64,000 nt of DNA from Mobula hypostoma (Eukaryota): assembly GCF_963921235.1 (NCBI RefSeq), contig NC_086119.1:35836001-35900000 (forward strand). Reading direction: 5' to 3'. The position numbers and the translations under genes were made by a program. The notes beneath the pieces are model-generated. The model worked only from the letters and a program-made list of their open reading frames with translations, made no database searches and had not been told where the DNA came from. Shown piece after piece: positions 1-64,000 of the stretch (the first letter of the stretch is position 1; each line of letters opens with the position of its first letter).

Positions 1-997
1 CTACCAGAGAAGCAGGTAAAATCAAATAAAATTACTATATTTAAGTGGAACTTAGACAGAAACACAAGATATTAATGCAAGCAAATAGAATTGGTGTAGA
101 TGGGCAAAATGTTCAGTAGTGATGTGTTGGCCCACAGGGTGTGTTTTCACATTATACAATTCTGACTCTAAAGCCAAAGATGAGCAACACTTACAGATGC
201 ATTACCCAATCAATGAGTTAACTGGCTGGGGTACCTGTTTGCTTGTGATTGGTTTTGAGAAATTCAAAGAAGAGTATTCAAACTTGTTCACATTAAGGTA
301 AAATGCAGGCAGTTAACCATGGTCTTTGAGGTGGATGTTTCACACAAGCATTGGCTTAACACCTTGATTCACTTTAGAATACCAGGAAAAATCTCTTGCT
401 GCCCACAGCTGACATTGAGATGCCTTGCTGTTTATTGCCTAAGAAACAAACCTACAAAATAGGATTCTTCACATCTATTACGATAGTGGTGACTTTGTAC
501 TACTTTGATAATTATCTCTCTGTTATTCCTTTATGGACCAACGCAATTTCAAAAACTCATTGGGTAACGAGCAACTTTCGGAAAAAGTTAAAACCGTTAT
601 CCTAACCTTGCAGTCAACCAGTTTCCCACCTCCTCTAACCATCTTCTTACATCGATATGCAAATTGAATTCCCCACCTTCTTCCCTCCTTCCCAACCTAG
701 CCTAAATCTTAACACATTACAATAACAGTGTGATGCTACTCAAGTTAATGAGAAATTAATGCCAGGAAGTTGAAGTGGAAAGAAGAGAGCCATTGGCTCC
801 CAGAAGAGCCGCAGCCCTTCCAGGAAGCAGCAAGTGCTTCAAAGTGATGCACTGAAGGGCAAAAACAATGCTGGGCAAAAAGATAAAGCAGGGCTTTCGA
901 TGGCAGCTGAGACAAGTACAGGAAAAAAAGCATAAAGGAAATAAAATTAGTAAAGTAAAATGAGAAGAAAGTTTTATTTCAACCCAAATTCAAACTT

Positions 998-1468
998 TCT
1001 GATTCCTGGGATGGCAGGACTTTCATATGATGAAAGACTGGATGAACTAGGCTTATACTCGTTGGAACTTAGAAGATTGAGCGGGGGATCTTATTGAAAC
1101 GTATAAAATCCTAAAGGGATTGGCCAGGCTAGATGTAGGAAGATTGTCCCTGATGTTGGGGAAGTCCAGAACGAGGGGTCACAGTTTGAGGATAAAGGGG
1201 AAGCCTTTTAGGACTGAGATTCTTCACACAGAGAGTGGTGAATCTGTGGAATTCTCTGCCACAGGAAACAGTTGAGGCCAGTTCATTGGCTATATTTAAG
1301 AGGGAGTTAGATATGGCCCTTGTGGCTAAAGGGATCAGGGGGTATGGAGGGAAGGCTGATGCAGGGTTCTGAGTTGGATGATCAGCCATGATCATACTGA
1401 ATGGCGGTGCAGGCTCGAAGGGCCGAATGGCCTACTCCTGCACCTATTTTCTATGTTTCTATGTTTTT
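998..1468 (+). mobile_element. CR1 LINE 3' fragment
   Basis: End of ORF2 (LGLYSLELRRL/GDLIETYKILKG-like), 3' UTR hairpin and (TTTCTATG)n tail. Confidence 0.85.
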
Positions 1469-2393
1469 GAACTTGAATTAAGAGACAATCTGTTTAAGGA
1501 GGAGCAGCACCCCCTAGTGCCAGAGGAAACCAAGGAAGCACAGAGCAACAGAACCACCTGGTGTCTGATGAGGGTAATGACTTAACATTTAAAGGCAACC
1601 CCCACATTAGAGATGGGTCATGTTCCTTAAAAAAGTCTATGTTGTGACTTCCTGCAAACCCTCCTTTCCCATTGAATCAATGTTATAAGCATTCCTATAG
1701 GATACTTCTCTCTCATGTTAAACATTTTTTAATGGTGATGACAAAGTGACTCACAATCATAACCTAGCAGCTGAAGGAATAAGCTCATCTCATGTAAATA
1801 AAAACAAAATTATTAGTTCTAGTCACTCAGTACTGAAGGGCAATAAAACTTGGATATGATGTCATTGTGTTAACTAGGTTGGCAGTCACAGAAAGTCCTT
1901 CCTTTGCAGCAATCTTTCCATCTGAGGGCACGTGAACAGACCTCACAGAGCTGATCATCTGCATGGCATTTTCTCTGCTGTGCAAAATTTATGTAATTGG
2001 AAAAGGTTTAGGAAGTGGGCTAATCAAGAAAAGGGGTGGGATTTAAAGATCAGGGTTCACGGGAGAAAACTGGTGCTGAAGGAGTTCTGGGATAATGGGT
2101 TAAAGCACAGTGGTTTAGTGAAAGTACAGTAAAGGAGTTGGACACGGCTATAGTGGCTCCACACAATGTGCTAGCCCTCCACTCTGAGAAGACTGTTCAC
2201 ATGCCGTCAGATTGGAGCGTTGTGCCCAAGGAGGGACTCACTTTCACTGTCAACACAATTTATGAGGAAAAATCATCGCCACATCTTATCCACAGTACTG
2301 AGTGACTGAAATAAAATTGACAAATTTTTACAAACTATTTTGTGTTTATTTTCCCCCCACAAACTCTATTAAAGCAAATTTGATTCCGTATCT

Positions 2394-2625
2394 CAAACAA
2401 GAGAAAATCTGCAGATTGTAAAAATCGAAGCAAAACATGCAAAATGCTGGAGGAACTCAGCAGGCCAAGCAGCATCTATGGAAAAGAGAACACTTGACAT
2501 TTCAGGCCGAAACTCTTCCTCCAGTTCTGATGAAAGATTCGGCCCAAAACGTCAACTGTTTACTCTTTTCCATAGATACTGCCTAGCCTGCTGAGATCCT
2601 CCAGCATTTTGTGTGTTGCTTTGAA
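2394..2625. mobile_element. Fold-back non-autonomous Penelope-terminus element
   Basis: Two inverted copies of the Penelope terminal sequence (arms ~2428-2488 and ~2562-2620) around a decayed hammerhead motif. Confidence 0.75.
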
Positions 2626-5555
2626 TCTCACTCTTTTGAGTAGTACTTGTTTTATTTTACCCAAAGATAGGTAACAGGCCCTTCCAGCCCAGCAAGCCTG
2701 CACTGCCCAATTAATCTACTAACTTGTACATCTTTGGAATGGGGGAGAAAATGGGATCACTCATTGGCCACAAGGAGAACATACAAACTCTTTACAGATA
2801 GAGGCAAAATTGATTGAAACCAGTTCACTAGCGCTGTAATAGTGTTACACTGCTACATTATTGTGCGAGTTTATCGATATAGAAGCTTCAAATAATCATT
2901 GACATTTTTTGTTCAGTTTTCAAGACGTGGGAGTCACAGGCAAGGCCATCATTTAGTTCCCCTCCTCTACTGTTTTTGACCATGGCTTTAAGCCATTTTA
3001 ACAGTTCTACAGTTGATAGTGTTACCACAGTTCTATTTGTAAGGATGGATCAACAGAAATGATGGTGTGCTGTCTTCTTCAACTGCTGCAGTCTTCTGTT
3101 ATAAGTACTTCCACAATGTTGTAAACATCAATCCCTACTGTTACAAAAGTCAGAAATGGATGACTTGCATATTTACTTATTACAACATGGAAGGAACCCA
3201 TGCAGCCCATCAGACCTATGCCTCCTCCCAGTCCCATTCTCCCCCTTCCTTATTTTCCCACAGCCTACAACATTCTCTCTTATGTGCAGCAACTTCTCTT
3301 TTGCCTCTTTAGGGGCAATTTACAGTAGCTAATTAACCTACCAGCACTCTTTGAGATGTGGGCAGTCAATGGAGTAGCTGGTGCCACTCAGTCACAGGCT
3401 GAACAAAGCCCAAATCAAACTATGGCCCCTGGAGTTCTGAGGAAGCAGCACTAACTGTTGCAGCACCCTTGAATATATTGACTGAGCCGTAATGAGTTGG
3501 ATTGGATTTGCCCTGATTTTTGTTAATAAGATTAAGAAGATGCCAGGGTACTAGAACAGCTTGATTAGAATTGCAGCTACTTCTGGAGGACAAGGCTTCA
3601 TTAATACAGCTGGGATGTTATCTGGCACCAAAGTCTTTGCTGTAGCCAGGGCTCTCAGCCATTTCTGACTTGTGATCTCAGAAAGAGGCCAGGTTTTCAC
3701 CTGGCTGAAAATAATTGTGAATGCTTCAGTCTAGTCTTTATCACTTATGTTAGGACCCACCATCATTAGGATGGGGATGCCTCCAAAAACTTTGTTCTAC
3801 CAACAGTATAATTTTATTTTAGGAACTTCATACTTAACACTTACATTTTGTTTGATTTTTGGAAGGATTATAGAAGAATAAAAAGGTTAAAAGCAGAAAA
3901 TATTCCTTAAACCAAGGGTGCACAACTTTTGAATTCATAGAATGAAAACAGGCATTTTTTAGACCAAAACTGGCAAGTTTACAACTCCTTTAAAATAGAC
4001 AGAAAGCAAAATCAGAATTAATTATGTTTAGAAAAATCAATTGAGAACACCTAAGTACAAAATAATAGGAATAAATCACTGACGGGATTAGTTAATATAT
4101 TAAAATAATCAAACAGGTATATCCATTAAACAACGTTGGCGTACAATAGTTAATGAAGTAATAAAAAAGATGAGTGATTTTATCCATTAAGTGATTAAAT
4201 GAATTCTTCTCTTCAGTTTCAATAGTGTGTTGTCATTCCAGACAAGTTTAATTGAGCTGGATGGTTAATGACACATGGAACTGGATAAAAGTTCTGTCCT
4301 GCGCAAAATGCTCTGAGAGCTATTAAATATACACAAAACTCTTAAGACAGATGTCATGCATCTTAAAATCCTCAAGGAATTATATTTCTTCAATGTTCCA
4401 CAAATCCTGGAGAAATATCTGAAGATTATGAAATAAATGTGGTTTCAATATTCCAAACAACAGCATGCTGTGCAGCCTATAAACACAGCCAAATATATAA
4501 AGGGCGAAATATGCTCTGTCTGGGCATAAGACAATCATTCAGTTTGCTCTGGGACTATTACTGCAATGACTAGATATTGCAGTAGAAACAACTGGGGAAC
4601 CCAAATATCACTGGCAATGTTACTAAAGATTAATCAGGTAACATCATCCAGGAAATCCATATCTACACTTCAACAAGGAACTCGAAATTTACCATTGAGA
4701 TGCCCTGTTCTTCCAAAACCTTCATTCTCGCAGAAACTTACTAAGATACTAAACATGCAATATCACACAACATATCATTGATTTTACAGGTACCAGTAAA
4801 CACACTGGTGAAAGCTAGGGATTATCCACTTCAGTTCAAGTGAATTTTCAAAGGGCAATCTTAATTACTGTCAAGTCACTGCACTAGAACCAAAAATTAA
4901 CTACTGCAAGCAAGAGACTTCATTCTTCAGATTTTAGTTACTGATAAACATAAAAACAATAACACTTTTTTGTCATTTGTCCTATTTCAGTCCCATTTTT
5001 CCATTAATTAGTTTGTTTTGTGCATATTATTAGACACTGCATGAACAATTCTAGCTGACAGTCCATATCTCAGTGAGGAAACTGTAATGTGATTAGATTA
5101 AGGAGACATATACAGCTTGGAGTGGGCAAAAATTACAACCTCCTCACTGATATCCATGAACTGTAAACAAAATGAAAAGAAAATCATTTTCCCTTTTCAC
5201 ACAGTTCTTGGATGCTGTGAAAATGACAGCACACTCGATGTTAATCTGCTGAGAGCCTTCAACTAGAAGCAAAACATTGTAGCATGTGTCATAATTGTTA
5301 TAAAACAATAGACATATTGTTGCATGCTGTTCACAGTTGCCTTTTTTAAACCTATATCATTTCAGCTCCATTACCTTAGATAATGATTATTAATCAGTCC
5401 TAATATTCTTGCTGATAAGCTTCTCTTCTTGCATCAAGAATTAAGAAACTTTTCAGAAGTTTGTGCTTTGTTCAATAATTACTGACAAATTTAACCTCCC
5501 GAAGTGCTGATCGTGAATGCACTGATGCATTCGATCAGAAAACATTTGCTTAAAA

Positions 5556-5620
5556 CAGGATTTTCTAACCTGGGGTTAATGGTAGGGGTGCATTGCATAA
5601 AAAAAGGTTGGGAACCCCTG
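5556..5620. mobile_element. Tiny hAT/Charlie-like MITE remnant
   Basis: Imperfect TIRs CAGGATTTTCTAACCT / AGGTTGGGAACCCCTG; no clean 8-bp TSD. Confidence 0.45.
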
Positions 5621-5644
5621 TTTAAAAGATTCAGTAAGGCTGAC

Positions 5645-5970
5645 AGGGGTGGCACAGTCCCTCACAGTTCCAGAGATCCAGGTTCAATCATGACCACTGG
5701 TGCTGCCTGTGGAGTTTGTATGCTCTCCCCACGTCTGTGTGGATTCCCTTTTCCACCCCAACCCCCCACTCCCTACCAGGTGCGCCCATTTCCTTCCACG
5801 CCCCAAAGACATAATAATGCCACTTAACATAGGTAACTGGCAAATAAATCAAAGGGGATCTGATAATCATGTGAGAGAGAGAAAAAGTTGCAGGGAAATA
5901 GGAAGGCAAAATGAAGACCGGTATCTGTTGGGAGCTGACGTGGATTCCGCAGATAAATGGACTTGTGAGA
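5645..5970 (+). mobile_element. tRNA-derived SINE (decayed)
   Basis: B-box-like GGTTCAATC, then the SINE body (tgtggagtttgtatgctctcccc...cccaaagac) also seen at 17930 and 47878. Confidence 0.65.
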
Positions 5971-6919
5971 GGTAATAGTTAGATAAATATCAATGATATC
6001 TATCATGCAATTAAAAAACAATTAACATACCAGTGAATAGTTATACTAGTCAACCTATACTTGACAAAGTAAACAAAAACTTTTACCTGGGAATTTCCAT
6101 GTAATGGACAACATAAGTGCGGGGTCTGAGCTTACATGGGCAGCTACTCTCTAATATTGGTTTTAAAATTTTATTTCTGCTCGTAATATCAGGACCACTG
6201 ATTTAAATAAGTCAAAATCAATCCTATTCATGTTCATTTTTTTAAATATATACAATTATTTTCATCATGCATAAGATGCTTAATTTATATTCTTGCTGAG
6301 TTCATTGCAGGTACTAGCTGAAACTGACAAGCATGCTCTCATTTATAAACTTCTTGAACTAGTACAAGAAAAATAAGAGAATAAAGGAATTTCAAGAGGC
6401 ATTTGCATAAATTATACTTATACATTAACGAATGTTCATTAATGAGCGAATTATTGGTAATGGAAAGACAAGACAGAAAAAAAAGGGCATTATGAAATTA
6501 CTTTATCTTTTCACAAACTGTACAGGTTTTATAACAATCCTCGCAGTTCATTCAATTCCTCAGGAAATTTGCTTGGATGATTTCAGCAACTGGATCTTAA
6601 CAGTACATTCAAATTAATTATCATAAACATTACTTTATCTGTGAGGTATTAATGTCACTATTTCCCCAACTGCTTTCAATAAAAGTCAGCAAAGCAACAC
6701 AAAACATTTAAATGGTCATCTTCAGCTTCAAGGGAACACAGCAGAGGAGAGCTGAGTTCAAGAATAAGTATGATAGATCTATATAGACAATGGCAAGGGT
6801 TTCCTTTTGTCCATAGACTCCAAACAGCATTTCAATATTTCTCTAGGATAGAACTCAAAGTTCAGACAGACAAAAAGAACAGCTTTCCTCAACCCTGGAA
6901 CATCTGGAAAGCAAAGATG

Positions 6920-8150
6920 CATACATCAGGATGCTCCTTATCAACTACAGCTCCGCATTCAATACCTCATCCCTTTAAAACTAATCAACAAGCTTCAGGA
7001 CTGTGGCCTCAATAACTCCTTGTGGAACTTGGATCCTCAAATTCCTCACTTGCAGACCCCAGTCAGTTTGGATTGGCAACATCTCCTCCATAATCTCCAT
7101 CCCAGCAGATGCACAAGGCTGTGTGCTTATCCCCCTGTTCTACTCTCTTTACACTTATGATTGCATGGGTAAGTACAGCTCCAATGCCATACTCAAGTTT
7201 GCTGATGACACCAGTGTCACAGGCTGAATCAAAGGGGGTGATGAATCAGCATATAGAAGGCATGTTGAATGTCTGGTGCCATAACAACAAACTCTTAATG
7301 TCAGCAAGACCAAAGAACTGATTATTGACTTCAGAAGGAGGAAACCAAATGTCAATGAGCCAGTCCTCATTGGAGGATCAGAGTGGAGAGGAACAGTAAC
7401 TTATATTCCTCAGTGTCATTATTTCAGAGGGCCAGTCCTAGGCTCAGCATGTACGTGCAAATACGAAGAAAGCACAGTGGTACCACTGCTTCCTTAGGAG
7501 TTTGCTTAGTTTCAGCATGATACCTAAAACTTTGACAAATTTCAATAGATGTGTGGTGGAGAGTATGATGACTTGCTGCATCACAGCCGGGTATGGAAAC
7601 ACCAATGCCCTGGAACTGAAAATCCCACAAAAGTATTTGATATGGCCCTCCCAACCATTGAGCACACCTACAGAAAGTGTTGTCGCAGGAAAGTAGCATC
7701 CATCATCGGGGTCCCCTGGCACTCAGGTCATGCTCTCTTCTCACTGCTGCCCTCACGAAGAAGGGACAGGAGCCTCAGGATTCCCACAACCTGGTTCACA
7801 AACAGCTATTTCCACTTAACCATCAGAGTCTTGAACTAGAGGGGATAACTTCCCTCAACTTCACTTGCCCCATCATTGATATGTTCGCACAACCTACTTT
7901 CAGGGACTCTTCATCTCATGTTCAAGATACTTATGGCGTATTATTATTATTTATTTCTTTTTGTATTTGCAAAGTTTTTTGTCATTTGCACACTAGTTGA
8001 AAGCCCAGTTTAGTGTGGTGTTTCATTGATTCCATTGGGGATATTATCCTATTACGGAGTTATTAATTATGCCCTCCAGAAAATGAATCTCAGGGTCGTA
8101 CATGGTGACATATATGTACTTCGGTAATAAAGATACTTTGAACTTTGAAG
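6920..8150 (+). mobile_element. Rex1/Babar-type LINE, decayed 3' part
   Basis: RT remnants QGCVL..LFYSLYT, KFADDT, LFSLLPS; AATAAA plus (TTTGAAC)n tail. Confidence 0.85.
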
Positions 8151-8409
8151 GCCATAAGATAATAAACAAGACTGACGATAGCTGTCAACTTATTTGGAAC
8201 TCAAATGACAGAAAATAAAAGTTCCATTTCAAAGATAATATTTCACTACCGAGAAAATAATAAAAATAAAGCTGATCTATACTTTGTGCTGAAAAAAAAA
8301 TATTAAGTCTTGAACCTTAGTATAGTTCTGTACCAGAAATCTTGATCGATTGATGTCAATCTTTGTTCACTGGTGCACTAACCTATCACCATGATTAATG
8401 GAGTCATAC

Positions 8410-8529
8410 CTTTGTTTGCTTCCTGTTGTTCATTATTGTGCCCAGGTCCTCTACATCAATGACAGAAGCAGCTTCTGTGGCATCTTCCACCCCAGATTCT
8501 TCTTCACTTGTTGTCTCAAACAATTCTTC
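8410..8529 (-). CDS. TYW1: TYW1 exon 7 (EELFETTSEEESGVEDATEAASVIDVEDLGTIMNNRKQTK)
   Basis: ctctag|GAA ... AAG|gtatga, 120 nt; conserved DVEDLG motif. The radical-SAM exons were not found in the window. Confidence 0.93.
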
Positions 8530-9479
8530 CTAGAGAACATGCAAATAAAAACATGGGAAAATAATAAATCAAGATAAAAACTTATCACCACTAATTCCTT
8601 TGATTTTTCAAGTACACCAACGTCCTTCTGGGAGGAAATCTGCCATTGCTATCCAATCTACCCTTTGTATGACTCCAGAAATACAATAACATAGTTGATT
8701 CTTACAGTCCTCAGAGATGCCCTTCCAAGTCACTGAGTTGTACCATAACTACTATCTTAGAGCAAAAGAATAATAAAACTTTATAGCATATCTGGTATAA
8801 CCTAGGCAACAAATTCTGATGTAGACAAGCCACTGACAACTCAGCGGATCGTTGCAAAATGCTCCTCAAAAACACTGAATGTATGTTAAATCAAAACGAG
8901 AGAAAGAAGCCAACATAAAATTGACAGAAGCTGATTGTTTAAACATATGCAGAACACATTCGACTACTTCAAGCTCAGATCTGTGGAGGGAATTCACCTG
9001 GAAGAATACCTTAAGATTTTTCATAACACTAAAAATAAAGAAGTTACAAAGTAACAGACCAGAACAAGGTCAATGTTGGAGAATGTGTGATAATATGTTG
9101 GCTGATCATTTTCATATTTTCTGGGAATGTCCAAAGATTTTGTCTTATTGGTTAGATGTGGTAACAGAGGTAAGATCAATAATCAGCCCAGAGATTAATT
9201 TTGATTTAAACATTATTTATTTGAGTAATGTACCAAATGGATAGTTGTTACAATTGTTGCAAAGATATTTGTTACAAATACTACTAGCAGCCAGTAAGAA
9301 AGCAATTACCAGGAAATGGCTAAGCAAAGAGTCTCCTACAGTCCTGGAATGGATAGAAATAGTTCAACAAATTTATGTTATGGAATGATTGACTTTCTCT
9401 CTGAGACATGGCACTAAAAAATTTGAAAGATACTGGGAAAATTGGACATTTTATTTGAACATGACTTCTTCACTGTACA

Positions 9480-10186
9480 CAACAAACAACAGGAATTCTG
9501 CAGATGCTGGAAATTCAAGCAACACACATCAAAGTTGCTGGTGAACGCAGCAGGCCAGGCAGCATCTCTAGGAAGAGGTGCAGTCGACGTTTCAGGCCGA
9601 GACCCTTCGTCAGGACTAACTGAAGGAAGAGTGAGTAAGGGATTTGAAAGTTGGAGGGGGAGGGGGAGATCCAAAATGATAGGAGAAGACAGGAGGGGGA
9701 GGGATGGAGCCAAGAGCTGGACAGGTGATTGGCAAAAGGGATACGAGAGGATCATGGGACAGGAGGTCCAGGAAGAAAGACGGCGGGGGGAACCCAGAGG
9801 ATGGGCAAGGGGTATATTCAGAGGGACAGAGGGAGAAAAAGGAGAGTGATAGAAAGAATGTGTGTATAAAAATAAGTAACAGATGGGGTACGAGGGGGAG
9901 GTGGGGCATTAGCGGAAGTTAGAGAAGTCGATGTTCATGCCATCAGGTTGGAGGCTACCCAGACGGAATATAAGGTGTTGTTCCTCCAACCTGAGTGTGG
10001 CTTCATCTTTACAGTAGAGGAGGCCGTGGATAGACATGTCAGAATGGGAATGGGATGTGGAATTAAAATGTGTGGCCACTGGGAGATCCTGCTTTCTCTG
10101 GCGGACAGAGCATAGGTGTTCAGTAAAGCGGTCTCCCAGTCTGCGTCGGGTCTCGCCAATATATAAAAGGCCACATCGGGAGCACC
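9480..10186 (-). mobile_element. Penelope-like element, 5'-truncated (GIY-YIG end plus terminal region)
   Basis: Minus strand reads CGLLYIGETRRRLGDRF...LEEQHLIFRLGSLQPDGMNIDFSNFR*; TTCACTGTACA is repeated at 9469-9479 and 10196-10206. Confidence 0.9.
9582..9617 (-). ncRNA. Minimal type-I hammerhead ribozyme motif in Penelope terminus
   Basis: AGUC-CUGACGA-AGGGUCUCGGCCU-GAAAC-GUC-GACU: complete core, helix I AGUC/GACU, helix II hairpin, palindromic ACGU helix III. Confidence 0.8.
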
Positions 10187-10271
10187 TTCATTTATTTCAC
10201 TGTACATTTATTTGGTTTGAAGAACTTTGTTTTATTTCTTCCTATGAGGGAACCTGCAGAATGGACTTTAA

Positions 10272-11014
10272 AGTCAAGTCAAGTCAAATCAAATTTATTT
10301 ATTAAGTACATTTAAAAACAACACATGTTGACCAAAGTGCTATATAAACCATAATAGGTAGCTAAAGTCACAAATACAAGAAACACAGATATAACCAACA
10401 AGGCACACCACTTATAGGCACAAAATAAACACGAGCCTCGGCACAAGCCAAAAATCAGCCACATCAGTAAGATTCAAACGCTAGTGAATAAAGATAAGTT
10501 TTGAGCCTGGACTTAAAAGAGTCAAGGGAGGGGGCAGATCTGATAGGGAGGGGAATGCTGTTCCAGAGTCTAGGGGCTAGAACAGCAAAGGCGCGGTCAC
10601 CCCTGAACTTAAATTTAGATTGCGGGACAGCGAGCAGCCCCAAGTCAGCCGACTTGAGGGACCTGGAAGTAGAATAAGGGGTTAGAAGGTCTGCGATATA
10701 GGAGGGGGCCAGTCCATTTAGGGCTTTATAAAGAAACAGGAGAACCTTAAAATCAATTCTAAACCGTATGGTAGCCAGTAGAGAGAGGCCAGGATAGAAG
10801 TAATACGGTCTCTCTTCCGGGCACCTGCCAGGAGCCTGGCTGCGGCGTTCTGGGCCAGTTGCAGACGGGAGGGGGACGACTGACTAATCCCAGTATACAG
10901 GGAGACGGAATAGTGCAAGCGGGGGGATATAAGGGCTTGGATTACTTTCTCAAGATCTTTGAAAGAGAGAAATGACTTGATTTTGGCAATAGTACGAAGC
11001 TAGAAAAAACTGGC
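10272..11014 (-). mobile_element. L2 LINE 3' fragment
   Basis: SRLQLAQNAAARLL...ITSILASLYWLP; (TTGAC)n tail; imperfect TSD atggactttaa / atggatcttaa. Confidence 0.85.
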
Positions 11015-11544
11015 ATGGATCTTAAGGTTCCCCTAAGACTCTGAAGGACAATTATGGATATAAGAGTTTGGTTAACCTTGATACAGCAATGTAACCCATT
11101 TCTCTATTCATTTTTTCTATTATGATATGGATTTTACTTCACCTATGATGACCCTGTCTGTCTGTTTTTATCCTGTTTGTTGTTATCAGCAAAACAATAA
11201 AGTTTTAAAAAAAGTGTCAAACTTGGGAAAGTTGTACTACAGACTAGCAGAGCAGTAATGATACTTCCAGAATTATACCTCCCAGACAACATGCCTGTGT
11301 CCTTCATCACAGAGCATGAAAACATCTTGCCCAGACACCAGAGGCAGCAGGACAGTGGTAAAATAATTATACCCATCAAGCTGTTCCCACAACGTATCAA
11401 AGTCCAGAAGAGAGATTTCTATGTGATTCAGTAAAAATATGAAAACACTATTTAATGAATCAAGTTGAATTCATCCTCTACTACACATAAGGTTACAGGT
11501 CAAAGTTGTAATGTGGTACTTGCTGTAATTTTGAACAAATTTAC

Positions 11545-11847
11545 CTCTCCACTACTGTGATCCTTTGTTCCTTCCGACAGTTCTTCATCCTGAAAGGATT
11601 TTTCTTTATGTTTCTTCTCTTTAGACTTGCAACTCCCTTTTTGGCAGGTACCATCACACTCTTTTTCGCCTCCTTTATCTCCTTTATGAAGTGTATGTAG
11701 TCTACTTAAGAACTTGGCTAGCCATCCACTGAAATCTGCTTCAATACTGCCATGTTTGCTCTTGACCACATTGCAATCACCCTCACCTCGAGTCATAATA
11801 CGGCTGGCACTTAACATCCACAGCCACATGTCAATGTTTTTACCAAC
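11545..11847 (-). CDS. TYW1: TYW1 exon 6 (VGKNIDMWLWMLSASRIMTRGEGDCNVVKSKHGSIEADF...SSGE)
   Basis: ttacag|GTT ... GAG|gtaaat, 303 nt; close match to the TYW1 segment RGEGDCxVVKSKHGSIEADF. Confidence 0.97.
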
Positions 11848-12015
11848 CTGTAAAGAACGTGTAAAGTATAACATTAAGAAATTATTATTTTATTATTCTG
11901 GGTAGAATGCAGCACACAAAATACATGAGCAAAAAGACTAAAATGCAAGAGAGTAACCATGGAAAATGATTTACTGGCACAGGAATGCAGTAACAGGACC
12001 TCCAAAGGAAATATA

Positions 12016-12544
12016 CACTCAGTAGCCACTTTATTAGGTACAGCTGAACACCTGCTCATTAATGCAAATATTTAATCAGCCAATCATGTGGCAGAAACTC
12101 AATACATAAAAGCATGCAGACTTTGTCTGAGTTGCTATTCAGACCAAACATTCGAATGGGGAAGTAATGTGATCCAAGTGACTGACTATTGGCGCCAGTT
12201 TGAGTATTTCAGAAACTGCTGATCGCCTGGTATTTTCATGCAGAATTGTCTCTAGAGTGCACAGTGCAAACAAAAAACAAAACATTCAGTGAGCATCAGT
12301 TCTGTGGGGCAAAAAAAAACCTGTTAATGACAGAGGTCAAAGGAGAAAGGACAGACTGGTTCAAGCTGACAGGAAGGTGACAGTAACTCAAATAACCATG
12401 TGTTATAACTGTGGTGTGCACAAGAGTATCTCTAAGCACACAATACATCGAGCGGATGGGCTACAGAAGCAGAAGCCGGTGAACGTACACTGAGTGGCCA
12501 CTTTATTGCATACAGCAGGTACCTAATAAAGTGGCTACCAAGTG
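12016..12544 (+). mobile_element. Tc1-like non-autonomous DNA transposon
   Basis: TA-flanked TIRs CACTCAGTAGCCACTTTATTAGGTAC / GTACCTAATAAAGTGGCTACCAAGTG; decayed transposase N-terminus (SISETAD..). Confidence 0.85.
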
Positions 12545-13580
12545 TATTTCTTTACAGCAGCATCGGTCAATACCTGACTACGCAATAGCGATAGGGGCCT
12601 CTGTAGTCAGGGTACAGACTGGTGTTTCATTCGCTGTGAGCGAGAATGTGCTGCCTTCCCAATACCATGATAAAGGATGTCTCTGAGCAGGCACAAGGCA
12701 TTCTGAGAATGAGCAGCCAGAGATCATGGGCCATTTCTACTTGCTTATAACAACATAGGCAAGAAGAAAAGAGGTGCTGCAAAGAAGAGGTCATGTAGAA
12801 AGCTAAAGATTAGGACCCTCCAGGATTGCAATCCAAGGATTACTCCCTGTGTCTCAAAGTAGTGAAAGTAGGACTAGGAGAATAAGGCAAATGGTTGTGT
12901 GGCTGCAGAAATGCCAGAGACAGGATGCTTTAAACTAGTCTGGTAAAGATGTAGAATCCAAAGTGCCACATTGATGAGATTATACCACAGGCCCCCAATA
13001 ATTGCGGAGGAAAAGACTGAGAGTTAAAGATTTTGGTGAATAAAAGGTTAATATTGGCTTTTTGAATATGGAAACCAGTTTGCAGCTTAGTTTCTTAAAG
13101 ATACGGCCTTGGCTTTTAGCAAACAACTATTAGAATAAATACTTGCAGTAGATTACTTTATTAGAATAAGCTTCTGTCTTTGTTAATACAGACTTGTACA
13201 CAGGGCTAAGGTTTTTTTTTGAACTTTAGCTGTTGCTATGGGCATAGCTAATCCCAAACGAACTGCATGTGAACCTAGCTTATCTTCTGTAATTCACAAG
13301 GGAATCAAACAGACTTTGCAATTGATTTGTACATGTAATAAAAGGTGCTGTGCTCTCTGTATTAGTTAGAGATTGAAACCCACTGTTAGTAGTTCCAGTC
13401 CCCACAACTTTGTGAATAAAGCTCTCTTTACTTCGGTCTGAAATGTCTGAGTGGTGTATTTGAGTAATTTCTCCAACAGTAAACAGAAATTAGAGGTGTA
13501 TACATGAGGGAAATGAGGGAAATCAAAGATAGCTGTAGGAACAATAGAGGTGTAATAGATTATTTTAATTTTCTAAATTC

Positions 13581-14788
13581 AGAATCTGAATCAGGTTTAT
13601 TATCACCGGCATGTGACGTGAAATTTGTTAACTTAGCAGCAGCAGTTCAATGCAATACATAATCTAGCAGAGAGAGAGAAAAAAATAATAAATAAAATAA
13701 ACATAATAATAAACAAGTAAATCAATGATGTATATTTAATAGATTTTTTTTTAAATATGCAAAAACAGAAATACTGTATATTAAAAAAAGTGAGGTAGTG
13801 TCCAAAGCTTCAATGTCCATTTAGGAATCGGATGGCAGAGGGGACGAAGCTGTCCCAGAATCACTGAGTGTGTGCCTTCAGGCTTCTGTATCTCCTACCT
13901 GATGGTAACAGTGAGAAAAGGGCATACCCTGGGTGCTGGAGGTCCTTAATAATGGACACTGCCTTTCTGAGACACAGCTCCTTGAAGATGTCCTGGGTAC
14001 TTTGTAAGCTAGTGCCCAAGATGGAGCTGACTAGATTTACAACATTCTGCAGCTTCTTTCGGTCCTGTGCTGTAGCACCTCCATACCAGACAGTGATACA
14101 GTCTGTCAGAATGTTCTCCACGGTACAACTATAGAAGTTTTTGAGTGTATTTGTTGACATGCCAAATCTCTTCAAACTCCTAATAAAGTATAGCCACCAT
14201 CTTCCCTTCTTTATGACTACATCAATATGTTGGGACCAGGTTAGATCCTCAGAGATCTTGACACTGAGGAACTTGAAGCTGCTCACTCTCTCCACTTCTG
14301 ATCCCTCTATGAGGATTGGTATGTGTTCCTTCATTTTATCCTTCCTAAAGTCCACAATCAGCTCTTTTGTCTTACTGACGGTGAATGCCAGGTTGTTGCT
14401 ACGGTACCGTTCCACTAATTGGCATATCTCATTCCTGTACGCTCTCTCGTCACCACCTGAGATTCTACCAACAATGGTTGTATCGTCAGCAAACTCGTAG
14501 ATGGTACTTGAGCTATGCCTAGCCACACAGTCACGTGTATACAGAGAGTAGAGCAGTGGGCTAAGCACACAGCCCTGAGGTGTGCCAGTGTTTATTGTCA
14601 GCGAGGAGGATATGTTATCACCAATCTGCACAGACTGTGGTCTTCCGGTTAGGAAGTCGAGGACCCAATTGCAGAGGGAGGTACAGAGGCCCAGGTTTTG
14701 CAACTTCTCAGTCAGGATTGTGGGAATGATGGTATTAAATGTTGAGCTGTAGTCAATGAACAGCATCTTGACATAGGTGTTTGTGTTA
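13581..14788 (-). mobile_element. Rex1/Babar-type LINE, 5'-truncated, with an open 301-aa RT frame
   Basis: ORF 13861-14766: [34 protein letters not shown]; 3' tail (ATTCAG/TCTGA)n; inserted in an old CR1. Confidence 0.92.
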
Positions 14789-14961
14789 TTGGAACTGCCC
14801 TACTACTAAAGGATTAGGTGAGGGAATTTTTTTTTTAAATTGTATCCAAGAAAGTTTTCTGAAGCAATACATAGATGACCCTACCAGAAATGGGGCCAAA
14901 TTCAACCTCCTCTTAGAAAATGAAACAAGTGATTGACTTATTACTTTGGTACAGTAACCAC

Positions 14962-15527
14962 TGATGCCCTCAGTTGGTTGGGGTCGACCATGGATATTGC
15001 ATCTTAACTGCCAGGGCAGTAGGATATGGAAAACTAGCTGCCCAAGCTCCTCCTCCCCACGCAGCTGATGAATCCAAAGGAACAGCAGAGACCAGTACAG
15101 CTTGGCACAGTGGTGTCACAGGAGTTGCCAGTCAGCACTGGACTCAATGCAAGACTACGTTAAGGACACCAGCTCCAGATTTTTCCTAGGGGTTTACTCC
15201 TGAGAAGTCTTCCCCATGAGTGGTTACAGTCGCAGGGCAGCGGAGGTTTGAGATCAAAGTTTCCCTTCTGCTAGATCAGCTGCCAACCACGGCTGACAAG
15301 ACCTAACGGCCCAAGGTTTCTAGTTTTGATGTGCCAGTGACTCGCCTTTGCCTCTTCTTCCATCAGTAGAAACAGCAACACTGGGCTTAGTAGCTAAGCC
15401 GCATGTGAAGTCCAGGAGCTGGACTTGGCTGTTAGAGACACATGCCATTGGAAACCTTTAATAGTGGAAGCTTATCCCCACAAACCGCACCCCCCCCCAC
15501 CCCCAGCTGTGACAACCTTAAGGATCC
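14962..15527 (-). mobile_element. RTE-related non-autonomous/SINE-like element
   Basis: Minus strand contains GGCAGCTGATCTAGCAGAAGGGAAACTTTGATCTCAAACC, resembling RTE 5'UTR motifs; GC-richer block in an AT-rich intron; no ORF. Confidence 0.5.
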
Positions 15528-17215
15528 ACAATTCAACATATTCACGGAGAAAGATAGGACTGGTTTGCAAGTTAAATTGCTAAATTAGGGGAAGGTTAAT
15601 TTGATGACACCAAACAGGAACACTCTAATGTTAATTAGGAAAGACAGTGTGCAGGTAAAGGGACATCTAGCAAATGGAAGACTTAAGTTAAGTAGGAAGA
15701 CTTAAGGTCCAGCATGCTTCTGTTAGAGAGGGCAAGACTGTCAAGATTAGAGAAACTTGGTTGACAAGGGATATTAAGGGTCTTGTTAAAAAAAAAAGGA
15801 GCCAAATAGATTCAGACTCAAAGAGTCACTCAGCCCAATTCAGCCATGCCAGTCAAATTGCCTCGCCACATCCCAACCCCCTAAACCACCCCTATCCAAG
15901 TACCCATTGAAATGTCTTTAGAATGTTGTAAATGTATCTTTCTTCACCACCTCCTCTGGTAGCTTAGCTCACATGGCCACCACTTTGCATAGAAAAACTT
16001 GCCCTCTATATCCCCTTTAATCATTCTCTTCCTCACTTTAAACTTATGTACATTAAATCTAAACCTAAAAGGATAGGTGTAGGTGAGAGGGAGAATGTTT
16101 AAGAGGATCTGAGAGGTAAATTATTCTCATAAAGTGTAGGTAGTACCTGGAATGAAATGATAAAGTAAAGAACAGCAACAATATTTATGAGATGGAACAC
16201 ACACAAATATGCAGCATCTGACAATTTTCTTTTGTGATTGAACATTTATGAGGTAATTGAACATTAAGGTACTTGACTGAAGAATGAGGTGACATGGAAT
16301 TAATGGAGGCAAGTGAGATTAGTATAAACAGGCACAATCATCAACATAGATGTGGCAGATTGAAGGCCCTGCTTTGATACTAGGCAGCATTAAAATAACA
16401 ACTCTAAGTTACTATGTAACATTTAATGAAGCGCCCCAAAGTAAAATGTTTAAAAATATCTTTTTGGGACGTGGTCAATGAGCAGAACAATTCAGCTCTG
16501 AAAGATCACTGCCATTAAACTTTAGCTCAGCACCTCTCTCCACAGAAGCTGCCTGAGCAGAGTACACTGGCATTTTACATTTTATTTTAGTACTAATTAA
16601 ATAGCTTACTCTACCTACCTTACATGTAATTACCATCCTCTTGTTTAACTTCAAAGCTTGTTATGTCAAAGCAGGTAGATCTTTCCTATTCCTTAACATT
16701 GTGTCAAAACCCACAATTTAGTGAAGCAAGGTAACACTATCTAAAGCATATGCTAGAACGTTAAAGCACGTACACTGGCATCAGATAATTCACAAAATTA
16801 CCTGATTTATATATTTAATACAAGATTAAAATGTTTATAATCAGTAAAAAATTATCATATTTGTAGTTGGTACCTTAATGCCAATTTACAAGGAGCATTT
16901 TGTCCCCCTTCCAAATACAATAGAATGCACACTAAACCAGACTGCTGTAATGAAATAAAAAGCAAACCTCACATACTAGCTAGAGTATGTAATCTAGATT
17001 AGAATTTCAGATCTGTCCAATACAGGGCTATAGGATCAATAGCCACACTTTGTTGATTTCTATTCCATTGGAATCTTCCTCCAACCTTTCAGATACTGAC
17101 CAAAATGCAATGAAATTCCAGAAGACATTTGGATCGACACATTATAATTATTTAGCATCCACACAGCAGAACATCAAATCATAAACTTTTACAAATACAA
17201 AGGCAGTTTACTTAC

Positions 17216-17410
17216 AGTATTGTAGTGATTTGTGTAAACAGAATTGCCCAATCCAAATACTGCATATCTCAAGCCTTTGAGGTAAGTTTTGCCATATCTA
17301 AAGTCATGCGTTGCCTCTTCCAACCACTTACAGAACCAGGCTGCGCTTTCTGTTGGTTGCCCATCAGTGTATGTGGAAACCATGAATATGCAGAGAGTTT
17401 TATTCGAAAT
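17216..17410 (-). CDS. TYW1: TYW1 exon 5 (ISNKTLCIFMVSTYTDGQPTESAAWFCKWLEEA...YAVFGLGNSVYTNHYNT)
   Basis: ttcag|ATT ... ACT|gtaagt, 195 nt; flavodoxin motifs TYTDG and YAVFGLGNS. Confidence 0.97.
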
Positions 17411-17929
17411 CTGAACATACAAAAAAAATTAAAACATTTTGTAAAACGTGGCATAACCTCAGCTCCTCTATCATTCTCCTCAGATACCACTTTGTATAAT
17501 GACAATTGTATATTCATTAACATATTAAGATCATTCAACAAAATTCAGGTCTGTATATGACACCAGATTAAATAATATTGAGGTATTTCTGTAAAGCCAA
17601 CAACCTAGACTTTTATTTCAAACATCTCAGAGCAGATTTTCGAAATAAATATTGCAAAATATTCAAAGTTAAAATATGGGGTGTTACAACTAAACTCTGT
17701 AACATGCAAAAATACAACAAATCAAGTCAATCTGTTTCATGCAAGTATTAAAATTTAAAATCAAGTATCAAATAAGCAATGAAAGTAATCTTTTTGGAGA
17801 ACTTCTGGATTGTTGTTGCTACATGCTGTATTAATATAAATACAGCTAAGATTGTTAGCATTCCTCAAACGCAAACTACAGAAAGGTGGGAGCTTGCCTT
17901 TAACCCTAAAAAGAACTGCACCATTACAG

Positions 17930-18250
17930 AATATATACAGTAGCAGTTAGTGTAACAGTCTACAGCACCAGCAAAGGAAAGATTAGGATTCAATTCCCAC
18001 TACTGTCTACAAGGAGTTTGGATGTTCTCCCCGTGGCCTCATGGGTTTTCTCCCACATTCTAAAAAAAACGTATGGGTTAGGATTAGTAGGTTACGGGCT
18101 TGCTGCGTTGGTGCCAAAAGCATGTGATACTTGTGGGTGACCCTCCCCACCACCCCTGCATCTCCGGACTGAGTTGGCTGTTGACGCAAACAATGTGTTT
18201 CACTATATGTTTCAGTGCTTCAATGTAAATGTGACAAATAAAGCTAATAT
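17930..18250 (+). mobile_element. tRNA-derived SINE
   Basis: A-box-like TAGCAGTTAGTG, B-box-like GGATTCAATTCC, SINE body, LINE-type tail GTGACAAATAAAGC. Confidence 0.7.
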
Positions 18251-18664
18251 AATCTTATTTCGTAGTATCGAATAACATTTCTGTGCTGGAAACTAAATGA
18301 TACAAATAGGTTTAAAGCCCTTTCAACTTTAGGATACTAGATTCAAATCTAACTCAGTGGGTTGAAAATCTTCTGTGCGCTGTATCAAAGGGTCTTGTCT
18401 GAAGAAACCCCAAACCAGTTCCTATAGCAAAAATAAGTTATCTTTAAAACAGTAATAATTAACCATTTGATTCAGACATGTACAGGATACACAGGAAAAG
18501 AAAACACTCTTTCGAGTGGAAGAGGAAATTTACTTGGGTTTGGGTCTTCCATGGTGTTAGAATTCTACTCCTATACATGACAGACTATATATCCACTTTT
18601 ATGAATAATAGTTATCCCCTTTCATTATGAGCAGTATAAAAACTGATCCATTAAAATAACTAAC

Positions 18665-18766
18665 CTCATTCACCAGGTTATCGTCGGGATCATACTCCTT
18701 CAGATCAATAACTTCCGCAGGTAATCCAACTTTCTGTATGGCATCTGCAAGAATGTTGGCAAACCC
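18665..18766 (-). CDS. TYW1: TYW1 exon 4 (GFANILADAIQKVGLPAEVIDLKEYDPDDNLVNE)
   Basis: ctctag|GGG ... GAG|gttagt, 102 nt; TYW1 motif LKEYDPDD. Confidence 0.95.
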
Positions 18767-19156
18767 CTAGAGTGAAAGAATTTAAAAACGAAATAGGTAT
18801 TCAAAATGCTGCCTGTCCTATATTAGCACCATGCGGTTTGATCACAGCAGCTTCAGCTCAGATCCAACTCCATGCAGTGTCCAAGTTTTTATCTTTCACT
18901 TTACAAATCACCTATGTGTCTGTAATTCAATTCAAATCAGAAATCCAAACCAAACTATGGACAAATCCACATGTAAAGTTCCAATTCTATGATATTGCAT
19001 ACACAGTCCTAGTAGGAAAGAACCTAAGGGAATAACAAAGAGCATCATGGATCTGAACTAAGAAGGCATACTTAGAGAAAAAGTTTCAGAATTTTTTTTG
19101 AAACTGGGAACATATGTAGTGGAGCAAAGAAAAGAAGATAAATAGAATGGGAAAAC

Positions 19157-19495
19157 CTAGATAACAGTGCACACAGCGCAGTCCATCATGGTAACGCTCT
19201 CCCCACCACTGAGTACATTTACCATCTGTTTGTTTACTGCAGCCATATCAGAGGACAGAGACGATATGGTATTACCATCATCAGGCTCAACCAAGATATA
19301 CAATTGTGTGCCATCTGCGTAACTGTGGAAATCAAGTTTATGCTCTCTAATGATGTCTCCTAAGGGGAGCATGTGTGAGGAAAAGAGTAGGGGACCAAGG
19401 CAGCTTCCCTGAGCAACACCAAATAGTACATTGTAGCTCTTAGAAAAATGGTCTCCAAGACAAAAGCAAATCTCTCCAAGTGAAACCAATTAAGG
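19157..19495 (-). mobile_element. L2 RT fragment (with a short Rex1 piece)
   Basis: GVAQGSCLGPLLFS...FHSYADGTQLY. Confidence 0.7.
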
Positions 19496-19504
19496 ACACG
19501 ATCA

Positions 19505-22500
19505 GAGAGCCAACCCAGTTCTCAAAGCCATCTTGGAGATTATAAGAAATACGGTCAGGGAGAGCAAGGAGGTGATAGAAATGAGTTATAGGCAGGTGGT
19601 CACACCGGGGCCACGGGAGACAGACAAGTGGGTCACAGTCTGGAGGGGGAAGGGGAAGAGTCAGCTACTAGAGAGTACCCCTGTGGCTGTACCCCTTGAC
19701 AATAAGTACTCCTGTTTGAGTACTGCTTGGGCGGCGGGGGTGGGGGGGGGGAACAGCCTACCTGGGGGAAGCAACAGTGGTCATGCTTCTGGCACAGCGT
19801 CCGGCCTTGTGGCTCAGAAGGGTAGGGAAAGGAAAAGGAAGGCAGTAGTGATAGGGGACTCCATAGTTAGGGGTCAGACAGGCGATTCTGTGGATGCAGG
19901 AAAGAAATTCGGATGGTAGTTTGCCTCCCAGGTGCTAGGGTCCGGGATGTTTCAGATTGCGTCCAAGATATCCTGCAGTGGGAGGGAGAACACCCATAGG
20001 TCGTGGTACATACTAGTACCAATGACATAGGTAGGAAAAGGGAAGAAGTCCTGAAAAAAGGCTACAGGGAGTTAGGAAGGAAGTTGAGAAGCAGGACCGC
20101 AAAGCTACTTATCTCAGGATTACTGCCTGTGCCACACAACAGTGAGTATAAGAATAGAATGAGGAGGAGGATAAATGCGTGGCTGAGGGATTGGAGCAGG
20201 GGGCATGGATTCAGATTTCTGGATCATTGGGATCTCTTTTGGGGCAAGTGTGACCTGTAAAAAAAAGGATGGGTTGCACTTGGATCCCAGGGAGACCAAT
20301 ATCCTGGCGGGTAAGTTTGCTAAGGCTACTGGGGAGAGTTTAAACTAGAATTGTTGGGGGGGGGGGTGGGAACCGAACTGAAGAGACTGGGGAAGAGGCA
20401 GTTGACTCACAAATAGAGAAAGCTTGTAGACAGTGCCAGAGGGAGTATAGCCAGGTGATAGAGAAGGGATGCACTCAGACCAACGGTTTGAGATGTGTCT
20501 ATTTTAACGCATGGAATACTGTGAACAAAGTGGATCAGTACTTGGAGCTATGATGTTGTGGCCATTACAGAGACTTGGATGGCTAGGGGACAGGAATGGT
20601 TACTTCAAGTGCCGGGTTTTAGATGTTTCAGAAAGGACACGGAGGGAGGCAAAAGAGGTGAGGGCGTGGCACTGTTGATCAGAGATAGTGTCATGGCTGT
20701 AGAAAAGGTGGACGCCATGGAGGGAATGTCTACAGAGTCTCTGTGGGTGGAGGTTAGGAACAGGAAGGGGTCAATAACTTTACTGGGTGTTTTTTATAGG
20801 CCACCCAATAGTAACAGGGATATCGAGGAGCAAAAGGGAAACAGATCCTGGAAAGGTGGAATAATAAAAGAGTTGTCGTGATGGGAGATTTTAATTGCCC
20901 AAATATCGATTGGCATCTCCCTAGAGCAAGTGATTTAGATGGGGTGGAGTTTGTTAGGTATGTTCAGGAAGGTTTCTTGACACAAAATGTAGATAAGCCT
21001 ACAAGAGGAGAGGATGTACTTGATTTGGTATTGGGAAATGAACCTGGTCGGGTGTCAGATCTCTCAGTGGGAGAGCATTTTGGAGATTGTGATCATAATT
21101 CTATCTCCTTTACAATAGCATTGTAGAGAGATAGGAACAGACAAGTTACAAAAGCGTTTAATTGGAGTAAGGGGAATTATGAGGCTACCAAGCAGGAAAC
21201 TGGAAGCTTAAGTTGGGAACAGATGTTCTCAGAGAAAAGTATGGAAGAAATGTGGCAAATGCTCAGGGGATATTTGTGTGGAGTTCTGCATAGGTACGTT
21301 CCAATGAGACAGGGAAGTTATGGTAGAGTACAGGAACCATGGTGTACAAAGGCTGTAATAAATCTCGTCAAGAAGAAAAGCTTACAAAAGGTTCAAAAAA
21401 CTAGGTAATGATAGCGATCAAGAAAATTATAAGGCTAGCAAGAAGGAGCTTAAGAATGAAATTAGGAGAGCCAGAAGGGGCCATGAGAAGGCCTTGGTGG
21501 GCAGGAATAAGGAAAACCCCAAGGCATTCTGCAAGTATGTGAAGAGCAAGAAGACAAGACGTGAAACAATAGGACCTATCAAGTGTGACAGTGGGAAAAT
21601 GTGTATCGAACCGGAGGAAATAGAAGAGGTACTTAATGAATACTTTACCAGTATTCACTATGGAAAAGGATTTTGGTGATTGTAGTGATGACTTGAAGCA
21701 GACTGAAAAGCTTGAGCATGTAGATATTAAGAAAGAGGATGTGCTGGAGCTTTTGAAAAGCATCAAGTTGGATAAGTTGCCGGGACCAGATGAGATGTAC
21801 CCCAGGCTACTGTGGGAGGCGAGGGAGGAGATTGCTGAGCCTCTAGCGATGATCTTTGAATCATCAATGGGGACTGGAGAGGTTCCGGAGGATTGCGGAT
21901 GTCGTTGCTTTATTCAAGAAAGGGAGTAGAGATAGCCCAGGAAATTATAGACCAGTGAGTTTTAACTCAGTGGTTGGCAAATTGATGAAGAATAACCTAA
22001 GAGGCAGGATTTTATAAACATTTGGAGAGGTATAATATGATTAGGAATAGTCAGCATGGCTTTGTCAAAGGCAGGTCATGCCTTACGAGCCTGATTGAAT
22101 TTTTGGAGGATCTGACTAAACACATTGATGAAGGAAGAGCAGTAGATGTAGTGTATATGGATTTCAGCAAGGTATTTGATGAGGTACCCCATACAAGGCT
22201 TATTGAGAAAGTAAAGAGGCATGGGATCCAAGGGGATATTGCTTTGTGGATCCAGAACTGGCTTGCCCACAGAAGGCAAAGAGTCGTTGTAGCCGGGTCA
22301 TATTCTGCACGGAGATCGGTGACCAGTGGTGTGCCTCAGGGATCTGTTCTGGGACCTTTACTCTTCGTGATTTTTATAAATGACCTGGATGAGGAAGATG
22401 AGGGATTGGTTAGTAAGTTTACTGATGACACAAAGGTTGGAGGTGTTGTAGATAGTGTGGAGGGCTGTCAGAGGTTACAGCAGGACACTGATAGGATGCA

Positions 22501-23328
22501 AAACTGGGCTGAGAAGTGGCAGAAGGAGCTCAACCCGGATAAGTGTGAAGTGGTTCATTTTGGTAGGTCAAATACGATGGCAGAATATAGTATTAATGGT
22601 AAGACTCCTGGCACTGTGGAGAATCAGAGGGATCTTGGGGTCCGAATCCATAGGATGCTCAAAGCAGCTGCGCAGGTTGACTCTGTGGTTAAGGCGGCAA
22701 ATGGTGTATTGGCCTTCATCAATTATGGAATTCAATTTAGGAAACGAGAGGTAATGTTGCAGCTATATAGGACCTTGGTCAGACCCCACTTGGAGGACTG
22801 TGCTCAGTTCTGGTCGCCTCACTACAGGAAGGATGTGGAAGCCATAGAAAGGGTGCAGAGGAGATTTACAAGCATGTTGCCTGGATTGGGGAGCATGCCT
22901 CATGAAAACAGGTTGAGTGAACTTGGCCTTTTCTCCTTAGAGTGACAGAGGATGACAGGTGACCTGTTAGAGGTATATAAGATGATGAGAGGCATTGATC
23001 ATGTGGATAGTCAGAGGCTTTTTCCCAGGGCTGAAATGGTTGCCACAAGAGGACACAGGTTTAATGTGCTGTGGATTAGGTACAGAGGAGATATCAGGGG
23101 TAAGTTTTTTACTCAGATAGTGGTGAGTGCATGGAATGGGCTGCCGGCAGTGGTGATGGAGGCGAATATGATAGGGTCTTTTAAGAGACTTTTGGATAGG
23201 TACATGGAGCTTAAAAATATAGAGGGCTATGGGTAAGCCAAGTAATTTCTAAGGTAGGGACATGTTCGGCATAACTTTATGGCCAAAGGGCCTGTATTGT
23301 GTTGTAGGTTTTCTATGTTTCTATGTTT
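19505..23328 (+). mobile_element. Near-complete but disrupted CR1 LINE (ORF1 esterase, ORF2 endonuclease and RT)
   Basis: ORF1 SGNH motifs AVVIGDSIVRG and STNDIG; endonuclease motifs AITETW, GDFNCP, DHN; RT motifs QHGF, SGVPQGSVLGPLLF, FTDDTK; (TTTCTATG)n tail; many stops and frameshifts. Confidence 0.95.
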
Positions 23329-24448
23329 ACGTGATCAATCAGCATTTCAAATTTAGCTTTAAGCTCCAACCATCATATTCTCAAATATTTCTTCTTTGTT
23401 ATCTGTCAATCTGAGATTTAAAATAAAAACTCTTTTAGCCCAGTTTACCTTCTGGACATTTCCTAAACCACAACAGCAAGATATGGTGGTACTATCATGC
23501 AAATTAATGATACGATGGATTAAGATGATCCCTAAAATGTCATAATAAAACACTATGACAACCCAAGATATTCTTTAGCAAATAGTTCTGTAAATCAATG
23601 TCTTAAAGTCAGATTGAAATGTTTCTAGTTATAAGAAGACCCACATGTATTTCAATTCCTTGATATTGTATAAACAGACTACTTTATGGTCTGTCAATAA
23701 TGGTATCCCAAAACAAAGGAGCAGACTGTGACATGTATCTGATGACCATCACTGCTGAACAATATCAACTCAGTATCATTCACTGCCATTTGCATGAAAC
23801 TGTCAAGCAGACTAGAAACTATATAATAAATTTCAATATTTTTAAAAATGTTGCATAATAGCATACAGATAGAATGGTAATTCTTGTTTCAATGTTATGA
23901 CATACTGCTAGGAAAGGCAACATGATTGTCTACAACTTTGCACAATATATCAAATTAGATCATTTAAAGCAGAATCCTTTATTTAATATTCTTTCACAAG
24001 AGCGCTTATGTCCATCCAAACTGTCTTTGCAGTGGGTGGATTTTCAGTTCTTTTCAGATGCCAGTTAAGTCAAATCAAGTATTTTGGGTCTGAAGTCACA
24101 CAGGCCAGAACGGCCTATTTTATCAGAGCACAGGTTACTCAGAGGCATTTCTCCATCATTCCCGTAGATTCACGGTCACTATTATTTATCCCGGATTTTC
24201 ACAATAACTGTAGTTAAACTCCAATGTCCATGCTAGAATTTGAATTCATAACTCCAGTTTATTTGAAGGTAAGATTTTAAGTGAATTAACAACCACAATG
24301 TGTCCATGTAACACACATAAGCTAATTTTGTAAGTTGTGGACATTTTAAAATAACATTATGAAACTTTAAAACACACATCAAACTAAGACAAGCTCTAAA
24401 ATAAGAAAATATGCATTAATTTGTTTAAGAGATAAAAATATAACCTTC

Positions 24449-25339
24449 TCCACTTTCTGCTTTCCGCAGGGATTGCTCCCTACGCGACTCCATTGTCCAT
24501 TCATCCCTCCTCACCGATCTCCTTCCTGGCACTTATCCTTGCAAACAGAACAAGTGTACACCTGCTCCTACACCTCCCCCCTCACAACCATTCAGGGCCC
24601 CAAACAATCCTTCCTAGTGAGATGACACTTCACCCGTGAGTCTGCTGGAGGTCATCTACTAAATCCGGTATGGCCTCCTGTACCTCAGTGAGACCCAACA
24701 TAGATTGAGAGACCACTTCGCCGAGCACCTACACTCCGGCTGCCAAAAAAAGCAGGATTTCCCAGTGACTACCCATTTTAATTCTACTTCCCATTCCTAT
24801 TTTGACATGTTAGCCCTCTACTGCCGCAATGAGGCAACGCTCAGGTTGGAGGAGCAACACCTTATATTCCGCCTGGGCAACCTCCAATCTGATGGCATGA
24901 ACATCGATTTCTCGAACTTCCAGTAATGGACACCACCGCCCCTTCACCATTCCCTATTTCCTCTCTCACCTCACCTCCTAACCTGCCCATCACCTCTCCT
25001 GGTGCTCCTCCCCCTTCCCTTCCTTCCATGGCCTTCTGTCCTCTCCTATCAGATTCCTCCTTCTCCAGCTCTTTATCTCTTTCACCAATCCACTTCCCAG
25101 CCCTCTACTTCGCCACTCCCCCTCTCCTGGTTTCACCTAGTTGGTATTTCTTCCTCCCCTGCTTCCCACCTTTTTACTCTGACTTCTCATCTTTTTTCTC
25201 CAGTCCTAATGAAGGGTCTCAGCCTGAAAAGTCAACTGTTTACTCTTTTCCATAGACGCTGCCTGGCCTGCTGAGTTCCTCCAGCATTCTGTGTGTGTTG
25301 CTTGGATTTCCAGCATCTGCAGATTTTCTTTTGTTTGTG
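24449..25339 (+). mobile_element. Penelope-like element, older copy
   Basis: RDHFAEHL...LEEQHLIFRLGNLQSDGMNIDFSNFQ*; terminal region with a mutated hammerhead (CTAATGA, GAAAAGTC); AACCTTC repeated on both flanks. Confidence 0.88.
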
Positions 25340-25431
25340 AACCTTCCTAGTTCTTGCAACTTGCACCAACTTCTACATCAATCTTTTCCCTATTTAATCC
25401 AACACAAAATGCACCCAGATCAAGCACATAC

Positions 25432-25569
25432 CTCTGCAGTACCAGTCTGAGAACCAAAGAAAATCTTCACACCAGCAACATGGATTTCTTTTTCTTCGTG
25501 GACTAAATGTCCATTTTGAATCAATTCTTTAGGTACATTTGCAGTTAAGACTTCTTTTACTACTTCTTC
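25432..25569 (-). CDS. TYW1: TYW1 exon 3 (EEVVKE...VAGVKIFFGSQTGTAE), start of flavodoxin-like domain
   Basis: Flavodoxin FMN-binding loop IFFGSQTGTA; donor GAG|gtatgt. The tandem acceptor GAGCAGCAG allows a start at 25572 or 25569. Confidence 0.95.
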
Positions 25570-26429
25570 CTGCTGCTCAAAAAAAGTGTCAAAAAATAAG
25601 CTAGTTGCATATAAATACCACAACTCTACACAATATAAAGCAGTCCACTTCTCAGGAAAAATTTGCAGGTAATTAATATAGACAGGATCTTTTGTTTTTA
25701 AAACAGATAAAAGCAACAATTAAAGAGTTGACACCATATTGTTTCTAATTGTTGTTTAACATGCATTTTTTAAAGTGGCTTGACTTTAAGACAAATATAT
25801 ATGTGCTAAAGATTTATTAGTTTAACAATTAAAAAGCTTAAAAGTTGCAATTCTATTTTCATCCTTCAAGCAACAAATATGGTTTTCATATACAGTGGAT
25901 TATAATTAATTGATCCATCAGTTAATCAGGACTGCCGCTTATTTGGGACAACTCAAAGAACAAAAACTCATGGAGAAAATAACTGGGATTCCCTTTGTTT
26001 ATTTGGGACACTGTGCAGCTTAATAGGGACAGAAACTGTTACCAAACAGTTTCTAACAGACGTTTGTTGCATGAACTCGTGTGGCCATTAGGCACTATAC
26101 CATGCTTAGAGCAAACAAGTTTTTTTAAAACAGTGTCATTTGTGTGCATTTATGTTCAAAATGAGGTGATTTTTGTCACTGATGATTGGCGGAAAATTAA
26201 CAGTAAGACAATTAGAAACATTTGCTCACTGCAGTTCAAGCATTCAGGCTTGGAGATAACACGAAAAATTTGAAGGCATCGACAATCATCTTGAATGTTA
26301 CAATGAAAATGAAAATTTAGAAGATGCAATTGTCAAAAGCATTGTATGAAGGCAGTCCATTATGTGCACAAGGTGTCCGTGATAATTATGTTCATTTACA
26401 ATCAAAAGAACATGGCAGCATGTTGGCTG

Positions 26430-27705
26430 CCCGTTGTAACCAACGATGCCAGTGAAACCTAGGCAGGAGAGTTTTTAAAGCAGAAAAGCTATTGCATTGG
26501 GACAGTTCCTCTCTCTTGACCTCCGGAAGTCCGGATCCAGTAGAACGAGTAGTCATCACAAACTGGAATCTTCCTTGGTTGAAGTGGATAACCATGACTT
26601 CTGCTGTGCCTTATCATCCCCTTCTCTCTCCACGAAGTGTTAAAGAACCACCTTCGCATCCATTACATCTCACTGTTGATCTCATCCACCCAGTCCACCA
26701 GAGCTGACCACGTACTAGGACAGACGTGTCCCTACTTCACTGGGGTAAAATGCCTGCCATCTACCCTCTCCTGGTTTAGCCTCCCTTTCAAAATAGTGCA
26801 TCAGGGTGTGGCTACTGTCACATGCAAACAGATAGTTTTACAACAAACAAATACAATTTACATCGGTGGTGCACAAGTGGAACAGGTCAAAAGCTTTAAG
26901 TTTATCGGGGTCAAAATCACAAATGACCTGACTTGGTTCAACCAAGCAGAGTTCACTGCCAAGAAGGTCCACCAGCGCCTTTTCTTCCTGAGAAAACTAA
27001 AGAAGTCTGACCTGTCCCCTAAAACCCTCACTAATTTTTATAGATGTACCAGGGTGCATCACAACCTGGTAAGGAAGTCGTCCTGTCCAAGACTGAAAGA
27101 AGCTGCAGAAGATCGTAAATGCAGCGCAGCACATCACACAAACCAATCTTCCATCCGTGGACTCACTTTACACCGCACGCTGTCGGAGCAGTGCTGCCAG
27201 GATAATCAAGGACACGACCCACCCAGCCAACACACTTTTCGTCCCTCTTCCCGCCAGGAGAAAGCTCAGGCGCTTGAAGACTCGTACAGCCAGATTTGGG
27301 AACAGCTTCTTTCCAACTGTGATAAGACTGCTGAACAGATCCTGACCCGGATATGGGTCGTACCCTCCAAATATCCAGACCTGCCACTCGGTTTTTTTTG
27401 CACTACCTTACTTTCCATTTTTCTATTTATTTATGATTTATAATTCAAATTTTTAATATGTACTATTTTTTAATATTTAATATTTGTAATCCAGGGAGTG
27501 GGAAGCGCAGAACCAAATATCGCGGTGATGATCGTATGTTCTAGTATCAATTGTTTGGCGACAATAAAGTATAAAGCATACTTGGGGCCAAGTACGAAAG
27601 CTGAGTGTTTGGTGGGAACCAAAGGTGAGTGAGCTGTCCCAGATTGGACACAACAACCCCCTTCACCAGAGGTGCTACCTCTCTCTGGACACCCCATACA
27701 CCAGA
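26430..27705 (-). mobile_element. RTE-related SINE-like element split by a Rex1 insertion
   Basis: Head CTCTGGTGAAGGGGGTTG (resembles the BovB/RTE 5' end) at ~27650-27700; body resumes at 26430-26835. Confidence 0.5.
26845..27578 (+). mobile_element. Rex1/Babar-type LINE 3' fragment
   Basis: VEQVKSFKFIGV..DLTW, QRLFFLRKLK, RFGNSFFPTVIRLLN; tail AATAAAGTATAAAG. Confidence 0.88.
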
Positions 27706-28152
27706 TGAATTCCTCCAGCAATAACTATTAGAAACCAATACACAGTATTATAGTACTGTAGTAACATTGGTAGTGTTCTAATTTATTCTGTATTTCATTT
27801 AAATGCATAATTTGTTACTCAGTTAACTGATAGCTTGTCTTTTTAAAAACCTTTTAAACTATTTCCATGAAACTTCAGCTAATTGGGGCAGCCACTTAAT
27901 TGGGCCAAAATGTGCTGGTCCTGATGTGTCCCAATTAAGCGGAATCCACTGTGTTCATGACCAAGAGGCAAGAACCACTCCAATTTTCACTCAGCCCACT
28001 GACACATTCCACTAATGAGGAAATGTCAAGCACCCATTCAGCACCTCACAAGTGATATCAATACCCCAGCAGAGTGACTTTCAAAAATACACCTCATTAC
28101 TTCCGTGTTCTAATACAAGCAGGATAACTACTGAATTTACTACACTTATTAC

Positions 28153-28292
28153 CTTGTTATTGGCCTTAGCCAAGAACTCAAAAACTGCCCAAATTCCCAC
28201 GGCAACAGCAATGGAAGAGTAGATGTAGTATCTAATGTGCCACAACGACAACGCATAATTCTGGAAGGAGTTCCAGGTCTCAATGATGTAGA
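28153..28292 (-). CDS. TYW1: TYW1 exon 2 (YIIETWNSFQNYALSLWHIRYYIYSSIAVAVGIWAVFEFLAKANNK), transmembrane segment
   Basis: Acceptor ttctcactttccag, donor AAG|gtaata, 140 nt. Resembles the human TYW1 N-terminus (DTWDLFSPLISLWINRFYIYLGFAVSISLW). Confidence 0.88.
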
Positions 28293-28632
28293 CTGGAAAG
28301 TGAGAAAATAAACCTCAGTGTCAAAACTTCTAATTTACGTTCATTTTTCTCTGATTGATTGTCTTTCCTTCACTCACTGCCTCATATTTAAAATGTTCAG
28401 CTTCCAGACTTCTGCATTATTGCAGGTTATGTTTTCAAACGTGACCCTCTGCAGCGGACATTAAAAGCTGTATGTTCTTACTCAAATAGAAGTAGCTTTC
28501 CAATGTTCTATCCAACATATTTTGTTTTGATGTTTGTTGGCGGTAATAACTGCCACACATCACTTGTCCTATCTTAAGATGTCCTAGAGCTGTTCTCTCA
28601 AATTCTCTCCCTGAATCTCATTTTGTTTCTTA

Positions 28633-28950
28633 AACACAAGGGATTCTGCAGATGCTGCAAATCTAGAGCAACTCACACAAAATGCTGGAAGAACTCAGCA
28701 AATCCAACAGCATCTAGGAAGGAGAATAAACAGCCTATGTTTCAGGCTGAGCCCCTTCACCAGGACAGAAAAGGAAGAGTAGAAGCCAAAATAAGAAGGT
28801 GAGAGGAGGGGAAAGTACAAGCTGGCAGGTGAGGGGGAAGGTGGGTGGGAGAGAAGGGATGGAGTAAGAAGCTGGGAGATGATAGATGGAATCCCCTTCA
28901 TAGATGCTACCTGACTTGCTAAGTGCCTCCATCATTTTGTTTGTTGCTTT
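28633..28950. mobile_element. Fold-back Penelope-terminus element in TYW1 intron 1
   Basis: Minus-oriented terminus followed by an inverted partial copy; mutated hammerhead core (CTGGTGA). Confidence 0.7.
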
Positions 28951-29429
28951 TATTTTTTTTCTTAACCCTTTTCCCCCCTTGAACAAAACCTGTCCCACTG
29001 AGCATTCATTTGGACAGCATTACTTTTTTTTTGCTTGCTATCCATTCAAGTCACCTCTGAAATGCCAAAGGATACTGCTACAGATGTTAAATGAATTCAT
29101 ACCTTGTTTATTCATTCAAGTTGCTACTGAGATATGAGCTCAGAAAAGTTTATAAAAAATTTGATTGCATAGAATTAGAGAAGCCTGAACAATAAAAGGA
29201 CATCAATGTAAAAAAAAGTGGATCATAGATCCACACTAATGATGGGCAAATTAAGGACCAATTGTCAAGAACACCACACAAAAAAAATCAAGACTTAGAC
29301 GGGTTTTCAAACAAGGGCAACATAATTCTAAAGTCTACTAAATTTAGTTTTAAAAAAGGAAGTGGGGATTCTGTGTGGATAAACGGACAGGGCGAAATAC
29401 AAAATATATTTATTAAATCTACGTTCCTT

Positions 29430-30013
29430 TGTTAAACACCCGCTTTCAAGATTAGGTCCGCGCCTGTATCCAATGGCGAAGTCCGACACTCAATCGGCGG
29501 GAGGAGGATCAGGCACGACCGACATGCCGAAAACCCCTCAATCAAACGATTCACAGACAAGTTAATCTCCGTTAGTAACTTCAGACGAAGGTTGTGGAAG
29601 TCTCACCGTCACCACGTTGTTCCCCGCACACCGGCCCGGGACGGCGGAGCCCCAATAACACAACGACCATCAGCGCCCACATGGCAGTCCGCTTCCTGCC
29701 CGGCGAGTACACGGGAGCCTCGGGTACAGCAGAGACGCGCGGTCCCCCTCCTCGGCCGGCGGGCAAGCAGGAGCCTCGGAGACAACAGAAGGATGTGACC
29801 CCCACTCCTCACAACTCCCCCAGCACCGCCATTGCTCAACGCAGAGGGTGCTGGGATTCAACCAACTTTATTCACACTTCCGTCCTCACTCCGCCGGCAG
29901 ACTAGTGAATGGGACTCTCCCTGTCCTGTGTCACGTTCATCCCGCAGAATGGAAATATTATCCCCAGTGCACGCTGCCCTCGGGAGGAGGAAACGTTCGC
30001 CCACCTCAAGGCT
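29430..30013. promoter_or_regulatory. CpG-island promoter of TYW1
   Basis: Dense CpG in an otherwise CpG-poor window. ETS-like GGAAGCGG just upstream of the ATG. Two inverted ZNF143/SBS-like motifs: ACAACTCCCCAGCACC (29811-29827) and minus-strand AATCCCAGCACCCTCTGCG (29840-29858). Confidence 0.7.
29607..29682 (-). CDS. TYW1: TYW1 putative coding exon 1 (MWALMVVVLLGLRRPGPVCGEQRGD + 1 nt)
   Basis: GCC-ATG at 29682 in a CpG-rich region; donor ACG|GTGAGA after 29607; 76 nt (phase 1), which fits the phase of exon 2 (G+TC=Val). No homology support for this peptide, so the assignment rests on phase, donor and CpG context. Confidence 0.7.
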
Positions 30014-32159
30014 GTCTGTATCTTGTTTTACGGCAGTTGGCATCCAGCTTAATGGTGCATTACCGCCACCCTCTGCTCCAGAATGTGCACTAGACATACA
30101 TTCTAAATCCCTTCACCCAATCTCTCTCTCTCACACACACACACACAAACCTACACTTCACCCTCCCATCTTTGACCATCCTAGTATCCTATTCCTGTTT
30201 ATTCGTCGTATTCTATAAAAAAAAAACCCTGTACCCCTTAAAAACGCTAAAAATACCCGGACTTGTGCTCTCTCACCCATGCCCAGCAACCCTTTTAATG
30301 TGAATTCCTGCATCCCCAACTCCCTTAATTTATTTCTCATCATCTCTCTCTGCATCACATACTTCCTGCAACACAAAACTACATGTTCTACTGACTCCTC
30401 TTCCTGACATTCCTCACACAATCCTGTCTGGTGTTTCCCTATCATTTTCAATGTTTTGTTTAATGCACAATGCTCCAGCCTTAACCTAGTCCACACAATT
30501 TCCTCTCTTCTGTTTCCATTACCTACCCTAGTAACTGTAACACTCTTTTGTATTTGAGATAAATGCCTCCCTTTCCCCTCCCTGTCCCATCTTTCTTGCC
30601 ACATTCGGTTGACTTTTTCCCAGATTACACACTTAACCTCTGCTTTCCTGATACTAATGTGCATTTCCACATTTTCTTTCTTTAACGCCCTCTTTGCCAA
30701 CTCATCCACCCTCTCAATCCCCTTCACCCCTACATGTGCTGGAACCCATAGAAATTTTACCTGACCTCCCTGATTTGCAATTCTTGTAACTAACTGAAGG
30801 ACTTCATAAAGTACATCTTGCCGACTGTTTATGTGAAAAGACCTTAAACTTGCTAGAACTGAGGATGAATCTGAACATATCAATGCTTTGGCTTGTCTGG
30901 CTTTCTGCACCCATTGCAACGCAACCAACACTGCCAGCATCTCCACTGTAAACACCCCTAACTTATTAGATGTTCTTCTGCTGATTCCAATTTCTTTTGC
31001 TGGTATTACCACCCCAAACCCTGTCACTCCTGTTTCAGGTTCCTTCGCACCATCCGTATAAATGTGAGTATAATCACTATACTTTTCCATCACATTTCAG
31101 TTAAACGCATTTACCAAATCTGTTTTATATCTTTCTTTCCTTTTTACCTCTAACAAATGCCAGTCTATGTCAGGCCATACAAGCTTCCATGGAGCTACAA
31201 CCGGATAAACTACTGAAGGACTTATCCTCAGATCAAACACTCCACATTCTTTCCCGATATCATTCCCTACCCGACTAAAAGTATCCCTCTGAAACCTCCC
31301 ATTTTCCCAGCACTCCTGCAACACTCCTTTAGTAGGGTGAGAATCATTGTGCCCCTGCAAGTTAGCCCAGTATTTTGCCATCAGTTGCATCCTTCTTAGT
31401 TCCAAAGGCATTATGCCCATTTCTACCTGTAGGGCTGACACTGGTGACGTTTTAAAAGCCCCACTGCACACTCTCAAGGCCTGAGCCTGAATCACATCCA
31501 GTTTCCTTATAAGAGACCTAGCTGCTGATCCATATACTATATTTCCATAATCCAATACAGATCTTACTAAAGCCACATACATTCTCTTCAAAGCTGAACA
31601 ACTTGCTCCCCATTCCCTACCAGTCAAACATCTCATCACATTACTTTTTTACATTTCTCCTCAACTTTCCTGATATGGTCTGCCCATGTTAATCGTGAAT
31701 CAAATATAACTCCCAGAAATTTAAATGATGCAACCCTTTCTAATTCAACCTCATACATCCTTAACTTCTTCCCTACCTCAACCCTTTTCCTGGTAAAAAA
31801 TACAGTTTGAGTTTTATCTACTGAAAATCTACATCCCCAATCATAACCCCACTCGACCACTTCATCAATTGCTTCTTGTAGTTTCCTGATTATATGGTCC
31901 ATGTTCCTGCCTCTTTTCCACAAGGCCCCATCATCCGCAAACAGTGACCTACCTATATCCACTGGTACCTTTGTGAAGACATCATTGATCATAATGATGA
32001 AAAGTAACGGGCTAATCACACTACCTTAGTGTGTGCCATTTTCCACTTTGTACTGTTTTGATAATTCTGATCCAATCCGAACTTGAATTTTTCTACCAGA
32101 CAAAAAATCTTTAATCCAATTAAAAACTCTCCCACCAACCCCCATCTTGTACAGTTTAA
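30014..32159 (-). mobile_element. I/Nimb-clade LINE with RNase H, 5'-truncated
   Basis: RT LFADDGALW; RNase H YTDG / EMLAV / SDS / WVPAHVGVKGIERVDELAK; Cys knuckle CEEC..ESVEHVVLCC; 3' GGTGGCGGTAATGCACC; exact 12-bp TSD CACCTCAAGGCT at 30002-30013 and 32160-32171. Confidence 0.92.
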
Positions 32160-32985
32160 CACCTCAAGGCTACAAAGACATGAATCTGATGAAGAGTCTC
32201 AGCCCCAAAGGTCGACCCTTTATTTCTTTCCATAGATGCTGCCTGACCTGCTAAATTCCTCCAGCACTTTGCAGATGTAACTCTGAGTTTGACGCTGACC
32301 TGGATTGCTCTCGATGCTCTCTATTCATTTGTCCCTCTGACTATGCGATTTCTATTAGAAATTCTAATTTCCACATCACCCCAAAGTCATACAGTTTTGT
32401 TAATTGGCTACTGGAAAGCGTCCAGAAGGTTGATAGGTGGCAGAATCCCCATAGAGGGAGAAATTAATAGGCATGGGAGACAGAATAAGTTATATTTTGG
32501 TGGGAGACAAGACTGATGAGAATGCTGTGGGATATGGCCCAGCATAACCTCGGTGGACTGAATGGCCTCCTACTTTGTCATAAGGTAACAAGTGAAGTGA
32601 CAGGATTTTGGACGAGTTGGAATTTGGAAAAATGTTTAAAGAAGTAACTTGCAGTTCCTTCTCCAAAGCACTTTAATACGTTATCTCCTGGAAATCCAGT
32701 CAAATCTGGTTTTGCAGTCCCTTCAGTCAAGTTGTCCTGTGGCTGTATGCTTTTAGCTTCAACACTAATATTCTTAAATCACATGAATGCAAGTCACATA
32801 TAAATTTTTTGTAACAGTGATCATGCGAGCCATTCTCAACATCTCTACAATATATATTTAGACTCAATACGTCAAATTGCCTAATTCTGTTCCTCTGACT
32901 GTTCACTGATTCTTGAGAATTTGGATAAAACAGCTTTTAATTTTGAATAGAAAAAATTTTAAATGTTAAGAAATATAAACTTACA

Positions 32986-33706
32986 TCAAGTCAAGTCATT
33001 TCTATTGTCATTTTGACCATAACTGCTGGTACAGTACACAGTAAAAATGAGACAATGTTTTTCAGGACCATGGTGCGACATGAACAATACAAAAACTACA
33101 ATGAACTATATAAAAAAAAACACAAAACTAGACTACAGACCTACCCAGGACTGCATAAAGTGCACAAAACAGTGCAGGCATTACAATAAATAATAAACAA
33201 GACAATAGGCACAGTAGAGGGCAGTAGGCTGGTGTCAGTCCAGGCTCTGGGTATTGAGGAGTCTGATGGCTTGGGGGAAGAAACTGTTACATAGTCTGGT
33301 CGTGAGAGCCCGAATACTTCGGTGCCTTTTGCCAGATGGCAGGAGGGAGAAGAGTTTGTGTGAGGGGTGCGTGGGGTCCTTCATAATGCTGTTTGCTTTG
33401 CGGGGGCAGCATGTGGTGTAAATGTCTGTAATGGTGGGAAAAGAGAGCCCGGTGATCTTTTCAGCTGACCTCACTATCCACTGCAGGATCTTGCGATCCG
33501 AGATGGTGCAATTTCCGAACCAGACAGTGATGCAGCTGCTCAGGATGCTCTCGATACATCCCCTGTAGAATGCCTTGAGGACGTGGGGAGGGGGGGTGGA
33601 CTTTTCTCAGCCTTCACAGGAAGTAGAGATGCTGCTGGGCCTTCTTTGCTATGGAGCTGGTGTTGAGGGACCAGGTGAGATTCTCCGCCAGGTGAACACC
33701 AAGAAA
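32986..33706 (-). mobile_element. Rex1/Babar-type LINE 3' fragment
   Basis: [19 protein letters not shown]...NSFFPQAIRLLN; (GACTT)n tail. Confidence 0.88.
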
Positions 33707-36090
33707 TATGTTTACAGAGAAAGGTCTCAGCAATCAAGCAATTTTTCAGTGCAACCTCCTGATTTTGTAGTTTTTTCATAAAATATGTGTCTTTTCCTGT
33801 TGTTACTTAGTTTTTGTCAACAGTCACACACAATAAAAAGCTAATTTTTCCTGTTTATTTAGTCTTATATAGATTTAGAGCCTTTAAATCATTGTGTCTA
33901 CACCATAGGTACACATATATGCTGTTAAATGTTGAATATTCACTTTTGTTCATTTTTTATACTATTTCATGTGTACTCCTTTAAAAACTCTTACATCATG
34001 CAACTTTTATCATTAGCATTAAATATGCAAAATAACAATTTTGGACATCATAAACACATTTTTAATTTTAAAGAGACAATTACTTTAATAAATCAACTGT
34101 TTTGGAGGAACGGATTGTAAGTATATTAATTTGCAACAAAGAAAGTTCCATTTGACGGTAGTGACTGAGTCCTGACGGTGATGGCAGTGGCCTAATTCCA
34201 ACCAACAATTCCAACCTTTTCACCACTCAAGTCAATGCTTCCTTGCTTAATAACTTTACTTAACAACTTGGTACAATGAATAACAATTCGTCATGTACAT
34301 TTTATCCTTCTGTAAATATTAATAACAGTAAACAGCAAAATAAAAACTACAGTAGAACTGCAATGTTTAAGCATAAACATCAGAAAACACACCAGGAACT
34401 TTAAAAAAAAATTCCATCCATTTCTGGGCCTGAAAATCTTTGAAAACGTTCAGTCAGCTTTATCAAGAAGTAGACGATTAATATGCTCCTTCTCTATGAA
34501 GTCCATGACTTCAGCAGACAGGTGGTAGATCTCTCTCGTCCTGCTTCCACAACCCGCTGATGATGGCTCCATCAGTTTGACCAGGATATCTTCAACTGGT
34601 ACGAAGCACGTATCCTTTCCACCTGGTTTTGGATGGAAGCGCATGTTGGGCCCATGAGGGTGGAAAAACTCCACTTGAACATCTTGATGATGAGCATCCA
34701 CGGTGATAGCCTTTGCTAACCACCAATTTTGGTCATAAATGACTGCAAGCCAATCTCCACAATTAATGACACCAGCAGACATATCTGTCGTAGTCCTGTC
34801 AGGATCACTCTGGGGTTCCTGCTCCATTTCCTCCATCAGCTTTCTCTTACGCTCTCTTGACTCTTGCTGTCTACGTTTCCATGCCTTTCTCTTACTCCTC
34901 TTTTCCCTTTCATTCAAATCACTGATAGTTTTTATCTTCCCATCCTCTACTCTCTTCTTCCATCTTTGCTTTTCCTTTCTCAGGTATTCCTCCTTTAACT
35001 CTGGCTTACTATATATTTTCTCTCTCCGCTTTTTTTGGTATTCCCTGTTTCTTCTCCTTCGCTCCTCCACTGATAGCTGCTGCCTAGCCATAACTTCCTA
35101 AAATACATAAAAGGAAGGTCAGAATTTAATGGAATTACTATGAAATTGTGCAAAATCACTATGAATTTAATTATGTTTAATTTGGTGAAATTTTATAAAA
35201 TGATTATGAAATGGTGCAACTAAATTCATTTATGGTTTTAGTCATTGGGGATACATATAGTAAGGAAATATTGTAAGCCTGTGTGTGGAAGAAATAAAGG
35301 GGAAATTATGTATATTATAAATAAAGAGGTTAATGAAACATTAATGAAACCAATTTCCCCCGGGATCAATAAAGTATGACTATGACTATATTACTATTTA
35401 TTGTGATCATAAATTATACTCAAGCCTCCATTGAGGATGATTTGGATGGTTTTTGTCAACACCGTCAAACTATGTGTCACCACCGTCAGACAAAACCTGA
35501 CGGTGTTGATGTCTAACAGTGGTGACAAAAACACACTTTTTTACATGACATGCATGAGTTATATACAGGGGCCATCTCGTTTTCCTTCTGTTGCTAGCTG
35601 CCTCTGGCCTCTACTTAAAATGCATAAATGTATGTCATAACTTAAAGTAATTCTTTCTATACAAAAGAGACAGTGTTGACACGTCATGGTTCTGACAGTA
35701 GCAACATCAATAAATATGTAAAAATTATTGAAAAATAGCAAACTTACAGGAGCTTATTTCACCTTGTTTGCATTTAGCAGATGTGGTGGGTGGAAAGGGG
35801 GTCCTTAGGAATATAGTTGACCATGTGGTTGCCTAATTTTATTGCTTTTTTAAAAAATAAATATCTGACGGTGTTGACAAAAACTTGAGACCCATTTTGA
35901 GCAACCACAAAATAAGAGTAAATATTGTTGAAAACTCACTGCTTTTAGTTTTAAAGGTTTTTCACTCAACGCTTTCATCGGGCAGATACACATTTTAAAT
36001 AATTTTTTCACTTTTTTTATCAAATTGAAATGATAATCTCTTGTCTGCGGACAGCTAATTTTGTGGGTTACTGGGCTATCATATAAAAAT
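33707..36090 (-). mobile_element. DNA-transposon derivative (possibly Sola-like); left end uncertain
   Basis: Motif TGTCAACACCGTCA/TGACGGTG recurs in both orientations (~33815, 34153, 34173, 35454, 35481, 35498, 35866); imperfect long inverted similarity between the ends; contains the 213-aa ORF. Confidence 0.55.
34450..35091 (-). CDS. Intact 213-aa transposon-derived ORF (basic coiled-coil N-terminus, small beta-rich C-terminal domain, no DDE core)
   Basis: Uninterrupted ATG-to-TGA frame; acceptor tatgtattttag 6 nt before the ATG; candidate donor GTAAGT at 35747; AATAAA at 33854-33859. Confidence 0.55.
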   Translation of the reverse strand: MARQQLSVEERRRRNREYQKKRREKIYSKPELKEEYLRKEKQRWKKRVEDGKIKTISDLNEREKRSKRKAWKRRQQESRERKRKLMEEMEQEPQSDPDRTTTDMSAGVINCGDWLAVIYDQNWWLAKAITVDAHHQDVQVEFFHPHGPNMRFHPKPGGKDTCFVPVEDILVKLMEPSSAGCGSRTREIYHLSAEVMDFIEKEHINRLLLDKAD

Positions 36091-36768
36091 ATAATTTATA
36101 AAATCAAAAGCATGAAAAAATGTTGCATTTGTGCAAAAGACCCTTGGATGATCGACCCTGATTATTTTAAATAAGAAAATGTTATTCATTTTCAACGGAA
36201 TTAGCACTTTACTTAGTGGGACATGTTTTCAGAATCAGTGTTTTTAATCATTTATCGAAGATGAAGATAAAACTTCAAATACACCTGCTGAAGTTGGTAG
36301 TTACTTTCTGGCCTTCTGGTGCTAGACAGGCTGAGTCTGCAACAACGTTCATGCACCCGGGATAACCTGGTAGAATCTGGAGTCCAGTCCCTCTGGTCTG
36401 AGGTTTGCATGCCCGCCGGGTCGACCCCTGAAACCGAGATGATCACCCAAATCTCTGACCGGGAAACGGTGGGCAGACCCCTCACTCTCCCTACCCGCGT
36501 CGCTACAGCCGTCCCCTTGCGCAACAATGGGCTCATGTTTTACGCTAAATAAATATTTACTTTATTTGTACGGAGTCTTACAGCATTGACATTTATTTTC
36601 CAGACGAGTAGGGTAATAGCCGAAGACAAGACCTTTAGCATCGGTCTGTCCAAGAGTTGGTGAGAGCAAGTGGAACAATAGAACCGCCTTCGTGTTTCCC
36701 GCCGGAGCCAACCGGGAGGGGACGAGTTCTTCGCCTCTGCGCTGTAGGGTCTGAGCCGGAGGGTGACG

Positions 36769-37183
36769 GGGCCGGGGCTGGGCGTGTGGGACCGAGAGCA
36801 ACAGGGCCGGGGCTGGGCGTGCGGGACCGAGAGCAACAGGGCCGGGGCTGGGCGTGCGGGACCGAGAGCAACAGGGCCGGGGCTGGGCGTGCGGGACCGA
36901 GAGCAACAGGGCCGGGGCTGGGCGTGCGGGACCGAGAGCAACAGGGCCGGGGCTGGGCGTGCGGGACCGAGAGCAACAGGGCCGGGGCTGGGCGTGCGGG
37001 ACCGAGAGCAACAGGGCCGGGAGCTCAGTTGCGGAGCCGAGAGCACCAGGGCCGGGGGCTCAGTTGCGGAGCCGAGAGCACCAGGGCCGGGGGCTCAGTT
37101 GCGGAGCCGAGAGCACCAGGGCCGGGGGCTCAGTTGCGGAGCCGAGAGCACCAGGGCCGGGGGCTCAGTGTGCGGGGCCGAGG
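36769..37183 (+). repeat. 35-bp GC-rich minisatellite with two unit types
   Basis: 7 x GGGCCGGGGCTGGGCGTGCGGGACCGAGAGCAACA (36769-37013), then 4 x GGGCCGGGGGCTCAGTTGCGGAGCCGAGAGCACCA (37014-37153), then a partial unit. Confidence 0.97.
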
Positions 37184-37303
37184 CTCGGGATAAACGGGCT
37201 GAACCAAGCGGCGAGTTCCCAAGGTAGGAGCCAAAACTCGGGCAAGAGAGGCTGTGGTTACGGTCCGCCCGTGAGGAGTCTGTTGACCGAGGGCTGATTC
37301 TGA

Positions 37304-37444
<141 letters not shown>

Positions 37445-38594
37445 TGAGTATCCTGTCCATGCAGTTTGTTACATCTGTTAATGTAATATATCTCCATTTG
37501 TTTGTGTTTGTATGTAATTTGGTATTGTCGTGCACTGTTTTTTGAGATAGTATGTATTTATAATAAAGGGGGCTTCTGTTCGTTAAATATCCGAAGGTAG
37601 TATAGAGCTTTCTAAGTGGTGACTTCCGTCTCAAAGTTCATCGTGAGTCACGATACTCACTTAAACCTTGATGCTATTCCCACAGATCAGCTGAACATCG
37701 AACATAACTTCCTAACCTCTCATTGTCTGATATCTGAATTTGGGTGCCGACCCCTCCCATTCAATTTTGTCATCCTTGCAGCTCTCCTCTCACACGAAGA
37801 GTGTGTCCATTCTTAGTTATTTGTGTCTCCTGATCCCGTTGACCAAGAGCTAAAAAAAAAATTAGGACTCATTGAAGAATGAACATAAGGACTAGATCAC
37901 ATGCTTAGAACTTTTTTGAGATATTTTATCTCACATATATACCCTACTATTTACGTTAATATTTTATCTAAGAATATATGTATTAATATATTATTGTGCT
38001 TAATCTCACGACAAATAGATTATAATTCTGGAAATAAATAAAACTATAGGGGCTTTTTCCAAAAAGGTCAAATATCTAGGATGACACGGCCAGTGACTGG
38101 TGTGATTGCTAATAAAAAAAAAGTTTTGTTCTGATATAATTACATTAAAACTAACACAGTTTATATTTCAGTTTACCACTTCAGAGTTTTACATGACATC
38201 ATTGAATATCATAGAAATTAAACATATAATTATGGAACTGTAGATGGGGTTGCTAAGATCACGCAATATAATGAAAAGAATTTTCACTCTTTTACAAAAA
38301 TAACATTAGTAAGAAAAGATTAGTCTCTGTGACAATGCAATATCGACCAAATGAGAATTTTAAGTCAGTTTTTGTTTACTAAAAGTTTGATTCCAATTGG
38401 ATCACATCCAGTGAAAGCATCTGGTTTTCATTCTGGGTCCTAGGAAGCAAGAGAGAATGCAGTGATACAGACTTTTAGATAACAATCTACTGGATAGGTC
38501 AGTGAAGTATGGGTTTTTAAAGAAAGATTTGTGTGGATTTGTTCTGTATGTTTTTATGAACAGCTCTTTATCTCAACCAATTTTGTATTTTCAG

Positions 38595-38724
38595 GGAAAA
38601 GGATCTCGATGAAGTTCTTCAGACACACACAGTGTTTACAAATGTGTCCAAAGGACAAGTGGCAAAAAAAGAGGATTGTGTTGCAGCATTTCAGACAGAT
38701 AATATGACGGACATATGTAAACAG
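38595..38724 (+). CDS. SBDS: SBDS exon 2 ([27 protein letters not shown]...ICKQ)
   Basis: tttcag|G ... CAG|gtgtgt; 130 nt. Confidence 0.98.
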
Positions 38725-39083
38725 GTGTGTTTTGACAAAACTTGCAGAAGGAATAAGTTGCATTGAAAGCTATTGCCTGATTGAAAATCGTTATTTTATA
38801 AGTTTGCTTTAATGTCATAGTGACAGATTGATATATTTTGGAAGTGTATTCCAATAATTTAAATAAATATTGTATCTGGGTTGCCCAGACTCCACCTGTC
38901 CCTGAAGTGCTTCTAACCAACAGTTTAAAATATATAATAAATTGTTATCGTGAGAAACTCTGATGAGAATCAATAGAATCAATATTAATCTCTCCAAATA
39001 ACTTACGATTGTGTCATTATAATAATTACTCTTTAATACTTCGAATTCAATTTTAAACACAAATAAATATCTTTACCTTTCAG

Positions 39084-39284
39084 ATTTTGGCAAAGGGTGA
39101 ATTGCAGGTATCTGACAAGGAGCGGCACGCGCAGCTTGAACAGATGTTTCGAGACATAGCAACCATAGTAACAGAGAAATGTGTCAACCCCGAAACGAAG
39201 AGACCTTACACCGTGAACCTAATAGAGCGTGCCATGAAGGACATTCACTACTCTGTGAAGGCCAACAAGAGTACCAAGCAGCAG
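39084..39284 (+). CDS. SBDS: SBDS exon 3 ([14 protein letters not shown]...[10 protein letters not shown]...KSTKQQ)
   Basis: tttcag|ATT ... CAG|gtagac; 201 nt. Confidence 0.99.
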
Positions 39285-39683
39285 GTAGACTAGCACAAAG
39301 CCCTAAATGGTGCAGTTTTTACTGGATATACTGGGGTCTTTAAGTCAGAGTGCATGTTCTGATGTTCACAGTTACAAGAACAAGACTTCCAAATGATTGT
39401 TCTGTTGACAAAACAATTTCATCTGTGTTGAGAACACCAGATGTGACAATAAGACCTTTATTTTACCCAATTATACAGGTTTCTTTATGTTTTGTAATTT
39501 TTGTTTAAGCTTGCAATATTTACTTTCTACGTTGGCTGGTTCAGCTTTTGAAGTAAGATGAGAGTAGCGATGTATTTTGGGTTTTTTGTTGTTAATTCAT
39601 TTTTTTGTGCAGATCCAAGCATCGAGCTATCCAGCTTCTCAACAAAACTCACTCAGGTGTAAAGCCTTAACTGTCCCTGCACA

Positions 39684-40204
39684 CTCAGCCACACTCAGGT
39701 TGGAGGAACAACACCTTATATTCCGTCTGGGTAGCCTCCAACCTGATGGCATGAACATCGACTTCTCTAACTTCCGCTAAGGCCCCACCTCCCCCTCGTA
39801 CCCCATCTGTTACTTATTTTATGCACACATTCTTTCTCTCACTCTCCTTTTTCTCCCTCTGTCCCTCTGAATGTACCTCTTGCCCATCCTCTGGGTCCCC
39901 CCCCCTTGTCTTTCTTCCCGGACCTCCTGTCCCATGATCCTGTCGTATCCCTTTTGCCTATCACCTGTCCAGCTTTTGGCTCCATCCCTCCCCCTCCTGT
40001 CTTCTCCTATCATTTTGGATCTCCCCCTCCCCCTCCAGCTTTCAAATCTCTTACTCACTCTTCCTTCAGTTAGTCCTGACGAAGGGTCTCAGCCTGAAAC
40101 GTCGACTGCACCTCTTCCTAGAGATGCTGCCTGGCCTGCTGCGTTCACCAGCAACTTTGATGTGTGATGCTTGAATTTCCAGCATCTGCAGAATTCCTGT
40201 TGTT
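39684..40204 (+). mobile_element. Penelope-like element, young 5'-truncated copy in SBDS intron 3
   Basis: ATLRLEEQHLIFRLGSLQPDGMNIDFSNFR*; near-identical to the copy at 9480-10186; exact 12-bp TSD TGTCCCTGCACA at 39672-39683 and 40205-40216. Confidence 0.93.
40072..40107 (+). ncRNA. Minimal type-I hammerhead ribozyme motif in Penelope terminus
   Basis: AGUC-CUGACGA-AGGGUCUCAGCCU-GAAAC-GUC-GACU; predicted cleavage after C40103. Confidence 0.8.
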
Positions 40205-40299
40205 TGTCCCTGCACAATTTCAACAGGTTACTTAAAAACTACTGCGACTTCGTTTTCAGTAACTTGTTGATTCAGAAGTCTGGAGAAAGCAGCGCCTGA

Positions 40300-42900
40300 C
40301 CAGATTTCTAGGTTGATGTGTACTTGATTTCAAAATCATAGGCTAATACATTATGGCCCATTTTTGTAGATGGTTAACTGTATCCACCGAGATTACTTTT
40401 CTTACACCCAAACATGGACAACAGTGGTTTGTGATCAGTAAGGAAAGTGAAGCATCTTGTGGAATTTCTTCACAGCAAGGATGATTCCCAAGGCTTCCTT
40501 CTCGAGTTGTCCATATTTCCTTCCTGCTGAGGTCAGTGATCTTGCTGCAGGCACGTCAGTTTTTTTCAGAACCATCAAGGAATATATGGGATTAGACAGC
40601 TCCCACCCCATAGTTGAATGCATCCTTCTTGACTACGGTTGACAATTCTCAGTTTTCTTATGTGACAATGTTTTTTTTTCTTTCTACTTTATATGCGCGT
40701 ATATGTTTCTGCACTTTGGCCCCAGAGGAACCCTGTCTCGTTCAATTGTACCCATGTACAGTTTGAATAACAATTAAACTTGAATTGATCTAATTTGATT
40801 TAAAATGTGTCAAAAGAAGGTTACATGACACAATATTCTTCACCTTATCAAAAGCTTCTTGGACTAGCTCCACATGGCACCCTTGTTGAACAGGGCATTG
40901 AGTACTGCAGGAAGAAATACTGAATAATGACTGATCATGCCTAAAATTGATCGTAAAGTGCTGACATTCTGATGGTGGAGGCATCTTTAAGATAGTAGTA
41001 ATGTTTTTGGGAGCAGGGCAGTGACAGAATCCCAGATACTTGATTGAAGACAGCAGGAGGCTGCATTTTTCTGCCCAAAATCTTGTAGCTTGTTCAAAAC
41101 GTGGTCCAGACATTGGCATAGTTCTGTCTGATCTGTGCCCATCACATTATCAAGGTAAGTGGAACACCGTCAATACCCACTCAGCATGGTGTCCGTAAGC
41201 TGTTAGAAAATTGAAGGAGCCGCTGTACATCGAAAGGCAGAGAGGGGAATAAGCCAACACCTTGTGTGTTGTAATGGTGAGAAGCTCCTGTGTATTTTCT
41301 GCCAATTCAACCTGGAGGTAGGGTTCAGCAAGTCCAGCTTCACAAGGTATTGACCATCATTCAATTTAGCAAAGAGATCTGCTGGTACCAGTAATGACTG
41401 CTGGTGTGTCTACATAGCCACTTTTGAGACCAGCTGAGAAGTCTGCACACAGCCTCAGTGTACCGTTGGCTTTCTTGCTAATGACTATTGGAGCTGCACA
41501 CATCAGTAGTTGCCATCTTTAATCACTCCAGCTTGTTGTAGGCAATCTAGCTCTTGCTGAACGATTGGTAAGGCTGCGTATGGTACCGGTCTTTTGGAAC
41601 GGAAGACTAGCTTTGTGTCTGAACAAAGATGGAATTCTGCTTGCAGTTTGGTCCATCGACCTATACCTTCTTCAAACACTGCTGCATAGCGCTATTATAG
41701 TTGTTGTATGGTCTCGTGTACTGATGGTGGTATGGCGTCAAATGACATGATTTGAACAACCAATATCTTCATACAGACCTCATCCAGAGGGATGCTCCAG
41801 AGATCAAGCTTGTCCATCCAGTCAATGCCAAGGACATTCAGGTCTGGCTGGTCTGTTGGGTAACACACACTGTTGATTTGGTTACCATTCAGCTCCACCA
41901 TGCAGTTTAGCTCATCAATCAGCTGGAGGGTTCCACACAATGCACTGCAGAACGTGATGAGTTGATTAGACTGGTAGGGACCGAAGTGCCCACTACTTGC
42001 TTTTGGAGATGATACAGTGTCAAACACCACCACTGAGTTGAAGCTTAACCAATTGATTTTTGATAAATACATTGATGTACCATCTCCTGGGGGTGAAGTT
42101 TACTTTGAACATGACCATTAAACTTCTTGTACATCTTGATGGCTTTTATAACTTCTTGTGCTGTGTTTCACTAGCCGGGAAGACAGTGAAGGACGGCAAA
42201 ATTCTTTGTTACTATGGTGTTGGCATTTGCTGCAAATGTGTTTCTTGTATTGACAGGTTTTTTTGCATTATGCCATGCAGCACAGTTCCAACAAGCTGTG
42301 TTTGGCTATTTGGAGACCTACTGAGTGATGATGTCTGGGCCATTGGAAACTGCATTGACATGGTTCTGTTTGACCAGTATGGAATTCTGTTTCAAGTTGA
42401 CATTCTTTAGTGACAGCTTGTATAGTAATATCAGGGTCTTGATCCAGTCTAGCCAGTAGCCGTTTGTGAATGTCTGCTTTGCCAAGTGCCTGAAATCTGC
42501 AAATAAAAATCAGATATTTGAACTGTGATTCAGTCATGTTACCCATCTTGAACTTTTCACATTCGCGATTGATGATACCAGCATATGTGATGAAGTCATC
42601 TGCATCGTGTTTAACATCTTTTAGGCAAGGGTAGCAAACACCGAAGAGAGATGACTACTCTCCAAAAAAGCTTGCTGGCTGTTGGACAGTTTCATCAAAT
42701 GGTAGGTCACACGGGATCTGAGGCAGGATGAAGTTGAAATAACATTCATATTCAACAGTACCCAATTTTCAGAGGAAAGTATGTGTCTTCCACGAGTCAT
42801 CTTTACTGGCAAACTTGACCTGGAATATATCTTCGTAATGTTTGAACCATGATCATTGCTACTTCTAAGCTGTGTCGGTGCATGGCCATTTAGTAACTGA
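40300..42900 (-). mobile_element. Decayed Ty3/Gypsy LTR retrotransposon internal region
   Basis: RNase H motif YGQLEKEALGIILAVKKFHKML, RT end SIKYLGF, protease end NVLGIDWMDKL, gag-like remnants; heavily frameshifted; LTRs not identified. Confidence 0.8.
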
Positions 42901-45240
42901 AATGCTCCCAAGCACATAGCCTTTGTTGCTGCACAGCTGGTATTTTCTTTTACATAATTTTAATATAATTGTGAAATATCCTGTAATTATATGTTAATGA
43001 ATATTATCCATAAATTTTCTAAATAATAAATGTACCACAACCTTCACTTTGAAACATTTTAGAGCTTCAGTGTTTGTATTTACATTGCTGGTGTTTCAAG
43101 TTACAACACTGTTACAAATTGTAACAATAAACATGGAATGGAAATCAGTAGTCATTGTAAATAAACTGCCAGCCTTCGGAAAGCTGCCAACACAGTCCAG
43201 TCAATACTCGTAGTATGCATATTACAAAACAAAATGCCAGTTTTCAAGCTGTAAATTTTTTTTTCTCAGAGCAATGGTTGGTCCACACAGCTGTAAAAAC
43301 AAATGGAGGAAACTGATCCTGATTTAAACATAACTCACAAAGTGGCATCAAACTGGAAGTTGGTAATGGACGCAACAACTGACTCATATGAGTTCTTTTC
43401 GGTGTTTAACACCAATGTTGTTGGACTCAATAATAACCTGCTGGTCAAGGTTTTGATTAACTTCAGCTGGGCAGTCCAGAATTGAGCTTGCTGCTATTGT
43501 AGAATTGCTCTCAAGTCTTCTGAGAAAATTGTTTTGTTGTTATAATACAGCAGCTTGTCACCAATTTGTTGTTTGTTTGCCCAATAATTACTGATGAGAC
43601 CCAAAGCCAGGAGATAGAATAAAGCCAGAACTCGAAATAAACCTTTATTCAGTCAAACCACTCAACTACAAAAATCTCAAAACTCAACAATACGTCCCGA
43701 AGCAGGACTAATTAAATACTTTACTCAAGAAGACTCAAGATGTTGATAGGAATGACGATCAATCAGTGAAAGTCAGCCTGGGATTGGTTGTCAGCTGACC
43801 AGTAGGCATTGGTTGTTTTGGCTTGCTGTAACAGATATCAGGAGATGCAGTGTCTGATCTGCTCTTGCAACCACGTTATTTGTATAGCTGGTCCAATTAT
43901 TTACAATGAATGGTGACTGTCAGGATGCTGATGGTGGAGGTTTCAGTGATGTTCATCCCATCAAGTAATGGGTGAGGGATTAGACTCTCTCATTACACTT
44001 GGTCGTTGCATGGTATTTTTGTGGCACACATTACTTGCCATGTATCTGCTTATATCTGTACAGGTACAGGTGTGAACTGTCAGTTGCTGTAAATTTGTAG
44101 TTAAACATGGTGTAAACATCAGCTGACTTACTCACTTCTGACCTTTATGACGGATGGGAAGAACATTGAAGCAGCTGAAGGTGGTTGGGCCTAGAACACT
44201 GTCTAAGAAACTCCTGCAATGATACCTGGGGTTGAGATGACTGACTTCCAAAATTCACAACCATTTTCCTTTGTGCAAAATGTTACTCCAGCCATCAGTG
44301 TTAAAAATCCTTGAATCTTAAGTTTATATTTGTGCTCTTTAAAACAAAGGAATTAAAGCTGTCCTGCAGTATTATTCTTGAAATTGGCATGTTGACAGGG
44401 ATGATATTTATGTATCACCACCAGTTGTCTAGATGATAGTGGTACAAATGAATGGAGGTTGACAGCTCAACCTTCTACTTCTGCTGCTCGGAAGTGCTGG
44501 ACAGTCAGTGAAGATACTGCATTTGTTTTGAACAAGTATGGGAGAATATCCCTGAACCCTTTCCTCTGTCCACCTGGTGTCCTCTTCCCAAAAGTGATTT
44601 TGAAATTTGATGTTTTTTTTCAGGAGTTTGGTAACTGGTTCAGTGGTAGAGAGAGAACTTTTAGAGATGCTGGCTTTCAGTTTAGAAGTTTGACCCGAGG
44701 CACCATTTGGACTGCTGAGATGCACACATAAAGCAATCATGGTGTTACTGGAAAGAGTTCAACAAAGTAGATTTTTTAAACCAAGTGTGTGTGTATGTAT
44801 GTATATATATGTTACCATATATAACTCTGAGGTTCATTTTCTTGTGGGCATACACAGCAACTACAATTTTTCCCAGTGAATGTAATGCTCAACCAATTAT
44901 GACTGTACATTCATCTTACTTTCATCTAAAATTTATCTGTTATATTTGACTATATTTCAGAAGTAATCTATGCAAAAGAAACATTATTTGAAAAAATAAA
45001 TTTGTAAAGGAATTAATGCATTATTGCAGGTAAGGTTCCACTGGACACAAGTCAGAAACAGGTTTTTGGATTAATATTTGAGTATCAGTAGTGTAATGTT
45101 AATGCTGTAGAAACAAATCCAGATTAAATTACATTACAGTGCTGATGTTTAAATGTGCGTATGTAAATTCTACTTGCTTAAATGTTCCAGTGTACAGAAC
45201 CAAAGTAACTAACTTTTAATTTATCTTTTCATATGTAAAG

Positions 45241-45405
45241 GCATTGGAAGTTATCAGACTGCTCAAGGATAGTATGCAGATTGAACGTGCTCACATGAGA
45301 CTCCGACTCAGGATTCCAATAAAGGATGGAAAGCGGCTTAAGGAAAAACTGAAGCCACTGATTAAAATGATGGAAAGCGAAGAATTTGCTGAAGATTTAG
45401 ATGTT
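45241..45405 (+). CDS. SBDS: SBDS exon 4 ([22 protein letters not shown]...EDLDV)
   Basis: gtaaag|GCA ... GTT|gtaagt; 165 nt. Confidence 0.98.
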
Positions 45406-45671
45406 GTAAGTTTTTTTTTACATTCCTGGTATATTGGAGTATCATAATCAATGCTATTGGTTTGAAGATTTCAGATTTGGATTAGTTTACTTTCATGTTC
45501 ACTAGGGTGCAATGTGATTTCTTGGCTTGTATTAAAATCATAGTTTAATCGCTCAAAACATATTTAATCTCTCAATTTTTTTTCTAGTTTGATAAAAATT
45601 GTTTATCTGCATATCCAGTGAAACCATGTTAATTCATTGGACCTAAACATTAATAAATGGAATTTATTTTT

Positions 45672-46290
45672 TTAGATTATGAAGACCCGTAGTCCTCTTT
45701 TATTGTCATTTAGTAATGCATGCATTAAGAAATGATGCATTATTTCCTCCGGTGTGATATCATAAAACACAGGACAAACCAAGACTAAAAAAACTGACAA
45801 AACCACATAATTATAACATATGGTATTGTTGCACTGTTGTAACTATAACTTGATGAAGAAGTCCGTGAGCACAGTAAAGTTCAAAGTTTCTCAAATGTCC
45901 CACATTTCACGCAGACAGGAGAAGGAAGAAAACCTCTCCCTGCCATGCTGACCACAATCCAACTCTGAGTCATGGGAAAACTTCGAGCTCTGATCAGCTG
46001 ACACTGAGTACTGAGCGCCATCTCTGTCCGAGCGATTCGACCTCTTTCTCGGTCGCCAACAGTGGGCAAGGCCGGGGATTTTGAGGCCTACCCTCCGAAA
46101 GATTCCCGACCGCGCAGTAACGACAGCAGTGAACGAGCGTTTCAGAAATTTTTCCAGATGTTACTGTGCTTTCACATTCATTCTCCATCAAATCAGAATT
46201 GTCCACACCCCCTATTTAACAGATACGACATCATTTTTCACTGGAGAGCTGCTAACGCGCAGCGCGCTGCCATCTTCTCCTCCCGCCTTT
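45672..46290 (-). mobile_element. Non-autonomous LINE-derived element, copy 1
   Basis: Minus strand starts GGAGGAGAAGATGGCAGCG and ends ...AATGACAATAAAAG; homologous to 57595-58256. Confidence 0.7.
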
Positions 46291-47127
46291 ATCAAAGATG
46301 TTAAGATATTTCAATGCAATAAATTTGTAATGAGTCAGAGTTCTACAAAATACAAATGGACCCTTTGTCCCACAACGTCTGCACTGATCCTCATGCCTAC
46401 CAATACTAATTCCACTTGCCTGCATTAATTCCATATCCCTCCTCCTCATTCTCGTACTTGTAGAAATCCTCTTAAAGTGCTTTACTGTTCCTGCATACAC
46501 CACCATTTATGGCAGCTCAATTTGTATTCTGGCTACTTTTTATGTGACAGTAACATCCTTATAATTTTTTTCTCTAGCTTAATCATGTGAGATATTAGCT
46601 GATTTGATTGCATAAAACACCAGTTGTTGATTATTTAAGAAATACTGACTCCAGGAAATAAAACAATACTAAGTTCAGCAGGGTTAAAAAATGTTATAAT
46701 TCTGTTAATATTTCCTATGTGGAATTAACATGTCTTAACTGAGGTGGAAAACAGGTGTTGGCCTACTCTGGGATGCTGCAGACATCAGACTGAGTACTAG
46801 TCATTGTAGGTAACTATTGACTTTTACCGAGAAATGTTGTTGGCTGGATACCAACTGATGTTTGGCTAACCTGTGCTTTATCATCCTCTTTGGTCTACTA
46901 AAATTCACACATGCATACCCACTGCATAGCTGCAGGGTTGAAATATAAAGGGAATTAAGCTACACACTTGTTGATGGAAGGGATAGAAAGATTTGAGATC
47001 TGAAATTTCTTTGAATGTTAGATTACACAGCCAGCAGCTGCAGAAATTTTCTGATGGTCCAAATGGCCATTTGATTTTTTTTCGCTTTGGTAATTAAATA
47101 GAAATCATCTTTATGATTTTACTTCAG

Positions 47128-47256
47128 GTATGTTTGATTGATCCTGGTTGCTTCAGAGAAATTGATGAACTAATCCGACAGGAAACAAAGGGAAAGGCTT
47201 CCCTGGAAGTTCTCAGCTTAAAGGAGGTGGAAGAAGGTGATGAAAAACTTGAATAA
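47128..47256 (+). CDS. SBDS: SBDS exon 5 ([42 protein letters not shown])
   Basis: cttcag|GTA ... TAA; 129 nt. Total CDS 753 nt = 250 aa. Confidence 0.99.
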
Positions 47257-47317
47257 GTTGTTCATGGAAGCTTTGGTCCAGTTGCAAAACCACGTATTCT
47301 TAAAGCACACTGGTACC

Positions 47318-47383
47318 AATAAATAATCCATTTAAAGTGCACTGAAACTGTGTTTGCTTCAGTGGGACCGGAAAACGAATAAA
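47318..47383 (+). terminator. SBDS polyadenylation signals
   Basis: AATAAA at 47318-47323 and 47378-47383, followed by T-rich sequence. Confidence 0.6.
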
Positions 47384-47589
47384 TAATATACAATTTTTAA
47401 TCCTTAATCCACTTGATATTCTATTCTATTCTTACATTATTTTCTCTTGTATTTAATTAAAATGTGTATAAAGATACTAAAACATTGCTTTGGGGATTTC
47501 TTTTCTTGAACTTGTATAGTTACATGACTGTAATGCTGGTGTTCGTTTGCTTTGAATTATGAGTATTCTGAAGTTCCATTTAGCCAAGA

Positions 47590-48380
47590 GAACATTTTAT
47601 CACAATATTGAAAAGTCCACAAAAAGTTTTGGATACAGCCTCGTCCATCACAAGCAAAGACCTCCCCATCATTGAGCACATTTACAAGAAAGCAGCATCC
47701 ATTAAAGACCTCCATCATCCAGGCTATGCGTTCTGATACCGTCGGTCCCACATCACCATGTTCAGGAAGTTACCCTACAGCCATCAGACTCCTGAACCAG
47801 TATGGATCACACATCATGTCTCAACGCTAAACTGACTCCACAACCTATAGATTCACTTTAAAAGGACTCTTCAACACCACAGTGGTGTAGTGGTTAGTGC
47901 AACACCATTACAGCTCAGGGCGTTGGGAATTTGGAGTTCAATCCCGGCGTCCTCTGTAAAGAGTTTGTATGTCCTCCCCTTAGAATGCCTGGGTTCATTC
48001 CAGGTGTTCCAGTTTCTTTCCACAGTCCAAAGACATGCCGGTTAGTAGGTTAATTCATCATTGTAAATTGTCCTGTAATTAGGCTACGGTTAAGTAGGGA
48101 GTTGTTAGGGGTTGCTGAGTGGTGCAGCTTGAAGGACCATAAGGGCCTATTCCACACTGTATCTCTAAATAGATAACTAAATAAACTTGTTCTCAGTTTT
48201 TTTTTATTATTTGCATAATTTGTCAACTTTTGCACATTAGTTGTTGGTCAGTCTTGGTTATAGTCTTTCATAAATTCTATAGTTTTTTTTGTTTCCTGTA
48301 AATACCTGCAAGATAAATCTCAAGGTACATCTGCTGATATATACTCTACATACTTCGATAATAAATTTACTTTGAGCTTG
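47590..48380 (+). mobile_element. Rex1 3' fragment with a nested tRNA-SINE (47878-48182)
   Basis: KAASIKD..HP remnants and AATAAATTTACTTTGA tail; SINE with A-box TGGTGTAGTGG and B-box GGAGTTCAATCCC. Confidence 0.7.
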
Positions 48381-49407
48381 TAGTGGTAGAAATACACTGA
48401 AACAAGAAGTGAGTCACTTACCACAGAATATTTGCTCTTACACTGTTCAAAAGAAACTTAGAAGATTATTATTGTTAATTTCATCAGAATGTGAGCAAGC
48501 ACTTATCAGATACAGACCTGGTCATTTATTAGTTAAAGTCTGAATGGTCAAACCCCACTGCAATTGGCTACAAACTGTGTCATTGGTCTTGATGAATCTG
48601 ACCACCTCATGGAATACACTTGTAACAGTTTTTCATAGATAGTGACCGGCCATCTCTACTGCATTGTCACATTGATTGTGTGATCCTTAAGTTTCATTGT
48701 TGTAGCACCGATGAAACAAGGCTTTAACCATAGAGTTTGAGACATGGCCCTGACTGTTAGGACAAATACCATAGGTGACACAATGACTACTGTTGATGTT
48801 ATGTTATAAAGCTATTCAAATTTCAAATGTCTTCTGCAGTTTAGTCACTCCAGATTTTGTCCAGCTGTGGAGTATCTGTAATTACATCTGCAATTACTTA
48901 TTATTAATAAGTATACCACATTGTTGGAACTGTCTATAATACCTATACATTGCTACATTTTTGGCACTGCAGCAGTGGAAAGAGTTTGGGAAGGATTAAA
49001 AATGATTAAAGGAAAATGTTATGCAGCAGGTTGCAACGACTGGGAAGCAGGAACTCCAGAGAACGAAGTGTATATCCAACTGAAGTAAATTAAATATTTA
49101 AATTGTTGGCTAATTTCCAGTAGAAATTGTTATATAGTGAGGAAAATTGCTTAATAGTATCTACAACTGTACAGGATTGTCACAATGGAGATGAACTCAG
49201 TGTGACAGACAGCACAAAGAATTGCAAACGATCTCTAAAATTTATATCATGCAATTTACTTCACTCCCAGCTATGCGAAGTATCATGGATAGATGGAGTA
49301 CGTCTCTCACTTTTCTTAAGGTACATCTGATAAATACTTAGTGCACAACAAATATTAAGGTAACCAGCATTGCAGTGTGTGGGGTTGGATATATAAAATC
49401 ATAATTG

Positions 49408-51871
49408 TTTATTTTGAACATACAGTTCAGGAATACACAATTTACTGTGTCCTTTATTGCCTGATACAGGTGTAAGGAAAGTTGCTTAAATTCTGGAAAC
49501 AATGCAGACAATACAAATACAAAATAAATAAATCATACAAATTTAGATAATAAATTGCTGTGAATAGATGAACAAGCAAATTTTGCAAAATATTAAGACA
49601 GTCAAAGAACAAGCAACTTTTATCAATTCTAATATGTAATGTTCTTCAAACCCCATCTTTCTGAATCTATCCTTTAAACCTTGCTTCGTCTGAATATAAT
49701 ATGCACTGTATAAAGTATTTTCTGGCTCTTAATATAGCCAATTAGTTGTGTGTAATTGATCATGGTTTAAACATGCTTAAGTTTCTGCATTCCATCAAAC
49801 TGCTGTAATAAAAATGCATCTTTAAAGTAACCTCAGTGGAAACAAATGCCAAGTTGGTAAAATAGACAGATGATAACCACATTTAATGACATAACCAAAC
49901 ACGTATCCAAGTGAATGAGCTTATATAAATTCTGAACATTTTAATAGCAAGAACAGAAACATCTTTTTACTGAACGTTGTTTATGAAAATAATCAATGAA
50001 AAAATACACTATAAAACTGCGAACAACTTCAATCAGCATGTTTATATGCTTAGTTTAGTCAAAGCATTCTTTCAAGAAAGTGTTTTTATCCTCATTTCTT
50101 CTGAGGAAAAGCTAACTTGGCATTGTAAGCTGTACTAAAGTGTACCAATGATGTGAAAATAAAGTTCAAATGAAATTTAAACAGCAAAACCAGTTTCTCA
50201 CATTGCTGCGAATCTTTCTAAAACAATGAGAGTGGACCTTCTAAATGTTCCAGCTAATCTTAATAATGAAAATTCACATCAAACCACTCAATAGGCAATC
50301 TTTTGTTTCTCCCTGTGAATTAAATATGGCTCGTCTCCTTAAAGTATCTTGAATTTTCTATAGCTATAGAGATCTTTTCCACATTAATTTTCTGCCATTT
50401 ACAACAAAACCCCATGATCACAAAACTCATGAAATGCAGAGACTGGAAATTTTAAACACCAGAATATGCTGGGAACACTCAGTAAATCATGTACCATCTG
50501 CAGAAAGAAAAAGCTAACTTTTTAAACTCCAAAGACTTTTCATCAGAGCTGCAAAGAAACCCTCCATTTTCCACTTTTGACAAAATGTCCATGAAATATT
50601 GACTTTAACTCTCTTTCCTCAGAGGTAGTCTGACCTGACAAGTGTTTACAGCATTTTGTTTTTTTAAATCATGATCATCCTTAGTTAAGGATGAATATAT
50701 TCTTATAATTGAATTTTTGCAAACAAATTGATTCAATTGAAGAAATGCAAACCTACACATATCTGTTGATTGGAAACCACCAAATTATTATGCAAATGCC
50801 AACGTATGGAAATTACGCAAACCTATTTGAATTATTTTCACTATCTTGTTGGAATCTGAAAATGTCTCATTTTATAGCTCTGTATTTAACAGAACATTTT
50901 GAAGACTTGTTGTTTTTTTGAGAAGCTATCAAGAATTTGCACAAAATAGTTTCACATACATCAGGTCTAAAACATTAGTGTATTACAACAAAGTAAGACT
51001 GATTACAAAAAGAAAGATTGTGATTTTATAATTTTATGCTCATACCTACCAATCCAACGCACCCCATGCGGACTTTATAGGTTTGGTCACGTTCAATTTT
51101 ATTTTGTTATAAAAACTCAATTAAAATGATGTGTATATGAATGTCTTATATTCTTGGGCATTGTACTATTATCATTTAAATATCACTAACCATTACTACA
51201 AACATTAACCAAGCTATAAATGTAGTTTGACGAAGATTTTTAAATATTTGCAACAAATTGGATGGGTCTAATCATCATTAGGAAGTCATAGTTTTTAGTG
51301 TTAACATTTCAATACAGTACAACATAGTACTCTTAAATGACAACCAGTACAACATGCGAAATAAACATCTTTGAAATAAAATGCTGGACAATGAATTTAT
51401 AGAGGTGAAATACTAATATTCACCGCTACAGGTTTTCATCTGAGTGGTGAAAATGATAAAACAATAATAGAGGAGCAAGTTGGATGAAATCAGCAAATGG
51501 ATCCATGTTTTTGACTATTTGTGAATAAATAACATTTTTAATATGGATGGCTAAGTATCCTGACTGAAGCATAAATGATTCCATTAGTCCATAATCATAT
51601 TTAGAATAAGCAGCAAAGGCACTAACATTTAGTGTTATAACTGGGAATTACACATAACATTTCCCATTTAGTGTAGCTATATATGCTCAGTGACTTAAAC
51701 ACACCAGTCTTTGCCAGTATGCAAATCATTATATTTGTAGTTTCAAACAGAATTCCTCTTCTTTTATAAAACAAATTGCTGAAGTTCCTTAAAAAAATTG
51801 TGCTGAATTCACTTCTTGGCTCTGGAATGCAAGTAGATCAAACTCGTGAGCGGACCAGAGTTTTGTGAAAG
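49408..51871 (-). other. Putative long 3' UTR of the NF2-like gene
   Basis: AT-rich, largely TE-poor stretch after the stop codon, ending at minus-strand AATAAA at 49453-49458 and 49408-49413. Confidence 0.5.
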
Positions 51872-51928
51872 TCAGAGTTCTTCCAAAAAGGCCACTTGTG
51901 TCTTTGCAGTTACACTCTGTAAATTAAG
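51872..51928 (-). CDS. NF2: NF2-like terminal coding exon (LNLQSVTAKTQVAFLEEL*)
   Basis: caacag|CTT ... TGA; 57 nt; resembles the merlin isoform-1 tail LTLQSAKSRVAFFEEL. Confidence 0.9.
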   Translation of the reverse strand, partial: LNLQSVTAKTQVAFLEEL

Positions 51929-52129
51929 CTGTTGAATTAAAGCAAAAAACACATTAATAAATTGTTGAGAGAATATCTTTCAAATTTTTTCACGAACAAG
52001 TTTCCAAATAATATCCAAGTCTTATCCCTGTATTGTATTACTGTGTGGCAAGGTAACTTTCCTATGGAAAATACATGTGGCTACCAACAAAAAGGAGGGT
52101 TACATTAGTTGGAATGGTTTTAAATGCCA

Positions 52130-55100
52130 AGTTCATTCATTCAAGGATCAACTTTATTCGCCATATACTTTTACATTAACAGTGAATTACGGTAAACTGG
52201 AACACACTGGGCCCCAATACATTTTGGTCCAAATAAACAGCTGCCCTAATTAGCCAAAGTTTCATGGAAATAGTTGAGGTTTAAAAAAAAACTGTTCAAC
52301 TGAGTAACAAGTTGTGTATTTAAATGAAGTACAGATCAAGTTACATTATCAATACTACTACAGTACTATAAAACTGTATTAGCTCCTAATAGTTATCGAT
52401 TGAGGAATTCATCCAGAGTATGCTGCCATGTTCTTTTGATTGATTGTAAATGAACAAAATCAGCAGACACCTAGTGCAGAAAATGAACTAACTTCATACA
52501 ATGCTTTTGACAATTGCATGCTCCGAATCTTCATTTTCATTGAAACATTCAAAATGATTGTTGATACCTTCAAATCTTTGTAGTTCCTAACTTGAAACAG
52601 TGAAATCATTTCATTTTCACTTCTAGGTATTTCTGGCATGTCCAAGTCAGAATGCTTGAAACCACGGTGAACAAAACAATTCTAAATTGTCTTACTGCTC
52701 ATTTCTTGCCAACTATAAGTGACAAAGGTTACTGTTTTTTGAACCCAAAACGTCAGCATGACATATGCTGGTGATATTAAACCCAATCCTGATTCTGCAA
52801 CTGATGCTATTCAAAAACTGTTCACTGTAAGCACGGCAGAGTGTCAAACAGCCATACAAATGCACGCAACTGACGCTAGTCAGAAACTGTTCAGCAACAG
52901 TATCCAATCCCAATTAAGTGGTATGGTGCCCCAAATAAATGAAGAGAATGCTGGCTATTTTCTTTATTTTTGTTCTTTAAGAGTTGTCCCAAAGAAGCTG
53001 CTGCCTCTATTAACTGTGCAATTAACCAGAATCCACTGTATTCGGAATTGGTTGTGGTTTGTTGGCACTACTTGCAACATAAAACAACAACATGCAACTT
53101 TAGGGAATAAAAATAAAATTAGAAGCACTGATACCGAATAAATATGCATAAACGCACAAATATCAGAATTATTTAGTACAAGGTAAATTGTACTATAAAA
53201 AGTGCTCTAAAGTATTTTCAGTGCAGTGTACTAACTGAGGTAGTAGATAGAAGGGGTTGGGGGGTAGAGCTAACGAGAGTGGTCAATCAGATTAATTGCC
53301 TGGGTGAAGAAACTTTTAAAATCAAATTAGGTTTTTGTTTTATAGCCCTATATAGCACTTGCCAGAAGGGAACTTGTGGGTGAAGGAATTTGTGGGGTGG
53401 ATAGTGTGCCCAGAATGATTTTTCCTGCCTGCTTTCTTGTCTTGGACACATACAAGTCCTGCAGTGATGGTACACCGCAACTAATGACCTTTTCTGCTGT
53501 CCTGACAGTTTGCCGTAGTTTTCGCATATTGTGAGAGGATACAGCACCTTTATCAGACAGTAAGGGCTGATGTGAGGATATCCTCTACAATGGCAATGAA
53601 GAATTGCATGAGCATGTTCTGTGGAAGATGGAATTTTACCAACTGCCACAAGTAGTACATCCTCTTCCTAACATTTTTGTTAATGGAGCAGATACGGTTC
53701 TCCCACGAGGTCCTGTGAAATAATGAAGATCAGAAACCTGAATGTTGAAACTGTGCTAACTGTAGAGTTATTAATGATGAGTGGGTGGAACAGAAGTACA
53801 TTTCTCCTGAAGTCAATATATATCGCGATCGTTTTGAGGGCAATCAGCTCCAAGTTGTTGTGATTACAGCAGGACACTAAGCTTGTTTCCTTCCTTGTGG
53901 TACTTGGAGTTGTCGCGTCTGACAATTAGTTCAATGACAGTGGTGTCATCCACAAGCTATCAGATTAACTGATGGGTTCACTGGAGACACAGTCACTGGT
54001 GTATAAAGAAAATGGGAAGACACTCCTGTGGCGCATATCCCCACATCCTGACTGAGCAGGATATGGAGATGTGTAGCCTAGTCTCACATACTGCCTCCTG
54101 TCAGAGCAGAATTTGTTATCCACTGCAGATGGAACCTGGTATGTTAACTTTGGAGAATTTCTCTTGTAGAAGCTCAAGGATAATGGTATTGAAGGCTGAA
54201 CTGAAATCACGGGAGTATCAAGCCCAGACGAATGTTAACTGCATTACTCACAGATCTGTTGGCTCTGTAAGGCGAACTTCAGTGGATCTAAAAAAAAATT
54301 AGAGTTATAGATTTGAGAAATTATATGACTGGCCTTTCAAATGTCTTCATTGTGACTGATGTGAGTGCAACTGGCCTGTAGTCATTCAGTACAGTGATCA
54401 TTGAATTTTTTGGGGGGACTGGAGTAATAACATTTTTTGAAACATGCTAAACAGTTTAAGAGACTGATTGAAAATGATTCTGAAGACTTCGGACAGCTGG
54501 TTAGCACCATGTTTAAGAACTGCAGGGGAGATAGAGTCGGGGCTAGCAGCCTTGATATTTTGCTTCCTAAACAGCATTGTCACCTCCTCTTCCTTCACAA
54601 CAAAGGTGTCTGTCACTAGTGATGGTCTGCTGAATGGACACTAGAAGGGATCTTTGAAGTGTGATCTAGCTGCAGTGGAACGCGTTTAAATGATTAAGGA
54701 GGGGATGCCTTATTTTATCATTTGGAATGGATGGAAAGCTTCTCCAGACTAAAGAACAGTACTTTACAGATAACTGGTTCTCCAGATTGACTGAATATTG
54801 GCACTTGGCAGCTGTGATTGCCTTCTCCAGCTCTTACTTGGCCTTTTTGAAATCCCTGTTATCTCCACTCCTGTAAACCTCCTCCTTCTCCAGATGCAGC
54901 TGTCTAAGCTGTGTGTTGAACCAGGGTTTATTATTTCTAATGTTGGTGATTGTTTTAGTGCAGATGCAGGCATCTTCAATCGGCGGATCGGAACATTTTT
55001 AAAAATAGATGCAAGGTAGTTTCTTAGCAGCAGTGGTTTTATCATACCTTTTTTTTTAGAACTTTCAAATGTCTCAGATCCTCTTGCACACATGTAATTG

Positions 55101-55170
55101 AAAGCCAACATGCAAGTGCAACGAGCCATCCCAAAGGCAAAATGGTTATGATGGCTTCAGTTGAGGAGGT
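52130..55170 (-). mobile_element. Decayed Rex1/Babar LINE in the last NF2-like intron
   Basis: KAASPDSISPAVLKHGANQLSEVF..IFNQSL, FSLYTSDC, DDTT and NNLEL remnants; tail at ~52130-52160. Confidence 0.8.
52180..53038. mobile_element. Tigger/pogo-like MITE inserted in the Rex1 3' UTR
   Basis: Ends CAGTGAATTACGGTAAACTGG / CAATTAACCAGAATCCACTG-TA; reverse-orientation relative of 25893-27951. Confidence 0.75.
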
Positions 55171-55682
55171 TTTGAGAACACAAGTAACTATGCCTTTCTG
55201 CAATTATATGGGAACTCGGTGAGAATATTAGAGGAAAGATGCATGGATAGAGGAATAGTTGACAGGCAGGAAGTAGTGAGTGGAAATAAAGGTAACTTTG
55301 TTTGGTTGTCTGCCAGTGACTAGTGGTGTTCTCGGTGAGAAGGGTTAGGAGTCTTAATCTCCTAACCTTTGTTCAGAAAGTACATTGGAAATTCATTAGA
55401 CACGTTCCAGGTAGAGCAGATTTGTTATTATCGACAGTTTAAGGAGACCAGGGTAGAATTTTCTGGGCTTTATAAAACTGAACAATCCTCAGTGAAATGT
55501 AAAAAATTATTAGTGTTTGATCAGCTGGATGAAAGGCAGATATTTCCCCTTGCTGAGAAGTCTAGAATCATAGTTTGCAGTCTTAGAATAAGAGACAAGT
55601 CATTTAGGATTGAAACGAGGAATGAAATACAAGTGTGGCAAACCTTTGGCATTCTCAACTTCAATTTGTTTCAAATAGATAA

Positions 55683-58430
55683 AAGACCATAAGACCAAAA
55701 GACATAGGAGCAGAATTAAGCCATTCAGTCCATCAAGTCCGCTCCGCCATTTCATCATGGCTGATCCCAGATCCCATGCAACCCCATAGACCTCTCACCA
55801 TATCCCTTGATGTCCCAACCAATCAGGAATCTATCAACTTCTGCTTTAAATATACCCACAGACTTGGCCTCCACTGCAGTCTGTGGCACAGCATTCCACA
55901 GACTCATCACTCTTTGGGCTAAGATAATTCCTCCCTACTTCTGTTCTAAAAAGTCGCCCCTCAATTTTGAGACTGTGCCCTCTAGCTTTGGATACCCCCA
56001 GAGGAAACATCCTCTCCACATCCACCTCCTCTAGTCCTTTCAACATTTGGTAGGTTTCAATGAGATCCCCATGCATTCTTCTAAATTCCAGTGTGTACAG
56101 GCCCAAAGCTGCCAGACGCTCCCCATATGTTAACCCCTTCATTACTGCGATCACCCTCATGAACCTCCTCTGCATTCTCTCCAATGACAATGCATCCTTT
56201 CAGAGGTAAGTGGCCTAAATCTGTTGACAATACTCCCAGTGCAGCCCGACTATTGTCTTATAGTGCTGAAGGCTTTACCTCCTTGTTTTTAATATTTTAT
56301 TCCCTTTCAAATAAATGCCAACATTGAATTTGCCTTCTTTACCACAGACTCAACCTGTGAATTAACCTTCCGGGAGCCTTGCTCAAGACTCTCAATTCCC
56401 TTTGCACCTCTGATATTTGAACTTTCTCCCCACTTAGATAATACACTATGGATCCCTTTACCAAAATACATTATCATACATTTCCCAACACTGTATTCCA
56501 TCTGCCACCTTTTTGCTCATTCTTCCAATTTGTCCAAGTCCTGCTGCAATTACGTTGCTTCCTCAGCACTACCTACCCCTCCACATGTTTTCATATCATC
56601 CACAAACTTTGCCACAAAGCCATCAATTCCATTATCTAAATCACTGACAAATAATGTGAAAAGTAGCAGTCCCAAAACTGACCCCTGAAGAACACCACTA
56701 GTCACTGGCAGACAACCAAAGTTACCTTTATTTCCTTTACTTCCTGCCTGTCAGCTATTCCTCTATCCATGCATCTTTCCGCTAACACCATAGGATTTTA
56801 TCTTGTAAGCAGCCTCATGTGAGATACCTTATCAAATGCCTTCTGAAAATCTAAATAAATGACATCCACTGCCTCTCCATTGGCCACCATGCCTGATACT
56901 TCCTCAAAGAATTCTAACGGATTTGTCCGACAAGATTTCCCTTTACAGAAACCACGTTGACTTTGACTTATTTTATTATTAGCCTCCAAGTACCCCGAAA
57001 CTTCATCCTTAATAATGGACTCCAACACCTTCCTAACCAAATAACTGGCCCATAATTTACTCTTTTGTCTTTGTCCTTTCTTAAAGAGTGGAGTGACATT
57101 TGCAATTATCCAGCAAGTGATCCTTGAAAGATCATGACCAATGCATCCGTCACCTCTTCAGCAACCCCCTTCAGGACTCTAGGATGTAGTCCATCTAGTC
57201 CAGATGACTTATCCACCTCAAGAACTTTCAGTTTGCCTAGCACGTGTTCCTTTGTAATAGCAATAATAAAGCCAGCTCATCTGTCATTTCTTTGTCTCCC
57301 ATTGCTAACTCACCAGCATCATTTTCCAGTGGTCCAACATTAACTCTCACCTCCCTTTTATTCTTTATATAACTGAAAAAAACTTTTAGTATCCAGCTTT
57401 ATATTATCGACTAGTTTACCTTCATATTTCACCTTTGCCCTCCTTATAGCGCTAGTTGCCCTTTGTTGGATTTTAAAAGCTTGCCAATCATCCAACTTCC
57501 TACTCACTTTCACCACTTTATATGCCCTTTCCTTAGCTTTTATGCAGTAGCCACAGTTGCCTAGCCCTGCCATTTCTTCTGTGGGACACATATCAGTTCA
57601 GTTCGGTTTCAGTTTCCGTTTATTGTCATTTAGAAATGCATGCATTAAAAAATGATACAACGTTCTTCCAGAATGATCTCACAAGAAAACACAGGACAAA
57701 CCAAGACTAAACTGACAAAACCACAGAATTATAACATATAGTTACAACAGTGCAAAGCAATACCATAATTTGATAAAGAGCAGACCATGGGCACAGTAAA
57801 AAAAAGTCTCAAAGTCCCGATAGACTCATCATCCCACACAGGCAGCAGAAGGGAGGAACTCTCCCCTCCATGAACTTCCAAGTGCCAACTCGCCGATGCA
57901 GCATCATTGGCACCCGACCGCAGCGGACTCAAGTCTGTCCAAAAACTTCGAGCCTCCGACTAGCCCCTCCGACACAGCCTCTCCAAGCACCATCCTCTGC
58001 CGAACGCTTTGACTCCGCCCCGGCCGCTGAGCAACAAGCAAAGCCGAGGACTCAGGGCCTTCTCCTCCAGAGATTCTGGACCACACAGTAGCAGCAGCAG
58101 CAGCGAAGCAGGCATTTCAGAAGTTTCACCAGATGTTCCTCTGTGCTCTCACGTCCATCTCCATCAAATCAGGATTGTGCACAGCACCCTACTTGACAAA
58201 TAACAGACATCACCACCGGAGTGGCCGCTGCGAGCTGCGTCGCGCCGCCATCTTCACCATCATCCCACGCCTTGTGAACTATCCTCAGAAACTTCAGCCA
58301 CCTCTGTTCTGCTGTCATCCCCACCAGTATCTCCCTCCAACCACCTGGGCAAGCTCCTCTCATGACTCTGTAACTCCCTTTATTCCATTGCAATACTGAT
58401 ACATGTGATTTATCCTTCTCTCTCCAGATA
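55683..58430 (-). mobile_element. CR1 LINE ORF2 fragment
   Basis: SQRGFCKGKSC..AVDVIYLDFQKAFDKVSH, LERMQRRF, LGLYTLEFRRMHGDLIE; (TCTTATGG)n-like tail. Confidence 0.9.
57595..58256 (-). mobile_element. Non-autonomous LINE-derived element, copy 2, nested in CR1
   Basis: Starts GAAGATGGCGGCGCG, ends AATGACAATAAAC plus (GAACT)n; CpG-retaining; homologous to 45672-46290. Confidence 0.72.
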
Positions 58431-60310
58431 TTAATAGATTTCAGGTATTAAGGATTAAAATGGATATACAGACAGTGCAGGAAAATGACATTGTGGAGAT
58501 TGAGTAACATGCAGCCCAAAGCATTAAATAGTCCCACTCGTGTTCTTGATCCTTGTGTTTTATGTTCAATGTCCCCAAACACTCACCAATGAATTAATTA
58601 TTCTTTCTGGTGGTCATTATCATTTTCTTTTCAGGCAACCTCAAGTCAACTAGTGTTCGTAACAAAAAAATGAGTTGCTAGAGGAACGCAGTGGCTCAGC
58701 AATAACCAAGGTAGCAAAAGGATAGTCCTCCATAGAAACTGCATGACCCACTGGGTTCCTCAGGAGCTTGTATTTTGCTCAATATCCCAGCACAGTTCCA
58801 AATATACCAATACGAGAAGTAGCACTTTCTTAATCATTGATTGTAGGCAAAATGTTGATCAGGCCAGGAAAGAAAATCCTTCCCAGTTTTGCTAACTGTA
58901 CCAGAATACATTGCAATTATCTGAATGGTCAGATGAGGTCTATTTAATGGGTCACCCTTAAGACAGCACCTTGGACAATGCAACATCTGCTTAGAATGTC
59001 CTTAAGGTGTTAACTAGTCCTGGATTGACACTGGAGGCCTCAACCTTCTGACTGAAAGACACAGGAACTGGTACACAGCCATGTGGTCACCAGAACACAC
59101 TTCTGTTTTCAGCTTATAGTTGCCATCCATGATTTAACTCCATACTGCTTCACTCAGCTCATTTACTGTTCCAGGACATGGCCACGTTAAGGCTCTTCTG
59201 ACCAGGAGCCCATCTTCTATCTTTGATAAACTTAAACACATGCAAAATTCAACTCAAGTTCTTCATTAAAGTTGCAATCACCCATTACCATATGCTTCTG
59301 CAAGGTCCCCCAAGTATATCTTAAATTCTCCATTTTGTGTTCAATCCTTTCCATGGCCTCATCTTCCTCTATTACTAATCTAGAGCATCATAACTATATT
59401 AGGTATCTCCAGTTTAAGTGTGGGATTTTAGTAGAATACTAGTGGCCAAGGACCCAAGTTCTAGAACTTCCAAAATAACCCACTTCATTTTGTCAGCTCT
59501 ATTTCACCATTAAGACACAAAACATCTGCCTTAAGACCTCCTTATTTAATTCTATTTTATTAATAAAATTTTGTTTGATAGCACATTTCGTAGACTTTGG
59601 GCATCTTACGACATTAAAGAAACTACACAAGTATATGAATATTACAGAAACATGTACAGAACTATCATACAACAGTAACCTCCTCTTCCTTCACAACAAA
59701 GGTGTTGGGAGTAAAGACACATTTCTGTATTTTTCATTATTTTTGAACAGATTTGAATACAAACTATAAAATAATTCAGTTAAAATATGCTATAACAGGG
59801 CAATATCCTGAATGTATACATACATTAGATCCCATCTGGAATGAGATATAATTTGACATTCTGAAAACTATTTACTTCTTTGCAGTTATGATATCCCCAA
59901 TTTCAAGTCAGTGGGAGGCATCAGTAAATTAGGCTGAAGAGAGTTACATTTGAATAGTAATTGTTACAGGAATAGCTTTTTTTTTTATTTTTAAACACAG
60001 AGATATAAGGACACATACCAGGTAGGTGATAAAGTGCTACAAGAAATTTAAAACAGACAAAAGACTACCCAGATAATTATGTCAAGATGCAGAGAGATTG
60101 TTCTGTCCCAGTAAGGTGGACATGATAGATGATGTTCTTTAATTTCTTCACAAACTCAAATTGACAGAAAACAAGTTAATATACAAAACTACTTTTTGTT
60201 CTATCTTAATACTACTAGACTAATAAGCCAAAGAATCTTTACTGTTTTGCATTAAAGCAACATGCATTTAGAGGTAATACACAAGTACATATTCAAAAAA
60301 GAAAACTCAC

Positions 60311-60470
60311 ATTACTGAGTGGTGTGTAAGTATTATCAGAAAATTCCATGGTCTCACTGGTAGGGATGCCCATGTTAGCATGTCGTTCTTCTAATTTCAG
60401 AGCTTCAATTTCAGTTTTTAGTTCCTTCAACTGCTCTTGCAGGTGTTTGCTTTTTTCCATGTATTCCACA
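60311..60470 (-). CDS. NF2: NF2-like exon 15 equivalent ([29 protein letters not shown]...TPLSN)
   Basis: tcatag|T ... AAT|gtgagt; 160 nt; C-ERMAD motif. Confidence 0.96.
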
Positions 60471-60610
60471 CTATGAAGTAAATTAAAATTGTGCACGTTA
60501 TTTGCCTCTTCAAGGCGGCAAATATTATTAATTCTGAAGCTCATCTGATGCCACTGGCATGCAGTACATCCCCGGACGAACGCACAGGAGGTAGAAGTAC
60601 AGTAACTTAC

Positions 60611-60738
60611 CGTTCTCGCTCTATCTCCATGGATAGCCGCTTCATATCAGTATCCTTGAAGTCAAATTTAAAAGATCCAGATTCTAAGTTAAGATCACCA
60701 ACATCAGCAGGGGGATGAGCTGAATATGAAGCTATAAC
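60611..60738 (-). CDS. NF2: NF2-like exon 14 equivalent ([10 protein letters not shown]...[19 protein letters not shown])
   Basis: cttag|GTT ... CG|gtaagt; 128 nt; merlin signature [16 protein letters not shown] containing the Ser518 equivalent. Confidence 0.96.
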
Positions 60739-61063
60739 CTAAGTGAATCAGATTTAAAAGTTGAGACATCAGCTGTACTTCTTAAAGATCTTTTATCTAT
60801 TATGAATTCAGTATATTGCTAAACTAATTCAGTCAGCAAAATTAACTTCTGAGGTGCATTCACCATTTCATCACTAGACAAATTGCACATTATTCTGCAT
60901 TGTGCAAGTACATTCGTTCATAACAATGTAGAGAATCAATAATTCAGTACTAACCATATATGTGAAACATGAATGTCTTTTTTAAATGAATAAACTATGT
61001 TATTAAGTAAATTAAACATACATACACACAAAAAATACTTCCAAGTCATATTTTTGCATATAC

Positions 61064-61166
61064 CGGATAACTGGGTTTTGTAATCTCCAGCAGTCTATGC
61101 TTGGCTCTTCTCTCTGCCTCTCGAGCTTCAGTCAGATCTTGCTTGAGCTGTTCTGCTTCCTTAGAT
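61064..61166 (-). CDS. NF2: NF2-like exon 13 equivalent ([34 protein letters not shown])
   Basis: tttcag|A ... CCG|gtatat; 103 nt; phase fits the previous exon. Confidence 0.95.
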
Positions 61167-61635
61167 CTGAAATAAATATTTTTAAAGTAAAGATTGTATA
61201 ATAACACTATTCCATCACTACAAAACAATGCCAAGACATTCCTTCTGGAAATGATAAAACAACAGTGTGTTCCTAGTTTCAATGAGTCACTAAATCAACC
61301 ATCACTTAATTTTGCCCTATGATTACACGAGGAACCTTTAGACAATACCCATCAGAAAAAAAAACACCCATCACAAATGAAGGACCATTTAAGAGAATAT
61401 TATCTACTTGTGGAAGAGAGACAATGCCATTGCAATTATGTAGTAACCATGGCTCTCCTTTCTATTTTATGAAGTACTTGATAGTTTTCCAGCCACATTG
61501 ATTCAGGTTCACTTTCTGATTTCTAAATTCTGATCTCTTAAACTGGCCTGATCAACAGATAGGTTTGGGAAAGAATGCTGGCAAAAGAATGAATGAGAAA
61601 AGACTGACCGTTGTAGGATTTTCACATAATCATTA

Positions 61636-62240
61636 CTTAGAACGTAGAAATTCATAGCACATTACAGGCCCTTCAGCCCACAATGTTGTGCCAACCATGT
61701 AACCTACTCTAGAAACTGTCCGGAATTTCCCAACTGCATAGTCCTCTATTTTTCTAAGCTCCATGTACCTATCCAAGAGGCTCTTAAAATACCCTATTGT
61801 ATCTGCTTCCACCACCACCGCCGGCAGTGCATTCCATGCACCCACCACTCTCTGTGTGAAAAACTTACCCCTGACATCCCCTCAGTACCCATTTCCAAGC
61901 ACCTTAAAACTCTGCACCCTCATGTTAGCCACTTCAGCCTTGGAAAAAAGCCTCTGACTATCCACACGATCAATGCACCTCATCATCTTATACACCTCTA
62001 TCAGGTCACCTCTCATTCTCCATCACTCCAAGGAGAAAAGGTCAAGTGCACTCAACCTATTCTCAATAAGGTACTCCCTCCAATCCAGGCAACCTCCTTT
62101 TAAATCTCCTCCGCACTCCCTCTATGGTATGCACATCCTTCCCGTAGTGAAGTGACCAGAACTGAACACAGTGCTCCACATGAAGTATGACCAAGGTCTT
62201 ATATAGCTGTAACATTACCTCATGGCTCTTGAACTCAATT
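61636..62240 (-). mobile_element. CR1 LINE 3' fragment
   Basis: Same subfamily 3' end as 22700-23328 (VGAWNALPAVVVEADTIG). Confidence 0.88.
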
Positions 62241-62371
62241 ACACTTAATGTGAACTGATTTAACTACAGGTTTAGCAGTCACCCTCTGACGACACTGACT
62301 TCCACAAAATATACTGCATGTCATTTATCATATAGGCAAACAGATGTCTTCCAAAATGCAAGCTAACCAAC

Positions 62372-62589
62372 CTCCTCTCTGATTCCTCCACAAGCTTAAC
62401 AGCTATCAACTCTGCTTCTCGCATCTTCTGTTCCATTAGACGCTTTTCCTCTTTTGTCTTCAAGGCTGTGACTTCCAACCTTTGTCGCTCCTGCTCTGCT
62501 TCTGCAGCTTTCTGAGCGAGCAGCTTGGCCTCCTCTTCTGCAATCTGTGCCTTCTCAGCAAGCAAGTCAGCAGTCTCCTCTGATCGTAT
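62372..62589 (-). CDS. NF2: Merlin/NF2-like exon equivalent to human exon 12 ([34 protein letters not shown]...EESERR)
   Basis: Merlin coiled-coil sequence; cttag|ATA ... AG|gttggt; 218 nt. Probably a paralog rather than the strict ortholog (see findings). Confidence 0.95.
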
Positions 62590-62669
62590 CTAAGAAAAAG
62601 CATTAACTTCCTGAATACATATCAGTATGTGATAAAACTTCAGCCTTACCCATGGTCTGTAAACTCAAA

Positions 62670-64000
62670 AGAGAATCACAATCAGGTTTGACAGAGGAGT
62701 ATGTCATGAAATGTGTTAACTTTATGGCAGCAGTACATTGGAATACATGGTAAATAAATATCATTGTATTAAGTATATGTCAATTAAGTAGTTAAGTTAA
62801 AATAAGTGGTGCAAAAATCAGAAATAAAAGTAGTGAGGTGGTGTTCATGGGTTCAATGTCCAATTAGAAACTGGCAGAGGAGAAGAAGCTACTCCCAAAT
62901 CATTGAGTGTGTACCTTCAGACTTCTGTACCTCCTTCCTGACAGTAACAATGAGAAGAGGGCAGGTCCTGGATGGAGGGGGTCCTTAATGATGGATGCTG
63001 CACTACTCCCTGAAGATGCTTTGGATACTACAAAAGCCAATACCCACGATACAGCTGACTACAAGTTTTGGCAACTTAATTCCATCCTGTGCAGTAGCCC
63101 TACCTCCCAATACCAGATGGTGATGCAGACAATCAGAATGCTCTCCACAGTACACTTGTAGAAGTTTTCAAGTGTTGCAGTTGACAAATCTCCTCAAACT
63201 CCTAATGAAATATAGCAGCCGTCTTGCCTTCTTTATTACTGCGTCAATATGTTGCAAAAAGGTTAGGTCTTCAGGGATATTGACACTCAGGAACTTGAAA
63301 TTGTTCACTCTTTCCACTTCTGATCCCTCTAGGAGGACTGGTGTGTGCTTCCTTGCCCTGCTCTTTCTGAAATCCACAGTTCTTTGGGCTTAGTGACATC
63401 GAGTGCAAGGTTACTGCTGTGGCAGCACTCAACTAGCTGATATATCTCTCATCACCATCTGAAATTCTGCCTTGCCAACAGGAGTTGTGTCATCAGCAAA
63501 TTTATAGACGGCATTTGAATCTGAATTCTCTACGTTCATAATAAGATAGATGAATAAACAGCATAATATATTGACATGGAATACGACTCCTTGAAGATGA
63601 TCACGCCAGTTAGAATGCTCTCCACAGTACATCTGTAGAAATTTGCGAGGGTCTTTGGTGACATTACAAATCTCCTCAAACTCCGAATGAAATATAAACC
63701 ACTGTCATGCTTTCTTTGCAGCTGCATTGATATGTTGGGCCCAGGAAAGATCCTCAGAGATGCTGACACCCAGGAACTTGAAATTGCACACTCTTTCCAC
63801 TTCTGATCCCTCTGTGAGGATTGATTAGTGTTCCCTCATCTTACCCTTCCTGAAGTCCACAATCAGATATTTGGTACTGCTGAAAATGAGTGCAAGGATG
63901 TTGCTGGGACATCATTGAACTAATTGGTATATCTCGCTCCTGTACGCCCTTTTTTCACCATTTGAAATTCTACCAACAATGGCTGTATCATCAACAAATT
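62670..64000 (-). mobile_element. Two adjacent decayed Rex1/Babar fragments
   Basis: The segment GSEVERV..FKFL..DL / LYFIRSLRRF occurs twice (63130-63510 and 63610-64000). Confidence 0.85.

What the first reader, a model, noticed from the sequence alone, without database searches (positions are those of the whole stretch)
51872..62589. Merlin/NF2-like gene beside SBDS-TYW1: likely a second merlin (ohnolog) absent from mammals
Seen: five exons giving 221 C-terminal residues of a clear merlin with NF2-type exon phases, located next to SBDS and TYW1. Known: human NF2 lies between NIPSNAP1 and CABP7 on chr22, while SBDS/TYW1-family genes lie on 7q11 near CALN1, the CABP7 paralog, with no NF2 gene there. 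Inference: this is the whole-genome-duplication sister of NF2, kept in cartilaginous fish. The exon-14 start and exon-15 end ([24 protein letters not shown]) are strongly diverged, while the coiled coil is conserved.
Basis: partly seen in the sequence, partly recalled or inferred. Interest (0 to 1): 0.72.

Follow-up and report, generated by a model that had tools for sequence, protein, structure and literature searches.

The report
Ray nf2b gene, known NF2 paralogue
This is the 3' end of nf2b, an expressed second merlin gene of a ray that arose by an ancient duplication of the NF2 tumour-suppressor gene; it is real but was published in 2019 and is already annotated in this species.

Summary
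Five minus-strand exons (62372-62589, 61064-61166, 60611-60738, 60311-60470, 51872-51928) splice to 221 residues plus a stop. These residues are identical to residues 378-598 of the RefSeq protein 'NF2, moesin-ezrin-radixin like (MERLIN) tumor suppressor b' (nf2b) of Mobula hypostoma / Hypanus sabinus. Spliced transcript contigs from the window's own species confirm three of the four introns with no mismatch.

SBDS (+) lies 4.6 kb downstream, tail to tail, and TYW1 (-) lies beyond it.

Trees built from full-length proteins and from the window's 221 residues alone both put the gene in the nf2b clade (100/100 and 100/99). That clade is separate from the NF2/nf2a clade. Each clade holds chimaera, sharks, ray-finned and lobe-finned vertebrates, so the duplication predates jawed vertebrates.

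Flanking genes are paralogous. NIPSNAP sits beside nf2a in chimaera. NIPSNAP-MRPS17-nf2b is the order in pigeon, and MRPS17-nf2b-SBDS-TYW1 in chimaera.

However, Shabardina et al. 2019 already described this paralogue as 'merlin1' and reported it lost only in most Eutheria. The gene is annotated in at least 14 elasmobranchs.

One side lead remains untested: no nf2a protein from any batoid or galeomorph shark appeared in the searches.

The parts
62372..62589 (-). nf2b coding exon equivalent to human NF2 exon 12 (218 nt; coiled-coil part of the alpha-helical domain)
   Evidence: AG acceptor and GT donor read directly. Pfam ERM_helical 2.3e-11. 100% tblastn match to P0270 378-450. Transcript joint 61166>62372.
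61064..61166 (-). nf2b exon equivalent to NF2 exon 13 (103 nt)
   Evidence: Splice sites read. Transcript joints 60738>61064 and 61166>62372 with 0 mismatches.
60611..60738 (-). nf2b exon equivalent to NF2 exon 14 (128 nt). It has a diverged start and then the conserved motif KRLSMEIE, which holds the counterpart of human Ser518.
   Evidence: transcript joints; alignment. The Ser518 assignment comes from published knowledge of human merlin.
60311..60470 (-). nf2b exon equivalent to NF2 exon 15 (160 nt). Its start is conserved and its tail is nf2b-specific, ending in YTPLSN.
   Evidence: Pfam ERM_C 2.5e-7. Transcript joint 60470>60611. The tail matches the motif PPYxPHSN that PMC6978628 gives for bony-fish merlin1.
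51929..60310 (-). Last intron (8.4 kb), filled with reverse-transcriptase-like repeat fragments. No alternative terminal exon was recognised in it.
   Evidence: ORF lists. tblastn and motif scans with the alternative tails of other species found nothing convincing.
51872..51928 (-). Last coding exon (18 codons plus the TGA stop at 51872-51874), ending in AFLEEL. It corresponds to NF2 exon 17.
   Evidence: Acceptor CAACAG in phase 0. Identical to the C-terminus of P0270.
37316..47256 (+). SBDS, five coding exons at about 37316-37444, 38.6 kb, 39.1-39.3 kb, 45.2-45.4 kb and 47128-47256. It is convergent with nf2b, 4,615 nt from stop to stop.
   Evidence: Motif and ORF reading. Pfam SBDS_N, SBDS_domain_II and SBDS_C on four of the five exons. 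The same order and spacing occur in assembly GCA_963921235.1.
8407..25719 (-). 5' coding exons of TYW1 (flavodoxin domain and acidic linker), head to head with SBDS. Only the exons I located are spanned.
   Evidence: Motif hits at 25435-25461, 17240-17362 and 8440-8457. Pfam Flavodoxin_1 2.6e-7. The order SBDS-TYW1 is also seen in chimaera locus L003.

Best explanation
The stretch is the 3' third of nf2b, called 'merlin1' by Shabardina et al. 2019. nf2b is the vertebrate sister gene of the tumour suppressor NF2 (nf2a, 'merlin2'). The genome is that of a myliobatiform ray, most likely the assembly GCA_963921235.1.

The gene is intact, spliced and transcribed. It encodes a 598-residue protein with a FERM domain, a coiled coil and a C-terminal ERM-type domain.

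Shown here: the gene's identity, its exon structure, its expression, its place in the tree and its neighbours.

Inferred: the two genes arose together with their flanks in the whole-genome duplications at the base of vertebrates. One flank set is NIPSNAP1 with nf2a. The other is NIPSNAP2-MRPS17 with nf2b-SBDS-TYW1. nf2b was later lost in most placental mammals, where its former neighbours lie on either side of the human chromosome 7 centromere.

Also inferred: the protein works as merlins do. It would be a membrane-cortex scaffold whose C-terminal domain folds back on the FERM domain and is switched by phosphorylation of the conserved serine in KRLSMEIE, feeding into Hippo/LATS growth control. 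Zebrafish data support a growth-suppressing role: nf2b is the dominant embryonic paralogue, and its loss speeds nerve-sheath tumours.
For: The spliced 221 residues are identical to residues 378-598 of the RefSeq nf2b protein P0270.

Exact spliced transcript contigs exist in two runs of the same organism.

In the full-length tree the nf2b clade has 100/100 support and the nf2a clade 100/99, and each holds chimaera, sharks, actinopterygians and sarcopterygians. In the tree from the window's own residues the window sits in nf2b with 100/99 support. Identity of the window's residues is 95-98% to elasmobranch nf2b and 63-69% to any NF2/nf2a.

Synteny: nf2b-SBDS in both ray assemblies; NIPSNAP-MRPS17-nf2b in pigeon; NIPSNAP-nf2a in chimaera; MRPS17-nf2b-SBDS-TYW1 in chimaera.

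Literature: the merlin1/merlin2 paralogues, with chicken chr19/chr15 and zebrafish chr21/chr5 (PMC6978628); zebrafish nf2a on chr5 and nf2b on chr21, with nf2b loss cooperating with rp or tp53 mutations in MPNST (PMC3757083); nf2b as the dominant embryonic paralogue (PMC11646113).
Against: No lamprey or hagfish merlin was in the trees. The duplication is therefore dated only as 'before crown jawed vertebrates', not tied to a particular round of genome duplication.

The identities of the flanking NIPSNAP genes (1 versus 2) rest on human map knowledge and on the MRPS17 neighbour, not on a tree.

The function of the ray protein is extrapolated and nothing was assayed. Shabardina et al. argue that merlin1 lacks a tumour-suppressor stretch, which is in tension with the zebrafish genetics.
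Confidence: 0.93

Rival explanations
1. It is the ray's single NF2 orthologue, moved next to SBDS by a rearrangement.
For: No nf2a protein from any batoid appeared in the protein searches. The C-terminus AFLEEL and the exon sizes are NF2-like.
Against: The window's residues and the full protein sit in the nf2b clade with 100/99 and 100/100 support, apart from shark and chimaera nf2a. The SBDS/TYW1/MRPS17 neighbourhood is shared with chimaera nf2b, while chimaera nf2a sits beside NIPSNAP elsewhere.
Confidence: 0.02
2. It is a true old paralogue, but it came from a segmental or single-gene duplication before jawed vertebrates, not from whole-genome duplication.
For: Only one clear paralogous flank pair (NIPSNAP) was seen with the 10-kb flanks available. 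Shabardina et al. found weak synteny between the merlin1 and merlin2 regions.
Against: The flank pair is duplicated together with the gene. By established map knowledge the human 7p11-q11 and 22q12 regions share several paralogue pairs (NIPSNAP2/1, CALN1/CABP7, LIMK1/2, YWHAG/H). This was not tested here.
Confidence: 0.1
3. It is a decaying or silent relic copy.
For: None beyond the diverged tail of exon 15.
Against: The reading frame is open with canonical splice sites. The residues are 95-98% identical across sharks and rays. Spliced contigs of 1.76 and 2.04 kb with depth 144 and 50 occur in RNA-like runs.
Confidence: 0.01

Closest known systems
nf2b / 'merlin1' of non-eutherian vertebrates (Shabardina et al. 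2019; zebrafish nf2b on chr21; RefSeq nf2b of Mobula hypostoma and Hypanus sabinus)
   Same: It is the same gene. The sequence is identical over all 221 residues, the clade is the same, exon 15 carries the same signature tail (Y-x-P-x-S-N) and the MRPS17/SBDS/TYW1 neighbourhood is the same.
   Different: Nothing differs at the level of the gene. Elasmobranch and chimaera nf2b keep an NF2-like last exon (…AFLEEL) and evolve slowly, whereas tetrapod nf2b sits on a long branch. In the tetrapod nf2b proteins recovered here the C-terminus is carried by extra exons ending in …DVIYI.
NF2 / merlin (human 22q12; nf2a in fish)
   Same: The domain plan is the same and the exon borders fall at the same alignment positions. 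The 218-nt and 128-nt exons match my recollection of human exons 12 and 14, and chimaera nf2a exons map to the same borders. The coiled coil and the KRLSMEIE serine site are conserved, and the protein ends in AF[FL]EEL.
   Different: Identity over the C-terminal third is 63-69%. The start of exon 14 and the stretch matching human residues about 550-579 are diverged. It lies in a different chromosomal neighbourhood and a separate clade.
Ezrin / radixin / moesin
   Same: The FERM, ERM_helical and ERM_C Pfam domains are shared.
   Different: In the searches the gene groups with merlins, not ERMs, and its C-terminus is merlin-type. ERM proteins were not put in the trees.

Membership tests
Merlin subfamily of the ERM/FERM proteins | ERM alpha-helical domain followed by an ERM C-terminal domain | tested here: met
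   Pfam ERM_helical 2.3e-11 and ERM_C 2.5e-7 on window exons.
Merlin subfamily of the ERM/FERM proteins | N-terminal three-lobed FERM domain | tested here: met
   The FERM domain is not in the window because the gene runs off at 64000. The annotated protein P0270, identical over the window's 221 residues, carries FERM_N, FERM_M and FERM_C. A 2.04-kb transcript contig extends 1.4 kb upstream of exon 12.
Merlin subfamily of the ERM/FERM proteins | Groups with merlins of invertebrates and vertebrates; merlin-type C-terminus …AF[FL]EEL | tested here: met
   Invertebrate merlins form the outgroup to nf2a plus nf2b. The window ends in AFLEEL.
Merlin subfamily of the ERM/FERM proteins | Regulatory serine in the KRLS-MEIE motif (human Ser518) | tested here: met
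   The motif is present unchanged in exon 60611-60738. Its phosphorylation in the ray was not tested.
nf2b / merlin1 clade | Monophyly with nf2b of other vertebrates, separate from NF2/nf2a | tested here: met
   100/100 support with full-length proteins; 100/99 with the window's residues alone.
nf2b / merlin1 clade | Clade-specific tail of exon 15 (published motif PPYxPHSN…) in place of the NF2 stretch | tested here: met
   The window has …NTYTPLSN, aligned with AYPPLSN in sturgeon and PPYIPHSN in carp. The motif is from PMC6978628.
nf2b / merlin1 clade | Location in the MRPS17-SBDS-TYW1 neighbourhood | tested here: met
   Seen in the window, the ray assemblies, chimaera and pigeon, where MRPS17 and NIPSNAP are the flanks.
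NF2 / nf2a orthologue | Groups with mammalian NF2 | tested here: not met
   It is excluded by starred branches in both trees.
NF2 / nf2a orthologue | NIPSNAP1 / CABP7 neighbourhood | tested here: not met
   The 3' neighbour is SBDS. The 5' flank lies outside the window and was empty within 10 kb.
2R ohnologue pair | Both copies present before the split of cartilaginous and bony vertebrates, with duplicated flanking genes | tested here: inconclusive
   The timing is met and one duplicated flank (NIPSNAP) was seen. Chromosome-scale paralogy and cyclostome copies were not testable with these tools.

The most novel reading that the evidence does not exclude
In rays and galeomorph sharks nf2b may be the only merlin gene, with the true NF2 orthologue (nf2a) lost. 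That would be the mirror image of placental mammals, which kept NF2 and lost nf2b.

The evidence is indirect. Searches built to pull out nf2a-type proteins returned cartilaginous-fish hits only from Callorhinchus, Heptranchias and Pristiophorus. In contrast, at least 14 batoid and galeomorph species have nf2b in the same collection. Shabardina et al. also list 1-2 merlins for Chondrichthyes. An annotation or assembly gap is equally possible.
Probability: 0.3. Interest if true: 0.5.

Novelty: already known. Interest (0 to 1): 0.15.

Why it matters
As it stands this is an ordinary, correctly annotated gene. Its value is as a clean example of a tumour-suppressor paralogue that placental mammals lost.

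nf2b matters for reading fish and bird NF2 models, because zebrafish nf2b is the dominant paralogue and behaves as a tumour suppressor. Experiments or comparisons that treat 'NF2' as single-copy outside mammals are therefore misleading.

If rays really lack nf2a, they would be a natural test of whether nf2b alone can carry all merlin functions.

Tried and rejected
PDB sequence search with the exon-12 peptide gave no hit.

The representative search with one exon returned mostly single-exon fragments and no full-length NF2-type protein. NF2-type sequences came only from a search restricted to the C-terminal 71 residues.

I looked in the window for an alternative terminal exon of the kinds seen elsewhere: …EVIYI (chimaera, bichir, tetrapods), GW[TA]CLNSH… (catshark, houndshark) and the Leucoraja X2 tail. 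tblastn and motif scans found nothing credible. The one ORF ending …SLIY at 59921-59932 has no usable acceptor in frame, so I rejected it.

No RRPxCI-type exon 16 was found in the chimaera nf2a locus. The idea that the nf2b …IYI exon is homologous to NF2 exon 16 therefore stays a guess based on position only.

I tried to detect a second merlin in the ray by laying DNA contigs at 80% likeness. No second contig lay over the exons. The paralogue would probably be less than 80% alike in DNA, so this says nothing either way.

Earlier-findings look-ups for NF2 neighbours in this genome were blank. The supplementary tables of PMC6978628 are not held.
Full report
What is there.
On the minus strand the window holds five coding exons with canonical AG/GT borders: 62372-62589, 61064-61166, 60611-60738, 60311-60470 and 51872-51928. 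Joined, they give 666 nt, which is 221 codons and a TGA stop. Pfam recognises ERM_helical in the first exon and ERM_C in the fourth. No earlier exon lies between 62590 and 64000, so the gene runs off the window.

SBDS lies on the plus strand with five exons (37316-47256). Its stop is 4,615 nt from the merlin stop, tail to tail. 5' exons of TYW1 lie on the minus strand beyond it.

Identity.
A one-exon search of the representative library gave a sturgeon fragment and a 647-residue relative. A homologue search from the sturgeon fragment returned a large family. Its members are named 'NF2 … tumor suppressor b' or 'neurofibromin 2b' in fish and 'merlin-like' in birds and turtles.

The 90% cluster around the skate protein holds nf2b of at least 14 sharks and rays. 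One member, P0270, is RefSeq nf2b of Mobula hypostoma and Hypanus sabinus. It contains the window's 221 residues without a difference, at positions 378-598.

The stop-to-stop spacing to SBDS in the window (4,615 nt) equals that in assembly GCA_963921235.1 and differs from the 4,515 nt in GCA_030144855.1. The window probably comes from the former. This is an inference.

Expression.
Two RNA-like runs of the window's organism contain contigs of 1,757 and 2,042 nt. These lie on exactly the four upstream exons with no mismatch. They show the joints 60470>60611, 60738>64 (that is, 60738>61064) and 61166>62372, each bounded by GT..AG on the gene's strand. One contig extends 1.4 kb further upstream, which is enough for the FERM-coding part.

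Both contigs end exactly at the 3' end of exon 15 (60311). That is what an assembly graph does at a branch, so alternative downstream exons are likely, but I could not find them. The joint from exon 15 to the last exon lay outside the stretch laid and rests on the identity to P0270.

Orthologue or sister gene.
A search limited to the last 71 residues, and one from a sawshark protein, supplied NF2-type sequences. These include nf2a of Callorhinchus, Heptranchias and Pristiophorus.

- A maximum-likelihood tree of 35 full-length proteins, rooted on invertebrate merlins, gives two starred vertebrate clades. nf2b has 100/100 support and NF2/nf2a has 100/99.
- Each clade holds chimaera, sharks, ray-finned fishes and lobe-finned vertebrates. 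The ray protein is inside nf2b.
- A tree from only the columns covered by the window's 221 residues places the window row in nf2b with 100/99 support.
- Identity of the window's residues is 95-98% to elasmobranch nf2b and 89% to chimaera nf2b. It is 70-77% to ray-finned nf2b and 63-64% to bird and turtle nf2b.
- Against the other groups it is 63-69% to any NF2/nf2a and 43-54% to invertebrate merlins.

The duplication therefore predates crown jawed vertebrates.

Synteny.
- In both ray assemblies SBDS follows nf2b on the opposite strand.
- In chimaera the order is MRPS17, nf2b, SBDS, TYW1.
- In pigeon it is NIPSNAP, MRPS17, nf2b.
- Chimaera nf2a sits head to head with a NIPSNAP gene, as human NF2 does with NIPSNAP1 (the human order is from established map knowledge).

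The gene pair was therefore duplicated together with at least one flank. By map knowledge, which I did not test, human NIPSNAP2-MRPS17 (7p11.2) and SBDS-TYW1 (7q11.21) lie on either side of the chromosome 7 centromere. That is where the lost gene would have sat. This fits a whole-genome-duplication origin, but one flank pair and no cyclostome data do not prove it.

What is already known.
Shabardina et al. [quoted passage not shown] They call it merlin1 and place it on chicken chr19 and zebrafish chr21. NF2 is their merlin2, on chr15 and chr5.

They give the bony-fish C-terminal motif PPYxPHSNRNSAYM, note weak similarity to human residues 532-579, and note that Ser518 is kept. Their Table 1 counts two merlins in marsupials and platypus and 1-2 in Chondrichthyes, and armadillo keeps merlin1.

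Zebrafish nf2a is on chr5 and nf2b on chr21 (PMC3757083), so nf2b is merlin1. The window's exon 15 ends in …NTYTPLSN, the shark/ray form of that motif.

The finding is thus a correct rediscovery.

Likely mode of action (inferred).
The conserved coiled coil, the unchanged KRLSMEIE site and the AFLEEL end suggest the usual merlin mechanism. In that mechanism a FERM-tail contact is regulated by phosphorylation, and the protein acts as a cortical scaffold that restrains growth through the Hippo pathway.

Zebrafish nf2b is the dominant embryonic paralogue (PMC11646113). Its heterozygous loss accelerates nerve-sheath tumours (PMC3757083). This argues against the suggestion in PMC6978628 that merlin1 has no tumour-suppressing role. 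Nothing of this was assayed for the ray.

Side observations.
(a) No nf2a-type protein of any batoid or galeomorph shark appeared in two searches that ranked such proteins first. Loss and annotation gap are both open. Laying DNA contigs at 80% likeness could not decide.

(b) In chimaera an 11-codon alternative terminal exon ending …EIIYI lies between exon 15 and the AFLEEL exon, which is the position of human NF2 exon 16. Bichir, birds and turtles use …VIYI ends. In pigeon the long C-terminal 'insertion' is carried by extra exons downstream of exon 15.

(c) The tail of skate isoform X2 matches dispersed repeats in the window.

Verdict.
The gene is already known and annotated, so interest is low.

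Noticed in passing
protein searches: nf2a-type (true NF2) proteins of cartilaginous fish came only from Callorhinchus, Heptranchias and Pristiophorus. None came from batoids or galeomorph sharks, although at least 14 of those species have nf2b in the same collection.
   Followed up: partly
window 61627-62274: A piece of the intron between exons 12 and 13 is a very abundant repeat. Summed contig depth there is about 10^5-10^6 in DNA and RNA-like runs of two organisms, against about 15 in the flanks. It overlaps reverse-transcriptase-like ORFs.
   Followed up: no
window 60311 (3' end of exon 15): Both spliced transcript contigs (runs X9 and X10) stop exactly at this base. This suggests a branch in the assembly graph, meaning alternative 3' exons, but none could be located in the window.
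   Followed up: partly
window 2439-2483 (+) and 32228-32275 (-): The C-terminal tail of Leucoraja nf2b isoform X2 (…AKCWSNSAGQ…) matches dispersed copies here (AKCWRNSAGQ…). That terminal exon is probably transposon-derived or an annotation artefact.
   Followed up: no
L003:14356-14388 (Callorhinchus nf2b locus): An alternative terminal exon coding AGSHEAEIIYI plus a stop lies 433 nt after exon 15 and 2 kb before the AFLEEL exon, in the position of human NF2 exon 16. …VIYI ends also occur in bichir and in the bird and turtle nf2b proteins.
   Followed up: partly
L003:1-1742 and 10001-16442: In the chimaera assembly nf2b is annotated as two genes. The FERM half lies on the opposite strand upstream of MRPS17 and the C-terminal half downstream. 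This is either an inversion or a misassembly.
   Followed up: no
window 36776-36997: Seven evenly spaced tblastn hits (35-nt period) point to a tandem repeat in the short interval between the TYW1 and SBDS starts.
   Followed up: no
L004:969-9263 (tilapia nf2b locus): Tilapia nf2b is preceded by a claudin and a class I methyltransferase gene. From map knowledge this recalls the human 7q11.23 genes CLDN3/4 and METTL27.
   Followed up: no
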